The notes: generated by a model from the sequence alone, not told the origin. A stretch of 64,000 bases of DNA from Candidatus Aenigmatarchaeota archaeon (GCA_018920365.1 JAHLMM010000001.1:274165-338164), one strand, 5' to 3'. Counted from the stretch's first letter, positions 1 through 64,000 are shown. Translations and numbers: made by a program.

Positions 1-6
1 AAATTT

Positions 7-2010
7 TTGCTTGAAACTGAGATTGAGCCTTGCGGATGGATAAATTATGACAGCAATGCAAGAAAAATAGAATCAGATTTTCAACCAAAAATTAAAATAA
101 TGTCGTTTGACATTGAGGTTATAGATGATGAGAATGATGAAAAGATTGTGATGATTTCACTTGCAGACAATTCTGGTTTCAAGAAAATACTATCGTTGAA
201 AAAATCAAAATCATCTTTTGTACAAAGCTTTAACAGCGAAAAAGAGTTGATAGAAAAGTTTGTTGAAATAGTAAATGAAAGAGATCCTGATATTATTTTG
301 ACATATAATGGCGATGCTTTTGATTTTGTCAAGCTTAAAACAAAATCATCAAAACTAAAAATTGGCTTGAACATAGGCAGAAACGGCGAACAAATAAAGT
401 TTGAGAGAAGAGGAAGAGGTTCAGCAGCATTAATTAAAGGCAGAGTTCACATAGACATTTACAATTTTGTTGATCACATACTTTCTAATTCGCTAAAGAC
501 AGAAGTTTTGACATTAGACGAGGTTGCAAAAGAACTTTTGGGAGAGGAGAAGATAAAAATCAGTTGGTCTGAAGTAAAAGAAAAATGGAAAAAAGACGAT
601 ATAGAGCATCTTGTTAAATATTCTCAGAAAGATGCCGAAATAACTTTGGCTTTGGGTGAATATTTGTTACCGCAAATATTTTCTCTTTCAAAAATGGCAT
701 CAAGCTTACCTTTTGACACATCAAGATATTATTATTCTCAACTTGTTGAGCATTTTCTTATGAAGAAATCTGTGCACGACAAGAGGATAATACCAAATAT
801 GCCAAGGTATGATGAAATAAATGAAAGAAAGCAAGTTATGCCTTACACAGGCGCTATAGTGATAGAACCAAAAACAGGTTTGCATGAGAATGTTGCAGTG
901 TTTGATTTTCAGAGCTTGTATCCAAGCATAATTGTAACTCATAATATTTCTCCAGAAACGCTTAATTGCGGACATACTGAATGTAGAAACAGAAACACAA
1001 CGCCAGAAAGCAAAAATTATTATTGTGTTCAGACACGGGGTTTTATTTCAAAACATTTAGAAGAGATAATTCATGAAAGAAGAAGAATAAAAGAAATGAT
1101 AAAAGATGAAAAGAATAAGCAAAAGATTAATCTGCTAAAAAACCAACAATACTCACTAAAAATAATAGCAAATGCAATGTATGGTTACTTTGGCTATCCA
1201 GGATCAAGATGGTATTGCCGAAGCTGTGGCGAGTCATGCGCAGCTTTTGGCCGTTATTATATAACTTTTGTTTTGCAAAGTGCTGCTGAAAATGGCTTTG
1301 ATGTAATATATGCTGACACAGATTCATGTTTTGTTAAGTTAGAGAAAGAAAACGATTTGGAAAAAATATTAAAGTGGAACAAAAAAGTGAATGATGAATT
1401 GCCAGGAATAATAGAATTAGAATATAGAGATTTTTATCCAGCTGGAATTTTTGTTGCAAAAAAAGCTGATGAGAAAGGTGCTAAAAAGAGATATGCACTG
1501 CTTACGAAGGATGCTAAACTTGAAATAAGAGGATTTGAAACAGTTAGAAGAGATTGGTGTGAATTGGCAAAAAAAGTTCAACATGAAGTTTTGAGGATAA
1601 TTCTTGTTGAAAAAAATCTTGACAAAGCGGTAAATTATGTTAAAAACACTATAAAAGAGTTGAATGCAGGAAAAGCAAAAATAGAAGATTTGGCAATAAA
1701 AACACAACTAGTTATGCCTTTATCAGAATACAAGCAAATCGGGCCACATGTCAAAGTTGGAATGAAATTAAAGCAGAAAGGTATAGATGTTGTTGAAGGA
1801 ATGATCTTGCAATATGTCATTACAAAAGGCAAGGGAAGCATTTCTGACAGAGCAGAGCCACTGGAATTTGCGAAAGAAAAAGATTATGATCCTGATTATT
1901 ATGTCAACAATCAAATATTGCCAGCTGCTTTGAGAGTTTTACAAGCGTTTAACATAAACGAAGATTTGTCAATAGACAAGAATAGCAGCTTACACAAGTG
2001 GTTCAAATAG
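7..2010 (+). CDS. polB: Family B DNA polymerase (PolB), 5'-truncated by window edge
   Basis: Exonuclease-to-palm region with the YGDTDS-like motif C 'VIYADTDS', plus KxY-type 'KIIANAMYGYFG'. The ORF runs from window position 7, so the N-terminus lies outside. Confidence 0.9.
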   Translation: MLETEIEPCGWINYDSNARKIESDFQPKIKIMSFDIEVIDDENDEKIVMISLADNSGFKKILSLKKSKSSFVQSFNSEKELIEKFVEIVNERDPDIILTYNGDAFDFVKLKTKSSKLKIGLNIGRNGEQIKFERRGRGSAALIKGRVHIDIYNFVDHILSNSLKTEVLTLDEVAKELLGEEKIKISWSEVKEKWKKDDIEHLVKYSQKDAEITLALGEYLLPQIFSLSKMASSLPFDTSRYYYSQLVEHFLMKKSVHDKRIIPNMPRYDEINERKQVMPYTGAIVIEPKTGLHENVAVFDFQSLYPSIIVTHNISPETLNCGHTECRNRNTTPESKNYYCVQTRGFISKHLEEIIHERRRIKEMIKDEKNKQKINLLKNQQYSLKIIANAMYGYFGYPGSRWYCRSCGESCAAFGRYYITFVLQSAAENGFDVIYADTDSCFVKLEKENDLEKILKWNKKVNDELPGIIELEYRDFYPAGIFVAKKADEKGAKKRYALLTKDAKLEIRGFETVRRDWCELAKKVQHEVLRIILVEKNLDKAVNYVKNTIKELNAGKAKIEDLAIKTQLVMPLSEYKQIGPHVKVGMKLKQKGIDVVEGMILQYVITKGKGSISDRAEPLEFAKEKDYDPDYYVNNQILPAALRVLQAFNINEDLSIDKNSSLHKWFK

Positions 2011-2029
2011 TATTTATTTGTAAAAAACA

Positions 2030-2658
2030 TTAATACTCAACCAAGAAATCTTCGGGCTTTAGCCCGTAGATGAATTGGTTGCCTTCTTCTATTACGAAAT
2101 ATAAAATAAAAAATAGGAGCAGAGCTCCACTCAATAGGAATATGTCTAGCTTTAGCTATAGAGTTCTGCTTACTTAAAGCTTTGCGAGGTGTTGTTATGG
2201 ATCAATTCAATAGCTTTAGCCATAGCATTGGAAATAATATTCACCATCTAGAATGGTGCACTAAATATAGATACAAGATGTTTAGAAAAAAAAGACTGAG
2301 AGAATATTGCAAAGATATTTTGTATATGATAGCTAGACGTCATAAAATAGAAATATTGGAATTAGCAGTGATGGAAGATCATGTGCATGTCATAGCTCAG
2401 TTGCCGCCATATATGTCCCAGTCTAAAGCTGTTCAATTGTTAAAAGGTGCATCGTCTTATGAGCTATTTAGGCTAATACCAAATTATAGATTGAGATATC
2501 CTAAAGGAAGTTTCTGGTCTAAAGGAAATTTCAAGGATACTATTGGCAGAGTGACGATAGAAGTTGCAAAGAAATATGTTCGTGAACAGCAGATGCAATT
2601 AGTTCACTTCACGAAATTAATAGGAAACTGCGGACTTTAGTCCGCAGAGGATGTCATT
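2030..2658 (+). mobile_element. IS200/IS605-family insertion sequence, TnpA-only, copy 1
   Basis: A 629-bp block almost identical to 45357..45985. It has subterminal hairpins 'tcttcgggctttagcccgtaga' (left) and 'ctgcggactttagtccgcag' (right). It encodes a 152-aa HUH Y1 transposase. Confidence 0.8.
2182..2640 (+). CDS. tnpA: IS200-type transposase TnpA (HUH/Y1)
   Basis: 152 aa with an 'HVHVI' HuH motif and the typical IS200 size. It differs from the copy at 45509..45967 by only 2 aa. Confidence 0.8.
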   Translation: MRGVVMDQFNSFSHSIGNNIHHLEWCTKYRYKMFRKKRLREYCKDILYMIARRHKIEILELAVMEDHVHVIAQLPPYMSQSKAVQLLKGASSYELFRLIPNYRLRYPKGSFWSKGNFKDTIGRVTIEVAKKYVREQQMQLVHFTKLIGNCGL

Positions 2659-2667
2659 CCTAATGAT

Positions 2668-3597
2668 ATGTTAAGATATCACAATACTTTTCATAAAGGT
2701 AGACTAGGAGTTACCATAGGTGTCACATATTGGGGGGATAAACCTGATATAAATCAATTTGGTACAGTAAGATTTGATGAAGAAGGCAGAGTGATGGAAT
2801 TTAGAGAAAAATCCCCAGAGCCAGCGTCTTTATATATAAACACAGGAATTGTGATGTTTTCTCCTGAGGTAATTCGGCCTTTGAGAGGAAGTTCTTCAGA
2901 GCTTAAAGATTTAGGTGGCCATGTTATACCTTATCTTTTGCAAAAGGATGTTTCAGTTTGTGCATATGGACATCAAACTAAAGGATTTGAACAAATACGA
3001 GATTGGGTTGATTTTGGGACAGTAGAAGCATATTTGAGGGCAAATGGTAATGTTTTGAAAGGAGTTTACGACTGGTTTGAATTTCAAAATTATGAAAAAT
3101 TGGAAGGAGATAGATACAGTGTTTTAGTTCATAGAAATTCTTTTGAAGCTTTAAAAGAAGCACTGAAAAGTGGCAGAGTTAGTTTGGAAGGCAGATCTAT
3201 TATAGGTTCAGGAATGAATTTAGTCGGTCCTGTATCAATATCTAACGCTGTTATAGGACATAATACAATTATTGGAAACTCAGAAATATCAGGAACTCAA
3301 GAATATCCAACTGTACTACTAGATACATCTACAATAATTAATTCAGAATTACATTCATCAATTGTCGGCTATAGTTCTTGTTTAAATGCAGAGAATAGGA
3401 AATCATCAATGGGCGAATTTTCTGTAATAGGCAACAACATAACAGTTACAAACGCTAGAATTGATCCAAGAGTGAGAGTTGCAGATTCAAGATATACAGA
3501 TTTGATTTTATCAACAAACAAGTATGAAATAGTTTACGCTAGCGATAATCTGATATTTTTTGTTGAAAAACAAAATAATTATAATCCATTTAGATGA
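2668..3597 (+). CDS. NDP-sugar pyrophosphorylase-like protein, central and C-terminal part only, with left-handed beta-helix repeats (N-terminal GxGxR region absent)
   Basis: The middle part resembles sugar nucleotidyltransferases ('FGTVRFDEEGRVMEFREKSPEP'). The C-terminus carries hexapeptide repeats 'IIGSGMNLVGPVSISNAVIGHNTIIGNSEISG'. The ORF starts 10 nt after the IS200 right end. Confidence 0.45.
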   Translation: MLRYHNTFHKGRLGVTIGVTYWGDKPDINQFGTVRFDEEGRVMEFREKSPEPASLYINTGIVMFSPEVIRPLRGSSSELKDLGGHVIPYLLQKDVSVCAYGHQTKGFEQIRDWVDFGTVEAYLRANGNVLKGVYDWFEFQNYEKLEGDRYSVLVHRNSFEALKEALKSGRVSLEGRSIIGSGMNLVGPVSISNAVIGHNTIIGNSEISGTQEYPTVLLDTSTIINSELHSSIVGYSSCLNAENRKSSMGEFSVIGNNITVTNARIDPRVRVADSRYTDLILSTNKYEIVYASDNLIFFVEKQNNYNPFR

Positions 3598-3859
3598 TTG
3601 AAAATTCTTTGAATTCGTTTTTATAATTTTGTTCTCTTGCATCTATTTTATCAACTCTTGCTAAAACAGGCCCTTTGCTAATATAAATCAAAAAATTTTT
3701 TATTTTTTCATCATCACCTTCAGCAATTATTTCAACTCTTCCGTCATTCAAATTCCTTACCCAACCCTTTATACCAAGTTTTTCAGCAACAGTTTTTGTA
3801 AACCATCTAAAATTGACGCCTTGAACACGACCAGAAACAAAAATATGAACGCGCTTCAT
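3590..3859 (-). CDS. acyP: Acylphosphatase
   Basis: 89 aa with 'VSGRVQGVNFRWFT' and 'GWVRNLNDGRVEI' acylphosphatase signatures. Confidence 0.8.
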   Translation of the reverse strand: MKRVHIFVSGRVQGVNFRWFTKTVAEKLGIKGWVRNLNDGRVEIIAEGDDEKIKNFLIYISKGPVLARVDKIDAREQNYKNEFKEFSII

Positions 3860-3994
3860 ATATATTATTTCATTATTTCAATTTTTATCCTTGACCAAAC
3901 GGTCTGAACTGTTTGTTTATCAAGAAAATCAGTTTTTTGTTATAGTTGACTATAACATATTTTTTATTTATTTTCAAGATGATAAACTATTTTT

Positions 3995-4375
3995 ATGAAG
4001 TATGAAAAGGCTTATGACGTCCAGCAAATTATGAAAAAAATTGTTAATGTATTAAATATGCAGAATATAGACATCAACAGAATAGTTTGTATGCGAAGTT
4101 ATGGATCAAAAAGTAAGGCAATAGCAAGAATTTGGAGTTTTCCGAAAATATTTCAAAAAGCACTTGATTGTTCATCATATTATGTAATAGAAGTGATTTC
4201 AGAAAGATTTGACAAATTAAATGAAGATGAAAAGGAAAAGGCAATAATACACGAGCTGATGCACATACCAAAAAGTTTTTCTGGTGGATTGTTGCCGCAC
4301 AAACATCATTCACAAAAAATAAACAGAGAAACTGTGGACAAACTTTATTTAAAGTACAAAATGAAATCTTTATAA
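3995..4375 (+). CDS. Putative zinc metallopeptidase-like protein (HExxH)
   Basis: The motif 'IIHELMHIP' is present. The protein is small (126 aa), so its family is uncertain. Confidence 0.35.
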   Translation: MKYEKAYDVQQIMKKIVNVLNMQNIDINRIVCMRSYGSKSKAIARIWSFPKIFQKALDCSSYYVIEVISERFDKLNEDEKEKAIIHELMHIPKSFSGGLLPHKHHSQKINRETVDKLYLKYKMKSL

Positions 4376-5323
4376 TTGAAGACATGCAAAGTGATTTTTA
4401 TGATAGAATTCTATATCAAAACAATAAAAGATCAGAATTTACAAAAAATAACAGAGTTCAAGCCTGGTTGTTGGATAAATTTGGAAGCGCCTGAAAAACA
4501 TGAAATAGAAGAAATTTCCAAAGATTTGAAAATAGATGAAGTATGGATAAATAGCTGTTTGGATATAGATGAAAAATCAAGAGTTGAAACAGAAAACGGA
4601 AATGTGTTGCTGATAACAAGAATTCCTTACAAAGATGAGGATGAAATAACAACTCTGCCTTTTGGTATAATAATAACAAAAGACTGCTTGCTAACTGTTT
4701 CAAGCTTGGATAATCTTATTCTTCAAGACATAAAAAATGAAAAAATCAAAGTTTATACAACCCAAAGAGTAAGATTTGTCTTGAAGGTATTTGAAAGAAT
4801 AAACAGACATTATGACAAGTTTTTGACTGAATTAAGAAGAAAATCAGAAATGATAGAGGACATGCTGACAACATCTCTAAGCAACAAAGAGATAGAGAAT
4901 TTGCTTAAAATACAGAAAACTTTGATATATTTCAGCAGTGCTGTTGTGGCAAACGAAATAGTATTTGAAAAAGTAAATTCAGGAAAGATTTTGAAACTTT
5001 ATGAGGAAGACAAAGATATAACAGATGAGATTGTCTTGTCAAATAAAGAGATATACGAGGCTATAAAAATAATGAGAGACGTTTTGAGCAACACTTTAGA
5101 CGCATATGCTTCAATAATATCAAATAATTTGAACATAGTCATGAAATTCTTAGCATCTGTCAGCATAATATTAGCATTTCCTGTGATGATAGCATCTTAC
5201 TATGGTATGAACGTAGGCTTGCCGTTTCAAAACGAGCCTTATGCTTTTGGATTAATTTTGCTAATGTCTTTGATATCAGTCATAGGAGTATTTGCACTAT
5301 TCAAGAAAAAGAATTGGCTATAA
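4376..5323 (+). CDS. corA: CorA-family Mg2+/Co2+ transporter
   Basis: C-terminal two TM helices with the signature 'YGMN' loop. The N-terminal part looks like a cytoplasmic funnel domain. Confidence 0.8.
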   Translation: MKTCKVIFMIEFYIKTIKDQNLQKITEFKPGCWINLEAPEKHEIEEISKDLKIDEVWINSCLDIDEKSRVETENGNVLLITRIPYKDEDEITTLPFGIIITKDCLLTVSSLDNLILQDIKNEKIKVYTTQRVRFVLKVFERINRHYDKFLTELRRKSEMIEDMLTTSLSNKEIENLLKIQKTLIYFSSAVVANEIVFEKVNSGKILKLYEEDKDITDEIVLSNKEIYEAIKIMRDVLSNTLDAYASIISNNLNIVMKFLASVSIILAFPVMIASYYGMNVGLPFQNEPYAFGLILLMSLISVIGVFALFKKKNWL

Positions 5324-5352
5324 TTTAATTAATAAAATCATTAATATATTGT

Positions 5353-5835
5353 ATGAAAAAACTAAAGATAGGGTGGTTTTCCTTTACCTGTTGTGAGGAC
5401 TCGACAATAATATTCATAGAATTGATGAATGAGCATTTTAAAGATTGGGAAAAGCTCATAGAATTTAAATACTTCAGAACTTTGAAAAACAATAATTATA
5501 TGACTGATTTGGATGTTGCTTTTGTTGAAGGTGCAATAGCAAATTACAAAGAAGAGGAAATAGTAAAAGAAATAAGAAAAAACTGCAAAAAGCTAGTAGC
5601 AGTTGGGAACTGTGCTTGTGTTGGCAGCCCATCAAATCAAAGGAATTCTTTTGATCAAGAGACAAAACAGGAGATACAGTTTATACTTGACAGGTTTGGT
5701 CATAGAGAAAAGGTGTCACCTGTTTCTGAGATTGTCAAAGTTGATGATAGCATTCCAGGCTGTCCAATGTCAGAGCAATTGTTTTTGGAAAAATTAGAGC
5801 AATATTTCAGAGAGTTTGGTGTTAAAAATGCATAA
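5353..5835 (+). CDS. [NiFe] hydrogenase small subunit, minimal (proximal Fe-S cluster ligands only)
   Basis: Carries the 'FTCCEDS', 'GNCACVG' and 'IPGCPM' Cys motifs typical of the hydrogenase small-subunit N-domain. Its end overlaps the start of the large-subunit gene. Confidence 0.6.
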   Translation: MKKLKIGWFSFTCCEDSTIIFIELMNEHFKDWEKLIEFKYFRTLKNNNYMTDLDVAFVEGAIANYKEEEIVKEIRKNCKKLVAVGNCACVGSPSNQRNSFDQETKQEIQFILDRFGHREKVSPVSEIVKVDDSIPGCPMSEQLFLEKLEQYFREFGVKNA

Positions 5836-7105
5836 GGATTTTGACATAAATATTGATCACATAAGCAAGACAGAAGGTCATGCTGATTTGGAGATAAGAG
5901 TAAGGGAAGGTGTTGTTGAAGACGTTAAATTGAAAATAAGCGAGAACAAGAGATTTTATACACAAGCAATAAGAAACAAAGTTTTCAATGGAGTACCACA
6001 ACTAGTTTCTAGAATATGCGGAACTTGCAGCATAGCACATTTGACTTGCAGCACAGAAGCTGTTGAAAAAGCTTTGAAAATTCAACCATCAGAACAGACA
6101 ATGCTTTTGAGAAAGCTGACAATGTATGGAATGATGATAAGAGATCATGCTATGCATTTGTATTTTTTTGTCATGCCAGACATTTTAAATAAAGATTCTG
6201 TTTTGGAGTTTGATGCTAACGAAAGAAAATGGGTTGAAGACGCCTTTGCTGTTAAAGGAGCTGGCAACAATCTGTCAAAACTAATTGCTGGAAGGGCTGT
6301 ACATGCCACTTATGAACAAATAGGATATTTTTCAAGTATACCAAAAAAAGACGACATAAAAAAAATGATTGAAGAATTAAAATCAGTCAGGCAAAAAACA
6401 ATAGATTTAGTTGATTTTCTTTTCAATTGCAATTTCAATTTTGAAAGAAAGACAAATTTTGTCGCATTGTGCACAAATGATTTTAGCTTTTTGGAAGGAA
6501 AAATAAAAAGCGCTGATGGAAATGTAATTGAAGAAGAAGATTATTGGGATTATTTGAATAGAGTTGTTATACCTTACTCACAAGCAACAGGTTTTACTTT
6601 TCAAGGCAAAGAATATATGGTCGGCGCTTCTGCAAGACTAGCTTTAAACAAGGATGCTTTGCACAAGGAAACAAAAAAAGACCTTTCAAAATACATTAAC
6701 ATATTCCCATCTTACAATGTTTATCATAATAATTTGGCTCAGGCTATTGAAATATTGCATTCAATTGATCATTCTATTGAAATATTGGAAACAGCAGAAT
6801 TCAAAGATGAACCAAGGCCAGAAATAAAAATGAAAGCTGGAAAAGGCATAGGTGTTGTAGAAGCACCAAGGGGAACGCTATATCACATGATTGATTTGGA
6901 TGATAATGGAAAAATAAGATATGGTAATTTTGTGATACCAACAGCGCAAAACCAGATAAAAATGGAGAACGACATAAGAGAGCTAGTACCAAAGATAATT
7001 GATAAAAACAAGCATGAAATACAACATGAAATTGAAAAGTTGATACGGGCATATGACCCTTGTATGAGTTGTGCCAGCCATTTCTTAAAAATAAAATGGA
7101 AATAG
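5816..7105 (+). CDS. [NiFe] hydrogenase large subunit
   Basis: N-terminal 'RICGTCSIAH' (RxCGxCxxxH) and C-terminal 'DPCMSCASH' (DPCxxCxxH) Ni-binding motifs. Confidence 0.85.
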   Translation: MVLKMHKDFDINIDHISKTEGHADLEIRVREGVVEDVKLKISENKRFYTQAIRNKVFNGVPQLVSRICGTCSIAHLTCSTEAVEKALKIQPSEQTMLLRKLTMYGMMIRDHAMHLYFFVMPDILNKDSVLEFDANERKWVEDAFAVKGAGNNLSKLIAGRAVHATYEQIGYFSSIPKKDDIKKMIEELKSVRQKTIDLVDFLFNCNFNFERKTNFVALCTNDFSFLEGKIKSADGNVIEEEDYWDYLNRVVIPYSQATGFTFQGKEYMVGASARLALNKDALHKETKKDLSKYINIFPSYNVYHNNLAQAIEILHSIDHSIEILETAEFKDEPRPEIKMKAGKGIGVVEAPRGTLYHMIDLDDNGKIRYGNFVIPTAQNQIKMENDIRELVPKIIDKNKHEIQHEIEKLIRAYDPCMSCASHFLKIKWK

Positions 7106-7107
7106 AA

Positions 7108-7506
7108 TTATTTTTTGCACAATGAGTTTATCAATTCTGTTACTTGATCTATTGCTTCTTGTTTGTCTATATTAATAGGAACTCCTATTATTGTAACTCT
7201 ATCAATCATATTTGTGTTTTTCATCAGTTTGAGTGTGTATGCCAAATCAAAATCATGCACTGAAAGTATTCTGTTCACTTCCAAAATGTCTATGTTCGTT
7301 ATCAATTCAACTTTGCTTATACCTTCAACTGAATCCAAAATATAGAGGTTTCTTCCTTCTTTTTGCAAATCCTCAACAGCGTCAAATTCCTTGAATTCTA
7401 TATTTGGAAATTTCTTTTGCAAGGTTGTTATTAATGATGGAGGCAAACTATCCTTTCTTACAAGAGGGTTGCCAAAGACTAGAATTTTTGTTATTTTCGT
7501 CATCAA
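7108..7506 (-). CDS. Hydrogenase maturation endopeptidase (HycI/HoxW-like)
   Basis: 132 aa, size and 'ILVFGNPL...' pattern typical of the family. It sits convergent and adjacent to the large-subunit gene. Confidence 0.65.
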   Translation of the reverse strand: MMTKITKILVFGNPLVRKDSLPPSLITTLQKKFPNIEFKEFDAVEDLQKEGRNLYILDSVEGISKVELITNIDILEVNRILSVHDFDLAYTLKLMKNTNMIDRVTIIGVPINIDKQEAIDQVTELINSLCKK

Positions 7507-7582
7507 TAATTATGTTATTTTTAAAATTTATTTTTATTTGATAATCATCAAGTATTAATCTTTAATTCTTTTATTCTTTTCA

Positions 7583-8263
7583 ATGGAAGCTATTATTCTT
7601 GCAGGCGGCAAAGGAAGCAGAATGGAATCTGAATATCCGAAGGCATTAACTCCTATAAAAAATAAAACCATTTTAGATTTGCAATTATATTATCTTTTTT
7701 TACATGGCGTAAAACGTGTAGTATTAGCTTTGGGTTATGGAAGCAGTGATATAATTAATCATGTTTACCGAGAATGGAATATGCAAAACAGAGGATATGA
7801 AATAATTTATTCAGTTGAAAATAACCAAGCAGGTACAGCTGGCGCTTTGAAATTAGCTTTAGAACATTGCAAAGAACCGTATGTGCTTGTGTCGAATTGT
7901 GATGATATAGCTGATATAGATATAGCAAGTTTGTACTCAAGGAAGAGAAACACAATATGTGTTGCCCATCCAAGATTGCCTTTTGGCTTGGTGAGACAAG
8001 GCGATAATGGATATGCTGAATTTGTTGAAAAGCCACGAATTAATAATATTTGGGTAAGTTGTGGATGGTATCTGATTGCTAAACATGAACAAAGATATCT
8101 ACCAGATCAGGGTAGTTTGGAAGAAGATGTATTTCAAGCAAGAAGAGTCAGATTAACTATTTTCGAGCACTATGGTTTTTGGATGCCTATAAATACAAGA
8201 AAGGATGTTGAAGAATTTGAAAAATCTGAATTGCCCAAAATATTCAAAGATTATTTAAGTTGA
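7583..8263 (+). CDS. Sugar-phosphate nucleotidyltransferase
   Basis: N-terminal 'ILAGGKGSRM' GxGxR-type motif of NDP-sugar pyrophosphorylases. Confidence 0.6.
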   Translation: MEAIILAGGKGSRMESEYPKALTPIKNKTILDLQLYYLFLHGVKRVVLALGYGSSDIINHVYREWNMQNRGYEIIYSVENNQAGTAGALKLALEHCKEPYVLVSNCDDIADIDIASLYSRKRNTICVAHPRLPFGLVRQGDNGYAEFVEKPRINNIWVSCGWYLIAKHEQRYLPDQGSLEEDVFQARRVRLTIFEHYGFWMPINTRKDVEEFEKSELPKIFKDYLS

Positions 8264-9647
8264 TGCTTTTTTCGTATTCAGCAAACACAACATTTTTTGC
8301 AAAATTCTTGAATATTTCAGGATGTTGAGTGTGTATTGGAAAAACATTTTTAGGTTTTATTGATTTTATAATTTCCTTTATTTCATTTTCGCTTGCATGT
8401 CCAGAAGCATGAGCATTTTCAAACTTTAATCTAAAATGATTCAACCAATTCATCATTCTATTATAATCTATTGTCTGCTCTTCGTCGTGCGGCTCTGAAG
8501 TAGAATAAATATATGTGCTATTTGCTTCAGGTTTTAAATCAATCAATTCTTTCAAATCGTAATAGTCAAGAAAAACAACAAATTTGTTCTGTTTTTTTCT
8601 GACATCATCAGCTGTTACAGTTTCATAATTTAGAAACTTCCTTTCCCATGTTGCATAATCATTTTCTGTATAAGTTCCCCATGATGCTTTATGTAGATAT
8701 ATCTTCACATCCTTTAATTTAGGTATTTTCAAACCTTTGTCTGCTTGCAATTCTTCCAAAAGATAAGCAAGCTTTGTCGATATTGCTAATTCTCTTCCAT
8801 TTTCTTCACATGCAGCAAAAAAGCTGTTGAATCTGTCAACGTCTTTCATTGGAAAGTTTGCTATTACTAAATTTTTTGTTGACTTTATCGTATCTTTAAC
8901 CTTTTCATAAACTTGATTTTCTGTCATTGTCGTCCTTTCATTTCCAACTCTTGTTCCTTCACAAATCAAATAATCAACACCCTCTGCCTTTTTTACAAAA
9001 TCCCAAGTCATTGAACTTTTGTGTCCATGCAGTCTCAAATCACCTGTATATGCTATCTCTATTCCATCTGCATGTATAACGAAACCATATGCTCCTGGGA
9101 TGCTGTGATCTACATGAACAGGTTCTATCTCAAAATCACCTATTTTTATCTTGTCACCAGTCCTGAATGTTTTGAAAATTCTTTCTATTTTTGGTTTTGT
9201 TGATCTATTTACAAAGTTTTCTTTATAGAAATAGTAATCTGTGTAGAAATTTTGTTGTGATGATTCTTGCAAAGCCTTTAATATTATTTTGCTTGTTTCG
9301 CCGCAGAATATATTCATGTCTTTATGCAACAGAGAAATGTTTGAAGAGTGATCTGCATGAGCATGACTTAAAACAACGCCATCAACTTCAGGTTTGTCAG
9401 AAGTTTTCCTCTTCTCATTCATTAACAAATCATTTCTATATATACCATGTAAGTCAGGTATTATGCCCAAATCAAGATAATCTCCTATGCCATTTGACAC
9501 CCTTGGCTGCAAAAAATCAGAGTAGAACTTACCATATTTTGCAAAGCTTAAGCCAAAATCAAAAAAAATTCTAGTTTTTTTTGTCTCTATCAATATTTTA
9601 TTACCGCCGATTTCATTAACACCGCCGAAAAAGGTGAGTTTTACCAT
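8244..9647 (-). CDS. rnj: Beta-CASP metallo-beta-lactamase ribonuclease (RNase J-like)
   Basis: Starts 'FFGGVNEIGGNKILI' and has an 'HAHADHS' HxHxDH motif. The 467-aa length is typical of archaeal RNase J. Confidence 0.75.
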   Translation of the reverse strand: MVKLTFFGGVNEIGGNKILIETKKTRIFFDFGLSFAKYGKFYSDFLQPRVSNGIGDYLDLGIIPDLHGIYRNDLLMNEKRKTSDKPEVDGVVLSHAHADHSSNISLLHKDMNIFCGETSKIILKALQESSQQNFYTDYYFYKENFVNRSTKPKIERIFKTFRTGDKIKIGDFEIEPVHVDHSIPGAYGFVIHADGIEIAYTGDLRLHGHKSSMTWDFVKKAEGVDYLICEGTRVGNERTTMTENQVYEKVKDTIKSTKNLVIANFPMKDVDRFNSFFAACEENGRELAISTKLAYLLEELQADKGLKIPKLKDVKIYLHKASWGTYTENDYATWERKFLNYETVTADDVRKKQNKFVVFLDYYDLKELIDLKPEANSTYIYSTSEPHDEEQTIDYNRMMNWLNHFRLKFENAHASGHASENEIKEIIKSIKPKNVFPIHTQHPEIFKNFAKNVVFAEYEKSINLNNL

Positions 9648-9668
9648 AAAATTAGATTGTGAAATAAT

Positions 9669-11198
9669 CTAATTATATTTTACTTTCATTATTCTGTCTA
9701 GCCTAAAAGTTTTCAAATTTTTTGAATCATAACATAAGAGACCTTTGTATCTCTTTCCCATATAAACCATTTCGCCGACTTTGACGGGTTTTACAACTCT
9801 TTCTATGACTTGATCATTCTTTTTCAAATAAATTATTTTTATTTGCTTGTCATTTTTTATTGCATTTTCTATCATCAATATTATATCTTCATCCTTCTCA
9901 TTACCATAATTCATCCTTTTCAGTCTTGACACAAAATTGACAATCTTCCAGTCAACCATTACATCTTCCTTTCTTATAGGTTTCTTAAGAACAATTCCAT
10001 TTAAGCTTGTACATCTGCTTAATGCAACATATATTTGTCCATGGGCAAATGCACCGCTGCCAATATCTATTATCACTTTATCAAAAGTTTTTCCTTGACT
10101 TTTGTGTATTGTTATTGCCCACGCAGGTTTTATAGGATATTGAATAAAAGATCCAACAACTCTTGATTCTATTGATTGAGTTGAATCATCAAAAAATATG
10201 TCATATATGTTCCAAGTGTATGGTGTTATTTGAACTATTTTTTTATCTAAAAGCTCAATGCTTATTACATCATTGCCATCTTCGTTTCTTTCTATCTCAA
10301 CTATTTTTCCGATGCTGCCATTAATCCATCTTCCCAAATTGTCATTGTTTATGAGCATGACTTGAGACCCAATTTTTACTGCTAGTTCTTTTTCCAGAGG
10401 TAAATAACTTTCAGGAAAACTTCCTTTAACAATACCTTGATAATAATAAAAATTGCCTTTAATCTTGTCCATGTTTTCTTTGTTTATTTTGTCTGCAATC
10501 TCTTTTGTTGATGTCAAAATTATATAGAAATCATTGCTTTCAGGCTGAAAGTTAGGCAAATATCTCTTATTTATTTCTTTTAGCTGCTCATTTGTCAACG
10601 AATTATTTCTTACAGCATTCAGTATTTCTATGAATTTTTGATCTTTTTGTCTGTATATTTTTTCCAGTTCAACAAATTCAAATTCTAAATTTTCAAAGGC
10701 TTTTGCATCAAAAAAATAATGTGATTTGTAAAAACCCTTGAATATATTTTTTTCAAAATTTTTCACAACAGGCGGTAGTTGATATAAATCACCGAACAAT
10801 ATCATTTGTACTCCACCAAAAGGTTTATTTTTGTCTTTACCATTAATACGCATAAATTTGTCTATGCAATCGAGCAAATCAGCCCTGACCATTGATATTT
10901 CGTCTATCACTATTGCATCCAAATTTCTGTATATTTTAGAGTCTCTTGCTTTTTTCACTTTGCTTACTGTTATGTCAGGCCTAAATTTAAAGAATGAATG
11001 TATTGTGACTCCTTTGACATTTACAGCAGCAACACCGGTTGGCGCTAATACAACTATATTCTTTTTTGTGTTGTTTCTAAAATAGTCTAACAATGTTGAC
11101 TTGCCAGTGCCTGCCCTGCCCGTTATTAAAACATGAATGTCAGAATTTTCCATCAATTCGAACGCTTGCTTGAATTTTTCATTTATTTCGATCTTCAT
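9669..11198 (-). CDS. SF1 DNA helicase, Pif1/RecD-like
   Basis: Walker A 'GRAGTGKST' and DExx-like 'VIDEISMV'. The C-terminal barrel region resembles Pif1/RecD2. Confidence 0.6.
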   Translation of the reverse strand: MKIEINEKFKQAFELMENSDIHVLITGRAGTGKSTLLDYFRNNTKKNIVVLAPTGVAAVNVKGVTIHSFFKFRPDITVSKVKKARDSKIYRNLDAIVIDEISMVRADLLDCIDKFMRINGKDKNKPFGGVQMILFGDLYQLPPVVKNFEKNIFKGFYKSHYFFDAKAFENLEFEFVELEKIYRQKDQKFIEILNAVRNNSLTNEQLKEINKRYLPNFQPESNDFYIILTSTKEIADKINKENMDKIKGNFYYYQGIVKGSFPESYLPLEKELAVKIGSQVMLINNDNLGRWINGSIGKIVEIERNEDGNDVISIELLDKKIVQITPYTWNIYDIFFDDSTQSIESRVVGSFIQYPIKPAWAITIHKSQGKTFDKVIIDIGSGAFAHGQIYVALSRCTSLNGIVLKKPIRKEDVMVDWKIVNFVSRLKRMNYGNEKDEDIILMIENAIKNDKQIKIIYLKKNDQVIERVVKPVKVGEMVYMGKRYKGLLCYDSKNLKTFRLDRIMKVKYN

Positions 11199-11661
11199 TT
11201 AAAATCATCCTTCTGCTTTTAGGCAATATGTTTTCAATCTTTCCATTTTCTCTCAAAACACCACAACCAAAAAAATCGTTTTTATGCCTAACAATCACAA
11301 AATTATTTTCTTCGCAATTTTCACATTTGCAATAAACATCTTTTCCAGCAACATAACCATTTATGTCATCAATCTCAGCTATGTTTTTTGTTGCATCTTT
11401 TCCCAAAAGCATACTTCCTTCAATCGAAAGCTGTATTTTGTTGTTTCTTTTTATCTTACCAAAATACAAACCAATTGAATTCACCCTTTTTATATTTTTT
11501 AATTCAATTTTTGCAAGATTTCTTGAGCAAAGCCAAATTTTTTCATCAGCAGATATTATTACAACATAATCTCTTATTCTAAATTCACAGCCATAATTTT
11601 TTTTAATCAATTGTTCTATTTCTTTTGACTCTTTTGAGTTCAGTATTTTCTTAATTTGCAT
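11179..11661 (-). CDS. PUA/Nip7-like small RNA-binding protein (putative partner of the Nop2/Sun methyltransferase)
   Basis: 160 aa, overlapping the downstream Nop2/Sun gene. Size and genomic position fit archaeal Nip7-like proteins. The assignment is weak. Confidence 0.35.
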   Translation of the reverse strand: MQIKKILNSKESKEIEQLIKKNYGCEFRIRDYVVIISADEKIWLCSRNLAKIELKNIKRVNSIGLYFGKIKRNNKIQLSIEGSMLLGKDATKNIAEIDDINGYVAGKDVYCKCENCEENNFVIVRHKNDFFGCGVLRENGKIENILPKSRRMILNEDRNK

Positions 11662-12539
11662 ATGAAAAACCCCTCTGTCATGTTGTCAAACGGATTTATT
11701 CTAACAGCGTTTTTGACACTTGAATCATATTCTCGCTTTTCAAATACTGTTAAAGAATCTCGAGTTTTGATGTGATTCAATTTTATTTTCTCTGTCTTTA
11801 AATTAAGATTTTTGACAGCAAAATCTATAACTTCTTCATTTTCTTCAGGATCAATCGAACATGTGGAATATACTATAACACCACCTTCATTCAAACATTT
11901 ATATGCCGATTCCAAAAGCTGTTTTTGCAATCTACTTAGTTGATTGACCTTTCCCTGATTCCATGAACTGAAAACATTTGGATTGGAAATGCATGTTCCA
12001 GAAGAGCTGCAAGGAGCATCTAAAAGAATTTTATCAAAACTTACTTGCATGTTATGAATCCACCTACCATCCAAATTTGTTACAATTGCGTTTGCAACAC
12101 CACATTTTTGCAAATTGAATCTAAGAGCTGTTAATCTTTTCATATTAATGTCATTTGCCACTATCAAACCTTTGTTGTTCATTAAAGCCGCCATTTGGGT
12201 TGTTTTTGATCCTGGCGAGGCTGTCATATCTAACACCAATTCATTTTCTTTAGGATCCAAAACAATAGGCGGAATCATGCTTGCAGAATCCTGTATGTAA
12301 TAATACCCCAAAAAGTATTCTATGGTGTTTGTTATGTTTTCATTTGAAACAAAAAAACCATGGTCGCACCAAGGGATTTTTTCTATTTCAAAAAAGTTCA
12401 ACCTTTCAATCAATTCTTTTTTCGAAATTTTCAGCGTATTAACCCTAAAAGATTTTTTTAATTTCACAATTGTATTAAATTTATCAAAGCTTTCAGGATA
12501 AATTGTCCTTATTTTCGCCTCAAGCAATTTAGGAATCAT
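11640..12539 (-). CDS. RNA cytosine-C5 methyltransferase, NOL1/NOP2/Sun family
   Basis: SAM motif 'DMTASPGSKTT', catalytic 'DAPCSSSGT' and 'VYSTCS'. Confidence 0.8.
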   Translation of the reverse strand: MIPKLLEAKIRTIYPESFDKFNTIVKLKKSFRVNTLKISKKELIERLNFFEIEKIPWCDHGFFVSNENITNTIEYFLGYYYIQDSASMIPPIVLDPKENELVLDMTASPGSKTTQMAALMNNKGLIVANDINMKRLTALRFNLQKCGVANAIVTNLDGRWIHNMQVSFDKILLDAPCSSSGTCISNPNVFSSWNQGKVNQLSRLQKQLLESAYKCLNEGGVIVYSTCSIDPEENEEVIDFAVKNLNLKTEKIKLNHIKTRDSLTVFEKREYDSSVKNAVRINPFDNMTEGFFICKLRKY

Positions 12540-12566
12540 AAAGAATGAATTTATTTCACAAATATT

Positions 12567-13817
12567 TTAACTCTTCTTTTTTCTTTTAACCTTTTTCCCA
12601 ATTTTTAACCTCTTCATACTTTTTATGAATGATTTCAAATTTGGTTTTTTAGATACAGGCTTTATGTCATCCATCTTTTTCTGCTCATTCTCATATCCAA
12701 ACCATGGGTATATTTTGTCTCTTGTTGCCGCAAACTTTTCATCAAAAGGTTTTGGTGCATCTATTTTATCTTCTCTGAGCCAAACCGTTCTCTGCGGGAA
12801 TGGAATTCCTATACCCTCTTTATACAACCTTCTGTATATTTTGGTTATTGCTTCCTGATGAGCAGGCCATCTCTTGTCTATGTGATCAACCCAAAACATT
12901 ACTCTAAAGTTCAAAGAGCTTTCTCCCATTGCAAGGAATAAAACTCTTGCCTCCTTTTCCCTATCTATTATTTTCATTGTGTTTATTTCTTCCAAAACAA
13001 TTCTTTTCACATATTCAGGATCAGTGCCATATTCAACAGAAAAATCTATGTTTACCCTTACAGTTGGATCAGGCTGTAATAAATTTTGAATCTTAGCATT
13101 TGCCACTATGCTGTTTGGTATTATTATCATTTCATTGTCAAACGTTTTTATTCTAACAGCTCTGAGGGTTATAGAATAAATTTCACCCATTTCACCAGTG
13201 TCAAGTTTTACAATGTCACCAACTCTTATTGTCTTGTCCATTATCAATGCTATTCCTGCAAATATATTAGACAACGTCTGCTGTAATGCTAATGCAACTG
13301 CTATTCCTGCAATACCGAGGCTTGCAAGTATTGGGGATATTTCAACACCCCATATGCTTAGGGTGTAAAGCAACGCTATTACAATGAATGCAGCCTTCAA
13401 AGAACTGTGCGCAATGTTTAACAGAGTATCATCAACTTTTGTTTCGGTTTTTTCAGATGTCCTTCTACTAATTCTTATAAAAGTGACATCTATGAATGCA
13501 TATATTATGTATGCTATTGATAATGAAAACAATGTAAATATGACATGATTTATTGTTTCCAATGCGCTTTGTGTTAATGAAATCTCTCTTACTGCCAGGA
13601 AGACACTTGAAATAAATATCAGAACATTTATCGGAGTGTTCCATCTTTTTATAATTATGTCATCAACTTCTGTTTTTGTCTTTTCAGAAAATTTTCTGGC
13701 AAAAAACCTTATTGTTACAGCAAATGTTTTGAATATCAAGAGTGATACAAAGAAAATTACAAACGCTCTGATTATTTCGTTGCCTATTAATGGATCAAAA
13801 ATTTGATTCAGCATCAA
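12567..13817 (-). CDS. Mechanosensitive ion channel (MscS family)
   Basis: N-terminal TM helices followed by an MscS beta-domain ('IRVGDIVKLDTGEMGEIYSITLRAVRIKTFDNEMIIIPNS'). Confidence 0.75.
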   Translation of the reverse strand: MMLNQIFDPLIGNEIIRAFVIFFVSLLIFKTFAVTIRFFARKFSEKTKTEVDDIIIKRWNTPINVLIFISSVFLAVREISLTQSALETINHVIFTLFSLSIAYIIYAFIDVTFIRISRRTSEKTETKVDDTLLNIAHSSLKAAFIVIALLYTLSIWGVEISPILASLGIAGIAVALALQQTLSNIFAGIALIMDKTIRVGDIVKLDTGEMGEIYSITLRAVRIKTFDNEMIIIPNSIVANAKIQNLLQPDPTVRVNIDFSVEYGTDPEYVKRIVLEEINTMKIIDREKEARVLFLAMGESSLNFRVMFWVDHIDKRWPAHQEAITKIYRRLYKEGIGIPFPQRTVWLREDKIDAPKPFDEKFAATRDKIYPWFGYENEQKKMDDIKPVSKKPNLKSFIKSMKRLKIGKKVKRKKKS

Positions 13818-13860
13818 TATAATTATTAGGTTACGTGTTTAATAAAATTAATAATTAAAA

Positions 13861-14138
13861 GCAAGAGGCGCGCTCTTGGTGGGAATAGCTTCAACAGCTA
13901 GAGTTTTCTGGTTCTTGTTCTCCACCTTGCTAACTCGCGAGCACAGGAGTGTATGCCTTATGGCTGCTCGGTTCCCCGCCTGACCAGGTTCAACATACAC
14001 ACTGTCCCGGGAGACAAGGCTTCTCAGTTCAAGAACCAGGTCTAGCCGCCAAAGCTAAGCCGCCCTTGAACTTCGATCCCGCCGTATACCGGGTTTGCGG
14101 CAACAGGGTACCGGTAGCACCCCGATCTAGCCTCTTGC
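13861..14138 (-). ncRNA. ffs: Signal recognition particle RNA (7S/SRP RNA)
   Basis: A roughly 55% GC island in an AT-rich genome. The minus strand contains the domain IV helix 8 motif 'GGUCAGGCGGGGAACCGAGCAGCCA' (compare bacterial 'GGUCAGGUCCGGAAGGAAGCAGCCA') with a GGAA tetraloop. A terminal helix (gcaagaggc...gcctcttgc) bounds a roughly 278-nt RNA. Confidence 0.8.
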
Positions 14139-14227
14139 AATTAAAGATTAAGGAAAAGAATTTTAAATATGTTAGTTTTGAGGAATTTATGTTACATTTA
14201 ATTGCTTTAAATTTAAAATAATCTAAG

Positions 14228-14581
14228 ATGGAAATAAGAGAAATTCAAAAAACACAGCTAGAGTTTGACAAAGAATATTTCAAGAAATTTTGGGATATAA
14301 AAAACGAAAAGATTTTCATAGATAGGCTCCAGTATATAGTTGTTGCTTTGGTTGGAGAGATTGGTGAGTATGCAAACATTGTGAAAAAAATTTCCAGAGA
14401 CTATGAGAATTTGAACAGAAACAATTTTCACCAAAAAAGAGAAGAATTGGTTGAAGAGCTTGTCGACTGTTTCATATATTTGATAATAGCTGCAAACCTT
14501 CTCAATATAGACCTTGAAAAGGAGTTTTTGAAAAAGCTTGAAAAAAACAAAAAGAGATTTGAAAAATACAGAGATGCTTGA
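14228..14581 (+). CDS. MazG-like nucleotide pyrophosphohydrolase
   Basis: 117 aa with 'VGEIGEYANIVKK' and 'ELVDCFIYLIIAANLLNIDL', the EExxE/D-type all-alpha NTP-PPase pattern. Confidence 0.5.
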   Translation: MEIREIQKTQLEFDKEYFKKFWDIKNEKIFIDRLQYIVVALVGEIGEYANIVKKISRDYENLNRNNFHQKREELVEELVDCFIYLIIAANLLNIDLEKEFLKKLEKNKKRFEKYRDA

Positions 14582-15318
14582 TTATGAAAAAATACAAACT
14601 GCTGCTTGGTAGAAGGAAATATGTTGTTGATTTATCTAGAGAAAAGTTTAACACACAATTTGGGGAAATAGATTTGAAAAAACTGAAGAAAGCAAAGGTT
14701 GGCGAAAAGATAAAAACTCATAAAGGAGAGGAGTTTACAATAGCAGAGCCATCTTTGATTGATTTGCTTGAAAAAAAAGCCAAGAGGTTACCACAGATAA
14801 TAACACCTCAGGATGCTGCTATGATTTTGGCATATACAGGTTTGGCCAACGATAGCATCATAATTGATGCCGGTGCCGGATCTGGTTTTTTGAGCATATT
14901 TTTAGCTTATTATTGCTGTAAGGGCAAGGTAATATCTTATGAAGTAAATCAAAAATCCGCAAAGATAGCTGAAGAAAACGCAAGATTGATTGGATTGAAA
15001 AATTTGACGATAAAAAACAAGGATATTTTACAAGGAATAGACGAAAGAAATGTTGATGCTGTTACGCTTGATATGAAAGATGCTGAAGAAAATGTGGAAA
15101 ATGCTTACAATGCTTTGAAAAAAGGCGGTTGGTTGATTGTATACTCACCGTATATAGAGCAGGTGAAGCATGTTATTGAAAAAATCGAAAAGATGTTTTT
15201 TACCGAAGTCAGAACAGTGGAATGCATAAAAAGAGAATGGCAAGTAAGCGATTATACAAGACCCAAAACGCTTGGATTGATGCATACAGGATGGCTTACT
15301 TTTGCTAGGAAATTCTGA
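14578..15318 (+). CDS. trmI: tRNA (adenine-N1)-methyltransferase TrmI-like
   Basis: SAM motif 'IIDAGAGSGFLS' and the GCD14/TrmI-like 'GGWLIVYSPYIEQV'. Confidence 0.6.
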   Translation: MIMKKYKLLLGRRKYVVDLSREKFNTQFGEIDLKKLKKAKVGEKIKTHKGEEFTIAEPSLIDLLEKKAKRLPQIITPQDAAMILAYTGLANDSIIIDAGAGSGFLSIFLAYYCCKGKVISYEVNQKSAKIAEENARLIGLKNLTIKNKDILQGIDERNVDAVTLDMKDAEENVENAYNALKKGGWLIVYSPYIEQVKHVIEKIEKMFFTEVRTVECIKREWQVSDYTRPKTLGLMHTGWLTFARKF

Positions 15319-15468
15319 ATATATTTTCATGTCATATAATTAATGAATACACATTTCACAATGCTTCAAATGTATAACATAGATCCTACAAAATTTTAGT
15401 AAGATTGGACAATAAAGGTGATTTGATTTTTTATTAAAAAAGAAATGTAAAAATTATAAAAATCAAAA

Positions 15469-15705
15469 TTATTTTTTGTATTTTTTTCTAACTTTATGAT
15501 AATATATAAATGCGCCGATTATTCCGGTGATGAGAATAACTAACAACCATGATATTTTGACCTTTTCTCTAGAAAATTTTCTTTTGATAACATCAACTAA
15601 CATAAGAATCCAAAAAATTACCAGGCCTATGGCTATTGTATATAATATTAATCTAAATATAAACAAAAATCCATAAATTAATACTACATCAATACCGTAT
15701 GTCAT
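15469..15705 (-). CDS. Small two-TM membrane protein, PLDc_N-like
   Basis: 78 aa with two TM helices and a 'WILMLVDVIKRKF' motif shared with the C-terminus of the adjacent gene. Confidence 0.35.
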   Translation of the reverse strand: MTYGIDVVLIYGFLFIFRLILYTIAIGLVIFWILMLVDVIKRKFSREKVKISWLLVILITGIIGAFIYYHKVRKKYKK

Positions 15706-15709
15706 TTAT

Positions 15710-16390
15710 TCACCAATTTTGATATTGTATATTTTGCTGTTGGTTTTGATATTCTTTTTGTTTTTCCTGTTTCTTCAATTTTCTTCTAACAATAAAGAAG
15801 TACAAAATAGCCCCTAAAAACCCTGTCAATACCATGACAATTATCCATACTGTCTTGTTTTCAAACTGCCTGTTTATCGCATCAATCAGCATCCAAAGCC
15901 AAAATGCACCTAAGACTAAAAGAATTATAAACACAATTAATAGTATTTTCCCAACAAATTCAAACACATATTCTGATCCTAGTTTTTGATGGAAATCAGT
16001 ATCTACAAGCAACCATGAATCTCCGATTTTTTCAAAAATGAAATAGTTTGGCATGCCATTTATACTCCAATCACCACCTTTAGCGGAATAGACGCCATTC
16101 ACCTTTACTTGACTGTTTTCCAAATCTTCGTAAGAACTTATACTTTGTTCAAATTTTATTTTTTGGCCTGCAATATTATTTTCTATTTCACTTCTAAGTT
16201 CAGGTCTTGCATTTGGAGATATTATGCTAAAAATCGAGTCTAAGTCGTTATTGTTTATCGAATTTTCAATTGTAATTATTTGGTTTTGAATCTCTATCTT
16301 ATCAGAATAAGAAATTTGGCCTAAAACTAGTGGAAAAATGAACAGAATTATTTGGAAAATAACAAAATTTCTTGTTTTTGCCATAATCAC
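15710..16390 (-). CDS. Secreted/membrane protein with C-terminal PLDc_N-like two-TM domain
   Basis: Signal/TM N-terminus. The C-terminal 'WLWMLIDAINRQF...AILYFFIVRRK' is paralogous to 15469..15705. Confidence 0.35.
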   Translation of the reverse strand: MIMAKTRNFVIFQIILFIFPLVLGQISYSDKIEIQNQIITIENSINNNDLDSIFSIISPNARPELRSEIENNIAGQKIKFEQSISSYEDLENSQVKVNGVYSAKGGDWSINGMPNYFIFEKIGDSWLLVDTDFHQKLGSEYVFEFVGKILLIVFIILLVLGAFWLWMLIDAINRQFENKTVWIIVMVLTGFLGAILYFFIVRRKLKKQEKQKEYQNQQQNIQYQNW

Positions 16391-16852
16391 ATATTTTTTG
16401 ATTAATATTTATAGTTTTTTATTAATGTTAAATTCAGTTAACATAATTAAAATTTTAACTTGATTAATAAGATTATAAATAATACTGTGATTTTTGGCCC
16501 CATTATAAAAAATTTCCGTTAAAATAAAATTTTAACATGAATACAGTTACATTTCAAGATTCCACAAAAAAATATTAACACAACAGCTTTTTTTGAAATC
16601 TCTATAATATTCAAATATATATAGTTGGAGTAGTTGCGATTGAAGAATTTATCCAAAAAAAATACTTCAATTTAGTTGGAAAACAAAGACAAAACAAGAA
16701 TTAGATATATGATGATATTGCTGACAGAATTTAAAAAAATTATTAGAAAATTAAAATACCAGATTATAACAAGTTTGTATTTATGAAAATTTTATTAATA
16801 ACAGTTAAATTATATCAATTTTATATGAAAATTTGGAAGCCTAAGTAAATCA

Positions 16853-18100
16853 TTATTTTAAGGAGTTCGAGTTTTTTATCGATTTTTTTAATACAAAGAA
16901 TAGAGCTATTGATAGAATTTCAATGCAGACTAATGAAGCTATCATTAAAGTTATGGAAATTTCATACAAATATCCAGAAAAAACGCTGCCAAAGAACAAG
17001 GCTAGACCATATATTACATTAAAAATACCATACCCTGTTCCACGTTTTGATATCGATGTTAAATCAGCAATTGCTGCTTTCATTATTGTTTCGTGTGAAC
17101 CCATCACAACTCCCCAAAAAAATACTGCAATCAATATTAATGCTATATTATAAGAGAATATAAATGGAAGAAGTATAGCAGTAAGTATAGGCACAAAAAA
17201 CAAAATCAATAGTCCTGCGTTTTCATTTTTGTGTTTTATTTTCATATTGTCGTAAATTTTTCCTAATATTATCCCGAATATTGCATCAACACTCATAGCA
17301 ATAGCATATAAAAAAGGTATTTGTGCGTCGGATGCGATGCCATTTATCTTCAAGTGATATCCAACGATTGCAAAGTTAATAAAGCCTACAGTGGTAACAA
17401 ATGCAAAAAACGAGTATACCCAGAAAACTTTTGATATTTTTGAAGATTCTATTTTGTTCTTTGTTTTTTCAAGGTCACTTGGTGTTTTAAACTTGAAAAA
17501 AGTGATTAATAAAATAATTATCAAAATCACAAATGGAAACCAAAGCAGGCTGTAACCACGTTGATAATCTGCCGCTGTTTTTTGTGCGACTCCTAAATAT
17601 ATAAAAAAAAGCGTGAATATCAAAGGTCCGACTGTTGCACCAATCTGATCTATAAACTCAGAGATACCAAAACCAAAACCAGTACCAACCTGTTTGGTTG
17701 CATGAGAAACTAGTGTGTCTCTTGCCGGACTTCTTAATCCTTTACCAATTCTTTCAAGTACAATAAATACTGCTGCAAGTTGCCAATAATTAGATAAAGC
17801 TAGTAATGGTACTGTAATAAGCAAACTATATCCTAAAATTGTGAAAAACCAATGCGCTTTTGCTTTGTCGGAAAAATAACCTGAAAATAAACGGATTGCG
17901 TAACCCAGTAACTCTCCTATACCTACAACTAACCCTATAATTACCGCATTTGCACCGAGTGTATTTAGAAAAGGCCCATTAACACTTCTTGCTCCTTCAT
18001 AAATAATGTCTCCAAGTAAACTTATTATTCCGAAAAGCAATATGAGGATAATTGCCTTTTTCTTGTTTTCATTGAATTTCCCAAAGTGTTTTTTAAACAT
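16853..18100 (-). CDS. MFS transporter
   Basis: About 12 predicted TM segments with MFS-like loop motifs ('GKGLRSPARD'). Confidence 0.65.
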   Translation of the reverse strand: MFKKHFGKFNENKKKAIILILLFGIISLLGDIIYEGARSVNGPFLNTLGANAVIIGLVVGIGELLGYAIRLFSGYFSDKAKAHWFFTILGYSLLITVPLLALSNYWQLAAVFIVLERIGKGLRSPARDTLVSHATKQVGTGFGFGISEFIDQIGATVGPLIFTLFFIYLGVAQKTAADYQRGYSLLWFPFVILIIILLITFFKFKTPSDLEKTKNKIESSKISKVFWVYSFFAFVTTVGFINFAIVGYHLKINGIASDAQIPFLYAIAMSVDAIFGIILGKIYDNMKIKHKNENAGLLILFFVPILTAILLPFIFSYNIALILIAVFFWGVVMGSHETIMKAAIADLTSISKRGTGYGIFNVIYGLALFFGSVFSGYLYEISITLMIASLVCIEILSIALFFVLKKSIKNSNSLK

Positions 18101-18301
18101 AAATCCAATTAGGATTGGTTTGTATTTAAATTTGTTGAACTTGTGGCATTAACAGAAGTTTTCGCTTGCGAAAATTTGGGGAAAATTCGCAGAATTTTCC
18201 CTCTTAATCGCTGTTCAACGACCTAAAAAGGCAAATTCTTGATGAATTTAAGTATGAGTTTAGACGCCAATTTTAAATAAAATGAATAATATAAAAATAT
18301 T

Positions 18302-18475
18302 ATGGGAATGGGTAGCTTTCTTGACAAAATAACCAACACTGCTAAAAAATTTACGGAAAAAATACAAACAGATGTAAAAAGAAGAGAGGAAATAAAAATA
18401 TTGAAAGAGAAATATCTTTCTAGACTTTCTCAAAAAGAATTGATTACTTTATATAAAATGTATTTTAGTGATTAA
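18302..18475 (+). CDS. Small hypothetical protein (57 aa) abutting the downstream gene
   Basis: ATG at 18302 and TAA at 18473-75, immediately followed by the ATG at 18476. It is not in the ORF track because it is under 60 aa. Confidence 0.3.
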   Translation: MGMGSFLDKITNTAKKFTEKIQTDVKRREEIKILKEKYLSRLSQKELITLYKMYFSD

Positions 18476-19195
18476 ATGGTTAAAAGAAAAGATCCATTTG
18501 ATATGGATTTTGATATAGAACCAATAGATCTTTCTTTTCAAAAAAGAAAAGACCCAAATAAAATGTCTAAAGTAGAATTAATACGGGAGTTAGCAAATAA
18601 TATTTCAGAAAAAGATTTATATAAATCTCTTATCAGATTAGGAAAACAAAATATGGCTGAAGAATTTCAAAGTGAAATAGAATTAATTGAGAGAAAATAT
18701 GAGAAACAATTTTCTAATATAGATGGAAAAGAAACTGATATTGGTGATAAAATATTAGACTCTATTACAGATGAAATTATAAAAAATATGAAAGAAATAT
18801 ATAGACTTTCTTTTCATCCAAAGGATGAGATAGATTTTCATCATCAGTTAGAACCTTTTTTAAAGGGAATGATGTCAAATATGGAAAATTCTTTATCCAA
18901 GTTTGGATGGAAGACAAAAGTAGAGAGGGAACATGTACTGCCTTCAAATGAAAGAATAGATTTGTTAATTTCGATAGGGAATCTAAAAATAGGCATAGAA
19001 GTTAAATATGATTTAGATGAAACATCACAATTACAGAGGCTTTTAGGACAAATAGATAGATATTTACCTTATTTAGATATAATAATGATAGTTTCATATA
19101 GACCTTTAAATCAAAAAACATTATTATCTATTAAAAATAAAGAAATTGAGAAAAATAAAAAAATAAGGATATTGACACCCCATAAAATAATATAG
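18476..19195 (+). CDS. Hypothetical protein with PD-(D/E)xK-like motif
   Basis: 'ERIDLLISIGNLKIGIEVKYD' fits a D...ExK nuclease-core pattern. No other recognisable family. Confidence 0.4.
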   Translation: MVKRKDPFDMDFDIEPIDLSFQKRKDPNKMSKVELIRELANNISEKDLYKSLIRLGKQNMAEEFQSEIELIERKYEKQFSNIDGKETDIGDKILDSITDEIIKNMKEIYRLSFHPKDEIDFHHQLEPFLKGMMSNMENSLSKFGWKTKVEREHVLPSNERIDLLISIGNLKIGIEVKYDLDETSQLQRLLGQIDRYLPYLDIIMIVSYRPLNQKTLLSIKNKEIEKNKKIRILTPHKII

Positions 19196-19355
19196 GCGTC
19201 TAAACTCAGATGGATAGGAATTATCTTAAAAAGCTGTTTGGTTTTATAACATCAAGAAAAACTAATCAAGAATGGACACAAAATGCATTGAATTATGGAT
19301 ATGATTTGGAAAAAAGTAAAAAATATAGACAGATAAATATTTATCAAAAATTTTA

Positions 19356-19545
19356 AGGCGCCCGAGTGATTGAAATGAACGTATGCAGATAAACGAAGTT
19401 GCCGAAGGCAATTTTGGTGAGGTTCTGCAAGAGCCGAAACGTTTATCTGCTGTTATACGCCCCGAGCCGATAGGCGAGAGTGCAATGTGGTCGAGGAGCG
19501 AAGCGACGAAGAAGTTGAAAAAGTGCCCCTTAATATTTTTTAAAA
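19356..19545. ncRNA. Candidate structured RNA of unknown class (GC-rich island)
   Basis: About 55% GC against a roughly 30% background, lying between convergent gene ends. There is a perfect 11-bp helix (19385-19395 with 19440-19450) extended by a 5-bp helix (19380-84 with 19455-59). An internal hairpin 19398-19412 reads cUUCGg on the minus strand. Confidence 0.35.
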
Positions 19546-20537
19546 ACTTCATCAAAGTATTTAATTAGATCATTAATTTGTTCTACTTCTGTGATTACAA
19601 TTTCCGTCGGTAAATGGTTTGTATAGTGTCCAATAGACCTAACATCTCTAAATGGTATATTGAAATTTTCTGGCTTAATATCATTAATCTTGGCTTTTGA
19701 ATAATAAACTAAGCTATTTTTCCTAACTACGCACGAGAATATCATGTTATTATTCTTGAAGAAACCTATATAATGCTTCATTGGAGATATTTTTATATTC
19801 TTTGATTTTAGATGATTGAGGAATAAATTGAATATAGAAGATATTTTTTCAGGTTTATTTTTAAGGTGATATTCTAAAGTATATTCTTCTAATTTTAATC
19901 TTTCTTTTGAGGTAAGTATTTCATCTTCTGTTATCTCGCTGTCGCTGAATAATATTAATTCTTCTTTATTTTTAGTGAATAAAGAAACTTCAATTTTTCT
20001 AATTTTAACATTAATTGCTTTTTCAATTTGGGATAACCCTATACTTAATTCGGGTGAAATCCTATCAATAACCAATAGAATCTGTAAATCTTCCATTGAA
20101 TTATCTAATAGTTCATATACCTCTTTCCCAGTATCTTTTTGTAATTTATCAAAAATCTTTTTATTTTTCTTGATTTCGTTATATAGGAAATTCCTAACAG
20201 CGTCTAATTCTTCTACTGAAGCACTTTGGATAAATGAGATAAAGTTCCCTAATTGTGGCAATATATGTTTATCAATACCGTGTTTTTCTAATTCTATTTC
20301 AGTTATATAGAGAGATGGGGTCGTTGGGTTGTCCCAAACAAGAAGAAAACCATCACTAATTGAATGTTTAAAATTCTTAAAACTTTTACTTTTAACCTGT
20401 TTTTCTATTTTAATAAAAAGCGATTTATTAGAAACAATATTCTCATAATTTTTTGAAAATAAATCCGTTAATTCTTCTTCTTTTGAATATTCTTGTTTTG
20501 AATATTTTTCGTTGTTTTTTAATATCGTGTGCTTCAT
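19530..20537 (-). CDS. Hypothetical protein (335 aa), N-terminal PD-(D/E)xK-like motif
   Basis: 'LVWDNPTT...YITEIELEKHG' matches a D-x(n)-ExK pattern. The C-terminus carries an Rx6H-type 'RDVRSIGH'. No confident family assignment. Confidence 0.45.
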   Translation of the reverse strand: MKHTILKNNEKYSKQEYSKEEELTDLFSKNYENIVSNKSLFIKIEKQVKSKSFKNFKHSISDGFLLVWDNPTTPSLYITEIELEKHGIDKHILPQLGNFISFIQSASVEELDAVRNFLYNEIKKNKKIFDKLQKDTGKEVYELLDNSMEDLQILLVIDRISPELSIGLSQIEKAINVKIRKIEVSLFTKNKEELILFSDSEITEDEILTSKERLKLEEYTLEYHLKNKPEKISSIFNLFLNHLKSKNIKISPMKHYIGFFKNNNMIFSCVVRKNSLVYYSKAKINDIKPENFNIPFRDVRSIGHYTNHLPTEIVITEVEQINDLIKYFDEVFKKY

Positions 20538-20719
20538 ATTACAATACTAAATTATCAAGATATATAAATTTTATTAAAAGGAGCACTTTTCAATTGCACA
20601 TAAAAACTATTAAACGAACTTCTTTTAACCTTTAAACTAGCTTCAAATAACGAATAAATTATTTCGTCTTATTCAAAACTTGTACTATAACGAATATTCA
20701 CATAAAAATCAAAAAATTA

Positions 20720-21476
20720 AATTGTTTTTGTGAATAGCAAAAATTACACCATTGTCACCAAACTAATAAAAGAAATAAAACTAAGAAAATATTCGTATAA
20801 AACTGGGAAAAGATATATAGATATTGTCGTTAAATTTCCGAAATCAGGTAAAACATCAAAAGAATTTTTGTTATAAAGTTCAAAAAAGCAGATTCTACTA
20901 TGAGAATGTTCTAAATCAAAAATTTTATAAGAAAATACCATATTTAAAACCAAGATTAAAACTGCCAAAAGTTCTAAGAAAAGAAGACGTAACAAAAATG
21001 ATAGATGTTGTGAAAAATACAAAACATGAGCTATATTATCAGCGCTTTATTATACAGGTTTGCGTTTGAACGTTTGAGCAAAGAAACTTGAGGTGGGATG
21101 ATATAGATTTTCAGAGACATATTTCATATAAAGAAGGCTAAAGGTGACAAAGAATTGTTTTTTAGATGAGAAACTAAAACAATCGCTGAGGAATCTGGGA
21201 ACAAAACAATATGGGCTTGTATTTATCTAATCCAGAGGTGGAAAATATAGCAAAAGAACAATACAAAAAATATTGAAAGATGCTGCGAGAAAAGCAAACA
21301 TTTCAAAGAAAATAATACCAAATTCATTAAGACATTCTTTTGCTACTCATCTTTTAGAAGCAGGAGTTGATATAAGATATATACAGCAGCTTTTAGGACA
21401 TAAAAACCTTCAAACAACTCAAATCTACACTCATGTAGCAAACAAAGACATAAAAAGGCTTGCGAATGCTATTTAA
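20720..21476 (+). pseudogene. Tyrosine recombinase/integrase (XerC/D-like), degraded by multiple frameshifts and stops
   Basis: Integrase-like peptides appear in three different frames: 'ITPLSPN', 'ADSTMRMF', 'LRWDDIDFQ', 'YGLVF'. The ending '[37 protein letters not shown]' carries the R-H-R-Y catalytic region. ORF-track pieces 20824..21069 and 21273..21476 are fragments of it. Confidence 0.65.
21426..21475. repeat. Direct repeat DR1 (integrase 3' end), att-like
   Basis: The 38-nt 'tacactcatgtagcaaacaaagacataaaaaggcttgc' plus about 12 similar nt. It is repeated at 23667..23716. Confidence 0.6.
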
Positions 21477-21517
21477 GTATAAATATTTAAAGTACAATAT
21501 ATACCTTTGGTGACCTT

Positions 21518-21682
21518 ATGAGTATAATTTATTCAATACCTGTAAAACCTATTAAAAATAATGGCGCATTTAAATGCACAATTCCAAAAGAAATAACAGA
21601 TAAAATTGGAATTAAAAAAGATAATAAGATTGTTTGGATTTTATATGATGATGGTAAAATAGAGGTTAAAATAGAGAAGTGA
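21518..21682 (+). CDS. AbrB/SpoVT/MazE-type swapped-hairpin DNA-binding protein (54 aa)
   Basis: 'AFKCTIPKEITDKIGIKKDNKIVWILYDDGKIEVK' is the classic AbrB-fold motif. It lies directly upstream of the methyltransferase and is under 60 aa, so it is absent from the ORF track. Confidence 0.5.
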   Translation: MSIIYSIPVKPIKNNGAFKCTIPKEITDKIGIKKDNKIVWILYDDGKIEVKIEK

Positions 21683-21688
21683 TTAATT

Positions 21689-22504
21689 ATGAAAACATTT
21701 TCAAAGAAAAATGAAATCAACATTAGTAAAATTACTGAAAAGCATATGAAAAATAATAATGTAAAAAAGTGGGAACCGGAGAATTTTGAACTTCAAACAA
21801 CAACAATATGGAGCTTTCCTAAAAGAGGCAATTGGGCAACTCATCGTGGAGACTATAGAGGCAATTGGGCACCAGAAATACCAAGGAACTTGATTTTAAG
21901 ATACTCAAAAAAAGGTGATATAGTTTTAGATCCTTTTGTAGGTTCTGGGACTACTATTATTGAGTGTAAATTGCTTGGAAGAAGAGGTATAGGTATTGAT
22001 ATAAATCCTGATGCGATAAAACTAGCTAAAAAAAGAATTGAATTTTCGAAATTGTTTGATGAACCTCAAGAATTGAGGGTTGGCGATGCAAGAGATTTAA
22101 GTTTTATAAAAAGCAACTCTATTGATTTAATTTGTGCGCATCCACCATATGCAGACGCTATACAATATACAGATGGAATAGAAGGCGATTTATCGTTTAT
22201 TAAAAATGTTGATGAATTTGTTAACGAGATAGGTAAAGTTGCTAAAGAATGTTACAGAGTATTAAAGCCTGGTAAATATTGTGGTGTCTTAATAGGAGAT
22301 ATAAGAAGAAAAAAACGCGTCATCCCTGTTGGATTCAAAGTTATGAACGAGTTTTTAAATGTTGGTTTTAATTTGAAAGAAATTATAATTAAACTTCAAC
22401 ATGAATGCAAAACTACGCCGTTGTGGGAGAAAAAATCTATAGAATATAATTTTTTACTTCTCGCGCATGAATATTTATTTGTTTTTGAAAAGTTAGAAAA
22501 ATGA
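21689..22504 (+). CDS. N6-adenine/N4-cytosine-type methyltransferase (DNA MTase, possibly RNA MTase-like architecture)
   Basis: 'HRGDYRGNWAPEIPRNLILRYSKKGDIVLDPFVGSGTT' (motif X-I) is followed by 'ICAHPPYAD' (motif IV). Confidence 0.6.
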   Translation: MKTFSKKNEINISKITEKHMKNNNVKKWEPENFELQTTTIWSFPKRGNWATHRGDYRGNWAPEIPRNLILRYSKKGDIVLDPFVGSGTTIIECKLLGRRGIGIDINPDAIKLAKKRIEFSKLFDEPQELRVGDARDLSFIKSNSIDLICAHPPYADAIQYTDGIEGDLSFIKNVDEFVNEIGKVAKECYRVLKPGKYCGVLIGDIRRKKRVIPVGFKVMNEFLNVGFNLKEIIIKLQHECKTTPLWEKKSIEYNFLLLAHEYLFVFEKLEK

Positions 22505-22531
22505 TTCGGATCTACATAAATTTCTTTTGAT

Positions 22532-23077
22532 CTACTTAGTAGCATATTTAGTTGGTGGTGGCCAATTGCGAACAGCATTAGTTATAATTTTGTCAATCTC
22601 TTCTTCCCCTGATGCTACCCATCTTATAAACCTCATAAGAAATTCTCTCGGCGGTTCAACTTTTCCCTTTTTACAACCACCAGAACCATAATTGAACTCT
22701 TGCTCTATCATTAAAAGCTGCATATAATACAAATTAACATCTGGGTCATCTAGTTGCATTGGAAATTTTAGTTTTAAGAGTTCATTTGAATATTTTTCTG
22801 GGTCATCACCATCATATACGTTTTCTATAATAGAGAATAATTTCTTTGCATCATCTTCGTTACTCAATCTTTTAAGATACAAATCAAATAATAATCTTAC
22901 GTGCGTTGGTCTAAATTCTTTTCTTTCTGGTATTAGAAGTGAAACAGCAAAATCATGAGGACATATCTTATCAGTTCTTATAGCAAAAATTTTAGTTTTA
23001 TTTTGGCTCGTATAAATTAATTTATGCTCATTTAATTTCATTCCTCTTAATATAGGAAATAAATCTAACATTCTCAT
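22532..23077 (-). CDS. Hypothetical protein, possible small restriction endonuclease partner
   Basis: 181 aa, convergent with the MTase. 'PHD-x9-ERK' could be a PD-(D/E)xK core. The assignment is weak. Confidence 0.3.
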   Translation of the reverse strand: MRMLDLFPILRGMKLNEHKLIYTSQNKTKIFAIRTDKICPHDFAVSLLIPERKEFRPTHVRLLFDLYLKRLSNEDDAKKLFSIIENVYDGDDPEKYSNELLKLKFPMQLDDPDVNLYYMQLLMIEQEFNYGSGGCKKGKVEPPREFLMRFIRWVASGEEEIDKIITNAVRNWPPPTKYATK

Positions 23078-23132
23078 AATTATTATTTCATAAAAAAGAT
23101 TAAATTAATATAACTTTTCATTAAATAATAGT

Positions 23133-23447
23133 ATGCCAGAAAATATTATTTTAGAATGTCCATTTTGTCATAAAAAAACAGTGAACGTTATTTATTATCC
23201 ATCTATTTTACAAGCTTCTACCTCTAGGGCTGCTGGGAGAACAGTGACGAAATACTATAAAACTAAAGAAAAATATGAAGTTTTGTCAGATTGCTCTAAT
23301 TGTGGTAAAAAAATAAAAGAAATACAAAAAGCTTTGGAAGGAGAAAAAAAAGATCCAGATAAGGAAAAGGAAATAATTGAAAGATTAAAAAAACAAGGAT
23401 TGTTTATGGATGAAATAAAACAAAATTATAAGTCTAATAAGAGTTAA
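23133..23447 (+). CDS. Zinc-ribbon protein (CxxC...CxxC) with Lys/Glu-rich tail
   Basis: 'CPFCHKK...CSNCGKK'. Confidence 0.4.
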   Translation: MPENIILECPFCHKKTVNVIYYPSILQASTSRAAGRTVTKYYKTKEKYEVLSDCSNCGKKIKEIQKALEGEKKDPDKEKEIIERLKKQGLFMDEIKQNYKSNKS

Positions 23448-23666
23448 AATTTTCAACGATTTTGATTGTAATTATATATTTTTGAAGAAAATTTAGGTTT
23501 AACATATTATATTAATATTATTTTTTACGAGGTAAAATTTTAAGAAAAATCAAGTCTAGCTCAATATATATTCAACACCTAAGATACGAAAATGTAACTT
23601 ATTCAAGTGATGAATTTGTTGATATAATGGTATTTACTAGCGAAATAAACAAGATGTGTTCAATTA

Positions 23667-23716
23667 TACACTCATGTAGCAAACAAAGACATAAAAAGGC
23701 TTGCAAACGCCATTTA
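23667..23716. repeat. Direct repeat DR2, copy of integrase 3' end
   Basis: 38/38 identity to 21426..21463 and similar flanks. It is an isolated copy about 2.2 kb downstream of the integrase pseudogene. Confidence 0.6.
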
Positions 23717-23792
23717 AAAAATTTTCTAATGAATAGCAACTAAAACTTAAATACCTCAAAATTAGATATTAATCTTATCAGGTGATAAAAAC

Positions 23793-24086
23793 ATGAATCC
23801 ATGGCTGAAAATACTTATAGGTTTGGTTTTGCTTGGATTGCCTCTAGCATTATACGCATATGACATAATGACACCTGGACCAGTGGTTACATTCAATATT
23901 TTAGGTAGAGACATACAACTATCCCCTGTAAGAGCATTTCTAACAGTGCTAGAAGGTACAGTTCCACCATTCTTGGCATTGATCGGCTTGTTCATCGTAT
24001 GGCTAGAACTTGACGAGCTAAGAATAGAAAGGGAATTGAAGCAAGAGGAAGAAGAGGAAGAAAAACCAAAGAAAAAGAAAAAGTAA
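23793..24086 (+). CDS. Small membrane protein with poly-Glu/Lys tail
   Basis: Two TM helices and a C-terminal 'EEEEEEKPKKKKK'. Confidence 0.35.
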   Translation: MNPWLKILIGLVLLGLPLALYAYDIMTPGPVVTFNILGRDIQLSPVRAFLTVLEGTVPPFLALIGLFIVWLELDELRIERELKQEEEEEEKPKKKKK

Positions 24087-24092
24087 GTTGAT

Positions 24093-25124
24093 ATGGGAGT
24101 ACAGATATCTCAACTCTTGCCAAAACAAGAGATAAAAATAGAAGAGCTTGCAGGCAAAAGAATAGCCATAGATGCTTTTAATATAATTTTTCAATTTCTT
24201 TCAATTATTCGACAGAGAGAGACAGGCGAACCTCTTAGAGATAGCAATGGCAGAATAACATCCCATTTGTCTGGTTTGTTTTATAGAAACTTGAGATTTC
24301 TTGAATCTGGATTGAAGCCAATATATGTTTTTGACGGCAAGCCACCTGATTTTAAGAAAAAGACAATAAAAGAAAGAGAGGCTAAAAGAGAAGAGGCTGC
24401 AAAAAAATGGGAACAAGCTATTAAAGAAGGAAGAAAAGAAGATATAATGGTTTATGCACAAGCTTCTTCCAAACTAACAGATGAAATGATCAAGGAAAGC
24501 AAACTGCTTTTGCAATCTTTAGGCATACCTGTCATTCAAGCAGCTTCAGAAGGTGAGGCACAAGCAAGCTTTATGGTTATGAAAGGTGACGCTTTCTCCT
24601 CAGCCAGTCAGGATAGCGACTCGCTGCTTTTCGGTTGTCCACGTCTAGTCAGAAATCTGTCAATATCAGGAAAGAGAAAAATGCCGAGGCAAGAGAAATG
24701 GATTGACGTTAATCCTGAAATGATAGAGTTACATTCAGTCTTGAAAGAATTGAACATAACAAGAGAGCAACTTATATGCATAGGTCTGCTTGTTGGTACT
24801 GATTACAATGATGGCATAAACGGAATAGGACCGAAAAAGGCTTTGGCATTAGTTAAAGAAAAATCAGTCGATCAAATTTTAGCTGAAACAGATTGGAATA
24901 GTGAATATGATATAAATGAAATATTTGATTTTTTTGTCAATCCACACGTGAATAAAGATTATGAAATAAAATTTGGAGAAATTGACAAAGAAGCTGTGAA
25001 GAAAATAATGGTTGATGAGCATGATTTTTCTGAGCAGAGAATAGATAATGCTTTGGATAAAATAATTCAACAAAAGAAAAAAGGATCTCAGTCAAGTTTG
25101 TCAGGCTGGTTTAAGAAATCTTGA
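24093..25124 (+). CDS. fen1: Flap endonuclease 1
   Basis: 'MGVQISQLLP' start, XPG-N and XPG-I motifs, and 'GIGPKKALALVKE' in the H3TH region. Confidence 0.9.
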   Translation: MGVQISQLLPKQEIKIEELAGKRIAIDAFNIIFQFLSIIRQRETGEPLRDSNGRITSHLSGLFYRNLRFLESGLKPIYVFDGKPPDFKKKTIKEREAKREEAAKKWEQAIKEGRKEDIMVYAQASSKLTDEMIKESKLLLQSLGIPVIQAASEGEAQASFMVMKGDAFSSASQDSDSLLFGCPRLVRNLSISGKRKMPRQEKWIDVNPEMIELHSVLKELNITREQLICIGLLVGTDYNDGINGIGPKKALALVKEKSVDQILAETDWNSEYDINEIFDFFVNPHVNKDYEIKFGEIDKEAVKKIMVDEHDFSEQRIDNALDKIIQQKKKGSQSSLSGWFKKS

Positions 25125-25791
25125 ATTTTTTGAAAAACTTATCCAACCCCTTTTGCTCATATTTCTTCACAATTTCCTGAACAGTCTCCCAAGTTGTTCT
25201 TATGTTTTTCGGCATTTTGCCATTATTCTCTTTGGCCAATTTTTCCAGAAATTCTATTGTCTTTTGATCATGGCTGTAGCCAACGCCAAAATCATAGTTG
25301 AATTCTTTTTTCAATTTTTCAATCTTACTATCTCTCTCAACTTTTGCAATTATTGATGCAGCTGAGACAACTGGATAATTTTTGTCAGCATAATTTTCAA
25401 AAACAAATTTTGCTTTTTTTTCATTTTCATCCAATTTTGAAAAGAGAAAATCTCTAAATTTATTGCTGTTAAAGCTTGGCGTGTCTATTATAATCTTATC
25501 AGCAGGCACCATGTTTATTATGTCAGCCATTTTCAAGGCTTCAATCTGATTTAAGTTGATGCCGCTTTTCCTCATAGAATCTATATTGCATGCAGAAACA
25601 CTAAGGACAACAACATTTTCGGCAATCTCATCAATTTTTTTTGCCAATTCCTCTCTTTTTTTAGGCGTTAATTCTTTTGAATCTCTTACCCCAATTTTTT
25701 TTAGTTCATCCTGCCGGCTTTCATCTATTGTCAACCCACAAATAACAAGCGGTCCTATTACAGCACCCCTTCCTGCTTCATCAATACCCAT
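25111..25791 (-). CDS. rnhB: Ribonuclease HII
   Basis: 'MGIDEAGRGAVIGPLVICG' with DEDD residues. Confidence 0.9.
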   Translation of the reverse strand: MGIDEAGRGAVIGPLVICGLTIDESRQDELKKIGVRDSKELTPKKREELAKKIDEIAENVVVLSVSACNIDSMRKSGINLNQIEALKMADIINMVPADKIIIDTPSFNSNKFRDFLFSKLDENEKKAKFVFENYADKNYPVVSAASIIAKVERDSKIEKLKKEFNYDFGVGYSHDQKTIEFLEKLAKENNGKMPKNIRTTWETVQEIVKKYEQKGLDKFFKKFKIS

Positions 25792-25850
25792 TATTTTGAT
25801 AGTATCACCTGAAATTCAATAAAATATATTTTAATTGCTAATAGAAATAC

Positions 25851-26276
25851 ATGCTTGCAGACAATTTAGCTGAAAGACTGAAAAAAGGCGAATTAATAGA
25901 AGAAGCATTATCATCACATGATTGGAAGGACTTTGAAAGGATTGTTGAAGAAATATTTCAATTTCACGGATTTGCTACAAAAAGAAATTTTAGATTCAAG
26001 AATGAAAAGAGATATGAGATTGATATAATAGCTGAGTCAGATTCAGTTGTTTTTTGTGTTGATTGCAAGAGATGGGGTAAGGGAAGATACAAGCATTATG
26101 CGTTGAGAAAAGCAGCTGAAAGGCAAATGGAAAGAGCATCAAAAATAGCTTCTTCAAAACGAACTATACCTTTAATAATAACATTAATGGACGAGCAGAT
26201 GCAAAGTCAGCAAGTATATTTTATTCCCATATGGAAGCTTAACGAATTTCTAAGCTGCTGGGAGATGTATTTTTAA
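25851..26276 (+). CDS. PD-(D/E)xK nuclease, Hjc/Mrr-catalytic-domain-like
   Basis: 'FERIVEEIFQFHGF...EIDIIAE...VFCVDCKRW' matches the restriction-endonuclease-fold core. The 141-aa size fits a Holliday-junction-resolvase-like protein. Confidence 0.45.
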   Translation: MLADNLAERLKKGELIEEALSSHDWKDFERIVEEIFQFHGFATKRNFRFKNEKRYEIDIIAESDSVVFCVDCKRWGKGRYKHYALRKAAERQMERASKIASSKRTIPLIITLMDEQMQSQQVYFIPIWKLNEFLSCWEMYF

Positions 26277-26328
26277 ATGCCTATTTAAATATTTATAAAG
26301 TTTTATATAGTAGAATGGAGGTGTATTA

Positions 26329-26880
26329 ATGACCAAATTCAATATAAAAATAGAAAACATCGTTGCTTCTGCATCGCTAGGCGTTCGCGTGCCGCTTGAA
26401 AAAATGATAAAATATCTTGAAGGTACTGAATACGAGCCTGAGCAATTTCCTGGCTTGGTTTACAGGGTTAAAGATCCTAAGGCTGCGACATTAATCTTCT
26501 CATCAGGCAAAATTGTCTGCACAGGCGCTAGAAGCATTGAAGATGTCAAAAGAGTTGTAAAAAAAGTTATTGATGCAATCAAAAGCGCTGGCATAGGCAA
26601 CCCAACAAAATACACTGTGCAGATAGAAAACATCGTCGCATCAGCAAAGCTAAAATCAACACTTAATCTAGACAAAATAGCATTTGAAGTCGAAGAATCT
26701 GAATACGAGCCTGAGCAATTTCCTGGCTTGGTTTTGAGAATGAGAAACCCTAAAGTGGCTTTCTTGCTTTTCTCATCAGGCAAAATAGTATGCACTGGAG
26801 CAAGAAAAATAAAGGATGTTGAGTCTGCAGTTGAAATGCTGTCAGGAAAGTTGAAAAGCATAGGAGCACTGAATGAATAG
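26329..26880 (+). CDS. tbp: TATA-box binding protein
   Basis: Two direct repeats, each 'ENIVASA...PEQFPGLV...FSSGKIVCTGAR'. Confidence 0.9.
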   Translation: MTKFNIKIENIVASASLGVRVPLEKMIKYLEGTEYEPEQFPGLVYRVKDPKAATLIFSSGKIVCTGARSIEDVKRVVKKVIDAIKSAGIGNPTKYTVQIENIVASAKLKSTLNLDKIAFEVEESEYEPEQFPGLVLRMRNPKVAFLLFSSGKIVCTGARKIKDVESAVEMLSGKLKSIGALNE

Positions 26881-26928
26881 ATTTCATTCCAATAAAACAT
26901 AAGAATATCAACAATAAACAATTAGATT

Positions 26929-28953
26929 ATGGAAAGCAGGGAAATACTAGACGAATTTGTCGATTTTCTGAGAACAAATTATTACAGGGAATTGGCAGAC
27001 GTTTTTTCCAAAGGCGAGAGATCGATATTCATAGATTTTGCTCTGATAGATAAATACAAACCTGATTTAGCCGACTTGCTGCTTGAAAAACCTGAAGATA
27101 CATTGAAACTTTTTGAGGCTGCTGTCGAGCAGATTGATTTGCCTGAAAAGAGAAGCATAAAAATAAGGCTTTTTAATTTGCCTAAGAGCGCTGAAATTAG
27201 GATAAGGAATATAAGGTCAGAGCATTTAGGAAAGCTTTTATGTGTTGACGGCATTGTCAAAAGAGCGTCTGAAATTAGGCCTGAAGTTTCTGAAATAGTT
27301 TTTCAATGTGGCGAGTGCGGGGAGAAAATAGTTGTGCTTCAAACAGAAAAGGAAAAAACTCTTGTCTACCCTTCAATGTGTGATAATTGTAAATCAAAAA
27401 GAGGTTTTAAAGTTCTTGATCAAAAGTTGTATGATGCAAGATGGGTTGCAATCGAAGAGCCTTTTGAGATAACTACAGGTGAAAGGCCGTCAGAAATCAT
27501 GATTTATTTGAAAGAGGATTTGACATCGCCTAAAATGCAGTCAAAAACAGACCCAGGAAACAGAATCAAAGTCATAGGCATCTTGAAAGAATTGCCTAGA
27601 AGGACTTCAAAAGGAGGAAAGACAAGACAGATGGAGATATTGTTGGATGCTAACAATGTTGAATCGACTCAAATAGAATGGGAGGAACTTGTTATAAGCG
27701 AAGAAGAGGAAGCTCAAATAAAAGAGTTGGCAAAAGACCCGAAAATATATGATAAGCTTGTTTCATCTCTTGCTCCAAGCATGTATGGTTTGGATGTTGT
27801 AAAGCTTGCTATTGTTATGCAGTTCTTTGGCGGTGTTCCTAAGATTTTGAAGGATGGTACGAGAATAAGAGGTGATATACACATTCTGCTAGTCGGCGAT
27901 CCGGCTGTTGGTAAAAGTCAGTTGCTTAAGCTAGCTTCACAAATGATGCCTAGAGGTAAGTATGTTTCAGGTAAAGGCGTCACTGGCGCAGGTTTGACGG
28001 CAGCTGTTGTTAAAGATGAGCAGTTTTTAGGCGGATGGGTCTTGGAAGCAGGAGCTCTTGTGCTTGCGAACAATTCTATAATAGCAATAGACGAGTTTGA
28101 TAAAATGGAAAAAAGCGATCAGGTTGCTATGCACGAAGCAATGTCTCTGCAGCAAATATCAATAGCCAAAGCATCTATTGTTGCTACTCTACCTGCAAGG
28201 ACATCTGTTTTAGCTGGTGCTAATCCAAAATTAAGCAGATTTGACCAATACAAGCCAATAGGTGAGCAGGTGGACATACCTGAGACACTGTTAAGCAGGT
28301 TTGATGTCAAATTTGCTTTAAGAGATATACCAAATCCTGAGGTTGATGAAAAGATGATCGACCATCTTTTAATGTCGAGGCATTTCAATGAAGAGGAAAT
28401 GATGCCATTAATCAATTCAGATTTGCTGAAAAAATATGTTGCTTATGCAAAGATGCACTGCAATCCTATAATGACAAAAGAGGCGGCAAAGAAATTGAAG
28501 GATTTTTACATAGAGATGAGGAGCAAGTCATCTATATCAGGCGAGGTACAAGCTGTTGCTATAACAATGAGACAATATGAAGCTTTGGTTAGATTGGCAG
28601 AAGCAAGCGCTCGAGTTCAGTTGAGAGAGTTTGTGACGCCTGAAGATGCTGATCGGGCAATTGAGATAATGAAGTTTTCACTTAGACAGTTTGGTTTTGA
28701 TGAAAAGACAGGCACGTTTGATATTGATAAAGCAGAAGGTGGTGTAAGCAGTGCTCAAAGAAGCAAGATAAAGATTGTAACTGATATAATTGAGGAGCTT
28801 GAAAGAGAGATGCAGTCAAAATCAATACCTATTGACGATCTGAGAAAAAGAGCTCAAGAACAAGGCGTTGGCGATGTTGATAATATAATCAGAAAAATGA
28901 AAGAAGAAGGCATTGTCTTTGAGCCAAAGCACGGATTTATTCAGAGGATTTAG
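26929..28953 (+). CDS. mcm: MCM replicative helicase
   Basis: Zn-finger 'CGEC...CDNC', Walker A 'GDPAVGKSQ', Walker B 'IDEFDKM', and the arginine finger 'SRFD'. Confidence 0.9.
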   Translation: MESREILDEFVDFLRTNYYRELADVFSKGERSIFIDFALIDKYKPDLADLLLEKPEDTLKLFEAAVEQIDLPEKRSIKIRLFNLPKSAEIRIRNIRSEHLGKLLCVDGIVKRASEIRPEVSEIVFQCGECGEKIVVLQTEKEKTLVYPSMCDNCKSKRGFKVLDQKLYDARWVAIEEPFEITTGERPSEIMIYLKEDLTSPKMQSKTDPGNRIKVIGILKELPRRTSKGGKTRQMEILLDANNVESTQIEWEELVISEEEEAQIKELAKDPKIYDKLVSSLAPSMYGLDVVKLAIVMQFFGGVPKILKDGTRIRGDIHILLVGDPAVGKSQLLKLASQMMPRGKYVSGKGVTGAGLTAAVVKDEQFLGGWVLEAGALVLANNSIIAIDEFDKMEKSDQVAMHEAMSLQQISIAKASIVATLPARTSVLAGANPKLSRFDQYKPIGEQVDIPETLLSRFDVKFALRDIPNPEVDEKMIDHLLMSRHFNEEEMMPLINSDLLKKYVAYAKMHCNPIMTKEAAKKLKDFYIEMRSKSSISGEVQAVAITMRQYEALVRLAEASARVQLREFVTPEDADRAIEIMKFSLRQFGFDEKTGTFDIDKAEGGVSSAQRSKIKIVTDIIEELEREMQSKSIPIDDLRKRAQEQGVGDVDNIIRKMKEEGIVFEPKHGFIQRI

Positions 28954-29304
28954 GGACATAGATTTCAGATATAGGTGTTGTGATTAATATATTTTCTTTA
29001 AAAGCAAAAATCATTCTTGCTCCTTTTTCTGGTTCAGAAAGTTGTTTATTTGGATTATTGGGGTCAATGTATCCTTTCAAATTACCGTTATATTGGCTAG
29101 AACCATCATAAATTTCCCCTTCATTTGTTATTAAGTGTGTTTTGTGTTTGTACAACGTAAATGTAAGTTGACATACCAAATATTTTATCAAAAATATTAT
29201 TTAAACTTTTGTATATTTTACTACATAATAGTAATATATTTAACTATAAGCTCAAAACATACCAAAATTGAATTTTTATTAAATTTGCACAGTAATTTAA
29301 TTTT

Positions 29305-29895
29305 ATGATTCTAACAGCTGTGTTTTTGCTACTGCTTTCATTAATTTTCGCTCTATTAGAAATAGAGATTGAAGGAAAATATGGATGGGCAGAAAAAATT
29401 CCTACTTGGCATAAGAAATCGAAAATGTTTTCTTTTTTAGCTAGCAAAAAACCCCTTACAGGTTATCATTTTTTTATGTTGCTATTCCTTTTCATGCTCT
29501 TTCATTTTGTGTTTTTTGTTGGATTAAAATGGTCTTTATCTTTAGAGCTTAGAATAATCTCCTATTTTATTTTATTCCTAGTTATAGAAGATTTTTTATG
29601 GTTTGTTTTTAACCCTTATTATGGATTGAAAAAATTCAAAAAAGACAAGATCTGGTGGCATTATAACAGCAAATGGATCTTTAACTTAATCCCGCTAGAT
29701 TACATAATTGGTATTTTTCTAAGTATTCTGTTAATGTATTTTTCATCTGTTGCTTCAGAGAATTTACAAATTTTGTTTGAATTTTTATATTCTCTTTCAT
29801 TTATTCTTATTCTAATCTTAGCGATTTCAATTTTTTTACCAGCGCCCTACAAAAAATGGTATTATTTTATGAGAAAGAACAACAAAGAGAATTAA
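29305..29895 (+). CDS. Polytopic membrane protein, unknown function
   Basis: Five to six TM helices. No recognisable motif. Confidence 0.4.
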   Translation: MILTAVFLLLLSLIFALLEIEIEGKYGWAEKIPTWHKKSKMFSFLASKKPLTGYHFFMLLFLFMLFHFVFFVGLKWSLSLELRIISYFILFLVIEDFLWFVFNPYYGLKKFKKDKIWWHYNSKWIFNLIPLDYIIGIFLSILLMYFSSVASENLQILFEFLYSLSFILILILAISIFLPAPYKKWYYFMRKNNKEN

Positions 29896-29979
29896 TTTTT
29901 TTATAATATTAAAAAAATTGGCTATGCAATGAAAATACTTCAAATAAATTTAAATCTTCTCAACCCAATAAACTAATTC

Positions 29980-30603
29980 ATGAAAATTGGAATATTTGAC
30001 TGGTTTCTGGATACATTTGGATTAAGAAAGCCAATAAGGCTTGGTATATATGGTAGCGTTAACGTAGGAAAGACAACTCTAGCAAACAAAATAGCACTTG
30101 ATTGGACTGGCGAAGAGATAGGCTCAATTTCAGCAGTCCCACACGAAACAAGATTTGTTCAAAAAAAAGAAAAGGTTGAAATAAAACATGGCGGCAAAAA
30201 AATAACGATAAATTTACTTGACATGCCTGGCTTGGCAACAAAAATAGATTATAGAGATTTCTTGAAATATGGTATAAAGAGAAAGGAAGCAAAAGAGAGG
30301 GCAAAAGAAGCGACCCAAGGTGTTATAGAAGCTATAAAATGGTTGAATAATGTTGACACTGTCCTAGCTGTTATGGATGCAACAAAAGACCCTTTGACAC
30401 AGGTAAATGCTACACTTCTAGGAAATTTGGAGGCCAAAAACATCCCAGTTATAATAGTAATAAACAAGATTGATTTGAAAAACGCAAAGCCAGAAAACAT
30501 AAAGGAAATGTTCTCTCAATACCCATCTGTTGAAGTTTCTGCGTTGACAGGAAAGAATATTGATAAATTGTACGAGATGATTGCAAAATATGCGAGGAGA
30601 TAG
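29980..30603 (+). CDS. Small GTP-binding protein (Era/EngB-like)
   Basis: G1 'GSVNVGKTT', G3 'DMPG', G4 'NKID'. Confidence 0.65.
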   Translation: MKIGIFDWFLDTFGLRKPIRLGIYGSVNVGKTTLANKIALDWTGEEIGSISAVPHETRFVQKKEKVEIKHGGKKITINLLDMPGLATKIDYRDFLKYGIKRKEAKERAKEATQGVIEAIKWLNNVDTVLAVMDATKDPLTQVNATLLGNLEAKNIPVIIVINKIDLKNAKPENIKEMFSQYPSVEVSALTGKNIDKLYEMIAKYARR

Positions 30604-31018
30604 AATGAAAAAAATAAAGATGGACTTTATTTCTTCTGCTTCGCTTAGCGAGAAGGAGCCTGAGAAAAGGATAAACTTTATATTAAACAAGATTAAAGAT
30701 GGTTCTATACTTGTTATAGATGGTGTGTTAAAGCCGGAAGAGGAGATGAATTTGATAAGAGAAACCATGAGAAGGGTTGATGAGGGTTTTCCTGGAATAG
30801 AAGTATGCAGCCTCAAAAAACCTGGAAATTTTCTTACAAATCTGGTTGATAAATTTATGGATAGAAAAGAGGATATACAGAGAATGTTTGGCACATTGAC
30901 TGGCAATCCATCAATAACAACAAACTTGAGGACAGGGCTGACATTCATAGGCCCTGCAAAAGTTATAAAAAAGATAAAGAAAAATCCAGATTCTTTTTCT
31001 GTTTTGGCAGAGGTGTGA
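30581..31018 (+). CDS. Conserved hypothetical protein co-operonic with the GTPase
   Basis: Its start overlaps the end of the GTPase gene. No catalytic motif. The real start may be 'MKKIKMDF' near 30605. Confidence 0.4.
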   Translation: MQNMRGDRMKKIKMDFISSASLSEKEPEKRINFILNKIKDGSILVIDGVLKPEEEMNLIRETMRRVDEGFPGIEVCSLKKPGNFLTNLVDKFMDRKEDIQRMFGTLTGNPSITTNLRTGLTFIGPAKVIKKIKKNPDSFSVLAEV

Positions 31019-31022
31019 TTTT

Positions 31023-31397
31023 ATGTCGCATAAATGTCTTAGATGTGGGAAGCTATATGAAAATGACGATCCTCAAGTCATCAAAGGATGCACATGTGGC
31101 TCTATATTTTTCTTGTTCATAAAAGACAAGTCTGAAATGGAAAAGTTCCAGGAAATAGAAAGGAATTTAAAGCTAAATAGAACAAGTTTGGAAATGGAGT
31201 TGGAAAAGGAATTTATCAAGGCAGCTAATGAAGAGAACAGCTTTGGTGTTGAGACGATAAAAAATCCTATTGACGGTGTTTATGAAATAAATCTTGAAGC
31301 GTTGCTTAACAAACAACCTTTAGTAATTCTAAAGAACGGAAGGACATATATGATACACTTGCCTTCTGTTTTTGAAAAAGTAAAAGAAAGAGATTAA
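31023..31397 (+). CDS. Zn-ribbon protein
   Basis: 'CLRCG...CTCG' near the N-terminus. Third gene of the GTPase trio. Confidence 0.4.
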   Translation: MSHKCLRCGKLYENDDPQVIKGCTCGSIFFLFIKDKSEMEKFQEIERNLKLNRTSLEMELEKEFIKAANEENSFGVETIKNPIDGVYEINLEALLNKQPLVILKNGRTYMIHLPSVFEKVKERD

Positions 31398-31415
31398 CCG
31401 CCTGTTAGCACATTT

Positions 31416-31727
31416 CTAGCTTGTCAATCCATTTTCTGCTGTTATATTTTTTATCATTCCTGCATTAACTGCTTGAAAAACAATAATTGTTTTGTTTTTG
31501 GCTTGATTATAGAATAGCTGGCCTTGATAGCAATAGCACATATTGTCTTTCACAAAAGCATATTCTAGGTTTGCATATTCGCAAAACTGGCTGCAAAGTG
31601 AAACTTGAGTTTTTGGTTGATTTGTAAGCAATCCATGCACGAAATAACCTGCTGCAAAGAACACTATCAACAAAAGAAATCTAGCAACATCCTTTTTTCT
31701 TATTTTTATAAATTCATCTTCAGGCAT
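31416..31727 (-). CDS. Small Cys-rich membrane-anchored/secreted protein
   Basis: An N-terminal TM helix and six Cys ('CSQFCEY...CYCYQG'). Confidence 0.4.
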   Translation of the reverse strand: MPEDEFIKIRKKDVARFLLLIVFFAAGYFVHGLLTNQPKTQVSLCSQFCEYANLEYAFVKDNMCYCYQGQLFYNQAKNKTIIVFQAVNAGMIKNITAENGLTS

Positions 31728-31789
31728 GTAAATTATATAGAAAGTTAATTAAATAAGCTTTTTTATTAAATTTCCTGAATTATTATTTT

Positions 31790-32665
31790 ATGAGAATTTT
31801 TGTTGTATTGCTCATATTATTTGCATTTTTCATAATCATTAATTTAACAAGATCGCAAGAAATTTCTCTTTATTGCTATGTTACCAATTTTTGTGAATAT
31901 ACAGATGTGTTTCATATTTCTGATTTAACAGACGCACATGCAGAGATAAATAGTGAAAATAATTATGAATACAAAGTTTGTTGCAACTTGAACAATGGTT
32001 TTGATTTAAATGTTGTGCAGAGATCTTATGGTGGAATAATTGGGTTTTCTTATACGACAAATGCACATGCCGAGATAGGCAACAAATCAAATTATGAATA
32101 TATGATAGACATGATTCCAGAGCACGGTGATGTGTTCTGCACTTCTGCTTATTCTTGTGATGACTATAATACATGCCTAGTTTCAATATCAGGTGAGACA
32201 GACGCCCACTTAGGAGATTGCGTGACAAACCCATATCAATTGAAGATTTGCTGTTCTTATGGCAGTTTGGATATAAACATAAGCTCAAATGTCACGAGAC
32301 TCGAATATGGCAATGATTTCAAAATATATGGACATGCTACAAAAGCAGGTATACCATTAGAAAATTCTCATGTGAACATAAATGTAAACAATTTTGATTT
32401 TTGTGCAGCAATGACAAATTCAAATGGATATTATGAATGTTCTTTCAAATCACCTAAAAGAATAGGAAAAATAAATATAACAGCAACAATTACAGATGAA
32501 TCTAGTCTTAAAACAAAGTCTGCTTATACACAAATAGATACATATATTTCTTATGGCAGCAAAATTGAAAGGACTGATACAGTCTGTATAGAAAAACCTG
32601 CATTAATACAAAACGAAGATGGAAGTATTGATATAGTTACAGTAAATTTGTGTTTGTGGAAGTGA
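31790..32665 (+). CDS. Secreted Cys-rich protein with three 'AHAE/AHLG' repeats
   Basis: Signal peptide. Repeats are 'TDAHAEINSENNYEYKVCC', 'TNAHAEIGNKSNYEYMID' and 'TDAHLGDCVTNPYQLKICC'. Confidence 0.5.
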   Translation: MRIFVVLLILFAFFIIINLTRSQEISLYCYVTNFCEYTDVFHISDLTDAHAEINSENNYEYKVCCNLNNGFDLNVVQRSYGGIIGFSYTTNAHAEIGNKSNYEYMIDMIPEHGDVFCTSAYSCDDYNTCLVSISGETDAHLGDCVTNPYQLKICCSYGSLDINISSNVTRLEYGNDFKIYGHATKAGIPLENSHVNINVNNFDFCAAMTNSNGYYECSFKSPKRIGKINITATITDESSLKTKSAYTQIDTYISYGSKIERTDTVCIEKPALIQNEDGSIDIVTVNLCLWK

Positions 32666-32669
32666 AAAA

Positions 32670-33926
32670 ATGAATTGGATTGATTTTGCAATTTCTGGCA
32701 CAATATTCTTAGCTTTTATTGTAGTTGTCCTCATTCTAACAATAAATTATTTTTCAAACAAGATTTATGAAATTAGATCAAACGAAATATCCAAAGCATC
32801 AGAATCATATTTATCAAAAATCACAGATCAAGGTGTTAATGATGAGTGGGATTTGAGAAATCAGACTCCTGTTAGCTTTGGCCTTGGAAGAGATGTTTAC
32901 TTTATACCAATATTAGTAAATTCAACAACGAATAAAAGAAGTTACGATGTTTTAAGTATTGACTTGAATTTTGATTATTATTGCTCAAAAAAAATAAACA
33001 TTTCTTCTATACGTGTTTTGAATCAAACCTTTAATGAAGTGAATTATACGCTGATAAACAAAAATTTTTGTGATGACGGTATAAAAAATTCAACCATTGT
33101 GTTTTATGACAAACCAGGAAGTGAAAAAAAATATTTTGTATATTTTTCTCGCGAACCTTTGATTGAAAGAAATTACACACTTGATTATAATATGTCTTTG
33201 TATTTTGACTTTGATAGAGCAGAAAGCAATATAATTATGGATAAAACAGAAAATGGAAATGACGGATTTCTTACATCTGGTTTCCTTGACTATGGGAAGT
33301 TTGGCTATTCTGTAAATTTCAACAAACTTGGAATAATAAACATAAGTGAAAATAAAAATTTGAATTCTAGCATTATAAGCTTAGACTTTTGGGTAAAAAT
33401 TAATGAATATGATGACTCTAAAATAATTGAAAAGGCAAACTCTTATGGACTGAAGCTTGGGCCGGTTGGTCAAAATAATAGAATAATAGGCTATATTGAA
33501 GGTTTGCCAGAAAATTATCAGCCATATACACCTATTTTGAACCTTGATGAATGGTATCATATAGTATTTACTTCTGATGGTCATGTGCATTCAATTTATC
33601 TAAATGGTAATTTAGTGAATTCGACTAACTATGACATATCTTTGCCAACGCAAGAATCGTCAATGTCATTAGGAGGAGATTATAATCAGAATTATCTTTT
33701 TAATGGAAGTATTGATGAATTGAGAGTATACAGACATGTCATAACTAGTCAGGATGTTTTAAATTCAAATTCATCTGCTCCAAACCAAATAACTGTTTTT
33801 CCAGAAATGAATGATGTTATAATTTCATTCAATAAAATGAAATCTTTGAAAAATTTGGACTATGATTTTGTTAAAAAAACTTTTGGAGATAAATATAATT
33901 TTAGAATAGAGGTGTATAAAAATTAA
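32670..33926 (+). CDS. Surface protein with LamG/concanavalin-like domain
   Basis: An N-terminal TM/pilin-like helix. 'YHIVFTSDGHVHSIYLNGNLV...GSIDELRVYRHVITSQDV' is typical of LamG jelly-roll domains. Confidence 0.5.
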   Translation: MNWIDFAISGTIFLAFIVVVLILTINYFSNKIYEIRSNEISKASESYLSKITDQGVNDEWDLRNQTPVSFGLGRDVYFIPILVNSTTNKRSYDVLSIDLNFDYYCSKKINISSIRVLNQTFNEVNYTLINKNFCDDGIKNSTIVFYDKPGSEKKYFVYFSREPLIERNYTLDYNMSLYFDFDRAESNIIMDKTENGNDGFLTSGFLDYGKFGYSVNFNKLGIINISENKNLNSSIISLDFWVKINEYDDSKIIEKANSYGLKLGPVGQNNRIIGYIEGLPENYQPYTPILNLDEWYHIVFTSDGHVHSIYLNGNLVNSTNYDISLPTQESSMSLGGDYNQNYLFNGSIDELRVYRHVITSQDVLNSNSSAPNQITVFPEMNDVIISFNKMKSLKNLDYDFVKKTFGDKYNFRIEVYKN

Positions 33927-33939
33927 AGGACTATCTTTT

Positions 33940-34311
33940 TTGGTTGAGGTTTCAATATCAATTGTAATAATATCATTATTTCTCATAGTTTTTATGAATC
34001 AAAATTATGAAAGTCAAAATAGAATGCAAAAGAACAAAGATGAAGTGTTTTCTGTTTTGTTATCTTTGGAAAGAAAAAATGAATTGAGAGATATAATTTT
34101 TTCAAACAATGTGAATAAAATTAACCAAACTATATCAAGCTCTATTCCAAAGCTAAAAAGGTTTTATCCAGTTATATTTAATAAAACAACAAATGTGACT
34201 GTATTGCCTAATATAAATGATAAAAGAAATGTTGCAGTAATTGAATACTTAATATCAGGCGAGTATGGAAAATATGACCCAAGAATATTAAAAATATTTT
34301 TATGGGATTGA
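33940..34311 (+). CDS. Pilin-like small protein (N-terminal hydrophobic helix)
   Basis: An N-terminal helix 'VSISIVIISLFLIVF'. Part of a same-strand, overlapping gene cluster. Confidence 0.4.
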   Translation: MVEVSISIVIISLFLIVFMNQNYESQNRMQKNKDEVFSVLLSLERKNELRDIIFSNNVNKINQTISSSIPKLKRFYPVIFNKTTNVTVLPNINDKRNVAVIEYLISGEYGKYDPRILKIFLWD

Positions 34312-34312
34312 A

Positions 34313-34906
34313 ATGAAAAAAGGACAATTTTTCATAATATCTGCTGTTGTTGTAGTTTTAATTCTAACATTAATACAGATATCTATAAGAGAATACAATC
34401 AAGGAAGGCAGGGATATGATAAAAGCTATATTTTATATTATTTCAACGAGGTAAAAAGAGAAATACCAACATCATATTTTATTGATGGAAGTGGATCGAT
34501 TGAAAATTTTATTGATTTCAATAGTTTTGTAAGAAAAAGCGTTAATGAAAAAAATTTTTATTATGAATCTTTTTCAATTATTTTGTTTAATATTGACGAA
34601 TCACCAGATAAATTGAATTTGACAGCAGTAAACTTTCTAAAAGGTGATATATACGTCAATTTTACTTTGAATTCTACCCCAGTTCAACAATATGGAATGT
34701 TTGTCAAAAGCAACGATTATAATTCAACTGTTTTTAATGTTGACAGAAATCTTGATTATTATTTGGAATTGCAAGGAGATAGCAATTACACAATAAATTT
34801 GGATTTGAGCAATAAAAACTTGCATATAATTTTTTCAGAAATTCGGATAATCGGAAATAACATAGAGTATATTGATAAAGTCGAAAAACATATATTTTTG
34901 CAATGA
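34313..34906 (+). CDS. Type IV pilin-like protein (class III signal peptide candidate)
   Basis: 'MKKGQFFIISAVVVVLILTLI' has a KG-Q site resembling archaeal prepilin cleavage sites. Confidence 0.45.
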   Translation: MKKGQFFIISAVVVVLILTLIQISIREYNQGRQGYDKSYILYYFNEVKREIPTSYFIDGSGSIENFIDFNSFVRKSVNEKNFYYESFSIILFNIDESPDKLNLTAVNFLKGDIYVNFTLNSTPVQQYGMFVKSNDYNSTVFNVDRNLDYYLELQGDSNYTINLDLSNKNLHIIFSEIRIIGNNIEYIDKVEKHIFLQ

Positions 34907-35376
34907 AAGGATTAAATGAATTTATGACTTTGGGAATTATAGTTTTAATTTCTATAACACTGATAACAATTTCTATCAATTATATAAAACCGATAATAGA
35001 AAGATCTAATGATAATTTTGCTTTAAATGAAGGATTATCTAATCTGATCTTAATAAAAAATACTATAGAAGAAATTTCAAGTGAGAGTCAAGGTTCTTCA
35101 AGAACAATAAAATTAAGGTCATATTATGGCGTTTACATCTTCGATTCTTTGTCTGACACTATAAATTTTACACATGTAAAATCAAGCGACGTTAGTTTTT
35201 ATGGAAATAGAAACGGCATAAATGTAACTACATCTGGAAATGTAATTATGATTTTCACAAAAATAGATAATATAGATATAATGAATAGTCTTGTTTTTAC
35301 AAAAGGTGATAACATATTGAAAATTTCATACGACAGCTTTGACAACGGCTTGGTGAAAATAAATATAACATCATAA
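34903..35376 (+). CDS. Type IV pilin-like protein
   Basis: 'MKGLNEFMTLGIIVLISITLITI', with start/stop overlap to the upstream gene. Confidence 0.45.
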   Translation: MKGLNEFMTLGIIVLISITLITISINYIKPIIERSNDNFALNEGLSNLILIKNTIEEISSESQGSSRTIKLRSYYGVYIFDSLSDTINFTHVKSSDVSFYGNRNGINVTTSGNVIMIFTKIDNIDIMNSLVFTKGDNILKISYDSFDNGLVKINITS

Positions 35377-35420
35377 TTCAATAGAAATTATTAAATAATC
35401 GGTTATACTTATAAGATTTT

Positions 35421-35555
35421 ATGGTTGTTTGGAAAAATATAAAATGCCCGAGATGTGGGAAACCAAATGAAAGAATTTCTTTGAAAAAGAGAAATGGATC
35501 TTGTATGTTTTGCGGATTTAAAATGGCTTCAAATATAAACGGATTTTTAAAGTAA
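35421..35555 (+). CDS. Small Zn-ribbon protein (44 aa)
   Basis: 'KCPRCGK...CMFCGF'. Not in the ORF track (under 60 aa). Confidence 0.3.
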   Translation: MVVWKNIKCPRCGKPNERISLKKRNGSCMFCGFKMASNINGFLK

Positions 35556-35670
35556 TATTATCATTTTTTACCAAAAATTTTAAATAAGATGTTAACAATT
35601 AGTTTTTCTTGATAAAAATGCAATTTGATGACTTTGATGATGAATGGGAATGGGATATGGAAGATGATTT

Positions 35671-35853
35671 CTAGCCAAACATGCTAGAAAAAACATCAGA
35701 AATTTGATTTTGTTCTTTACCATTTTTACAATCTATACACAACCACTCGTTTTTCTTTTTTGACAAACATTTATGGCATCCTATTTTTCCGCACTTGTCA
35801 CATTCTCTCATCTCAGTTGTTATGCTGTTGCAACTAGGACAGTTTAAAGCCAT
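35671..35853 (-). CDS. Small Zn-ribbon protein
   Basis: 'CPSCN...CDKCGKIGCHKC...CIDC'. Confidence 0.35.
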   Translation of the reverse strand: MALNCPSCNSITTEMRECDKCGKIGCHKCLSKKKNEWLCIDCKNGKEQNQISDVFSSMFG

Positions 35854-35886
35854 AAATAAATTATATCAAAACCAATATTAATAAAA

Positions 35887-37290
35887 GTGGCTATGGAAGA
35901 AATAGGATATTCGCAAATAGTAAAGAAAAATGTAGAAAATAGCGTGAAAGAGGGTGCTTTACATTCAGTTAAACTAGGCGCTGGTGAATCTTATATAAAT
36001 GCTTTTGCTATAAAGGTTTTGAATTTTACAAATACGCAAATAGGTCTGTTAACATCGTTACCGCTGTTTCTTGGATATTTTTCGAATATTTTTACATCAA
36101 AGATTATTGATAAATTAAACAGCAGAAAAAAATTGATTGTTATAGGTGCATTTATAAATGCACTTTGCTTTATTCCAATATTCCTAAGTTTTTTCATAAA
36201 AGGCTATGAATTTCCATTTATGTTAGCATCAGTCACTCTATATTTTGTATCAGATCTTATTGTTACACCAGCATGGATAAGTCTGATGGGTGATATAATA
36301 CCAGATAGAATAAAACCAATATTTTTTGGTGAAAGAAATAAAATAAACAACCTTGTGGCTTTTTGCTTCATGCTTATAAGTGGCATTATACTTCACAATG
36401 TTTCTGGCATAAGTCAAATTTACGCATTTGGTATAATATTTTTTATAGCATTCCTCGCAAAGTTAGGATCTTTTTTCATGCATACAAAAATTTATGAACC
36501 AAATTATGTTTCAGATGAATTTGAAAAGTTCAGTATAGGAGATTTCATTAAAAAACTAAAATACACAAAGTTCGGAATATTTGTAATTTACATGTGTGTT
36601 TTTACATTTTCATTCAGAATAGCCGCTCCTTTCTTTTCTGTGTATATGTTCAGAGATCTTAATTTCACTTATTGGCAATTTGCAATAATAACTACTGGTA
36701 ATGCTATAGCAACAATAATTAGCATGCCATGGTGGGGCAAGTATATTGATGAATATGGAAACAAGAAAATTATGTCATTGACAGGATTGCTTATACCATT
36801 CATACCTTTTTTGTGGATGTTATCAGAAAATATAGTTTATTTGTTCATTGTTGAGATATTTTCTGGTTTTGTGTGGGCTGGTTTTAATCTATCAACATTC
36901 AATTTTGTATTTTACTCAACTTCTTCAGAAAAAAGGGCAAGAGCTTACTCATATTACAATATACTTATAGGATTTTCTATAATATCTGGAACTATGTTTG
37001 GTACTTGGCTGCTCAAGTTTGGCTATTTCTTCAAAAGTGAAATATTTATTGTGTTTATTGTTTCTTCAATTGCAAGATTGATAACAAGCTTGTATTTCTT
37101 ACCAAAAATAAAAGAACCACCTAAAAAAGAAATATCAACAATAAAATTGTTTTGGCAAGTTTCTTTTGTTGAAGCAAGAAGATCTTTGCACAATATAAGC
37201 ATATTTAAACGAAAGCCGAAAAAAAGATCTTTTTTTGAAAGACTAGTTGAACAAGTCAATGAAATTGAAAGTGCAGGAGGCAGGATTTGA
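35887..37290 (+). CDS. MFS transporter
   Basis: Twelve TM segments. The 3' end of the ORF reads through into the antisense tRNA gene. Confidence 0.6.
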   Translation: MAMEEIGYSQIVKKNVENSVKEGALHSVKLGAGESYINAFAIKVLNFTNTQIGLLTSLPLFLGYFSNIFTSKIIDKLNSRKKLIVIGAFINALCFIPIFLSFFIKGYEFPFMLASVTLYFVSDLIVTPAWISLMGDIIPDRIKPIFFGERNKINNLVAFCFMLISGIILHNVSGISQIYAFGIIFFIAFLAKLGSFFMHTKIYEPNYVSDEFEKFSIGDFIKKLKYTKFGIFVIYMCVFTFSFRIAAPFFSVYMFRDLNFTYWQFAIITTGNAIATIISMPWWGKYIDEYGNKKIMSLTGLLIPFIPFLWMLSENIVYLFIVEIFSGFVWAGFNLSTFNFVFYSTSSEKRARAYSYYNILIGFSIISGTMFGTWLLKFGYFFKSEIFIVFIVSSIARLITSLYFLPKIKEPPKKEISTIKLFWQVSFVEARRSLHNISIFKRKPKKRSFFERLVEQVNEIESAGGRI

Positions 37291-37357
37291 ACCTGCGTAT
37301 CCACTAAGGAACCAGCTCCTAAGGCTGGCGCCATTGACCAGGCTAGGCGACTCCTGC
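37272..37357 (-). tRNA. tRNA-Leu (anticodon TAG)
   Basis: GCAGGAG acceptor, D-arm GCC/GGC, anticodon stem CCAGC/GCTGG with loop CTTAGGA, long variable arm, T-arm GCAGG-TTCAAAT-CCTGC, and discriminator A. Confidence 0.85.
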
Positions 37358-37384
37358 TTGATATGCTAATAAACAAAAATGAAT

Positions 37385-38326
37385 TTATAATTTAATCTTT
37401 TTCTTTTTAAATTCACTGTGTATTTCCTTTACTAAATCAGATATTATTTCATCTCTTTTTGAAATATCTACGATCCTTATCCACACATCTGCTGTGATTT
37501 TTTCTGATATCATTGATTTGAAGATTACTTTTGGCGTAAATGCATTTATATCAACACCTGAATCAAGAATTTTTGCAAATTTCTCATACAAATAATCTAT
37601 TTTTGGTATTTTCCCTCTTTCAACTATATTCTCTAAAACACTTCTTTTTGATATATTTGGAAGCACAAGTGGGTGTTTTCTGCACACATCAATTATTATT
37701 TTTTCAATTTTTTCAACATCATTTTTTGACGAGAACTCTATTGGGAATGAAACTCTTATAAAACCGCCTTTTGTGTAGTTGAATATATTTCCAGTTATTA
37801 GATTTGCTGTTGGTGCATAGAATATTGATCCATCCATTCTTCTTAAAATTACTCTAAACAATGACATGTCTTTGACTCTTGCTATGCCAGCTTGTGGAAA
37901 GCCAGCGACTTCAACCCAATCACCTATTCTCACAGGCCTTTCTATCATCAAAATTATGCCAGCAATTATATTTTGGAAAGTTTGCTGTGTTGAAAGACCT
38001 ATTATTATTGTTAATATGCCAGCAGCTGTCAAAAGTGATGATAAATTTATTCCAAGAACATTATTGAATATAAAATATATTCCAAAAAAATAGATCATGT
38101 AATTGACAAACCTCGAAGCAACCTTTGACAAATTTCTATTAATTCTATTATCAAGGAATCTCCTCATTAAAAGATAGACGAGATTGCCAAAAAGTATTAT
38201 GATTAGCAAAATGAATATTGATATTATTATGCTTTCTGTAGATATTTTGCCTAGATAGGTTGCTAAATCGCTCATGTAAATAAATTGGTTTTTATTTATT
38301 ATTAAAATTAAATAATTATTATGCAA
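37385..38326 (-). CDS. Mechanosensitive channel, MscS family
   Basis: TM helices followed by 'PVRIGDWVEVAGFPQAGIARVKDMSLFRVILRRMDGSIFYAPTANL'. Confidence 0.7.
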   Translation of the reverse strand: MHNNYLILIINKNQFIYMSDLATYLGKISTESIIISIFILLIIILFGNLVYLLMRRFLDNRINRNLSKVASRFVNYMIYFFGIYFIFNNVLGINLSSLLTAAGILTIIIGLSTQQTFQNIIAGIILMIERPVRIGDWVEVAGFPQAGIARVKDMSLFRVILRRMDGSIFYAPTANLITGNIFNYTKGGFIRVSFPIEFSSKNDVEKIEKIIIDVCRKHPLVLPNISKRSVLENIVERGKIPKIDYLYEKFAKILDSGVDINAFTPKVIFKSMISEKITADVWIRIVDISKRDEIISDLVKEIHSEFKKKKIKL

Positions 38327-38728
38327 TTTGAAATCTTGGCCATAATAAAATTACTGCTTGCCGCATTTCTAGGTGGTATTGTTGGTTTTGAAAGAGAAAA
38401 GATACACAGACCAGCCGGGTTTAGAACTCATATGATAGTTTCTTTATCTTCGTGTTTGATCACAATTGTGAGTATGAACGTTGCAAATTCTGATCCTTTG
38501 AGACTTGCTGCAAATATAATTACTGGTATAGGTTTTATAGGTGCTGGTACAATAATAGCAACTTCTGGTAAAATAGTAGGATTGACAACAGCAACAACCA
38601 TTTTTTCTGTTGCTGGCATAGGCATAGCTGTTGGTGCTGGTTTTTATATTGTATCAATATTTGCTACAATTCTTTTGTTCGTTGTTTTGGAATTAAAGAG
38701 ATTTGAAAGGAATATTCAAAGATTTTGA
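38321..38728 (+). CDS. mgtC: MgtC/SapB family membrane protein
   Basis: 'LLAAFLGGIVGFEREKIHRPAGFRTHMIVSLSSCL' is the MgtC signature. Confidence 0.7.
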   Translation: MQFEILAIIKLLLAAFLGGIVGFEREKIHRPAGFRTHMIVSLSSCLITIVSMNVANSDPLRLAANIITGIGFIGAGTIIATSGKIVGLTTATTIFSVAGIGIAVGAGFYIVSIFATILLFVVLELKRFERNIQRF

Positions 38729-38820
38729 GATTTTTATTTTTTAAAAGGTTAAAAAAAGTTTTTATTATCTTTATTTGCTAAAAGAAGCATTTTTATGTTT
38801 GATAAATAATCTATAAATAC

Positions 38821-39435
38821 TTGCAAGAGTCATTAAAAAACAGGGGTTTAGAAAGATGCAAAGCATACCTAAAGGCACAGAAGGTGCTGCTCATGAATCA
38901 GATAAAAACACTTTTGCTAACAGAGTTTTTGATAGCCATAGGACTAGGTATGCTCGGGCCTTTTTATTCTATATTTATTGAAAAATTGACAAATGACAAT
39001 GCATCTATTGGTTATGCGTATGCTGCTTTTTGGCTTACTGTTGGTATTTTCAGTCCATTTTTAGGAAAGCTATCAGATAAAAAAGACAAGAAAATATTTT
39101 TGTTGATTGGTGGATTTCTAGCATTTATAGTATCAATTTTTTATGGTATTATAACAAGCATTTATCAACTTATAGCAGTTGAAGTATTGAATGGTATTGC
39201 TACTGCTTGCTTTAATCCTGCATATAGATCTTTGACAGCTGAAATGACGACAAAAAGAAAAAGAGGATTTCAATATGGTTTGCTAGATAGTGTTTCATAC
39301 ATAACTTATGGTGTTGCCGCTTTACTAGCAACTCTTGTTTTCAATATATTTGGTTTTACTGCTTTGTTTATATTTTCTGGCATCTTTCAACTAGCATCAA
39401 GTCTAATCATAAGTAGAAAAATAAAATTAAGATAA
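38821..39435 (+). CDS. MFS-like half-transporter (6 TM), possibly truncated
   Basis: Six TM helices only. The likely start is the internal Met near 38896. Confidence 0.35.
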   Translation: MQESLKNRGLERCKAYLKAQKVLLMNQIKTLLLTEFLIAIGLGMLGPFYSIFIEKLTNDNASIGYAYAAFWLTVGIFSPFLGKLSDKKDKKIFLLIGGFLAFIVSIFYGIITSIYQLIAVEVLNGIATACFNPAYRSLTAEMTTKRKRGFQYGLLDSVSYITYGVAALLATLVFNIFGFTALFIFSGIFQLASSLIISRKIKLR

Positions 39436-39439
39436 AAAA

Positions 39440-39742
39440 TCAACCAAACAAACTTGCCAATCCACTAACTGCTTCCTCTGCGCCTTTAGATTTATCCTCT
39501 TCTGGTGCTTTCTTTGTTTCAGCTGCTGGTGCTGATGTGGTTGCTGGTGCAGCTACTGCGACAGGCATTGCTGCTTGTTTTATAACCTCTTCTATGTTAA
39601 CACCATCTAAAGCTGAGACAAGTGCTTTGATTTTTGCATCGTCTGCTGATATACCTGCGCTTTCTATTACTGCTTTTACATTCTTTTCATTGATTTCTTT
39701 TCCTGCTGAGTGAAGCAGCAAAGCAGTGTATATGTATTCCAT
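39440..39742 (-). CDS. rpl12: Ribosomal stalk protein P1 (aP1/L12e)
   Basis: Ala-rich hinge and the C-terminal '[20 protein letters not shown]'. Confidence 0.85.
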
Positions 39743-39756
39743 TGTTTACACCTCCA

Positions 39757-40593
39757 TTAAACATTAACTTTAGATTTTAATACTTTAGCAGCCCTTTCTC
39801 CTTTTTCAAGGAGATCTTCTATTATGCCGCTGTCTAATATTTCAGCTTCAACACCTAATGATTTTGCATTTATAAATGCTTTTTGTATAAGCAGTTTCAC
39901 AGATTCTTTTGTTGGATATGCTATTCCAACTGCCAGATTCAATGCATTTTGATATGCTTTCTGCAAATTGTTTATGTATTCTTGCTCATTAACAGCAAGT
40001 ACAGAACTGTCAAAAACTATACCACCTTCCCATGCAGCTAAAACATTTGCACCCATTTCCATTGGCTGTATTTCAAGTTTTTTCAGCAATGAAGCTAGTT
40101 CAGCTGTTATAACTGTGCCTTGCTTAGCAACAACAGTATCTTTAGAAACATGTATTTTACCTTCTTTTACCATCGCAGGTATTTTGGCACGTTGCAATTC
40201 ACCTATTGCAGGACCCGCTGGAAGTTTTGTAGGGCCTTCTTTGATAATTATATCATATGGTGCTATATCACCTTCTTTCGCAAAAGTTGGTGTTTTGCTT
40301 TTATCAAATAGTTTGTATAGCTTAAATGGATTAGTGTTAGAAAAGACTAGGGCAGGTTTTTTAGGGTCATAATCATAAAGTTTCATCAAATTTTCTATAT
40401 TCAAATTTTGAAATGCTTTTTGAATTATCTTTTTCTTGTACATTTTTATTATAACTTGATTTCTAAGGTCCTTTCTTATTGATTGAAGTTGCTTTGATGG
40501 TAGCTTAAACATGTCTATTATGCCGATTACAGAATACTTTTTGCAGTTTTCTACAATTTCTTTCATTGCATCTAGTTTTTCTTGCTTAACCAT
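39757..40593 (-). CDS. rplP0: Ribosomal protein uL10 (P0)
   Basis: Position between L1 and P1. The N-terminal uL10 domain. Confidence 0.85.
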   Translation of the reverse strand: MVKQEKLDAMKEIVENCKKYSVIGIIDMFKLPSKQLQSIRKDLRNQVIIKMYKKKIIQKAFQNLNIENLMKLYDYDPKKPALVFSNTNPFKLYKLFDKSKTPTFAKEGDIAPYDIIIKEGPTKLPAGPAIGELQRAKIPAMVKEGKIHVSKDTVVAKQGTVITAELASLLKKLEIQPMEMGANVLAAWEGGIVFDSSVLAVNEQEYINNLQKAYQNALNLAVGIAYPTKESVKLLIQKAFINAKSLGVEAEILDSGIIEDLLEKGERAAKVLKSKVNV

Positions 40594-40595
40594 AA

Positions 40596-41207
40596 CTACA
40601 CCTCAAACTTTACAGGCTTGCTCATTGTAAATTTGATGCATACGTTTTTGATATTGCTTTTACCTCTTGGCAATTTCTGAATTAAATGTGTTATGACAGC
40701 ATTTATATTATCTTCAATATCTTGATCATTCATGTTTTCAACACCAACTATTGTTTGAATGCATGGGGCTTTTTTTATTGATATTCTTACACCGCCTTCA
40801 AGAGATTTTAAGAAATTGTTAATGTCGCCTATTATTGGTTTTGGCATCAACCCTCTTGGAGCAAGGTATTTACCTAGATATTTACCTACAATAGGCATTA
40901 ACTTTGGTTCTGAAACAAAAATATCAGTTTCTTTTATCAGTTTCTTTAGTTCTTTCTTGTTTTTTTCAAGATTTTCAATATCAGCTTGTTTTAAAACACG
41001 ATAATTAGTTTTAACATTCTCAGAATGAAATATTGTTATTCTTGTCGGTTTTCCCAATCCTTTGGGAAGTTGAAATATTTCATCAATTTTGCTTTCTGCC
41101 TTGTTTATGTCAATTTCTTTTAAATTAACAACTAGATCAATAGTTTGATTAAACTTTCTTTTTTTAGAATTATTTCTTAATTGCTTTATAGCTTCTTTTA
41201 TATTCAT
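40596..41207 (-). CDS. rpl1: Ribosomal protein uL1
   Basis: L1 fold motifs ('TRITIFHSENVK', 'KLMPIVGKYLGKYLAPRGLMP'). Confidence 0.9.
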   Translation of the reverse strand: MNIKEAIKQLRNNSKKRKFNQTIDLVVNLKEIDINKAESKIDEIFQLPKGLGKPTRITIFHSENVKTNYRVLKQADIENLEKNKKELKKLIKETDIFVSEPKLMPIVGKYLGKYLAPRGLMPKPIIGDINNFLKSLEGGVRISIKKAPCIQTIVGVENMNDQDIEDNINAVITHLIQKLPRGKSNIKNVCIKFTMSKPVKFEV

Positions 41208-41329
41208 TCAAATCCCTCCTGCTCTAGGCAGTGCCAACGGGCTTTTAACAAATTGTAATTTAATGTTTAAAAATCTATTGGTTTATGAAATAGCATTGAT
41301 TTAAAATCTTAAATTTTTTGCTTTGATAT

Positions 41330-42043
41330 ATGGATAGTATTGGCATATTATATAGTTTGTTAGATGGTAAAATTACAGTTAATAAGTATTTTGAAAAATG
41401 GAGTCCACATATTATAGAAAATGTGCGTCATCGCAACCCAAAATGCGGATTTGCATATGATAACCCACCAGATAACATTTTATTAGGGTTATGCGAGATG
41501 CATGCCAATGTATTTTCGAGATATAGGTATTGGGTTAATGATAATATAATTCTCGTTCATCCATTTTATGTATTTTTGACACATTATCATCTTCTCGAAG
41601 ATAAAACTAAAGAAGAGGCAAAAGAATATCTTGAGACAATGTTGGAATTTTTGCAAGAGGCAAACGCATTAGCTAATGTTATATTGCTTGATACAATACA
41701 TCATTATGCAGCTGTTAGCAGTCATTTATTAGAATTAGGGCTTGCTAATTATGTGATTTTTACATTATATGACGATGGTCGTTCATTATATCCTAATTCT
41801 ATAAACATATTAAGCGGCACTCGAGTTTTTTTGGCAGGTGGTTATAACAACAGATGTCTTTTTTCATCCATACGTGATATTTCAGAAGTGCAGTGTGATA
41901 TGTTTGCAATAAAAGGATTGGTTTTGAACTCTCCAAGAGATAATTTAAATACAATTATAGCATCTAGTGTAGTTGGTATAGATCAATCAAGATTAATCAC
42001 TATTGAAGATGTTAAAAAACAAATTCAAGCAAAAGTTTTATAA
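41330..42043 (+). CDS. Hypothetical protein (237 aa)
   Basis: A long ORF with no recognisable motif, embedded between r-protein operons. Confidence 0.45.
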   Translation: MDSIGILYSLLDGKITVNKYFEKWSPHIIENVRHRNPKCGFAYDNPPDNILLGLCEMHANVFSRYRYWVNDNIILVHPFYVFLTHYHLLEDKTKEEAKEYLETMLEFLQEANALANVILLDTIHHYAAVSSHLLELGLANYVIFTLYDDGRSLYPNSINILSGTRVFLAGGYNNRCLFSSIRDISEVQCDMFAIKGLVLNSPRDNLNTIIASSVVGIDQSRLITIEDVKKQIQAKVL

Positions 42044-42101
42044 ATATAAAACATCCTACATCATAAGTAAGATGATTTGATCCGTTTGGAGGTGAAATGA
42101 A

Positions 42102-42443
42102 TTGGCTACAAAAGATTTGGAAAGCAAGGTTTTTCAGGCTTTAGAGCTGGCTAGAAATACTGGTAAGATTAAAAAAGGTACAAATGAGGTTACAAAAGCG
42201 ATTGAAAAATCTCAAGCAAAACTTGTTATAATAGCAGAGGATGTTAATCCAAAAGAGATTACAATGCATTTGCCTATAATATGCAATGAAAAAAAGTGTC
42301 CATATGTTAATGTTTCATCTAAGGAAGAGTTGGGAAGAGCTGTTGGTATAAATGTTCCTACAGCAGCAGCATGTATTGTAGAGCCTGGAGAAGCAAGAGA
42401 AGTTTTAAATGAAGTTTTACAACAATTAAAGAGTGGTGGATAA
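42102..42443 (+). CDS. rpl7ae: Ribosomal protein L7Ae (K-turn binding)
   Basis: '[25 protein letters not shown]...[17 protein letters not shown]'. Confidence 0.85.
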
Positions 42444-42654
42444 ATTGGCTGAAGAAGCTGTGCCTGCAGAAGTTTTAGAATTGATTGGAAGAACAGGTGT
42501 AAGAGGAGTGATGACAGTTAGATGCAGAGTTCTTGAAGGAAAAGACAAAGGAAAGATTTTGACGAGAAATGTCTTTGGTCCAGTAAAGGTAAAAGATATA
42601 TTGATGTTGAGAGAAACTGAAATGGAAGCAGCAGGAAGAATGGAAGGTAGATAA
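42433..42654 (+). CDS. rps28e: Ribosomal protein S28e
   Basis: '[42 protein letters not shown]'. Confidence 0.85.
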
Positions 42655-42656
42655 AA

Positions 42657-42818
42657 GTGAAATGCTCTTTTTGTGGTGAAAAATTAAAACCAGGCACAGG
42701 AAAAATGTATGTGCTCAAGTCAAATGTAGTCAAATATTTCTGCAGCAAGAAATGTGAAAAAAATTGGCACATGGGCAGAGATCCTAAGAAATTGAAATGG
42801 GCAAGACAAAAGGATTAG
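42657..42818 (+). CDS. rpl24e: Ribosomal protein L24e (53 aa, GTG start)
   Basis: '[49 protein letters not shown]' is the TRASH-type zinc ribbon typical of L24e. Under 60 aa, so absent from the ORF track. Confidence 0.75.
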   Translation: [53 protein letters not shown]

Positions 42819-42844
42819 TTTTCAAATTATATTATTTTCTTAAA

Positions 42845-42917
42845 GGGCCGGTAGATCAATGGCTAGATCGCTGTCTCGGCATGGCAGAGGCTCTGGGTTC
42901 AAGTCCCAGCCGGTCCA
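42845..42917 (+). tRNA. tRNA-Ala (anticodon GGC)
   Basis: 73 nt. The G3-U70 Ala identity pair, D-stem GATC/GATC, anticodon stem CTGTC/GGCAG with loop TCGGCAT, and T-arm CTGGG-TTCAAGT-CCCAG. Confidence 0.75.
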
Positions 42918-43005
42918 TGAATTAATTTATTCAAGAAAAAGAACATTATTTAAGGTCAAACAAATAAAAGATTTAAATATTCATTCGTAATTTATGTGAG
43001 TTATT

Positions 43006-43485
43006 ATGAATCCAAAACAAAACGAGCAAATGAGGGGTATAGTAAGAATAGCTGGAGTAGACATGAAAGGAGACAAGAAGATTTATGTTTCTTTGCAAAG
43101 GATTAAAGGTGTTGGCCCTTCTATTGCAAATTCTGTTTGCAAAATAGCAAAGTTGGATAGAAACAAAAAAGTCGGTAGTTTGACTGATGAAGATGTTAAA
43201 AACATAGAAAAGATAATAGCTAGCATAAGCAGCCATGTTCCTGTTTGGATGTTGAATAGAAGAAGTGATCCTGAGACTGGAGAGAATTATCATCTTGTTA
43301 CATCAAATCTCAAGTTTACACATGAAAATGACATAAAGAAAATGATTGAAAGGAGATCATACAAAGGTGTGAGACATGCATTAGGCCTTCCTGTAAGAGG
43401 GCAAAGGACAAGAAGTTCTTTCAGAAAAGGCAAAAGCGTTGGTGTTGTCAGAAAGAAGCAACAACCAGCCAAAAAGAAGGGATAA
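43006..43485 (+). CDS. rps13: Ribosomal protein uS13
   Basis: 'IKGVGPSIANSVC' and a C-terminal basic tail. Confidence 0.9.
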   Translation: MNPKQNEQMRGIVRIAGVDMKGDKKIYVSLQRIKGVGPSIANSVCKIAKLDRNKKVGSLTDEDVKNIEKIIASISSHVPVWMLNRRSDPETGENYHLVTSNLKFTHENDIKKMIERRSYKGVRHALGLPVRGQRTRSSFRKGKSVGVVRKKQQPAKKKG

Positions 43486-43488
43486 GGT

Positions 43489-43983
43489 ATGAGAAAGATA
43501 AAAAAGACATACAGCAAGCCAAGAAAACCATGGGACAGAGCTAGAATAGAGGAAGAAAGGAAGTTAATGAAAAATTATGGGTTGAGAAGAAAGAGAGAGA
43601 TATGGAAGGCGGCTTCATATCTTAGAAATTTCAGACAAAGAGCAAGAGATCTTGCTGCAAGAAAAAATGAGGAAGAGCAGAAAAAACTTTTGGAAAGGTT
43701 GTATAGAATCGGCGTTCTTGAAAAAGGTGCTAGCTTGAATGATGTTTTGGGTTTGACTGTTGAAAATATACTTGAAAGGAGATTGCAAACAATAGTTTAC
43801 AAGAAAGGATTGGCAAACACTTTAAAGCAAGCAAGACAATTGATTGTTCATGGACATATACAAGTTGATGGAAAGAGCACAAGATTTCCTAGTTTTCTAG
43901 TCACAAGAGATGTAGAAGATAAGATCGGCTATTATAAATTTGAGCCAAAAATGAAAATAGGTGGACAAGATGAAGACAGCTAG
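43489..43983 (+). CDS. rps4: Ribosomal protein uS4
   Basis: An S4 domain ('[38 protein letters not shown]'). Confidence 0.9.
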
Positions 43984-44407
43984 AAGGGAAATACAAAAGA
44001 AGACTGAGATTAAAGCAAGCAAAGAAGGAGTTTGGGGTATTGCTTACATTTTTTCTACTGTCAACAGCATCATAGTTCATATAACTGACATAACAGGATC
44101 AGAAACAATTTCAAGATGGAGTGGAGGGATGATAACAAACAAGGATAGAGATCAGGGCAGTCCGTTCTCAGCAATGCAGGCAGCAAGCAAAGCTGCTCAG
44201 GAAGCAATTGAAAAAGGCGTCATAGGTGTTCACGTTAAAGTAAGAGGAAAAGGTGGTCATCACAAAAAAGCTCCAGGTGTTGGCGCACAACCAGCAATTA
44301 GGGCTTTGGTTAGAGCTGGATTAAAAATAGGTTTGATTGAGGATACTACTCCTATACCAACTGATACTACAAAGAGAAAAGGCGGCAGAAGAGGAAGAAG
44401 AGTTTAG
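43961..44407 (+). CDS. rps11: Ribosomal protein uS11
   Basis: '[23 protein letters not shown]' and 'KKAPGVGAQ...'. Confidence 0.9.
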
Positions 44408-44709
44408 TTGAACTTGTAAAGATATTTTTTTATGTCAACTCTTCCATTAATGATTTTTATGCCTTCTTTTTCAAGTAGTTTTATCTTTTCATTTTTTCCT
44501 CTGGCAAAACCACCTATGTTACCATTGCTGTTAACAACTCTATGACAAGGCACATCTTTGTATGGGTTTTTATTGCAAGCAGTTCCAACAGCTCTATAGG
44601 CTTTTGTGTTTAATGCAGAAGCAATTTGTTTGTAAGTCGTTACCTTGCCTTTTGGCACTTTTTTAATCAATAGCCATACCTTTTCTTGAAATCTCATGCA
44701 ACCAACCAA
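44404..44709 (-). CDS. ogt: Methylated-DNA-protein-cysteine methyltransferase (Ogt/MGMT)
   Basis: The active-site 'VPCHRVV' PCHR motif and a helix-turn-wing '[12 protein letters not shown]'. Confidence 0.75.
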
Positions 44710-44756
44710 AATATTTAAATCTTCCTTTCAATTAAAGTTAATAGTTTTGTTGGTGT

Positions 44757-45272
44757 TTGATTATGAAAAATTTGTACAAATCCATGAAACAGACAAGAAA
44801 GAGCAAAGCATACAAGGAAATGCTAAAGCAGAGATTGATTGAATGGAGAAAGCAAGAGAGGTTTGTTAGAGTTGAAAAACCTTCCAAGCCTGATAGGGCA
44901 AGATCGCTTGGTTACAAAGCGAAACAAGGCTTTGTCATTGTAAGGGCAAGGTTGCAAAGAGGTGGCAGAGACAGGCCGCATTATCTGAGGAAAGGAAGAA
45001 AGCCGTCAAAAACAGGTGTGACAAGATATACAAGCAAGCAGTCTTTGCAAGCAATAGTTGAGCAGAGAGTTGCAAGAAAATATCCAAACCTTGAAGTGCT
45101 GAATTCTTATTGGGTTGGACAAGACGGAAGATATGTTTGGTATGAGGTTATAATGGTTGACAAAAATCATCCTGTTGTGAAGAGTGACAAAAACATTAAA
45201 TGGATAGCAGAAAAGCAGCATACCAGAAGGGTTTTTAGAGGATTGACATCGGCTGCGAAAAAGTCAAGATAG
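44757..45272 (+). CDS. rpl15e: Ribosomal protein L15e
   Basis: '[41 protein letters not shown]'. Confidence 0.85.
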
Positions 45273-45356
45273 TTTGATTATGGAATTTTGCTACTATTGC
45301 TATCAGTATATCAGGATATATGTTGTTACTTATATATAGTTAAAAATAGAAATCTT

Positions 45357-45985
45357 TTAATACTCAACCAAGAAATCTTCGGGCTTTAGCCCGTAGATGA
45401 ATTGGTTGCCTTCTTCTATTACGAAATATAAAATAAAAAATAGGAGCAGAGCTCCACTCAATAGGAATATGTCTAGCTTTAGCTATAGAGTTCTGCTTAC
45501 TTAAAGCTTTGCGAGGTGTTGTTATGGATCAATTCAATAGCTTTAGCCATAGCATTGGAAATAATATTCACCATCTAGAATGGTGCACTAAATATAGATA
45601 CAAGATGTTTAGAAAAAAAAGACTGAGAGAATATTGCAAAGATATTTTGTATATGATAGCTAGACGTCATAAAATAGAAATATTGGAATTAGCAGTGATG
45701 GAAGATCATGTGCATATCATAGCTCAATTACCTCCATATATGTCCCAGTCTAAAGCTGTTCAATTGTTAAAAGGTGCATCGTCTTATGAGCTATTTAGGC
45801 TAATACCAAATTATAGATTGAGATATCCTAAAGGAAGTTTTTGGTCTAAAGGAAATTTCAAGGATACTATTGGCAGAGTGACGATAGAAGTTGCAAAGAA
45901 ATATGTTCGTGAACAGCAGATGCAATTAGATCACTTCACGAAATTAATAGGAAACTGCGGACTTTAGTCCGCAGAGGATGTCATT
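45357..45985 (+). mobile_element. IS200/IS605-family insertion sequence, TnpA-only, copy 2
   Basis: A 629-bp near-identical copy of 2030..2658, including both subterminal hairpins. Confidence 0.8.
45509..45967 (+). CDS. tnpA: IS200-type transposase TnpA (HUH/Y1)
   Basis: 150 of 152 aa identical to 2182..2640 (V to I, V to D). Confidence 0.8.
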   Translation: MRGVVMDQFNSFSHSIGNNIHHLEWCTKYRYKMFRKKRLREYCKDILYMIARRHKIEILELAVMEDHVHIIAQLPPYMSQSKAVQLLKGASSYELFRLIPNYRLRYPKGSFWSKGNFKDTIGRVTIEVAKKYVREQQMQLDHFTKLIGNCGL

Positions 45986-46336
45986 AGATTAAAAGGTGAT
46001 ATGAAATGGAATATGAAAAAAAACGTTCAAAAGAAGAATATTTATTACAAGTGCTTGACAATGTTACAAATGAGTTACAATGTAGAGGAATATCAGGAAA
46101 TAAAGGATATTGTTATTTAGCTGGGGCATTAAATACTTATTTTGGTAATAAACCGCCAGTTGATCAAAATGCTGGTTTGAAAAATTGAAGGGAATTTGGC
46201 ATAGTTTAGCAGAATCACCAAAAGAAATATCAAAAAAATTAAGAGCCATGTATCCAAATATTGATGGAATAATTGATTATGAATCTCATGGTGCTTTGTA
46301 GGTTTTTTATTATTTTTTTACCATATTTTTATTGTT

Positions 46337-47047
46337 ATGTACTATGACATGCACGTTCATTCAGCTTTTTCTGAAGGCGAAAGCAGTTTAGAAGAGATAG
46401 CGACTCAAGCAAAGATTCTTGGCTATAGTGGCATATGCTTTGCAGAATATTTCAAAGGCAAGCAAAAGATGCTTGAGCTGAAGGAAGAGATTGCCAAAGT
46501 CAGCGAAAAGGCTAGAATAAAAATATTTTTAGGATTTGAAGCAAGAAACTCAAATGAGCTGAAAAGGCTTGTTGCTTTAAGAAGGGAATATGATGTTCTT
46601 CTTGTAAGAGGTTATGACACAAAGCTGAACAGGCTAGCAGTTGAAACACCTGAAGTTGATATTTTAACGCATCCAGAATATGAAAGAAAGGATTCTGGTT
46701 TGAATCACGTCTTGGTAAAGGAAGCTGCTAAAAATAATGTTGCAATAGAGATCAATTTCAGAAACATCTTGATCAACAACAAACATTCAAGATCAGCTGC
46801 TCTGTCTCACATATCACACAATGTGATGCTTTGCAAAAAATTCAAAGCACCTGTTATAATCTGCTCTGGTGCAATATCTCACTGGCAATTGAGAGATCCA
46901 AAGATAATGATATCATTTGCAAAGCTTGTTGGTTTGGATTTGCATGAAGCAAAGCTATCATTGAGTGAAGTGCCAAAAAGAATAATAAATCAAATATATG
47001 AAAGGAAAAGCAAAAAATGGATAATGCCTGGAGTGAAGGAATTATGA
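46337..47047 (+). CDS. rnp3: RNase P protein subunit Rpp30/Rnp3 (PHP/TIM-barrel)
   Basis: 'YDMHVHS' PHP-like start. Position immediately upstream of Pop5. Confidence 0.7.
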   Translation: MYYDMHVHSAFSEGESSLEEIATQAKILGYSGICFAEYFKGKQKMLELKEEIAKVSEKARIKIFLGFEARNSNELKRLVALRREYDVLLVRGYDTKLNRLAVETPEVDILTHPEYERKDSGLNHVLVKEAAKNNVAIEINFRNILINNKHSRSAALSHISHNVMLCKKFKAPVIICSGAISHWQLRDPKIMISFAKLVGLDLHEAKLSLSEVPKRIINQIYERKSKKWIMPGVKEL

Positions 47048-47382
47048 AGCTAAAGACATTGCCGCCTAGCTTGAGAGAGAAGCATAGATATATAGCAATA
47101 AAAATAATATCAGAATCGCCTGTTGAATATTCTGATTTGGAAAGCGCAATATGGAATACAATGCTTGATTTTCTAGGCGAATATGGGGTTGCAAAGACTG
47201 ATTTTTGGATAATAAAAGAAAGATGGGTTAAAAACGATCAAACTTGTGTCATCAGATGCAATCATTTGTCTGTTCAAGATATTTTAGCCAGCTTAGGTCT
47301 TGTAACTAGGCTAGGTGATATCAGGATTGCTGTGAAGGTGTTGAAAATATCTGGAACATTAAAGGGTTTAAACAAAACGTGA
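47017..47382 (+). CDS. rnp2: RNase P protein subunit Pop5/Rnp2
   Basis: 'LPPSLREKHRYIAIKI' is the Pop5 hallmark. Confidence 0.7.
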   Translation: MDNAWSEGIMKLKTLPPSLREKHRYIAIKIISESPVEYSDLESAIWNTMLDFLGEYGVAKTDFWIIKERWVKNDQTCVIRCNHLSVQDILASLGLVTRLGDIRIAVKVLKISGTLKGLNKT

Positions 47383-47591
47383 AATTATTTATAAATCAGC
47401 TATAGATAAAATTTCTTATATATATTGAATGTATTTGTAAAATTATCAAATAATCATTCAAAATTTTGCAATTTTTTATAAATAGAACGAATATGATTAA
47501 AAATTGAGAACTAAAGCAAAAGCTTAAAAATTCTAAATAATTTAAAAATGAAATACAAATATTATTTTGTTATATTCATGAGGTGATTTGA

Positions 47592-48290
47592 ATGCCGGCT
47601 GTTTTGCCAGAATATATGGGTTATGATAGAACAATTGCAGTTTTCAGTCCTGATGGCAGACTATTTCAGGTAGAATATGCAAAAGAAGCAGTGAAAAAAG
47701 GCACGACTTCTCTTGGGTTGACATTCAAGAATGGGGTTGTTCTAGCTACGATAAAGCAGTCAACAGATCTAGCTGTGCCCAAATCTCTTGAAAAACTTTT
47801 CAAGATTGACGAGCATATAGCAACAGTAGCTTCTGGTTTGCTAGCTGATGCAAGGGTTTTAGTAAGCCAACTAAGAGTTAAAGCCCAAATAAACAGGATA
47901 ACATATGAAGAACCAATAGATGTTTGGTCTTTGGCAAGGACATTGGGCGACAGGATGCAAGTTTCAACACTTTACGCAGGCTTGAGACCATTTGGCGTAT
48001 CATTTTTGATAGGAGGAGTTGACTCTTCAGGACCGCATATAATAGAGTCAGATCCTTCAGGAATGCTTTTCGAATGGCAAGCTTATTCAATCGGCAGAGG
48101 AGCACCAGTTGCAAACAAGTTGTTCAAAGAAAAATACAAACCAGACATGGATGAAAAAACAGCTGTGAAATTTATGATCGATGTAATCAAAAAATCAGAG
48201 AAAATAAAGGATTCAGATTCTATCGAAATCGCAGTAATAAAAGATAGTGTAAAGATATTAACAGAAGAAGAATTGAAAAAGTTGATGTGA
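47592..48290 (+). CDS. psmA: Proteasome alpha subunit
   Basis: 'YDRTIAVFSPDGRLFQVEYA'. Confidence 0.9.
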   Translation: MPAVLPEYMGYDRTIAVFSPDGRLFQVEYAKEAVKKGTTSLGLTFKNGVVLATIKQSTDLAVPKSLEKLFKIDEHIATVASGLLADARVLVSQLRVKAQINRITYEEPIDVWSLARTLGDRMQVSTLYAGLRPFGVSFLIGGVDSSGPHIIESDPSGMLFEWQAYSIGRGAPVANKLFKEKYKPDMDEKTAVKFMIDVIKKSEKIKDSDSIEIAVIKDSVKILTEEELKKLM

Positions 48291-48297
48291 TTCTTGT

Positions 48298-49005
48298 ATG
48301 GTTAGTGTGGACGAAGCAGTTATTTGTAGGTTGAAAAAGGCAGGCATAATATTTGAGATTCTTGTCGATCCCTACAAAGCAGATGATATGAAAAAAGGCA
48401 AACAAGTCGACATAGAAGAAGCAGTTGCTGTTTTAAGTGTTTTTAGGGATGCTAGAAAGGGAGATGCTATATCAACAGAAGAATTACAAAAAGGTTTTGG
48501 CAGCACAAACATAAAGGATATAATCAAAAAAATTATTTTAGAAGGTGAAATTCAGCTTACAACAGAACAAAGAAGAAAAATGATTGATGATAAAAAGACG
48601 CAAATAGCTGAATTGATTGCTCGCCAAGCTGTTAATCCTCAAACAAATCTTCCTCATCCTCCTAGTAGAATAATAAATGCAATGGATCAGGCAGGTGTAC
48701 ATGTAGATCCTTTTGCTGACGCAGAATCACAGGTTGATAAAACTATAAAATCTATTAAAAGTTTATTACCTATAAAACTTCAAAGAGTTGTCATTCAAAT
48801 AACAATACCCGCTCAATTTTCAGGCAGAGCATATGCAGCTGTAAAGAAGCTTGTACCTGAATTTGAGGAAAAATGGCTTGGTGACGGCTCTTTACAAATA
48901 ATAGCAAACATACCGGCTGGCTTGCAGATTGATTTGCTAAAGCACGTCGGGGATATGACTCATGGTAATTTCAAATCAGATATATTAAGAAGAGAGGATG
49001 TATGA
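48298..49005 (+). CDS. sdo1: Ribosome maturation protein SBDS/Sdo1
   Basis: FYSH domain start 'VDEAVICRLKKAGIIFEILVDP'. Confidence 0.85.
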   Translation: MVSVDEAVICRLKKAGIIFEILVDPYKADDMKKGKQVDIEEAVAVLSVFRDARKGDAISTEELQKGFGSTNIKDIIKKIILEGEIQLTTEQRRKMIDDKKTQIAELIARQAVNPQTNLPHPPSRIINAMDQAGVHVDPFADAESQVDKTIKSIKSLLPIKLQRVVIQITIPAQFSGRAYAAVKKLVPEFEEKWLGDGSLQIIANIPAGLQIDLLKHVGDMTHGNFKSDILRREDV

Positions 49006-49676
49006 TGAAGGAAAAAGAAACAGGTGTAAGGGAAATAGCATACCCTGGACAGGTTTTAGGTGATAAAAAAGAGTTTTTGCCTGGTGTAGGCACTTTTGAA
49101 GAGGATGGAAAGATAATCTCAAAATTTCTAGGTATATTGACAAAAAGTGGAAATTATATTTCAGTTGTTCCTTTGGCAGGAGTTTATGTACCAAAACCAG
49201 GTGAACATGTAATAGGCATAATAACAGCTGTTGAAAAAGTTGGATGGGTCGTTGACATAAACTCGCCATGGGAGTCTTTCTTATCTTTATCAGAAGCTGT
49301 TGACGAATTTATTGATGTTAAAAGAGTTATGCTAAACAGATATTATGACGAAGGCGATGTTATTTATGCACAGATAGCCAGTGCAAAGAGAGGTGACGTA
49401 CAGCTAAGCATGAGAGGACCTTCTTGTAAAAAACTTAAAGACGGTGTGCTTGTAAAGATAACACCATCTAAGGTGCCCAGACTAATAGGTAAAGAAGGAA
49501 GTATGATCAATTTGATAAAAGAAAAAACAGGCACAATGATAAGAGTAGGGCAAAACGGCGTTGTTTGGATATCTGGCGAAAAGGTAGATAAGGCAATAGT
49601 TGCTATAAAGAAAATTGATGAAAAATCTCACATTTATGGTTTGACAGATGAAATTACAAAACTATTGAGTGATTAA
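49002..49676 (+). CDS. rrp4: Exosome RNA-binding subunit Rrp4 (S1 + KH)
   Basis: An N-terminal domain, S1 barrel and a KH region with 'GKEGSMI'. Operon position. Confidence 0.8.
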   Translation: MMKEKETGVREIAYPGQVLGDKKEFLPGVGTFEEDGKIISKFLGILTKSGNYISVVPLAGVYVPKPGEHVIGIITAVEKVGWVVDINSPWESFLSLSEAVDEFIDVKRVMLNRYYDEGDVIYAQIASAKRGDVQLSMRGPSCKKLKDGVLVKITPSKVPRLIGKEGSMINLIKEKTGTMIRVGQNGVVWISGEKVDKAIVAIKKIDEKSHIYGLTDEITKLLSD

Positions 49677-50394
49677 AATGGTAAAAATAAAGGGAATTGA
49701 ACTGATAAAGGATGGGAAAAGGCTAGATGGTAGAAAGCCGTTTGAAACAAGAGAAGTTGAAATGAAAGTAGGCATTATACCAAATGCAAATGGATCTGCA
49801 ATGGTTAGGTTTGGCAAGACAACAGCAATAGCAGCTGTTTATGGACCTAGATTGCTTTTGCCTAAGCATTTGCAGGAAATGGACAAAGCCATAATTCAAT
49901 GCAGATACAACATGGCACCGTTTTCTACTGATGAAAGAATTAAACCAGGAACATCAAGAAGAGAGATGGAAATATCAAAAGTTGTCAGACTTGCTTTAGA
50001 GCCAGTTTTATTTTTGGAAAATTATCCTAAAACAACAATAGATGTTTATATTGAAATAATACAAGCAGATGGATCAACCAGAGTAACAAGCGTAAATGCA
50101 GCTTCTTTGGCTTTAGCGGATGCAGGTATACCAATGAAGGATTTGGTTGTTGCATTATCTGGTGGAAAAATTAATGGCCAGCTTATTTTAGATTTAAATG
50201 GCATTGAGGATAACAACTCAGAAGCAGATGTGCCAATGGCTTTTATGCCAAACAAAAAACATATTACACTGCTTCAAATGGATGGAGAATTGAAGCATGA
50301 AGAGATATCAAAATTGATTAATGAAATGTTCAAGGCAGGTGAAATTATTTACAAAAAGCAGATAGAAGCTTTGAAAAATAGATATAGTGAGTGA
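49669..50394 (+). CDS. rrp41: Exosome catalytic subunit Rrp41 (RNase PH-like)
   Basis: 'RLDGRKPFETREVEMKVGIIPNANGSA'. Confidence 0.85.
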   Translation: MIKMVKIKGIELIKDGKRLDGRKPFETREVEMKVGIIPNANGSAMVRFGKTTAIAAVYGPRLLLPKHLQEMDKAIIQCRYNMAPFSTDERIKPGTSRREMEISKVVRLALEPVLFLENYPKTTIDVYIEIIQADGSTRVTSVNAASLALADAGIPMKDLVVALSGGKINGQLILDLNGIEDNNSEADVPMAFMPNKKHITLLQMDGELKHEEISKLINEMFKAGEIIYKKQIEALKNRYSE

Positions 50395-51154
50395 TATGAG
50401 AGCAAATTATATTTTGAAATTGTTGGAAAAGGATGAAAGACTTGACGGAAGAAAACTCGATCAATTTAGACCTATAGTAATCGAGAAAGGAATTATTGAA
50501 AGAGCTGAAGGTTCTGCTAGAGTTAAAATTGGAAAGACAGATATAATTGCTGGTGTGAAAATGGAGATAGAGACACCATTTCCAGATACACCAAACGAAG
50601 GAACGCTAAAAACAAATATAGAGTTTGCGCCAATTGCTCACCCTGACTTTATACCAGGTCCACCATCTGAAGATGCTACTGAAATTGCAAGAGTTGTTGA
50701 CAGAGGTATAAGAGAGTCAAATTCAATTGATTTGGAAAAGTTATGCTTGATAGAAGGCGAAAAGGTATGGGGCGTTTTCATAGATTTGCATGTAATCAAT
50801 CATGACGGCAATTTAATAGACGCTTCATCTTTAGCATCAGTAGCTGCTTTGATGAATACAAAAATACCAAAGTATGAAGACAACAAAATAATAAGAACAG
50901 AATTTATTGGAAAGTTGCCTGTATTGCATACACCGATAAATGTTGTTGTCTCAAAAATACTTGACAAATATATAGTTGATGCAGATAAAGAGGAAGAGGA
51001 AGTTGTTGATGCTTGGTTGAGTGTGGCAACAAGAGAGGATGGATATGTATGTGCAATGCAAAAAGGAGGCAGCAAAGCGTTAAGTTTAAATGATATAGAT
51101 TATATGATTGATTTGTCTTCAAAAAAATCCAAAGAATTGAGGAAACTTTTGTGA
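50387..51154 (+). CDS. rrp42: Exosome subunit Rrp42
   Basis: 'RLDGRKLDQFRPIVIEKGIIERAEGSARV'. Confidence 0.8.
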   Translation: MSDMRANYILKLLEKDERLDGRKLDQFRPIVIEKGIIERAEGSARVKIGKTDIIAGVKMEIETPFPDTPNEGTLKTNIEFAPIAHPDFIPGPPSEDATEIARVVDRGIRESNSIDLEKLCLIEGEKVWGVFIDLHVINHDGNLIDASSLASVAALMNTKIPKYEDNKIIRTEFIGKLPVLHTPINVVVSKILDKYIVDADKEEEEVVDAWLSVATREDGYVCAMQKGGSKALSLNDIDYMIDLSSKKSKELRKLL

Positions 51155-51159
51155 TTAAT

Positions 51160-51324
51160 ATGGGAAGAAAAATATTGAGCAGAAAGTTAAAGCAAATCAA
51201 AGCCGGAAAAGTTAGGCAATCACCAAGATGGGTTGATATAAAGAAATTTGGCATGAAAAGGGCTAGAAACAGAAGAGCAGGCGTCTTCAGAAGAAATTGG
51301 AAGAGGACAAAACTAAAAATATAA
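51160..51324 (+). CDS. rpl39e: Ribosomal protein L39e (54 aa)
   Basis: 'MGRKILSRKLKQIKAGKVRQSPRWVDIKK...RRAGVFRRNWKRTKLKI' fits the L39e pattern (K.L.K..KQNR.P.W...RRNWRRTKLK). Not in the ORF track. Confidence 0.7.
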   Translation: MGRKILSRKLKQIKAGKVRQSPRWVDIKKFGMKRARNRRAGVFRRNWKRTKLKI

Positions 51325-51350
51325 TAGCTTTAAAAATAAAATTTTCTTTT

Positions 51351-52802
51351 ATGGATTGGCAACAATTAGGATTAAAAGTTGGCTTAGAAATCCACTGGGG
51401 TTTGAACACAGAAAAAAAATTGTTTTGCAGTTGCCCAAACACACTTATCAATAGGCAAGCTGACAAATTAATAGAAAGATATTTGCGTCCAGCTGTTGGT
51501 GAGCTTGGCGGTATAGATGAAGCTGCAAAAGCAGAAGCGTTAAAAGGCAAAAAAATTATTTATGAATTTTTTGATGATGCAAATTGTTTAGTAGAAATAG
51601 ATGAAGAACCACCTCATTCACCAAACAAACATGCATTAGAATCGTCTTTTTTAATAGCTGAGATGTTGAATGCAAAAATAGTTGATGAAATCCATGTCAT
51701 GCGAAAAACAATAATTGATGGATCAAATGTTTCTGGTTTTCAGAGAACAATGCTTATTGCAATGGACGGTTTTGTGAAAACATCTTTTGGCAATGTTGGC
51801 ATAAGCAGCATATGTTTGGAAGAAGATTCTTCAAGAATAATTGACTCTAAAAAAAATATATTTAGACTTGACAGACTAGGAATGCCTGAGGTTGAGATAA
51901 CGACGACTCCTGACATACACACACCTGAACAAGCTTTAGAAGCAGCTGAAAAAATAGGAATGATTTTGCTTTCTAGCGGAAAAGTAAAAACAGGTTTGGG
52001 TGTTGTTAGGCAAGATGTAAATGTTTCAATAAAAGATGGAGCAAGAACAGAGATAAAGCATGTTCAACGTTTGAATTGGATACCTTTGGTGATAGAGAAA
52101 GAAGTTGAAAGACAGCTTCAACTAATCAAAAAAGGGGAAAAGATTGAAAATAGCGTTAGAGTGGCAAAAGAAGATGGATCAAATGTTTTTTTAAGACCAA
52201 TTGCTGGATCGGCTAGAATGTATCCAGAAACAGATGTTATGTCCATTCTAGTTGATAAAAAGTTGATTGAAAAAATAAAAAACAATTTACCAGAAACCAT
52301 TGATGTAAAGTTAGAGAAAATGAAAAAAGTTCTGCCAAATGATGTCGCAGAGCAGCTTTCAAAATCAGAAAAATTATTTTTGTTTGAAAAAATTGTTTCA
52401 GAAGTTAAAGCAGACCCAACAATAGTAGCAAGCACACTAGTTTATACTTTGAAGGACATCAAAAGGAAGGGTGTTGATGTTGATAGTATTGAAGATAAGC
52501 AGTTCATTGATTTGTTTAAAATGCTTAAAGACGATAAAATAGCAAAAGAAGCTATACCTCAGATTTTAGAAAAATTAAATGACAAAAAAGTTGAGGATGT
52601 TGTTAGCGAATTAGGCTTGCTAAAGATAACAAGAAAGGAGCTTGAAAAAATAGTTGATGATTTAATAAATGAAAACAGGAATAAAATTGATAAAAACGCT
52701 TATGGCTTGATAATGGGTTTGGTTATGAAAAAAGTTAGAGGCAGAATTGACGGCAGTGTTGTCGATGAAGTTGTAAAAGACAAGCTGAAAAATATGGCTT
52801 GA
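51351..52802 (+). CDS. gatB: Asp/Glu-tRNA amidotransferase subunit (GatB/GatE family)
   Basis: 'GLKVGLEIHWGLNTEKKLFCSCPN', 'ICLEEDSSR' and a C-terminal GatB/YqeY-like helical domain. The ATG at 51351 is in frame with the ORF-track start at 51297, which overlaps L39e. Confidence 0.65.
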   Translation: MDWQQLGLKVGLEIHWGLNTEKKLFCSCPNTLINRQADKLIERYLRPAVGELGGIDEAAKAEALKGKKIIYEFFDDANCLVEIDEEPPHSPNKHALESSFLIAEMLNAKIVDEIHVMRKTIIDGSNVSGFQRTMLIAMDGFVKTSFGNVGISSICLEEDSSRIIDSKKNIFRLDRLGMPEVEITTTPDIHTPEQALEAAEKIGMILLSSGKVKTGLGVVRQDVNVSIKDGARTEIKHVQRLNWIPLVIEKEVERQLQLIKKGEKIENSVRVAKEDGSNVFLRPIAGSARMYPETDVMSILVDKKLIEKIKNNLPETIDVKLEKMKKVLPNDVAEQLSKSEKLFLFEKIVSEVKADPTIVASTLVYTLKDIKRKGVDVDSIEDKQFIDLFKMLKDDKIAKEAIPQILEKLNDKKVEDVVSELGLLKITRKELEKIVDDLINENRNKIDKNAYGLIMGLVMKKVRGRIDGSVVDEVVKDKLKNMA

Positions 52803-53306
52803 CTATTTCATTTGATTCTTTAACTCTTTATACATTTTGTATAATTCAGCTGCCCTATATGCAGGAAATATATCCATTATATTGGTAGGATCTAGCAATG
52901 TTAATAATTCATATAACGCAAGTGCACCACCATATTGCCAACCAATTTCTTTTGAATAAGAATATATGTATGGCAATTTTGGAAGAGCTTCTAATATCTC
53001 TGCTATCCTTTCTATCGGCAGACTTAATCCATAAGATACTGCTAAACTTGCTAATTGAGCTGCACTTATAGAAGCATCATATATGTCTAACCTTGTCGCA
53101 TATGTCCATGAGGATTTATGTCTTTCAACAACTTCTCTTATTTTTTCTTCAAAACCAGGATCTTTTTGCAGTTGCTCATAAACAGACGGTATTGATTTCA
53201 AAAGTTCTTCAGGATCTTTGAAAAACAATTCTGTTATGAGATTTGAAATATATGGCTTGCTACTCTTTACTTTATCGCCAATTTTTTTCAAATCTTCAAC
53301 ATTCAT
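52803..53306 (-). CDS. Hypothetical protein (167 aa)
   Basis: An ORF with no recognisable motif. Confidence 0.4.
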   Translation of the reverse strand: MNVEDLKKIGDKVKSSKPYISNLITELFFKDPEELLKSIPSVYEQLQKDPGFEEKIREVVERHKSSWTYATRLDIYDASISAAQLASLAVSYGLSLPIERIAEILEALPKLPYIYSYSKEIGWQYGGALALYELLTLLDPTNIMDIFPAYRAAELYKMYKELKNQMK

Positions 53307-53320
53307 AAAAGATATTTAAA

Positions 53321-53719
53321 ATGCAACATTATAATATTTTTATGAATATTTCTAAAATAAAACTGGAAAATCAAAAAACAGCATCACCTGATGAAAACCT
53401 CTTTCAAGTTTCAAAAAAAATGGGTGTTAGCAAATCAATAATAATTTTAGATGGCAAAAGACCAGTTGGTATATTGACGATGAGAGATATTGTAACCAGA
53501 GCCCTAGTTAAAGGTAAGGATCCAAAGACTACTCTGGTAAAGGATATAATGACAACTCCTGTTTTTTGTGCAAAAGAAGATGATGATATTGAAAAGATTG
53601 CTGCTTTTATGCTTCAAAAAGATTATTTGACAGTTCCTGTTGTAAACAAAAAAGAAGAATATAAAGGTGTATTATCTTTAAGACAGATAATTATGTATAA
53701 AAAATCAAAGCAAAAGTAA
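53321..53719 (+). CDS. CBS-domain protein
   Basis: Two CBS-like motifs ('GILTMRDIVTRAL', 'LTVPVVNKKEEYKGVLSLRQI'). Confidence 0.6.
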   Translation: MQHYNIFMNISKIKLENQKTASPDENLFQVSKKMGVSKSIIILDGKRPVGILTMRDIVTRALVKGKDPKTTLVKDIMTTPVFCAKEDDDIEKIAAFMLQKDYLTVPVVNKKEEYKGVLSLRQIIMYKKSKQK

Positions 53720-53747
53720 TTTCTTTATGTAAAACAAATACAATTTT

Positions 53748-54350
53748 ATGAAGAAAATTTTGTGGGTTTTATTTTTCTTGAATATTGTCGCAGCACAACC
53801 AGCGCAAGATTATGTTAATGCTGTCATTGTACCTTCAATTGTTTTATTCGTCTTTGTTTTTGGTATAATTTCACTTCTAAAATTCCCAAGAATTATATCT
53901 CTACTAGCATCAGCTGCTTTAACAACAGTTGCCTTTATTTTAGGTTTTGTAAAAACGTTTTCATCTGTAACACTGTCTTTAGGTGGTTTGGCTTCAACTG
54001 GTATATACATAGGCATGTTTCTTTTAGGAGCGATGTTAATTTCAAGGCAATCGCCTTCAGCAAACAAAAAGATGGTTAGATATTCTGATGCGAGGAAGAT
54101 GAGCAGGAAACAGATATCGCAAGAAATGAGCAATATAGAAAAAAAGATTGTTCAAATGCAGTCAAAACTAGAATCAGTAAAAATACAAGAGCATAATCTT
54201 GAATTAAAGTTTTCAACTTCAAAATCTCATGAAATTGCAAAAGAGCTTGAAAGAATAAGGAAAATAAAGAATGAATTATCAGATGCAATAGATATGATGA
54301 TTGAAAGAAAGGAGTATTATAAAAAAGCATATAGAGAAGCTACGGCGTAA
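53748..54350 (+). CDS. Membrane protein with C-terminal coiled coil
   Basis: Three to four N-terminal TM helices, then a charged helical tail. Confidence 0.4.
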   Translation: MKKILWVLFFLNIVAAQPAQDYVNAVIVPSIVLFVFVFGIISLLKFPRIISLLASAALTTVAFILGFVKTFSSVTLSLGGLASTGIYIGMFLLGAMLISRQSPSANKKMVRYSDARKMSRKQISQEMSNIEKKIVQMQSKLESVKIQEHNLELKFSTSKSHEIAKELERIRKIKNELSDAIDMMIERKEYYKKAYREATA

Positions 54351-54645
54351 ACATGCTATTGTATTTTGCTGTTTTCCAAAATCTGCTTATTGCTATTAGC
54401 AATATCAAAACACCAAACAATATTACAAGACCAAATGTGCCTAATGATAGGATTTTGTTAATTATTATATATCCGCTTGTTAGGAAGACATATAGGCAAA
54501 TTATTAACGACACAAGAACATTAACACTTTTTGGAAAAAAGTTCATTCTTTGAAGTATATCATACAAAAGGGTAAACAAAATTATGAATGACAACCCAAA
54601 AACAAAAATGGTGTCGCTGTTTAGCAAAGCCTGTATTTGTTGCAT
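54340..54645 (-). CDS. Small membrane protein
   Basis: Three TM helices, 101 aa. Confidence 0.3.
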   Translation of the reverse strand: MQQIQALLNSDTIFVFGLSFIILFTLLYDILQRMNFFPKSVNVLVSLIICLYVFLTSGYIIINKILSLGTFGLVILFGVLILLIAISRFWKTAKYNSMFTP

Positions 54646-54651
54646 AAAAAA

Positions 54652-55623
54652 CTACCTTAAAAGCTGAATTAATTGGTTTATTTTTTCTTCTGCAACTTGA
54701 GGGTTTGTTTGCAAATTATTTTTAGCTTCAATTATTAGATTTTTCCATTGCAGGTTTTGCGCATAATGCTCCATTGTATCAAGTATGTCCAAAGCATGAT
54801 CAAAGTCACCATTTTTTATCATAATCTTTACATCCCTTGCATAATTTTTCATTAGGAATTTGGCTTGCATAGAGCCTCTTGCAATCCCCATAGCATGCTC
54901 AATAGGTCTCCATTTTTCAAAAACTCTGTTTATATATGCTAGCAAGCCTCCAAGAAATATTAGATCCAAAGCCACTAGGGCAATTCCCAATGTACCTATG
55001 CTCAATATTTCAAGCAGATTTGTTACAACAAAACCTCTGTAAGCTATTAGTCCCAAACAATAACCCACTATTTTTTGTGATTGCGGACGTTTTATTACGC
55101 CTGAAGAACTCACAAAGTCATAAAACAATGACATCAATAACAGCAATGGGACGACAACGCCAAAAACCCAGTAGCTTAGGAACGCAAAACCCCCATAGTT
55201 GCCTTTGTATTTATACCCAGTTATTACACACATGATACCTTCTGCTATGTTGTTTGCCCCACCTGTACTGCATTTCACAGTCATTGGTGTTGCTAAAGCT
55301 GCTCTTGATTTCATAACATATGACATTTGAATGATCAGAAAGCCGACTATTATGACACCCAAGCCGATATAGGATAGAGTTTTACCTGTTCTGAGATGAC
55401 TGCCGGCTATGATTATTCCAAATAATATCAGAAATGAACCTATTGCTATAAGCATTATAGAAGTGATGACATTTGTTATATATTCTAACACAAAATCTAT
55501 AAAACCTGGTATTGCTACAGCCGTAACAACCAGAGTAGCGAAAACAATTGTTAAAAGAAAGAATATAGAAATCCAGTCAGCACCTTTTGAACCAAAAACC
55601 ATACTATTATATTCTAAATTCAT
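54652..55623 (-). CDS. Polytopic membrane protein, paralog family member 1 of 4
   Basis: Shares 'SSGVI...AYRGFVVT...IALVALDLIFLGGLLAY' with the three upstream paralogs. It has an extracytoplasmic Cys pair, 'CSTGGANNIAEGIMC'. Confidence 0.55.
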   Translation of the reverse strand: MNLEYNSMVFGSKGADWISIFFLLTIVFATLVVTAVAIPGFIDFVLEYITNVITSIMLIAIGSFLILFGIIIAGSHLRTGKTLSYIGLGVIIVGFLIIQMSYVMKSRAALATPMTVKCSTGGANNIAEGIMCVITGYKYKGNYGGFAFLSYWVFGVVVPLLLLMSLFYDFVSSSGVIKRPQSQKIVGYCLGLIAYRGFVVTNLLEILSIGTLGIALVALDLIFLGGLLAYINRVFEKWRPIEHAMGIARGSMQAKFLMKNYARDVKIMIKNGDFDHALDILDTMEHYAQNLQWKNLIIEAKNNLQTNPQVAEEKINQLIQLLR

Positions 55624-55634
55624 ACTATTATTTT

Positions 55635-56597
55635 TTAGCTTATTTCTGCAATCATTGCGTTTATTGCTTTTATTGCCTCGTTTTTGTCTTTTGCAAGGTT
55701 TAGATTTTCAACCAATGATAAAAACTTTTCAGATTTTCCCTTAGCTTCTAATAAAGTTCTTAAATTCTCTCTTATAGATTCGGCAAACACAATGTTTATT
55801 TGATTTAGAGGCAATTTTTTCAAACCTTCTAATTCCAACTTCACTTTGCTTTTCAACTCGTCTGTTCTTTCCTTTGGCTTTGATAAAAAATATCTTGGAA
55901 GTTTTTTAATTACTAAAAAGAATATCAAAAGGTTTATTATTATTAATCCAGCACCCAAAAGACCAATTGATAAAAGATCTACAAGCCTTGTTATTACAAA
56001 ACCTCTATAAGCGATAAGCGTAAAACAAATTGTTATAATTTCTGCGTATGTACTATTTCCAATAACTCCGGATTTTCCTATAAAATCTTTGAAGATATTG
56101 TAAAGAACTATTATAGGGATTACAAAACCATATATCCAGAATCCATATATTATCAGCAATGTCTCAGTAATATTTGATTGCTTTGATGGCATATAACCTG
56201 TTGTTATGCAGCTTAAAATTTCTATCAGATTACTCGGGTTTTCGCACTTTAACCAAAAGTTTTTCAAACTAAATATTTTACCAGAAGATTTTATTATCTG
56301 CAATTCTTGGTTTATTAATGATATGAAAATAAAAAACAAACAAAAATATGTTATAATTACAAAAAATTTGTTGTGTTCTGGTATGAATTTTGATGCTAAT
56401 AACGATGAAAAAATTCCTAGCACGGCTAAACCAAACAAAAAATAAGAAAACATAAAAGGAATTGAAATTGCCATTTCAAAATTCATATTAGAAAGATAAA
56501 AAAATATGAATGAAAAGACAAAAATTAGCAATATAAATGGTAAAATTATTTGCAAGAATTCTATGATTGTTTTAGTGACTTTATTAATCAATGACAT
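55635..56597 (-). CDS. Polytopic membrane protein, paralog family member 2 of 4
   Basis: 'KSGVIGN...AYRGFVITRLVDLLSIGLLGAG' and the Cys pair 'CENPSNLIEILSC'. Confidence 0.55.
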   Translation of the reverse strand: MSLINKVTKTIIEFLQIILPFILLIFVFSFIFFYLSNMNFEMAISIPFMFSYFLFGLAVLGIFSSLLASKFIPEHNKFFVIITYFCLFFIFISLINQELQIIKSSGKIFSLKNFWLKCENPSNLIEILSCITTGYMPSKQSNITETLLIIYGFWIYGFVIPIIVLYNIFKDFIGKSGVIGNSTYAEIITICFTLIAYRGFVITRLVDLLSIGLLGAGLIIINLLIFFLVIKKLPRYFLSKPKERTDELKSKVKLELEGLKKLPLNQINIVFAESIRENLRTLLEAKGKSEKFLSLVENLNLAKDKNEAIKAINAMIAEIS

Positions 56598-56630
56598 TAT
56601 TTAATAAAATGGTTTTTTAAATTTTAAACA

Positions 56631-57602
56631 TTAGGTTTCTCTAGCAGTTCTACTACTAATATCTCTCTTGACTCTTTCTGCATCACTTTTTGTTTGTGCA
56701 TTAAGTGCATCAGCTTGCAATTTTTTGGCTTCAATTTCGCCTAACAAATATTTTAAAGCACCGTAAAACCTTTCATCATTGAATGCATTTCTCAAACTTT
56801 CCACAGAATTTGCATTTTTCAAAGTTTCAATGACAATTTTACGAAATTGAGAATTAGCTGTTGCAATATCCATTTCATGCTCTATTTCTTGCCATTGTTT
56901 AAATGCTCTCTTCACATAAGCCAAAACTCCACCTAAAAATATGAAGTTTAATGCAATAACAGCTACGCCTGTCGTACCTATGTCAAGAATATATATTAAT
57001 CTAGTTACAATAAACCCTCTGTATGCCATAAAACCTAGGCCAAAACCAATAAATTTCTGATATGTCGGACTTTGTACAACACCTGATGATTCAACTATAT
57101 CAATGAGCAATGAAGTTAATATTGCTAAAGGTATTGTTAATCCAAATATAACAAAACCAAAAATTCCAAACGCGTTCCAAACATTTGACGTCCCTGAATT
57201 TATAGGTTGATGTCCAGTTAATGCGCATGCTAGGTATGAATGCCAACTTTTTGGTGGGTTTGTTCCACAATCTCCCCAAAAATCTGTATTATCATTTATA
57301 AACTTTATATCATCAGACGCTTTTTTGATTATAAAAACTTCAATCACCATTAATAAAAACATTAATCCAACAACACCACCATAAGCAATCCACCTACCTA
57401 CTTTAGGATTATATGGAGCTACCATCATGCCTATGAAAATAAGAAAACCTGAAAATATTATCCCAATTATAGATACGAGTGATGCCTGTAAAACATTCCA
57501 AAAATTCTCCCAACCAAATAAATATCCCAAAGTAACTATTACCGCACCAAATAATAATAATGCTACTACTATCGCTACTATCCACGATGATGTTGAAACC
57601 AT
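56631..57602 (-). CDS. Polytopic membrane protein, paralog family member 3 of 4
   Basis: 'SSGVVQSP...AYRGFIVTRLIYILDIGTTGVAVIALNFIFLGGVLAY' and the Cys pair 'CGTNPPKSWHSYLAC'. Confidence 0.55.
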   Translation of the reverse strand: MVSTSSWIVAIVVALLLFGAVIVTLGYLFGWENFWNVLQASLVSIIGIIFSGFLIFIGMMVAPYNPKVGRWIAYGGVVGLMFLLMVIEVFIIKKASDDIKFINDNTDFWGDCGTNPPKSWHSYLACALTGHQPINSGTSNVWNAFGIFGFVIFGLTIPLAILTSLLIDIVESSGVVQSPTYQKFIGFGLGFMAYRGFIVTRLIYILDIGTTGVAVIALNFIFLGGVLAYVKRAFKQWQEIEHEMDIATANSQFRKIVIETLKNANSVESLRNAFNDERFYGALKYLLGEIEAKKLQADALNAQTKSDAERVKRDISSRTARET

Positions 57603-57636
57603 AATGAATTATTATACACTTTTAAATTAATATTTG

Positions 57637-64000: not shown

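Follow-up and report, generated by a model that had tools for sequence, protein, structure and literature searches.

What does a run of five tightly packed same-strand genes, spanning 31790-35376 of this Aenigmatarchaeota sequence, build at the cell surface? A preliminary description of the window (the whole stretch of DNA analysed here, 64,000 nucleotides) had read them as closely packed genes for an appendage of the type IV pilus type, made of pilin-like subunits and a lectin-like adhesin. ORF calls recovered all six genes of the locus at the same coordinates as in that description, and the features are as follows (a slash marks the predicted cleavage site):

31416-31727, minus strand: gene for a predicted 103-aa membrane protein with a basic cytoplasmic N-terminus, one TM helix and a small extracellular domain
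31755-31768, no strand assigned: conserved AAGCTTTTTTATTA element inside the 62-bp divergent spacer
31790-32665, plus strand: gene for a 291-aa Cys-rich 'AHAE' protein
31868-32263, plus strand: its three-fold (D/N)AH...NY.Y...CC repeat domain (aa 27-158)
32267-32554, plus strand: its predicted invasin/Big-like Ig domain (Big_1/invasin type, aa ~160-255)
32555-32662, plus strand: its C-terminal disulfide module C-E-P..IQN.DGSID..C-W-K (aa ~256-291)
32670-33926, plus strand: gene for a 418-aa modular pilin-like protein whose hydrophobic N-terminus is followed by a conserved N-proximal domain and, further on, by a LamG/ConA-like lectin module
33345-33758, plus strand: that lectin module (aa 226-363, Pfam PF13385)
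33922-34311, plus strand: p123 family protein of ~129 aa, N-terminus (M)KG/LSFLVEVSISIVIISLFL, from a probable ATT start that overlaps the LamG stop codon (as listed, 33940-34311, 123 aa from TTG)
34313-34906, plus strand: p197 family protein of 197 aa, MKKG/QFFIISAVVVVLILTL, Gln at +1, ~15 relatives
34903-35376, plus strand: p157 family protein of 157 aa, MKG/LNEFMTLGIIVLISITL, a remote relative of Pfam DUF7289

The close packing holds at every junction, i.e., a 4-nt gap between the AHAE and LamG genes, a 13-nt gap (TTG start) or 5-nt overlap (ATT start) between LamG and p123, a 1-nt gap between p123 and p197, and a 4-nt overlap between p197 and p157. As the block is kept as a unit in at least six diverged Aenigmatarchaeota loci, we consider the genes to be real. 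A Zn-ribbon ORF on the 3' side is common to module loci, and in the clade of the window the module is detached from machinery genes and adjoins MCM/OapABC. N-glycosylation sequons, several of them invariant, reach 2.45 per 100 aa in the operon proteins versus 0.34 elsewhere in the window, a density that would be an extracellular signature.

The sixth gene was previously taken for a convergent Cys-rich small protein preceding the operon; it is divergent, lying head-to-head with the operon across the 62-bp spacer, and converges only with the upstream OapC gene. Its product has four invariant Cys in the extracellular domain and a weak, sub-threshold WSC match (E=0.0065). Orthologues occupy the equivalent position in five loci (L001, L003, L010, L011 and L017) and none was found in L008 or L015; a functional tie to the operon is possible. 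The AAGCTTTTTTATTA element in the spacer lies 22-35 nt upstream of the operon's ATG (31790) and 28-41 nt from the start of the divergent gene (31727). It is near-invariant across six orthologous loci, against a protein identity of just 42-68%, and is a candidate BRE/TATA promoter for the operon, possibly serving the divergent gene as well.

Three of the operon's small proteins show the layout of a class III leader, short, positively charged and with K/R before G/A: p197 (MKKG/Q), p157 (MKG/L) and p123 ((M)KG/L). The preliminary description had assigned such N-termini to all three; this stands for p197 and p157 as listed, whose N-termini (MKKGQFFIIS and MKGLNEFMTLG) are kept in orthologues, but p123 as listed (TTG 33940, 'MVEVSISI') has no pilin-like motif and gains one only with a start at ATT 33922. 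The in-frame sequence upstream of the TTG reads I-K-G-L-S-F-L-V-E, with M-K-G-I-N-F-M-I-E in orthologues, and since this reading is collinear with them, ATT 33922 is probably the true start. The first codons are ATT-AAA-GGA in the window and ATT-AAG-GGT in L010, the K and G codon changes being synonymous. Leaders in the p123 family differ in length (MKG; MISGLRFMRSKG; ...KKGG), an invariant Glu lies six residues past the K-G, and full-length homology extends to a 131-aa gene of L008 (E=4e-20). Within the p197 family the K is invariant, the Q near-invariant and the leader 2-15 residues long, and two relatives carry large inserted domains, i.e., are modular. With its Gln at +1, p197 shows the Epd/EppA-type 'KGQ' motif.

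Across the p123, p197 and p157 families, K-(G/A) is kept while leader length differs from 2 to 15 aa, and the N-termini appear not to be ordinary Sec signals or anchors, one of the two conditions that the preliminary description had named as jointly refuting. The run of about 20 uncharged or hydrophobic residues expected right behind a class III cleavage site is present near the N-terminus of all four pilin-like proteins, the big LamG protein included, and a buried acidic residue is present as Glu +6 in p123, Glu +3 in p157 and Asp/Glu at position 4-6 in the big protein. A loose class III pattern (a regular expression of our own and no substitute for FlaFind or PilFind) matches four of the 88 non-overlapping window ORFs, two of them being the adjacent p197 and p157 genes. 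Among the pilin-like N-termini, residues at +2/+3 (F, N) presumably fall outside the FlaFind hexamer. No window protein matches TIGR02537 (archaellin/type IV pilin N-terminal) or Pfam PF07790 Pilin_N at E<=1, and past the N-terminus no homology is detectable among the three small proteins. Structure modelling covered one of the four pilin-like proteins, p157, for which AlphaFold predicts a 58-residue N-terminal helix followed by a beta head (pLDDT 93); structural matches to pilins are weak. The p157-family protein in L015 scores above the gathering threshold of DUF7289 (PF23960; 30.1 vs 27 bits), those of L008 and L006 stay sub-threshold (17.4 and 14.9 bits), and window p157 and 19 relatives give no match on their own, so that the tie of p157 to DUF7289 is transitive only (hhalign 99.9%). 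Homologues of the big protein and p123 show weak N-terminal matches to DUF7287 and DUF7288, in matching gene order; a literature search returned no paper mentioning these three uncharacterised archaeal families.

The 418-aa protein, annotated earlier as a LamG jelly-roll protein, passes Pfam PF13385 Laminin_G_3 at residues 226-363 (80.7 bits vs a gathering threshold of 27.6, E=1.6e-22). All its orthologues carry the precomputed PF13385 annotation, the closest PDB relatives of the module are an arabinanase sugar-binding module (5hon, 7.6e-8) and pentraxins, and the protein has 13 N-glycosylation sequons. Its N-terminus is leaderless, consisting of MNWIDF and ~20 hydrophobic residues with neither a class III leader nor a recognisable cleavage site (no K/R-G). 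M1, N2, W3 and F6 are invariant in orthologues that are 41-58% identical, and the pattern M-x(1-4)-h-[DE]-[FL] recurs in ten loci. The protein is homologous to a 430-aa protein of L008 (E=6e-19) and to counterparts in L006, L013 and L015. Given this conserved hydrophobic N-terminus (MNW-h-D/E-F...), the locus has four pilin-like proteins; the three small ones originally counted remain, and the count of three does not. TafC, a subunit of the Haloarcula hispanica Tat-fimbriae (PMC11821415), also has a LamG-like region, but identity with it was rejected, as the NCBIfam model NF052521 scores 26.1 bits vs a cut-off of 410 (E=4e-6) over the LamG region only and MNWIDFAISG has no twin-arginine RR motif; TafC differs too in its secretion and assembly route.

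The AHAE protein had been described as secreted and three-fold repeated, which a Sec-type signal peptide (aa 1-23) and the repeat statistics (R1-R2 z=10.7, R1-R3 z=6.5, neither score reached in 2000 shuffles) bear out. Three [DN]AH motifs and 14 Cys are kept in 9/9 family members, one of which has 15 Cys, and the repeat domain is missing from one orthologue; the yardstick set for a lectin of the beta-trefoil pseudo-threefold type was three repeats of ~40-45 aa with four strands each. In L008, the big pilin-like protein carries the AHAE C-terminal module at its own C-terminus, a Rosetta-stone fusion suggesting that the two proteins interact.

The link to filament machinery comes from two relatives, whose module proteins show significant homology to those of the window. 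Along L015, an ATPase gene is followed by two half-FlaJ genes and two pilin genes, and directly after these come a p194-like gene and those for the big protein, p123, p197, a 3xLamG protein and p157. The ATPase matches PF00437 (5e-29) and the NCBIfam FlaI model (412 bits), the platform is split into two half-FlaJ/T2SSF genes that match FlaJ, and both pilins are canonical archaeal ones that pass TIGR02537. L008 has the equivalent gene order after two T2SSF genes, where the contig is cut, and there, too, genes for two canonical PilA/UpsA-like pilins adjoin the module. LamG accompanies the module in three configurations, i.e., fused in cis to the big pilin-like protein (window and L013), absent, or as a separate 1,558-aa 3xLamG secreted protein (L015). 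No class III peptidase was seen near the L015 or L008 clusters, and neither the 64-kb window nor the 10 kb past its 3' end encodes an ATPase, a platform, a prepilin peptidase or a canonical major pilin. The class III layout, the machinery linkage in L008 and L015 and the LamG module travelling with the gene set all support the appendage first proposed. We put at roughly 70% the probability that these genes specify the accessory module, 'minor pilins' plus adhesin, of an archaeal type IV filament for which other parts of the genome supply the ATPase, the split FlaJ/TadC platform, the prepilin peptidase and the major pilin.

The pilin-likeness and the machinery linkage would also fit a short pseudopilus or bindosome-like platform, comparable to the Sulfolobus bindosome or to the pseudopilus of a T2SS. 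Here the type IV machinery would process the pilin-like proteins and build from them an envelope-bound stub that presents the LamG lectin, together with the Cys-rich protein, to capture a substrate or host glycans. The window has no major pilin, and a recent preprint (10.64898/2026.04.22.720090) stresses TFF platforms that display substrate-binding proteins. We nevertheless regard this as rather unlikely, for the two canonical pilins adjoining the module in L008 and L015 suggest a real filament, the operon has neither an ABC transporter nor a solute-binding protein linked to it, and the scores of the L015 ATPase and platform against the BasE and BasF models (210 and 56 bits) fall far under the cut-offs (1000 and 1300 bits).

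Ordinary signal-anchored surface proteins, i.e., a membrane-bound lectin complex held by uncleaved anchors with no type IV link, would account for the missing pilin HMM matches, the want of assembly genes in the window and the adjoining 10 kb, the weak structural matches and the leaderless LamG protein. Yet an invariant K-G/A behind leaders of variable length is unexpected for a plain anchor, the continuous helix running into the beta head in the p157 model would be pilin architecture, and in relatives the ordered gene set sits inside complete TFF clusters, all of which makes such anchors improbable. Since the linked ATPase and platform score best against FlaI and FlaJ models, motility accessory parts of an archaellum-like kind, such as stator or envelope-anchoring proteins, might also be considered, FlaF and FlaG being built of an N-terminal helix and a beta sandwich. 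FlaG/FlaI/FlaJ 'archaellum' genes have been reported in Aenigmarchaeota (PMC8407114). We consider this very improbable; the L015 ATPase stays below the FlaI equivalog cut-off of 550 bits, and L015, L008 and the window give no FlaH, FlaF/G or archaellin match. Least probable of all is a type II secretion-like pseudopilus with the co-encoded, secreted AHAE protein as cargo: the four minor-pilin-like proteins resemble a GspH-I-J-K set, but archaea of this type are single-membraned and the protein brings a Sec signal peptide of its own, which makes a second translocation step unnecessary, and the L008 fusion suggests stable association rather than release.

An accessory module of an archaeal type IV filament is a system of a known kind, although these proteins are undescribed. 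Archaeal T4P loci with at least five predicted minor pilins, a platform divided between genes, adhesins, and sets of pilins that act in trans have been described (PMC4858521; preprint 10.64898/2026.04.22.720090), and Aenigmarchaeota MAGs with FlaI/FlaJ, and T4P in thermal habitats, are on record (PMC8407114). The nearest systems are 'System 1'/clade 1 (the Epd pilus of Methanococcus maripaludis, minor pilins MMP0233/0236/0237) and the euryarchaeal clade 2 loci (Makarova et al. 2016, PMC4858521; Sivabalasarma & Albers 2026 preprint). Like these, L008 and L015 have a split platform, PilA-like pilins, at least five more small proteins of the class III type and proteins resembling adhesins, with a FlaI/PilB-type ATPase seen in L015; the K-G-Q motif of p197 is shared as well, and pilin sets can act in trans. 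Unlike them, the window module stands apart from machinery, beside MCM/OapABC, its big subunit has no class III leader, and its proteins match no named minor-pilin family of the Epd/Pil systems.

Among bacterial systems, precedents exist in modular pilins that carry PF13385/ConA-like modules and in the CofB-CofJ adapter, and GspK is itself a modular pilin (PMC8179133). As in Streptococcus sanguinis PilC (pilin module plus ConA-like lectin) and PF13385 modular pilins (Raynaud et al. 2021, PMC8179133), a pilin-type helix carries a grafted LamG/ConA-like module. The 418-aa protein differs in being archaeal, in lacking an IPR012902-type prepilin motif or leader (MNWIDF...) and in having an extra conserved domain between helix and LamG; with no detectable homology outside LamG, this is analogy only. 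Four dissimilar pilin-like proteins, one of them large, together with a Sec-secreted non-pilin, also recall minor-pilin tip complexes that carry a non-pilin adhesin, such as Pseudomonas aeruginosa FimU-PilVWX plus PilY1, T2SS GspH-I-J-K, and ETEC CofB plus secreted CofJ, and in the operon's relatives the L008 domain fusion ties the secreted protein to the large subunit. There is no homology with these sets, and for the operon proteins stoichiometry, order and docking are inferred.

If the operon does encode such a module, the short basic leaders ending in K-G that precede the hydrophobic helices of p123, p197 and p157 would be removed by a class III signal peptidase of the PibD/EppA type. The hydrophobic half of each helix would then pack into the filament core beside the major pilin, and the confidently modelled p157, with its long helix and small beta head, would have the 'lollipop' shape of a pilin. 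The 418-aa protein has a similar N-terminal helix, no K-G leader and the LamG/ConA-like module; being too bulky for the filament body, it would sit at the tip, where bulky modular pilins are expected (PMC8179133), or act as an assembly-priming cap, and bind a carbohydrate ligand. Docked on this big subunit, the AHAE protein may contribute another binding domain, itself interchangeable, with the Ig-like part as its stalk. In view of the DPANN lifestyle, a glycan on the host-cell surface is one candidate target, but any surface or polymer is as good a candidate.

Tentatively, and as a possibility we hold doubtful, the module could be the archaeal counterpart of a bacterial minor-pilin tip complex, made of four dissimilar pilin-like proteins, encoded in a conserved order, whose leaderless cap would be a universal carrier of interchangeable adhesin modules. 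The unprocessed N-terminus of the cap would place its Asp/Glu about where bacterial pilins have Glu5, and the disulfide-rich (D/N)AH-repeat domain, a novel one, would be recruited in trans through the C-E-P...C-W-K docking module in the window, a module held in cis in L008. If true, this tip complex would be a host-recognition device in Aenigmatarchaeota.

The window is archaeal judging from its SRP RNA (13862-14137), its G+C content is ca. 31%, and ORF calling bore out the positions that the preliminary description had assigned to all ORFs of the locus. The features of the locus considered here are as follows:

31416-31727, minus strand: 103-aa Cys-rich gene
31755-31768: AAGCTTTTTTATTA element
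31790-32665, plus strand: AHAE protein (291 aa), a secreted Cys-rich protein with (D/N)AH repeats
32670-33926, plus strand: LamG protein (418 aa), the "big" pilin-like protein
from 33922 (ATT) or 33940 (TTG), plus strand: p123, followed by p197 and p157 (pilin-like proteins of 123, 197 and 157 aa)
35421-35555: 44-aa Zn-ribbon ORF

Along the plus strand, 4 nt separate the first two of the five genes and 13 nt the second and third (which overlap by 5 nt if p123 starts at ATT), 1 nt lies between p123 and p197, and p197 and p157 overlap by 4 nt. The 103-aa gene, formerly described as convergent with this operon, is actually divergent from it, head-to-head, and the 62-bp spacer contains the almost invariant AAGCTTTTTTATTA element, which is well placed as a candidate BRE/TATA promoter shared by both. 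The locus is flanked upstream by MCM and a GTPase/OapB/OapC "origin-associated" operon and downstream by an MFS transporter. The LamG protein has a 100% identical match in the Candidatus Aenigmatarchaeota MAG GCA_038999715.1, and its orthologues (41-58% identity) lie in the same six-gene block in five loci of close relatives (L001, L003, L010, L011 and L017), adjoined every time by MCM/OapABC; a narrow-alignment profile search of genome contigs added one further species. The operon genes are real and travel as a unit. Directly upstream, 26929-31397 holds MCM, a 196-aa membrane protein and the GTPase/OapB/OapC operon, with synteny kept in all close relatives; a replication origin may lie nearby, and none was identified around this region.

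Elsewhere in the window, NiFe-hydrogenase small- and large-subunit-like genes with a weak HycI-like protease (5353-7506) are notable for a reduced DPANN genome. A 58-nt direct repeat (21419-21476 and 23660-23717, 91% identical) surrounds a 2.2-kb AT-rich segment with an N6/N4 DNA methylase (21689-22504) and a 181-aa ORF, and its copies are possible att sites of a small element integrated here. On the minus strand, 54652-58710 encodes four tandem paralogous multi-pass membrane proteins (ca. 320-357 aa) that have no Pfam match, share the motifs C..ITGY and AYRGF(V/I)VT and end in coiled-coil-like tails, and 61490-61613 is a 124-nt tRNA by Rfam, missed by ARAGORN and probably intron-containing.

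The LamG assignment made earlier is solid (PF13385, residues 226-363, E=1.6e-22); scanned against Pfam and NCBIfam, the six proteins of the locus gave no other match and, in particular, hit no pilin model. By sequence, the closest solved relatives of the module are the sugar-binding module of an arabinanase and pentraxins. The N-terminus of the LamG protein is invariant and hydrophobic, i.e., MNW-h-(D/E)-F followed by ca. 20 hydrophobic residues; a big subunit that has no leader and conserves an acidic residue this close to the N-terminus is an unusual variant. Three pilin-like proteins had been claimed for the operon; the three small ones stand, but the count rises to four with the pilin-like N-terminus of the LamG protein itself. 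An identity with TafC of Tat fimbriae was rejected, as the weak match was confined to LamG and scored far under the cut-off.

For the small proteins, the case is carried by their N-termini. The ca. 15 p197 relatives of similar length recovered by exhaustive search share an invariant K followed by G or A, and after these come Q and a run of hydrophobic residues, whereas the leader preceding the K-G/A pair varies (MK, MEVK, MRNK, MGLQSVLKSRK, MNKLYIKFKNTRKK). The p157 family comprises 21 clusters, all from Aenigmatarchaeota or unlabelled metagenomes and none with a Pfam domain, and its nearly invariant MKGL.E is replaced by MKTLKG and MREKG in two members. Read from its listed start (TTG 33940), the 123-aa gene does not show a pilin-like N-terminus. 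In frame upstream of this codon, however, lies I-K-G-L-S-F-L-V-E, collinear with M-K-G-I-N-F-M-I-E of its orthologues; at 33922 the window reads ATT-AAA-GGA and the closest relative, L010, ATT-AAG-GGT, the K and G codons having changed only synonymously; and p123, when read from ATT, can be aligned over its full length with a distant homologue (E=4e-20). Given these three observations, p123 most likely starts at a non-canonical ATT (33922) common to L010 and overlapping the LamG stop codon (33922-33926). Leaders of the p123 family are MKG, MISGLRFMRSKG and ...KKGG, with an invariant Glu six residues after K-G. Since a variable leader precedes a fixed K-G/A placed right before the hydrophobic segment, these N-termini have the layout of a predicted cleaved class III signal peptide rather than of a Sec signal or plain anchor.

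A loose class III pattern fits four of the 88 non-overlapping ORFs of the window, two of them adjacent genes of the operon. N-glycosylation sequons, several of which are invariant (FNKTTNVT, NLT, NST, NFT), reach 2.45 per 100 aa in the five operon proteins vs 0.34 in the remainder of the window, a density that is the signature of predicted extracellular proteins. Counting against the pilin reading, no protein of the window reached Pfam Pilin_N or TIGR02537. No relationship past the N-terminus was found by hhalign among the p123, p197 and p157 families, which are thus not recent paralogues; profile searches of PDB sequences with each family gave no solved-structure relative, and the p157 model retrieved only insignificant Ig V-domain matches from the PDB with Foldseek. 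Two p197-family homologues, P0054 and P0055, carry 150-350-aa inserts in the head domain (in P0055 with repeats of the type DSNDKVHISHYN...LRYCNNTLGYWTC) and represent modular forms of the family, which is minor pilin-like.

In a Pfam scan covering nearly every ORF ≥110 aa of the window, no T2SSE/FlaI ATPase, T2SSF/FlaJ platform or A24 peptidase was detected, a six-frame regular-expression search found no PilA-type N-terminus, and no assembly genes occur within 10 kb past its 3' end. On the 5' side the assembly breaks at an IS200 element. This IS200/Y1 transposase lies at 2182-2640, exactly where contig JAVZBP010000005.1 of the NCBI assembly ends, and is therefore probably multi-copy. Two loci of distant relatives place related genes beside machinery. 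The first, L008 (a 13.5-kb ENA contig), contains in order:

T2SSF (cut by the contig end) and a second T2SSF
two convergent canonical pilins, MKG|LSPLIAAVILIAV (sub-threshold Pilin_N match) and ...KKG|ISPFIASVFLIAF
a gene for a 194-aa pilin-like protein
a 430-aa protein starting MNYIDFTIAV, homologous to the LamG protein (E=6e-19)
a 131-aa gene (MKGQMYTLEAAIAV), homologous to p123 (E=4e-20)
a 205-aa gene (MKKGQIFLIA), homologous to p197 (found by exhaustive search)
a 158-aa gene, homologous to p157 (hhalign 99.9%)

The second, L015, is a 44-kb metagenome contig, archaeal judging from a diphthamide synthase gene, with a complete gene cluster:

a 601-aa ATPase (PF00437, 5e-29; 412 bits with the NCBIfam FlaI model, under its 550-bit cut-off)
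two genes for the N- and C-terminal halves of FlaJ
two pilins passing TIGR02537
a gene like the 194-aa one of L008, a 231-aa "big" homologue without LamG, a p123 member and a p197 member
8380-13056: a 1,558-aa Sec-signal protein with three LamG domains (5e-66), inside the minor-pilin operon after the p197 member
a p157 member over the Pfam DUF7289 threshold (30.1 vs 27 bits)

In L015 the lectin function is apparently supplied in trans, by the protein with three LamG domains. DUF7289 matched none of the 20 p157-family alignment members scanned singly against Pfam, and a literature search found no papers on DUF7287, DUF7288 or DUF7289. The Zn-ribbon ORF following the operon shares 66% identity with the C-terminal part of an ORF that occupies the same position in L008 (6064-6876, endonuclease V-Zn-ribbon), which argues that the two loci are orthologous and that detachment from the machinery occurred on the 5' side; in the window this gene was possibly split, or EndoV lost.

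L008 and L015, which may belong to either clade 1 or clade 2, both fit the published plan of type IV pilus loci in archaea. Such loci contain five or more predicted minor pilins along with adhesins and, in many cases, two tadC-like genes, and ATPase/TadC modules using pilin sets encoded in trans have been described (Makarova et al., PMC4858521). "System 1" of methanogens, Thermococcales and DPANN combines an ATPase with a platform split over two genes, and other systems include adhesin-like proteins and pilin-like proteins without class III motifs (2026 preprint, 10.64898/2026.04.22.720090). Most Aenigmarchaeota MAGs carry FlaI/FlaJ genes, with type IV pili in those from thermal habitats (Li et al., PMC8407114). 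By analogy, not homology, the LamG protein can be compared in function with the "modular pilins" of bacteria, for example S. sanguinis PilC (a pilin with a ConA-like lectin), onto which PF13385 is among the modules most commonly grafted. In the same way, a large tip pilin paired with a secreted protein recalls CofB-CofJ and the minor-pilin/PilY1 complex (PMC8179133).

The candidate secreted partner is the AHAE protein, which begins with a Sec-type signal peptide. The three (D/N)AH...NY.Y...CC repeats pointed out in the preliminary description, and possibly metal-binding according to it, are statistically real (R1-R2 z=10.7, R1-R3 z=6.5, neither score being reached in 2000 shuffles), and the three motifs and 14 Cys are kept in 9/9 family members, one of which has 15. 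The first gene of L003 encodes just 159 aa, retaining signal peptide, Ig-like half and C-terminal module and missing the entire repeat domain, which is thus a dispensable add-on. The repeat domain was poorly modelled (pLDDT 50-70), with about 4+4+4 strands, as a pseudo-threefold, beta-trefoil-like domain might have; a profile search of PDB sequences returned no match backing this fold. The last ca. 50 residues (C-E-P..IQN.DGSID.V..C-W-K at the C-terminus) match a C-terminal extension of the big protein of L008 (hhalign 95.6%, E=1.3e-8). When a module stands alone in one lineage and is joined to a partner in another, this is a classic sign of physical cooperation, and from this fusion we infer that the AHAE protein may physically interact with the big pilin-like subunit. 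Both the repeat domain and this putative docking module appear to be undescribed so far. The possibility that the AHAE protein is the counterpart of the 194-aa pilin-like protein, which takes the place of the AHAE protein in L008, was rejected, the two being unrelated. One family homologue, P0033, is labelled "Fervidobacterium sp." on a 1.5-kb contig and is probably a mis-binned Aenigmatarchaeota fragment, not a bacterial homologue.

We consider, with a probability of about 0.7, that the operon is a minor-pilin/adhesin module accessory to a type IV filament and works in trans with machinery whose genes lie elsewhere. Such a filament would be capped by the leaderless LamG subunit, with the three small processed pilins beneath it, and the Cys-rich protein would dock via its C-terminal module; this joint picture is put forward tentatively. 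The main rival, a short pseudopilus or a bindosome-like display platform, seems unlikely. Plain membrane anchors would accord with the missing Pilin_N and TIGR02537 matches and sit poorly with the predicted class III leaders; we hold them to be distinctly improbable. An accessory role in an archaellum is very improbable, and a secretion pseudopilus slightly more so.

A pilus module of this kind is already known and expected in DPANN archaea and would be no surprise to a specialist, yet its individual protein families are currently without annotation. DPANN such as Aenigmatarchaeota are mostly uncultured and thought to depend on host contact, and their contact molecules are largely unknown. The operon provides a candidate contact set conserved across the clade, in which a pilin-like subunit with a lectin module is joined by three small pilin-like proteins and a Cys-rich secreted one. 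Bacterial minor pilins and tip complexes have been studied in depth, but those of archaea have hardly been characterised. The ordered four-gene set, which can be followed beyond Aenigmatarchaeota into more distant archaeal contigs, and the domain fusion yield testable predictions on how archaeal pili are primed and functionalised. Several unannotated protein families, possibly also Pfam DUF7289, would thereby gain a probable role.
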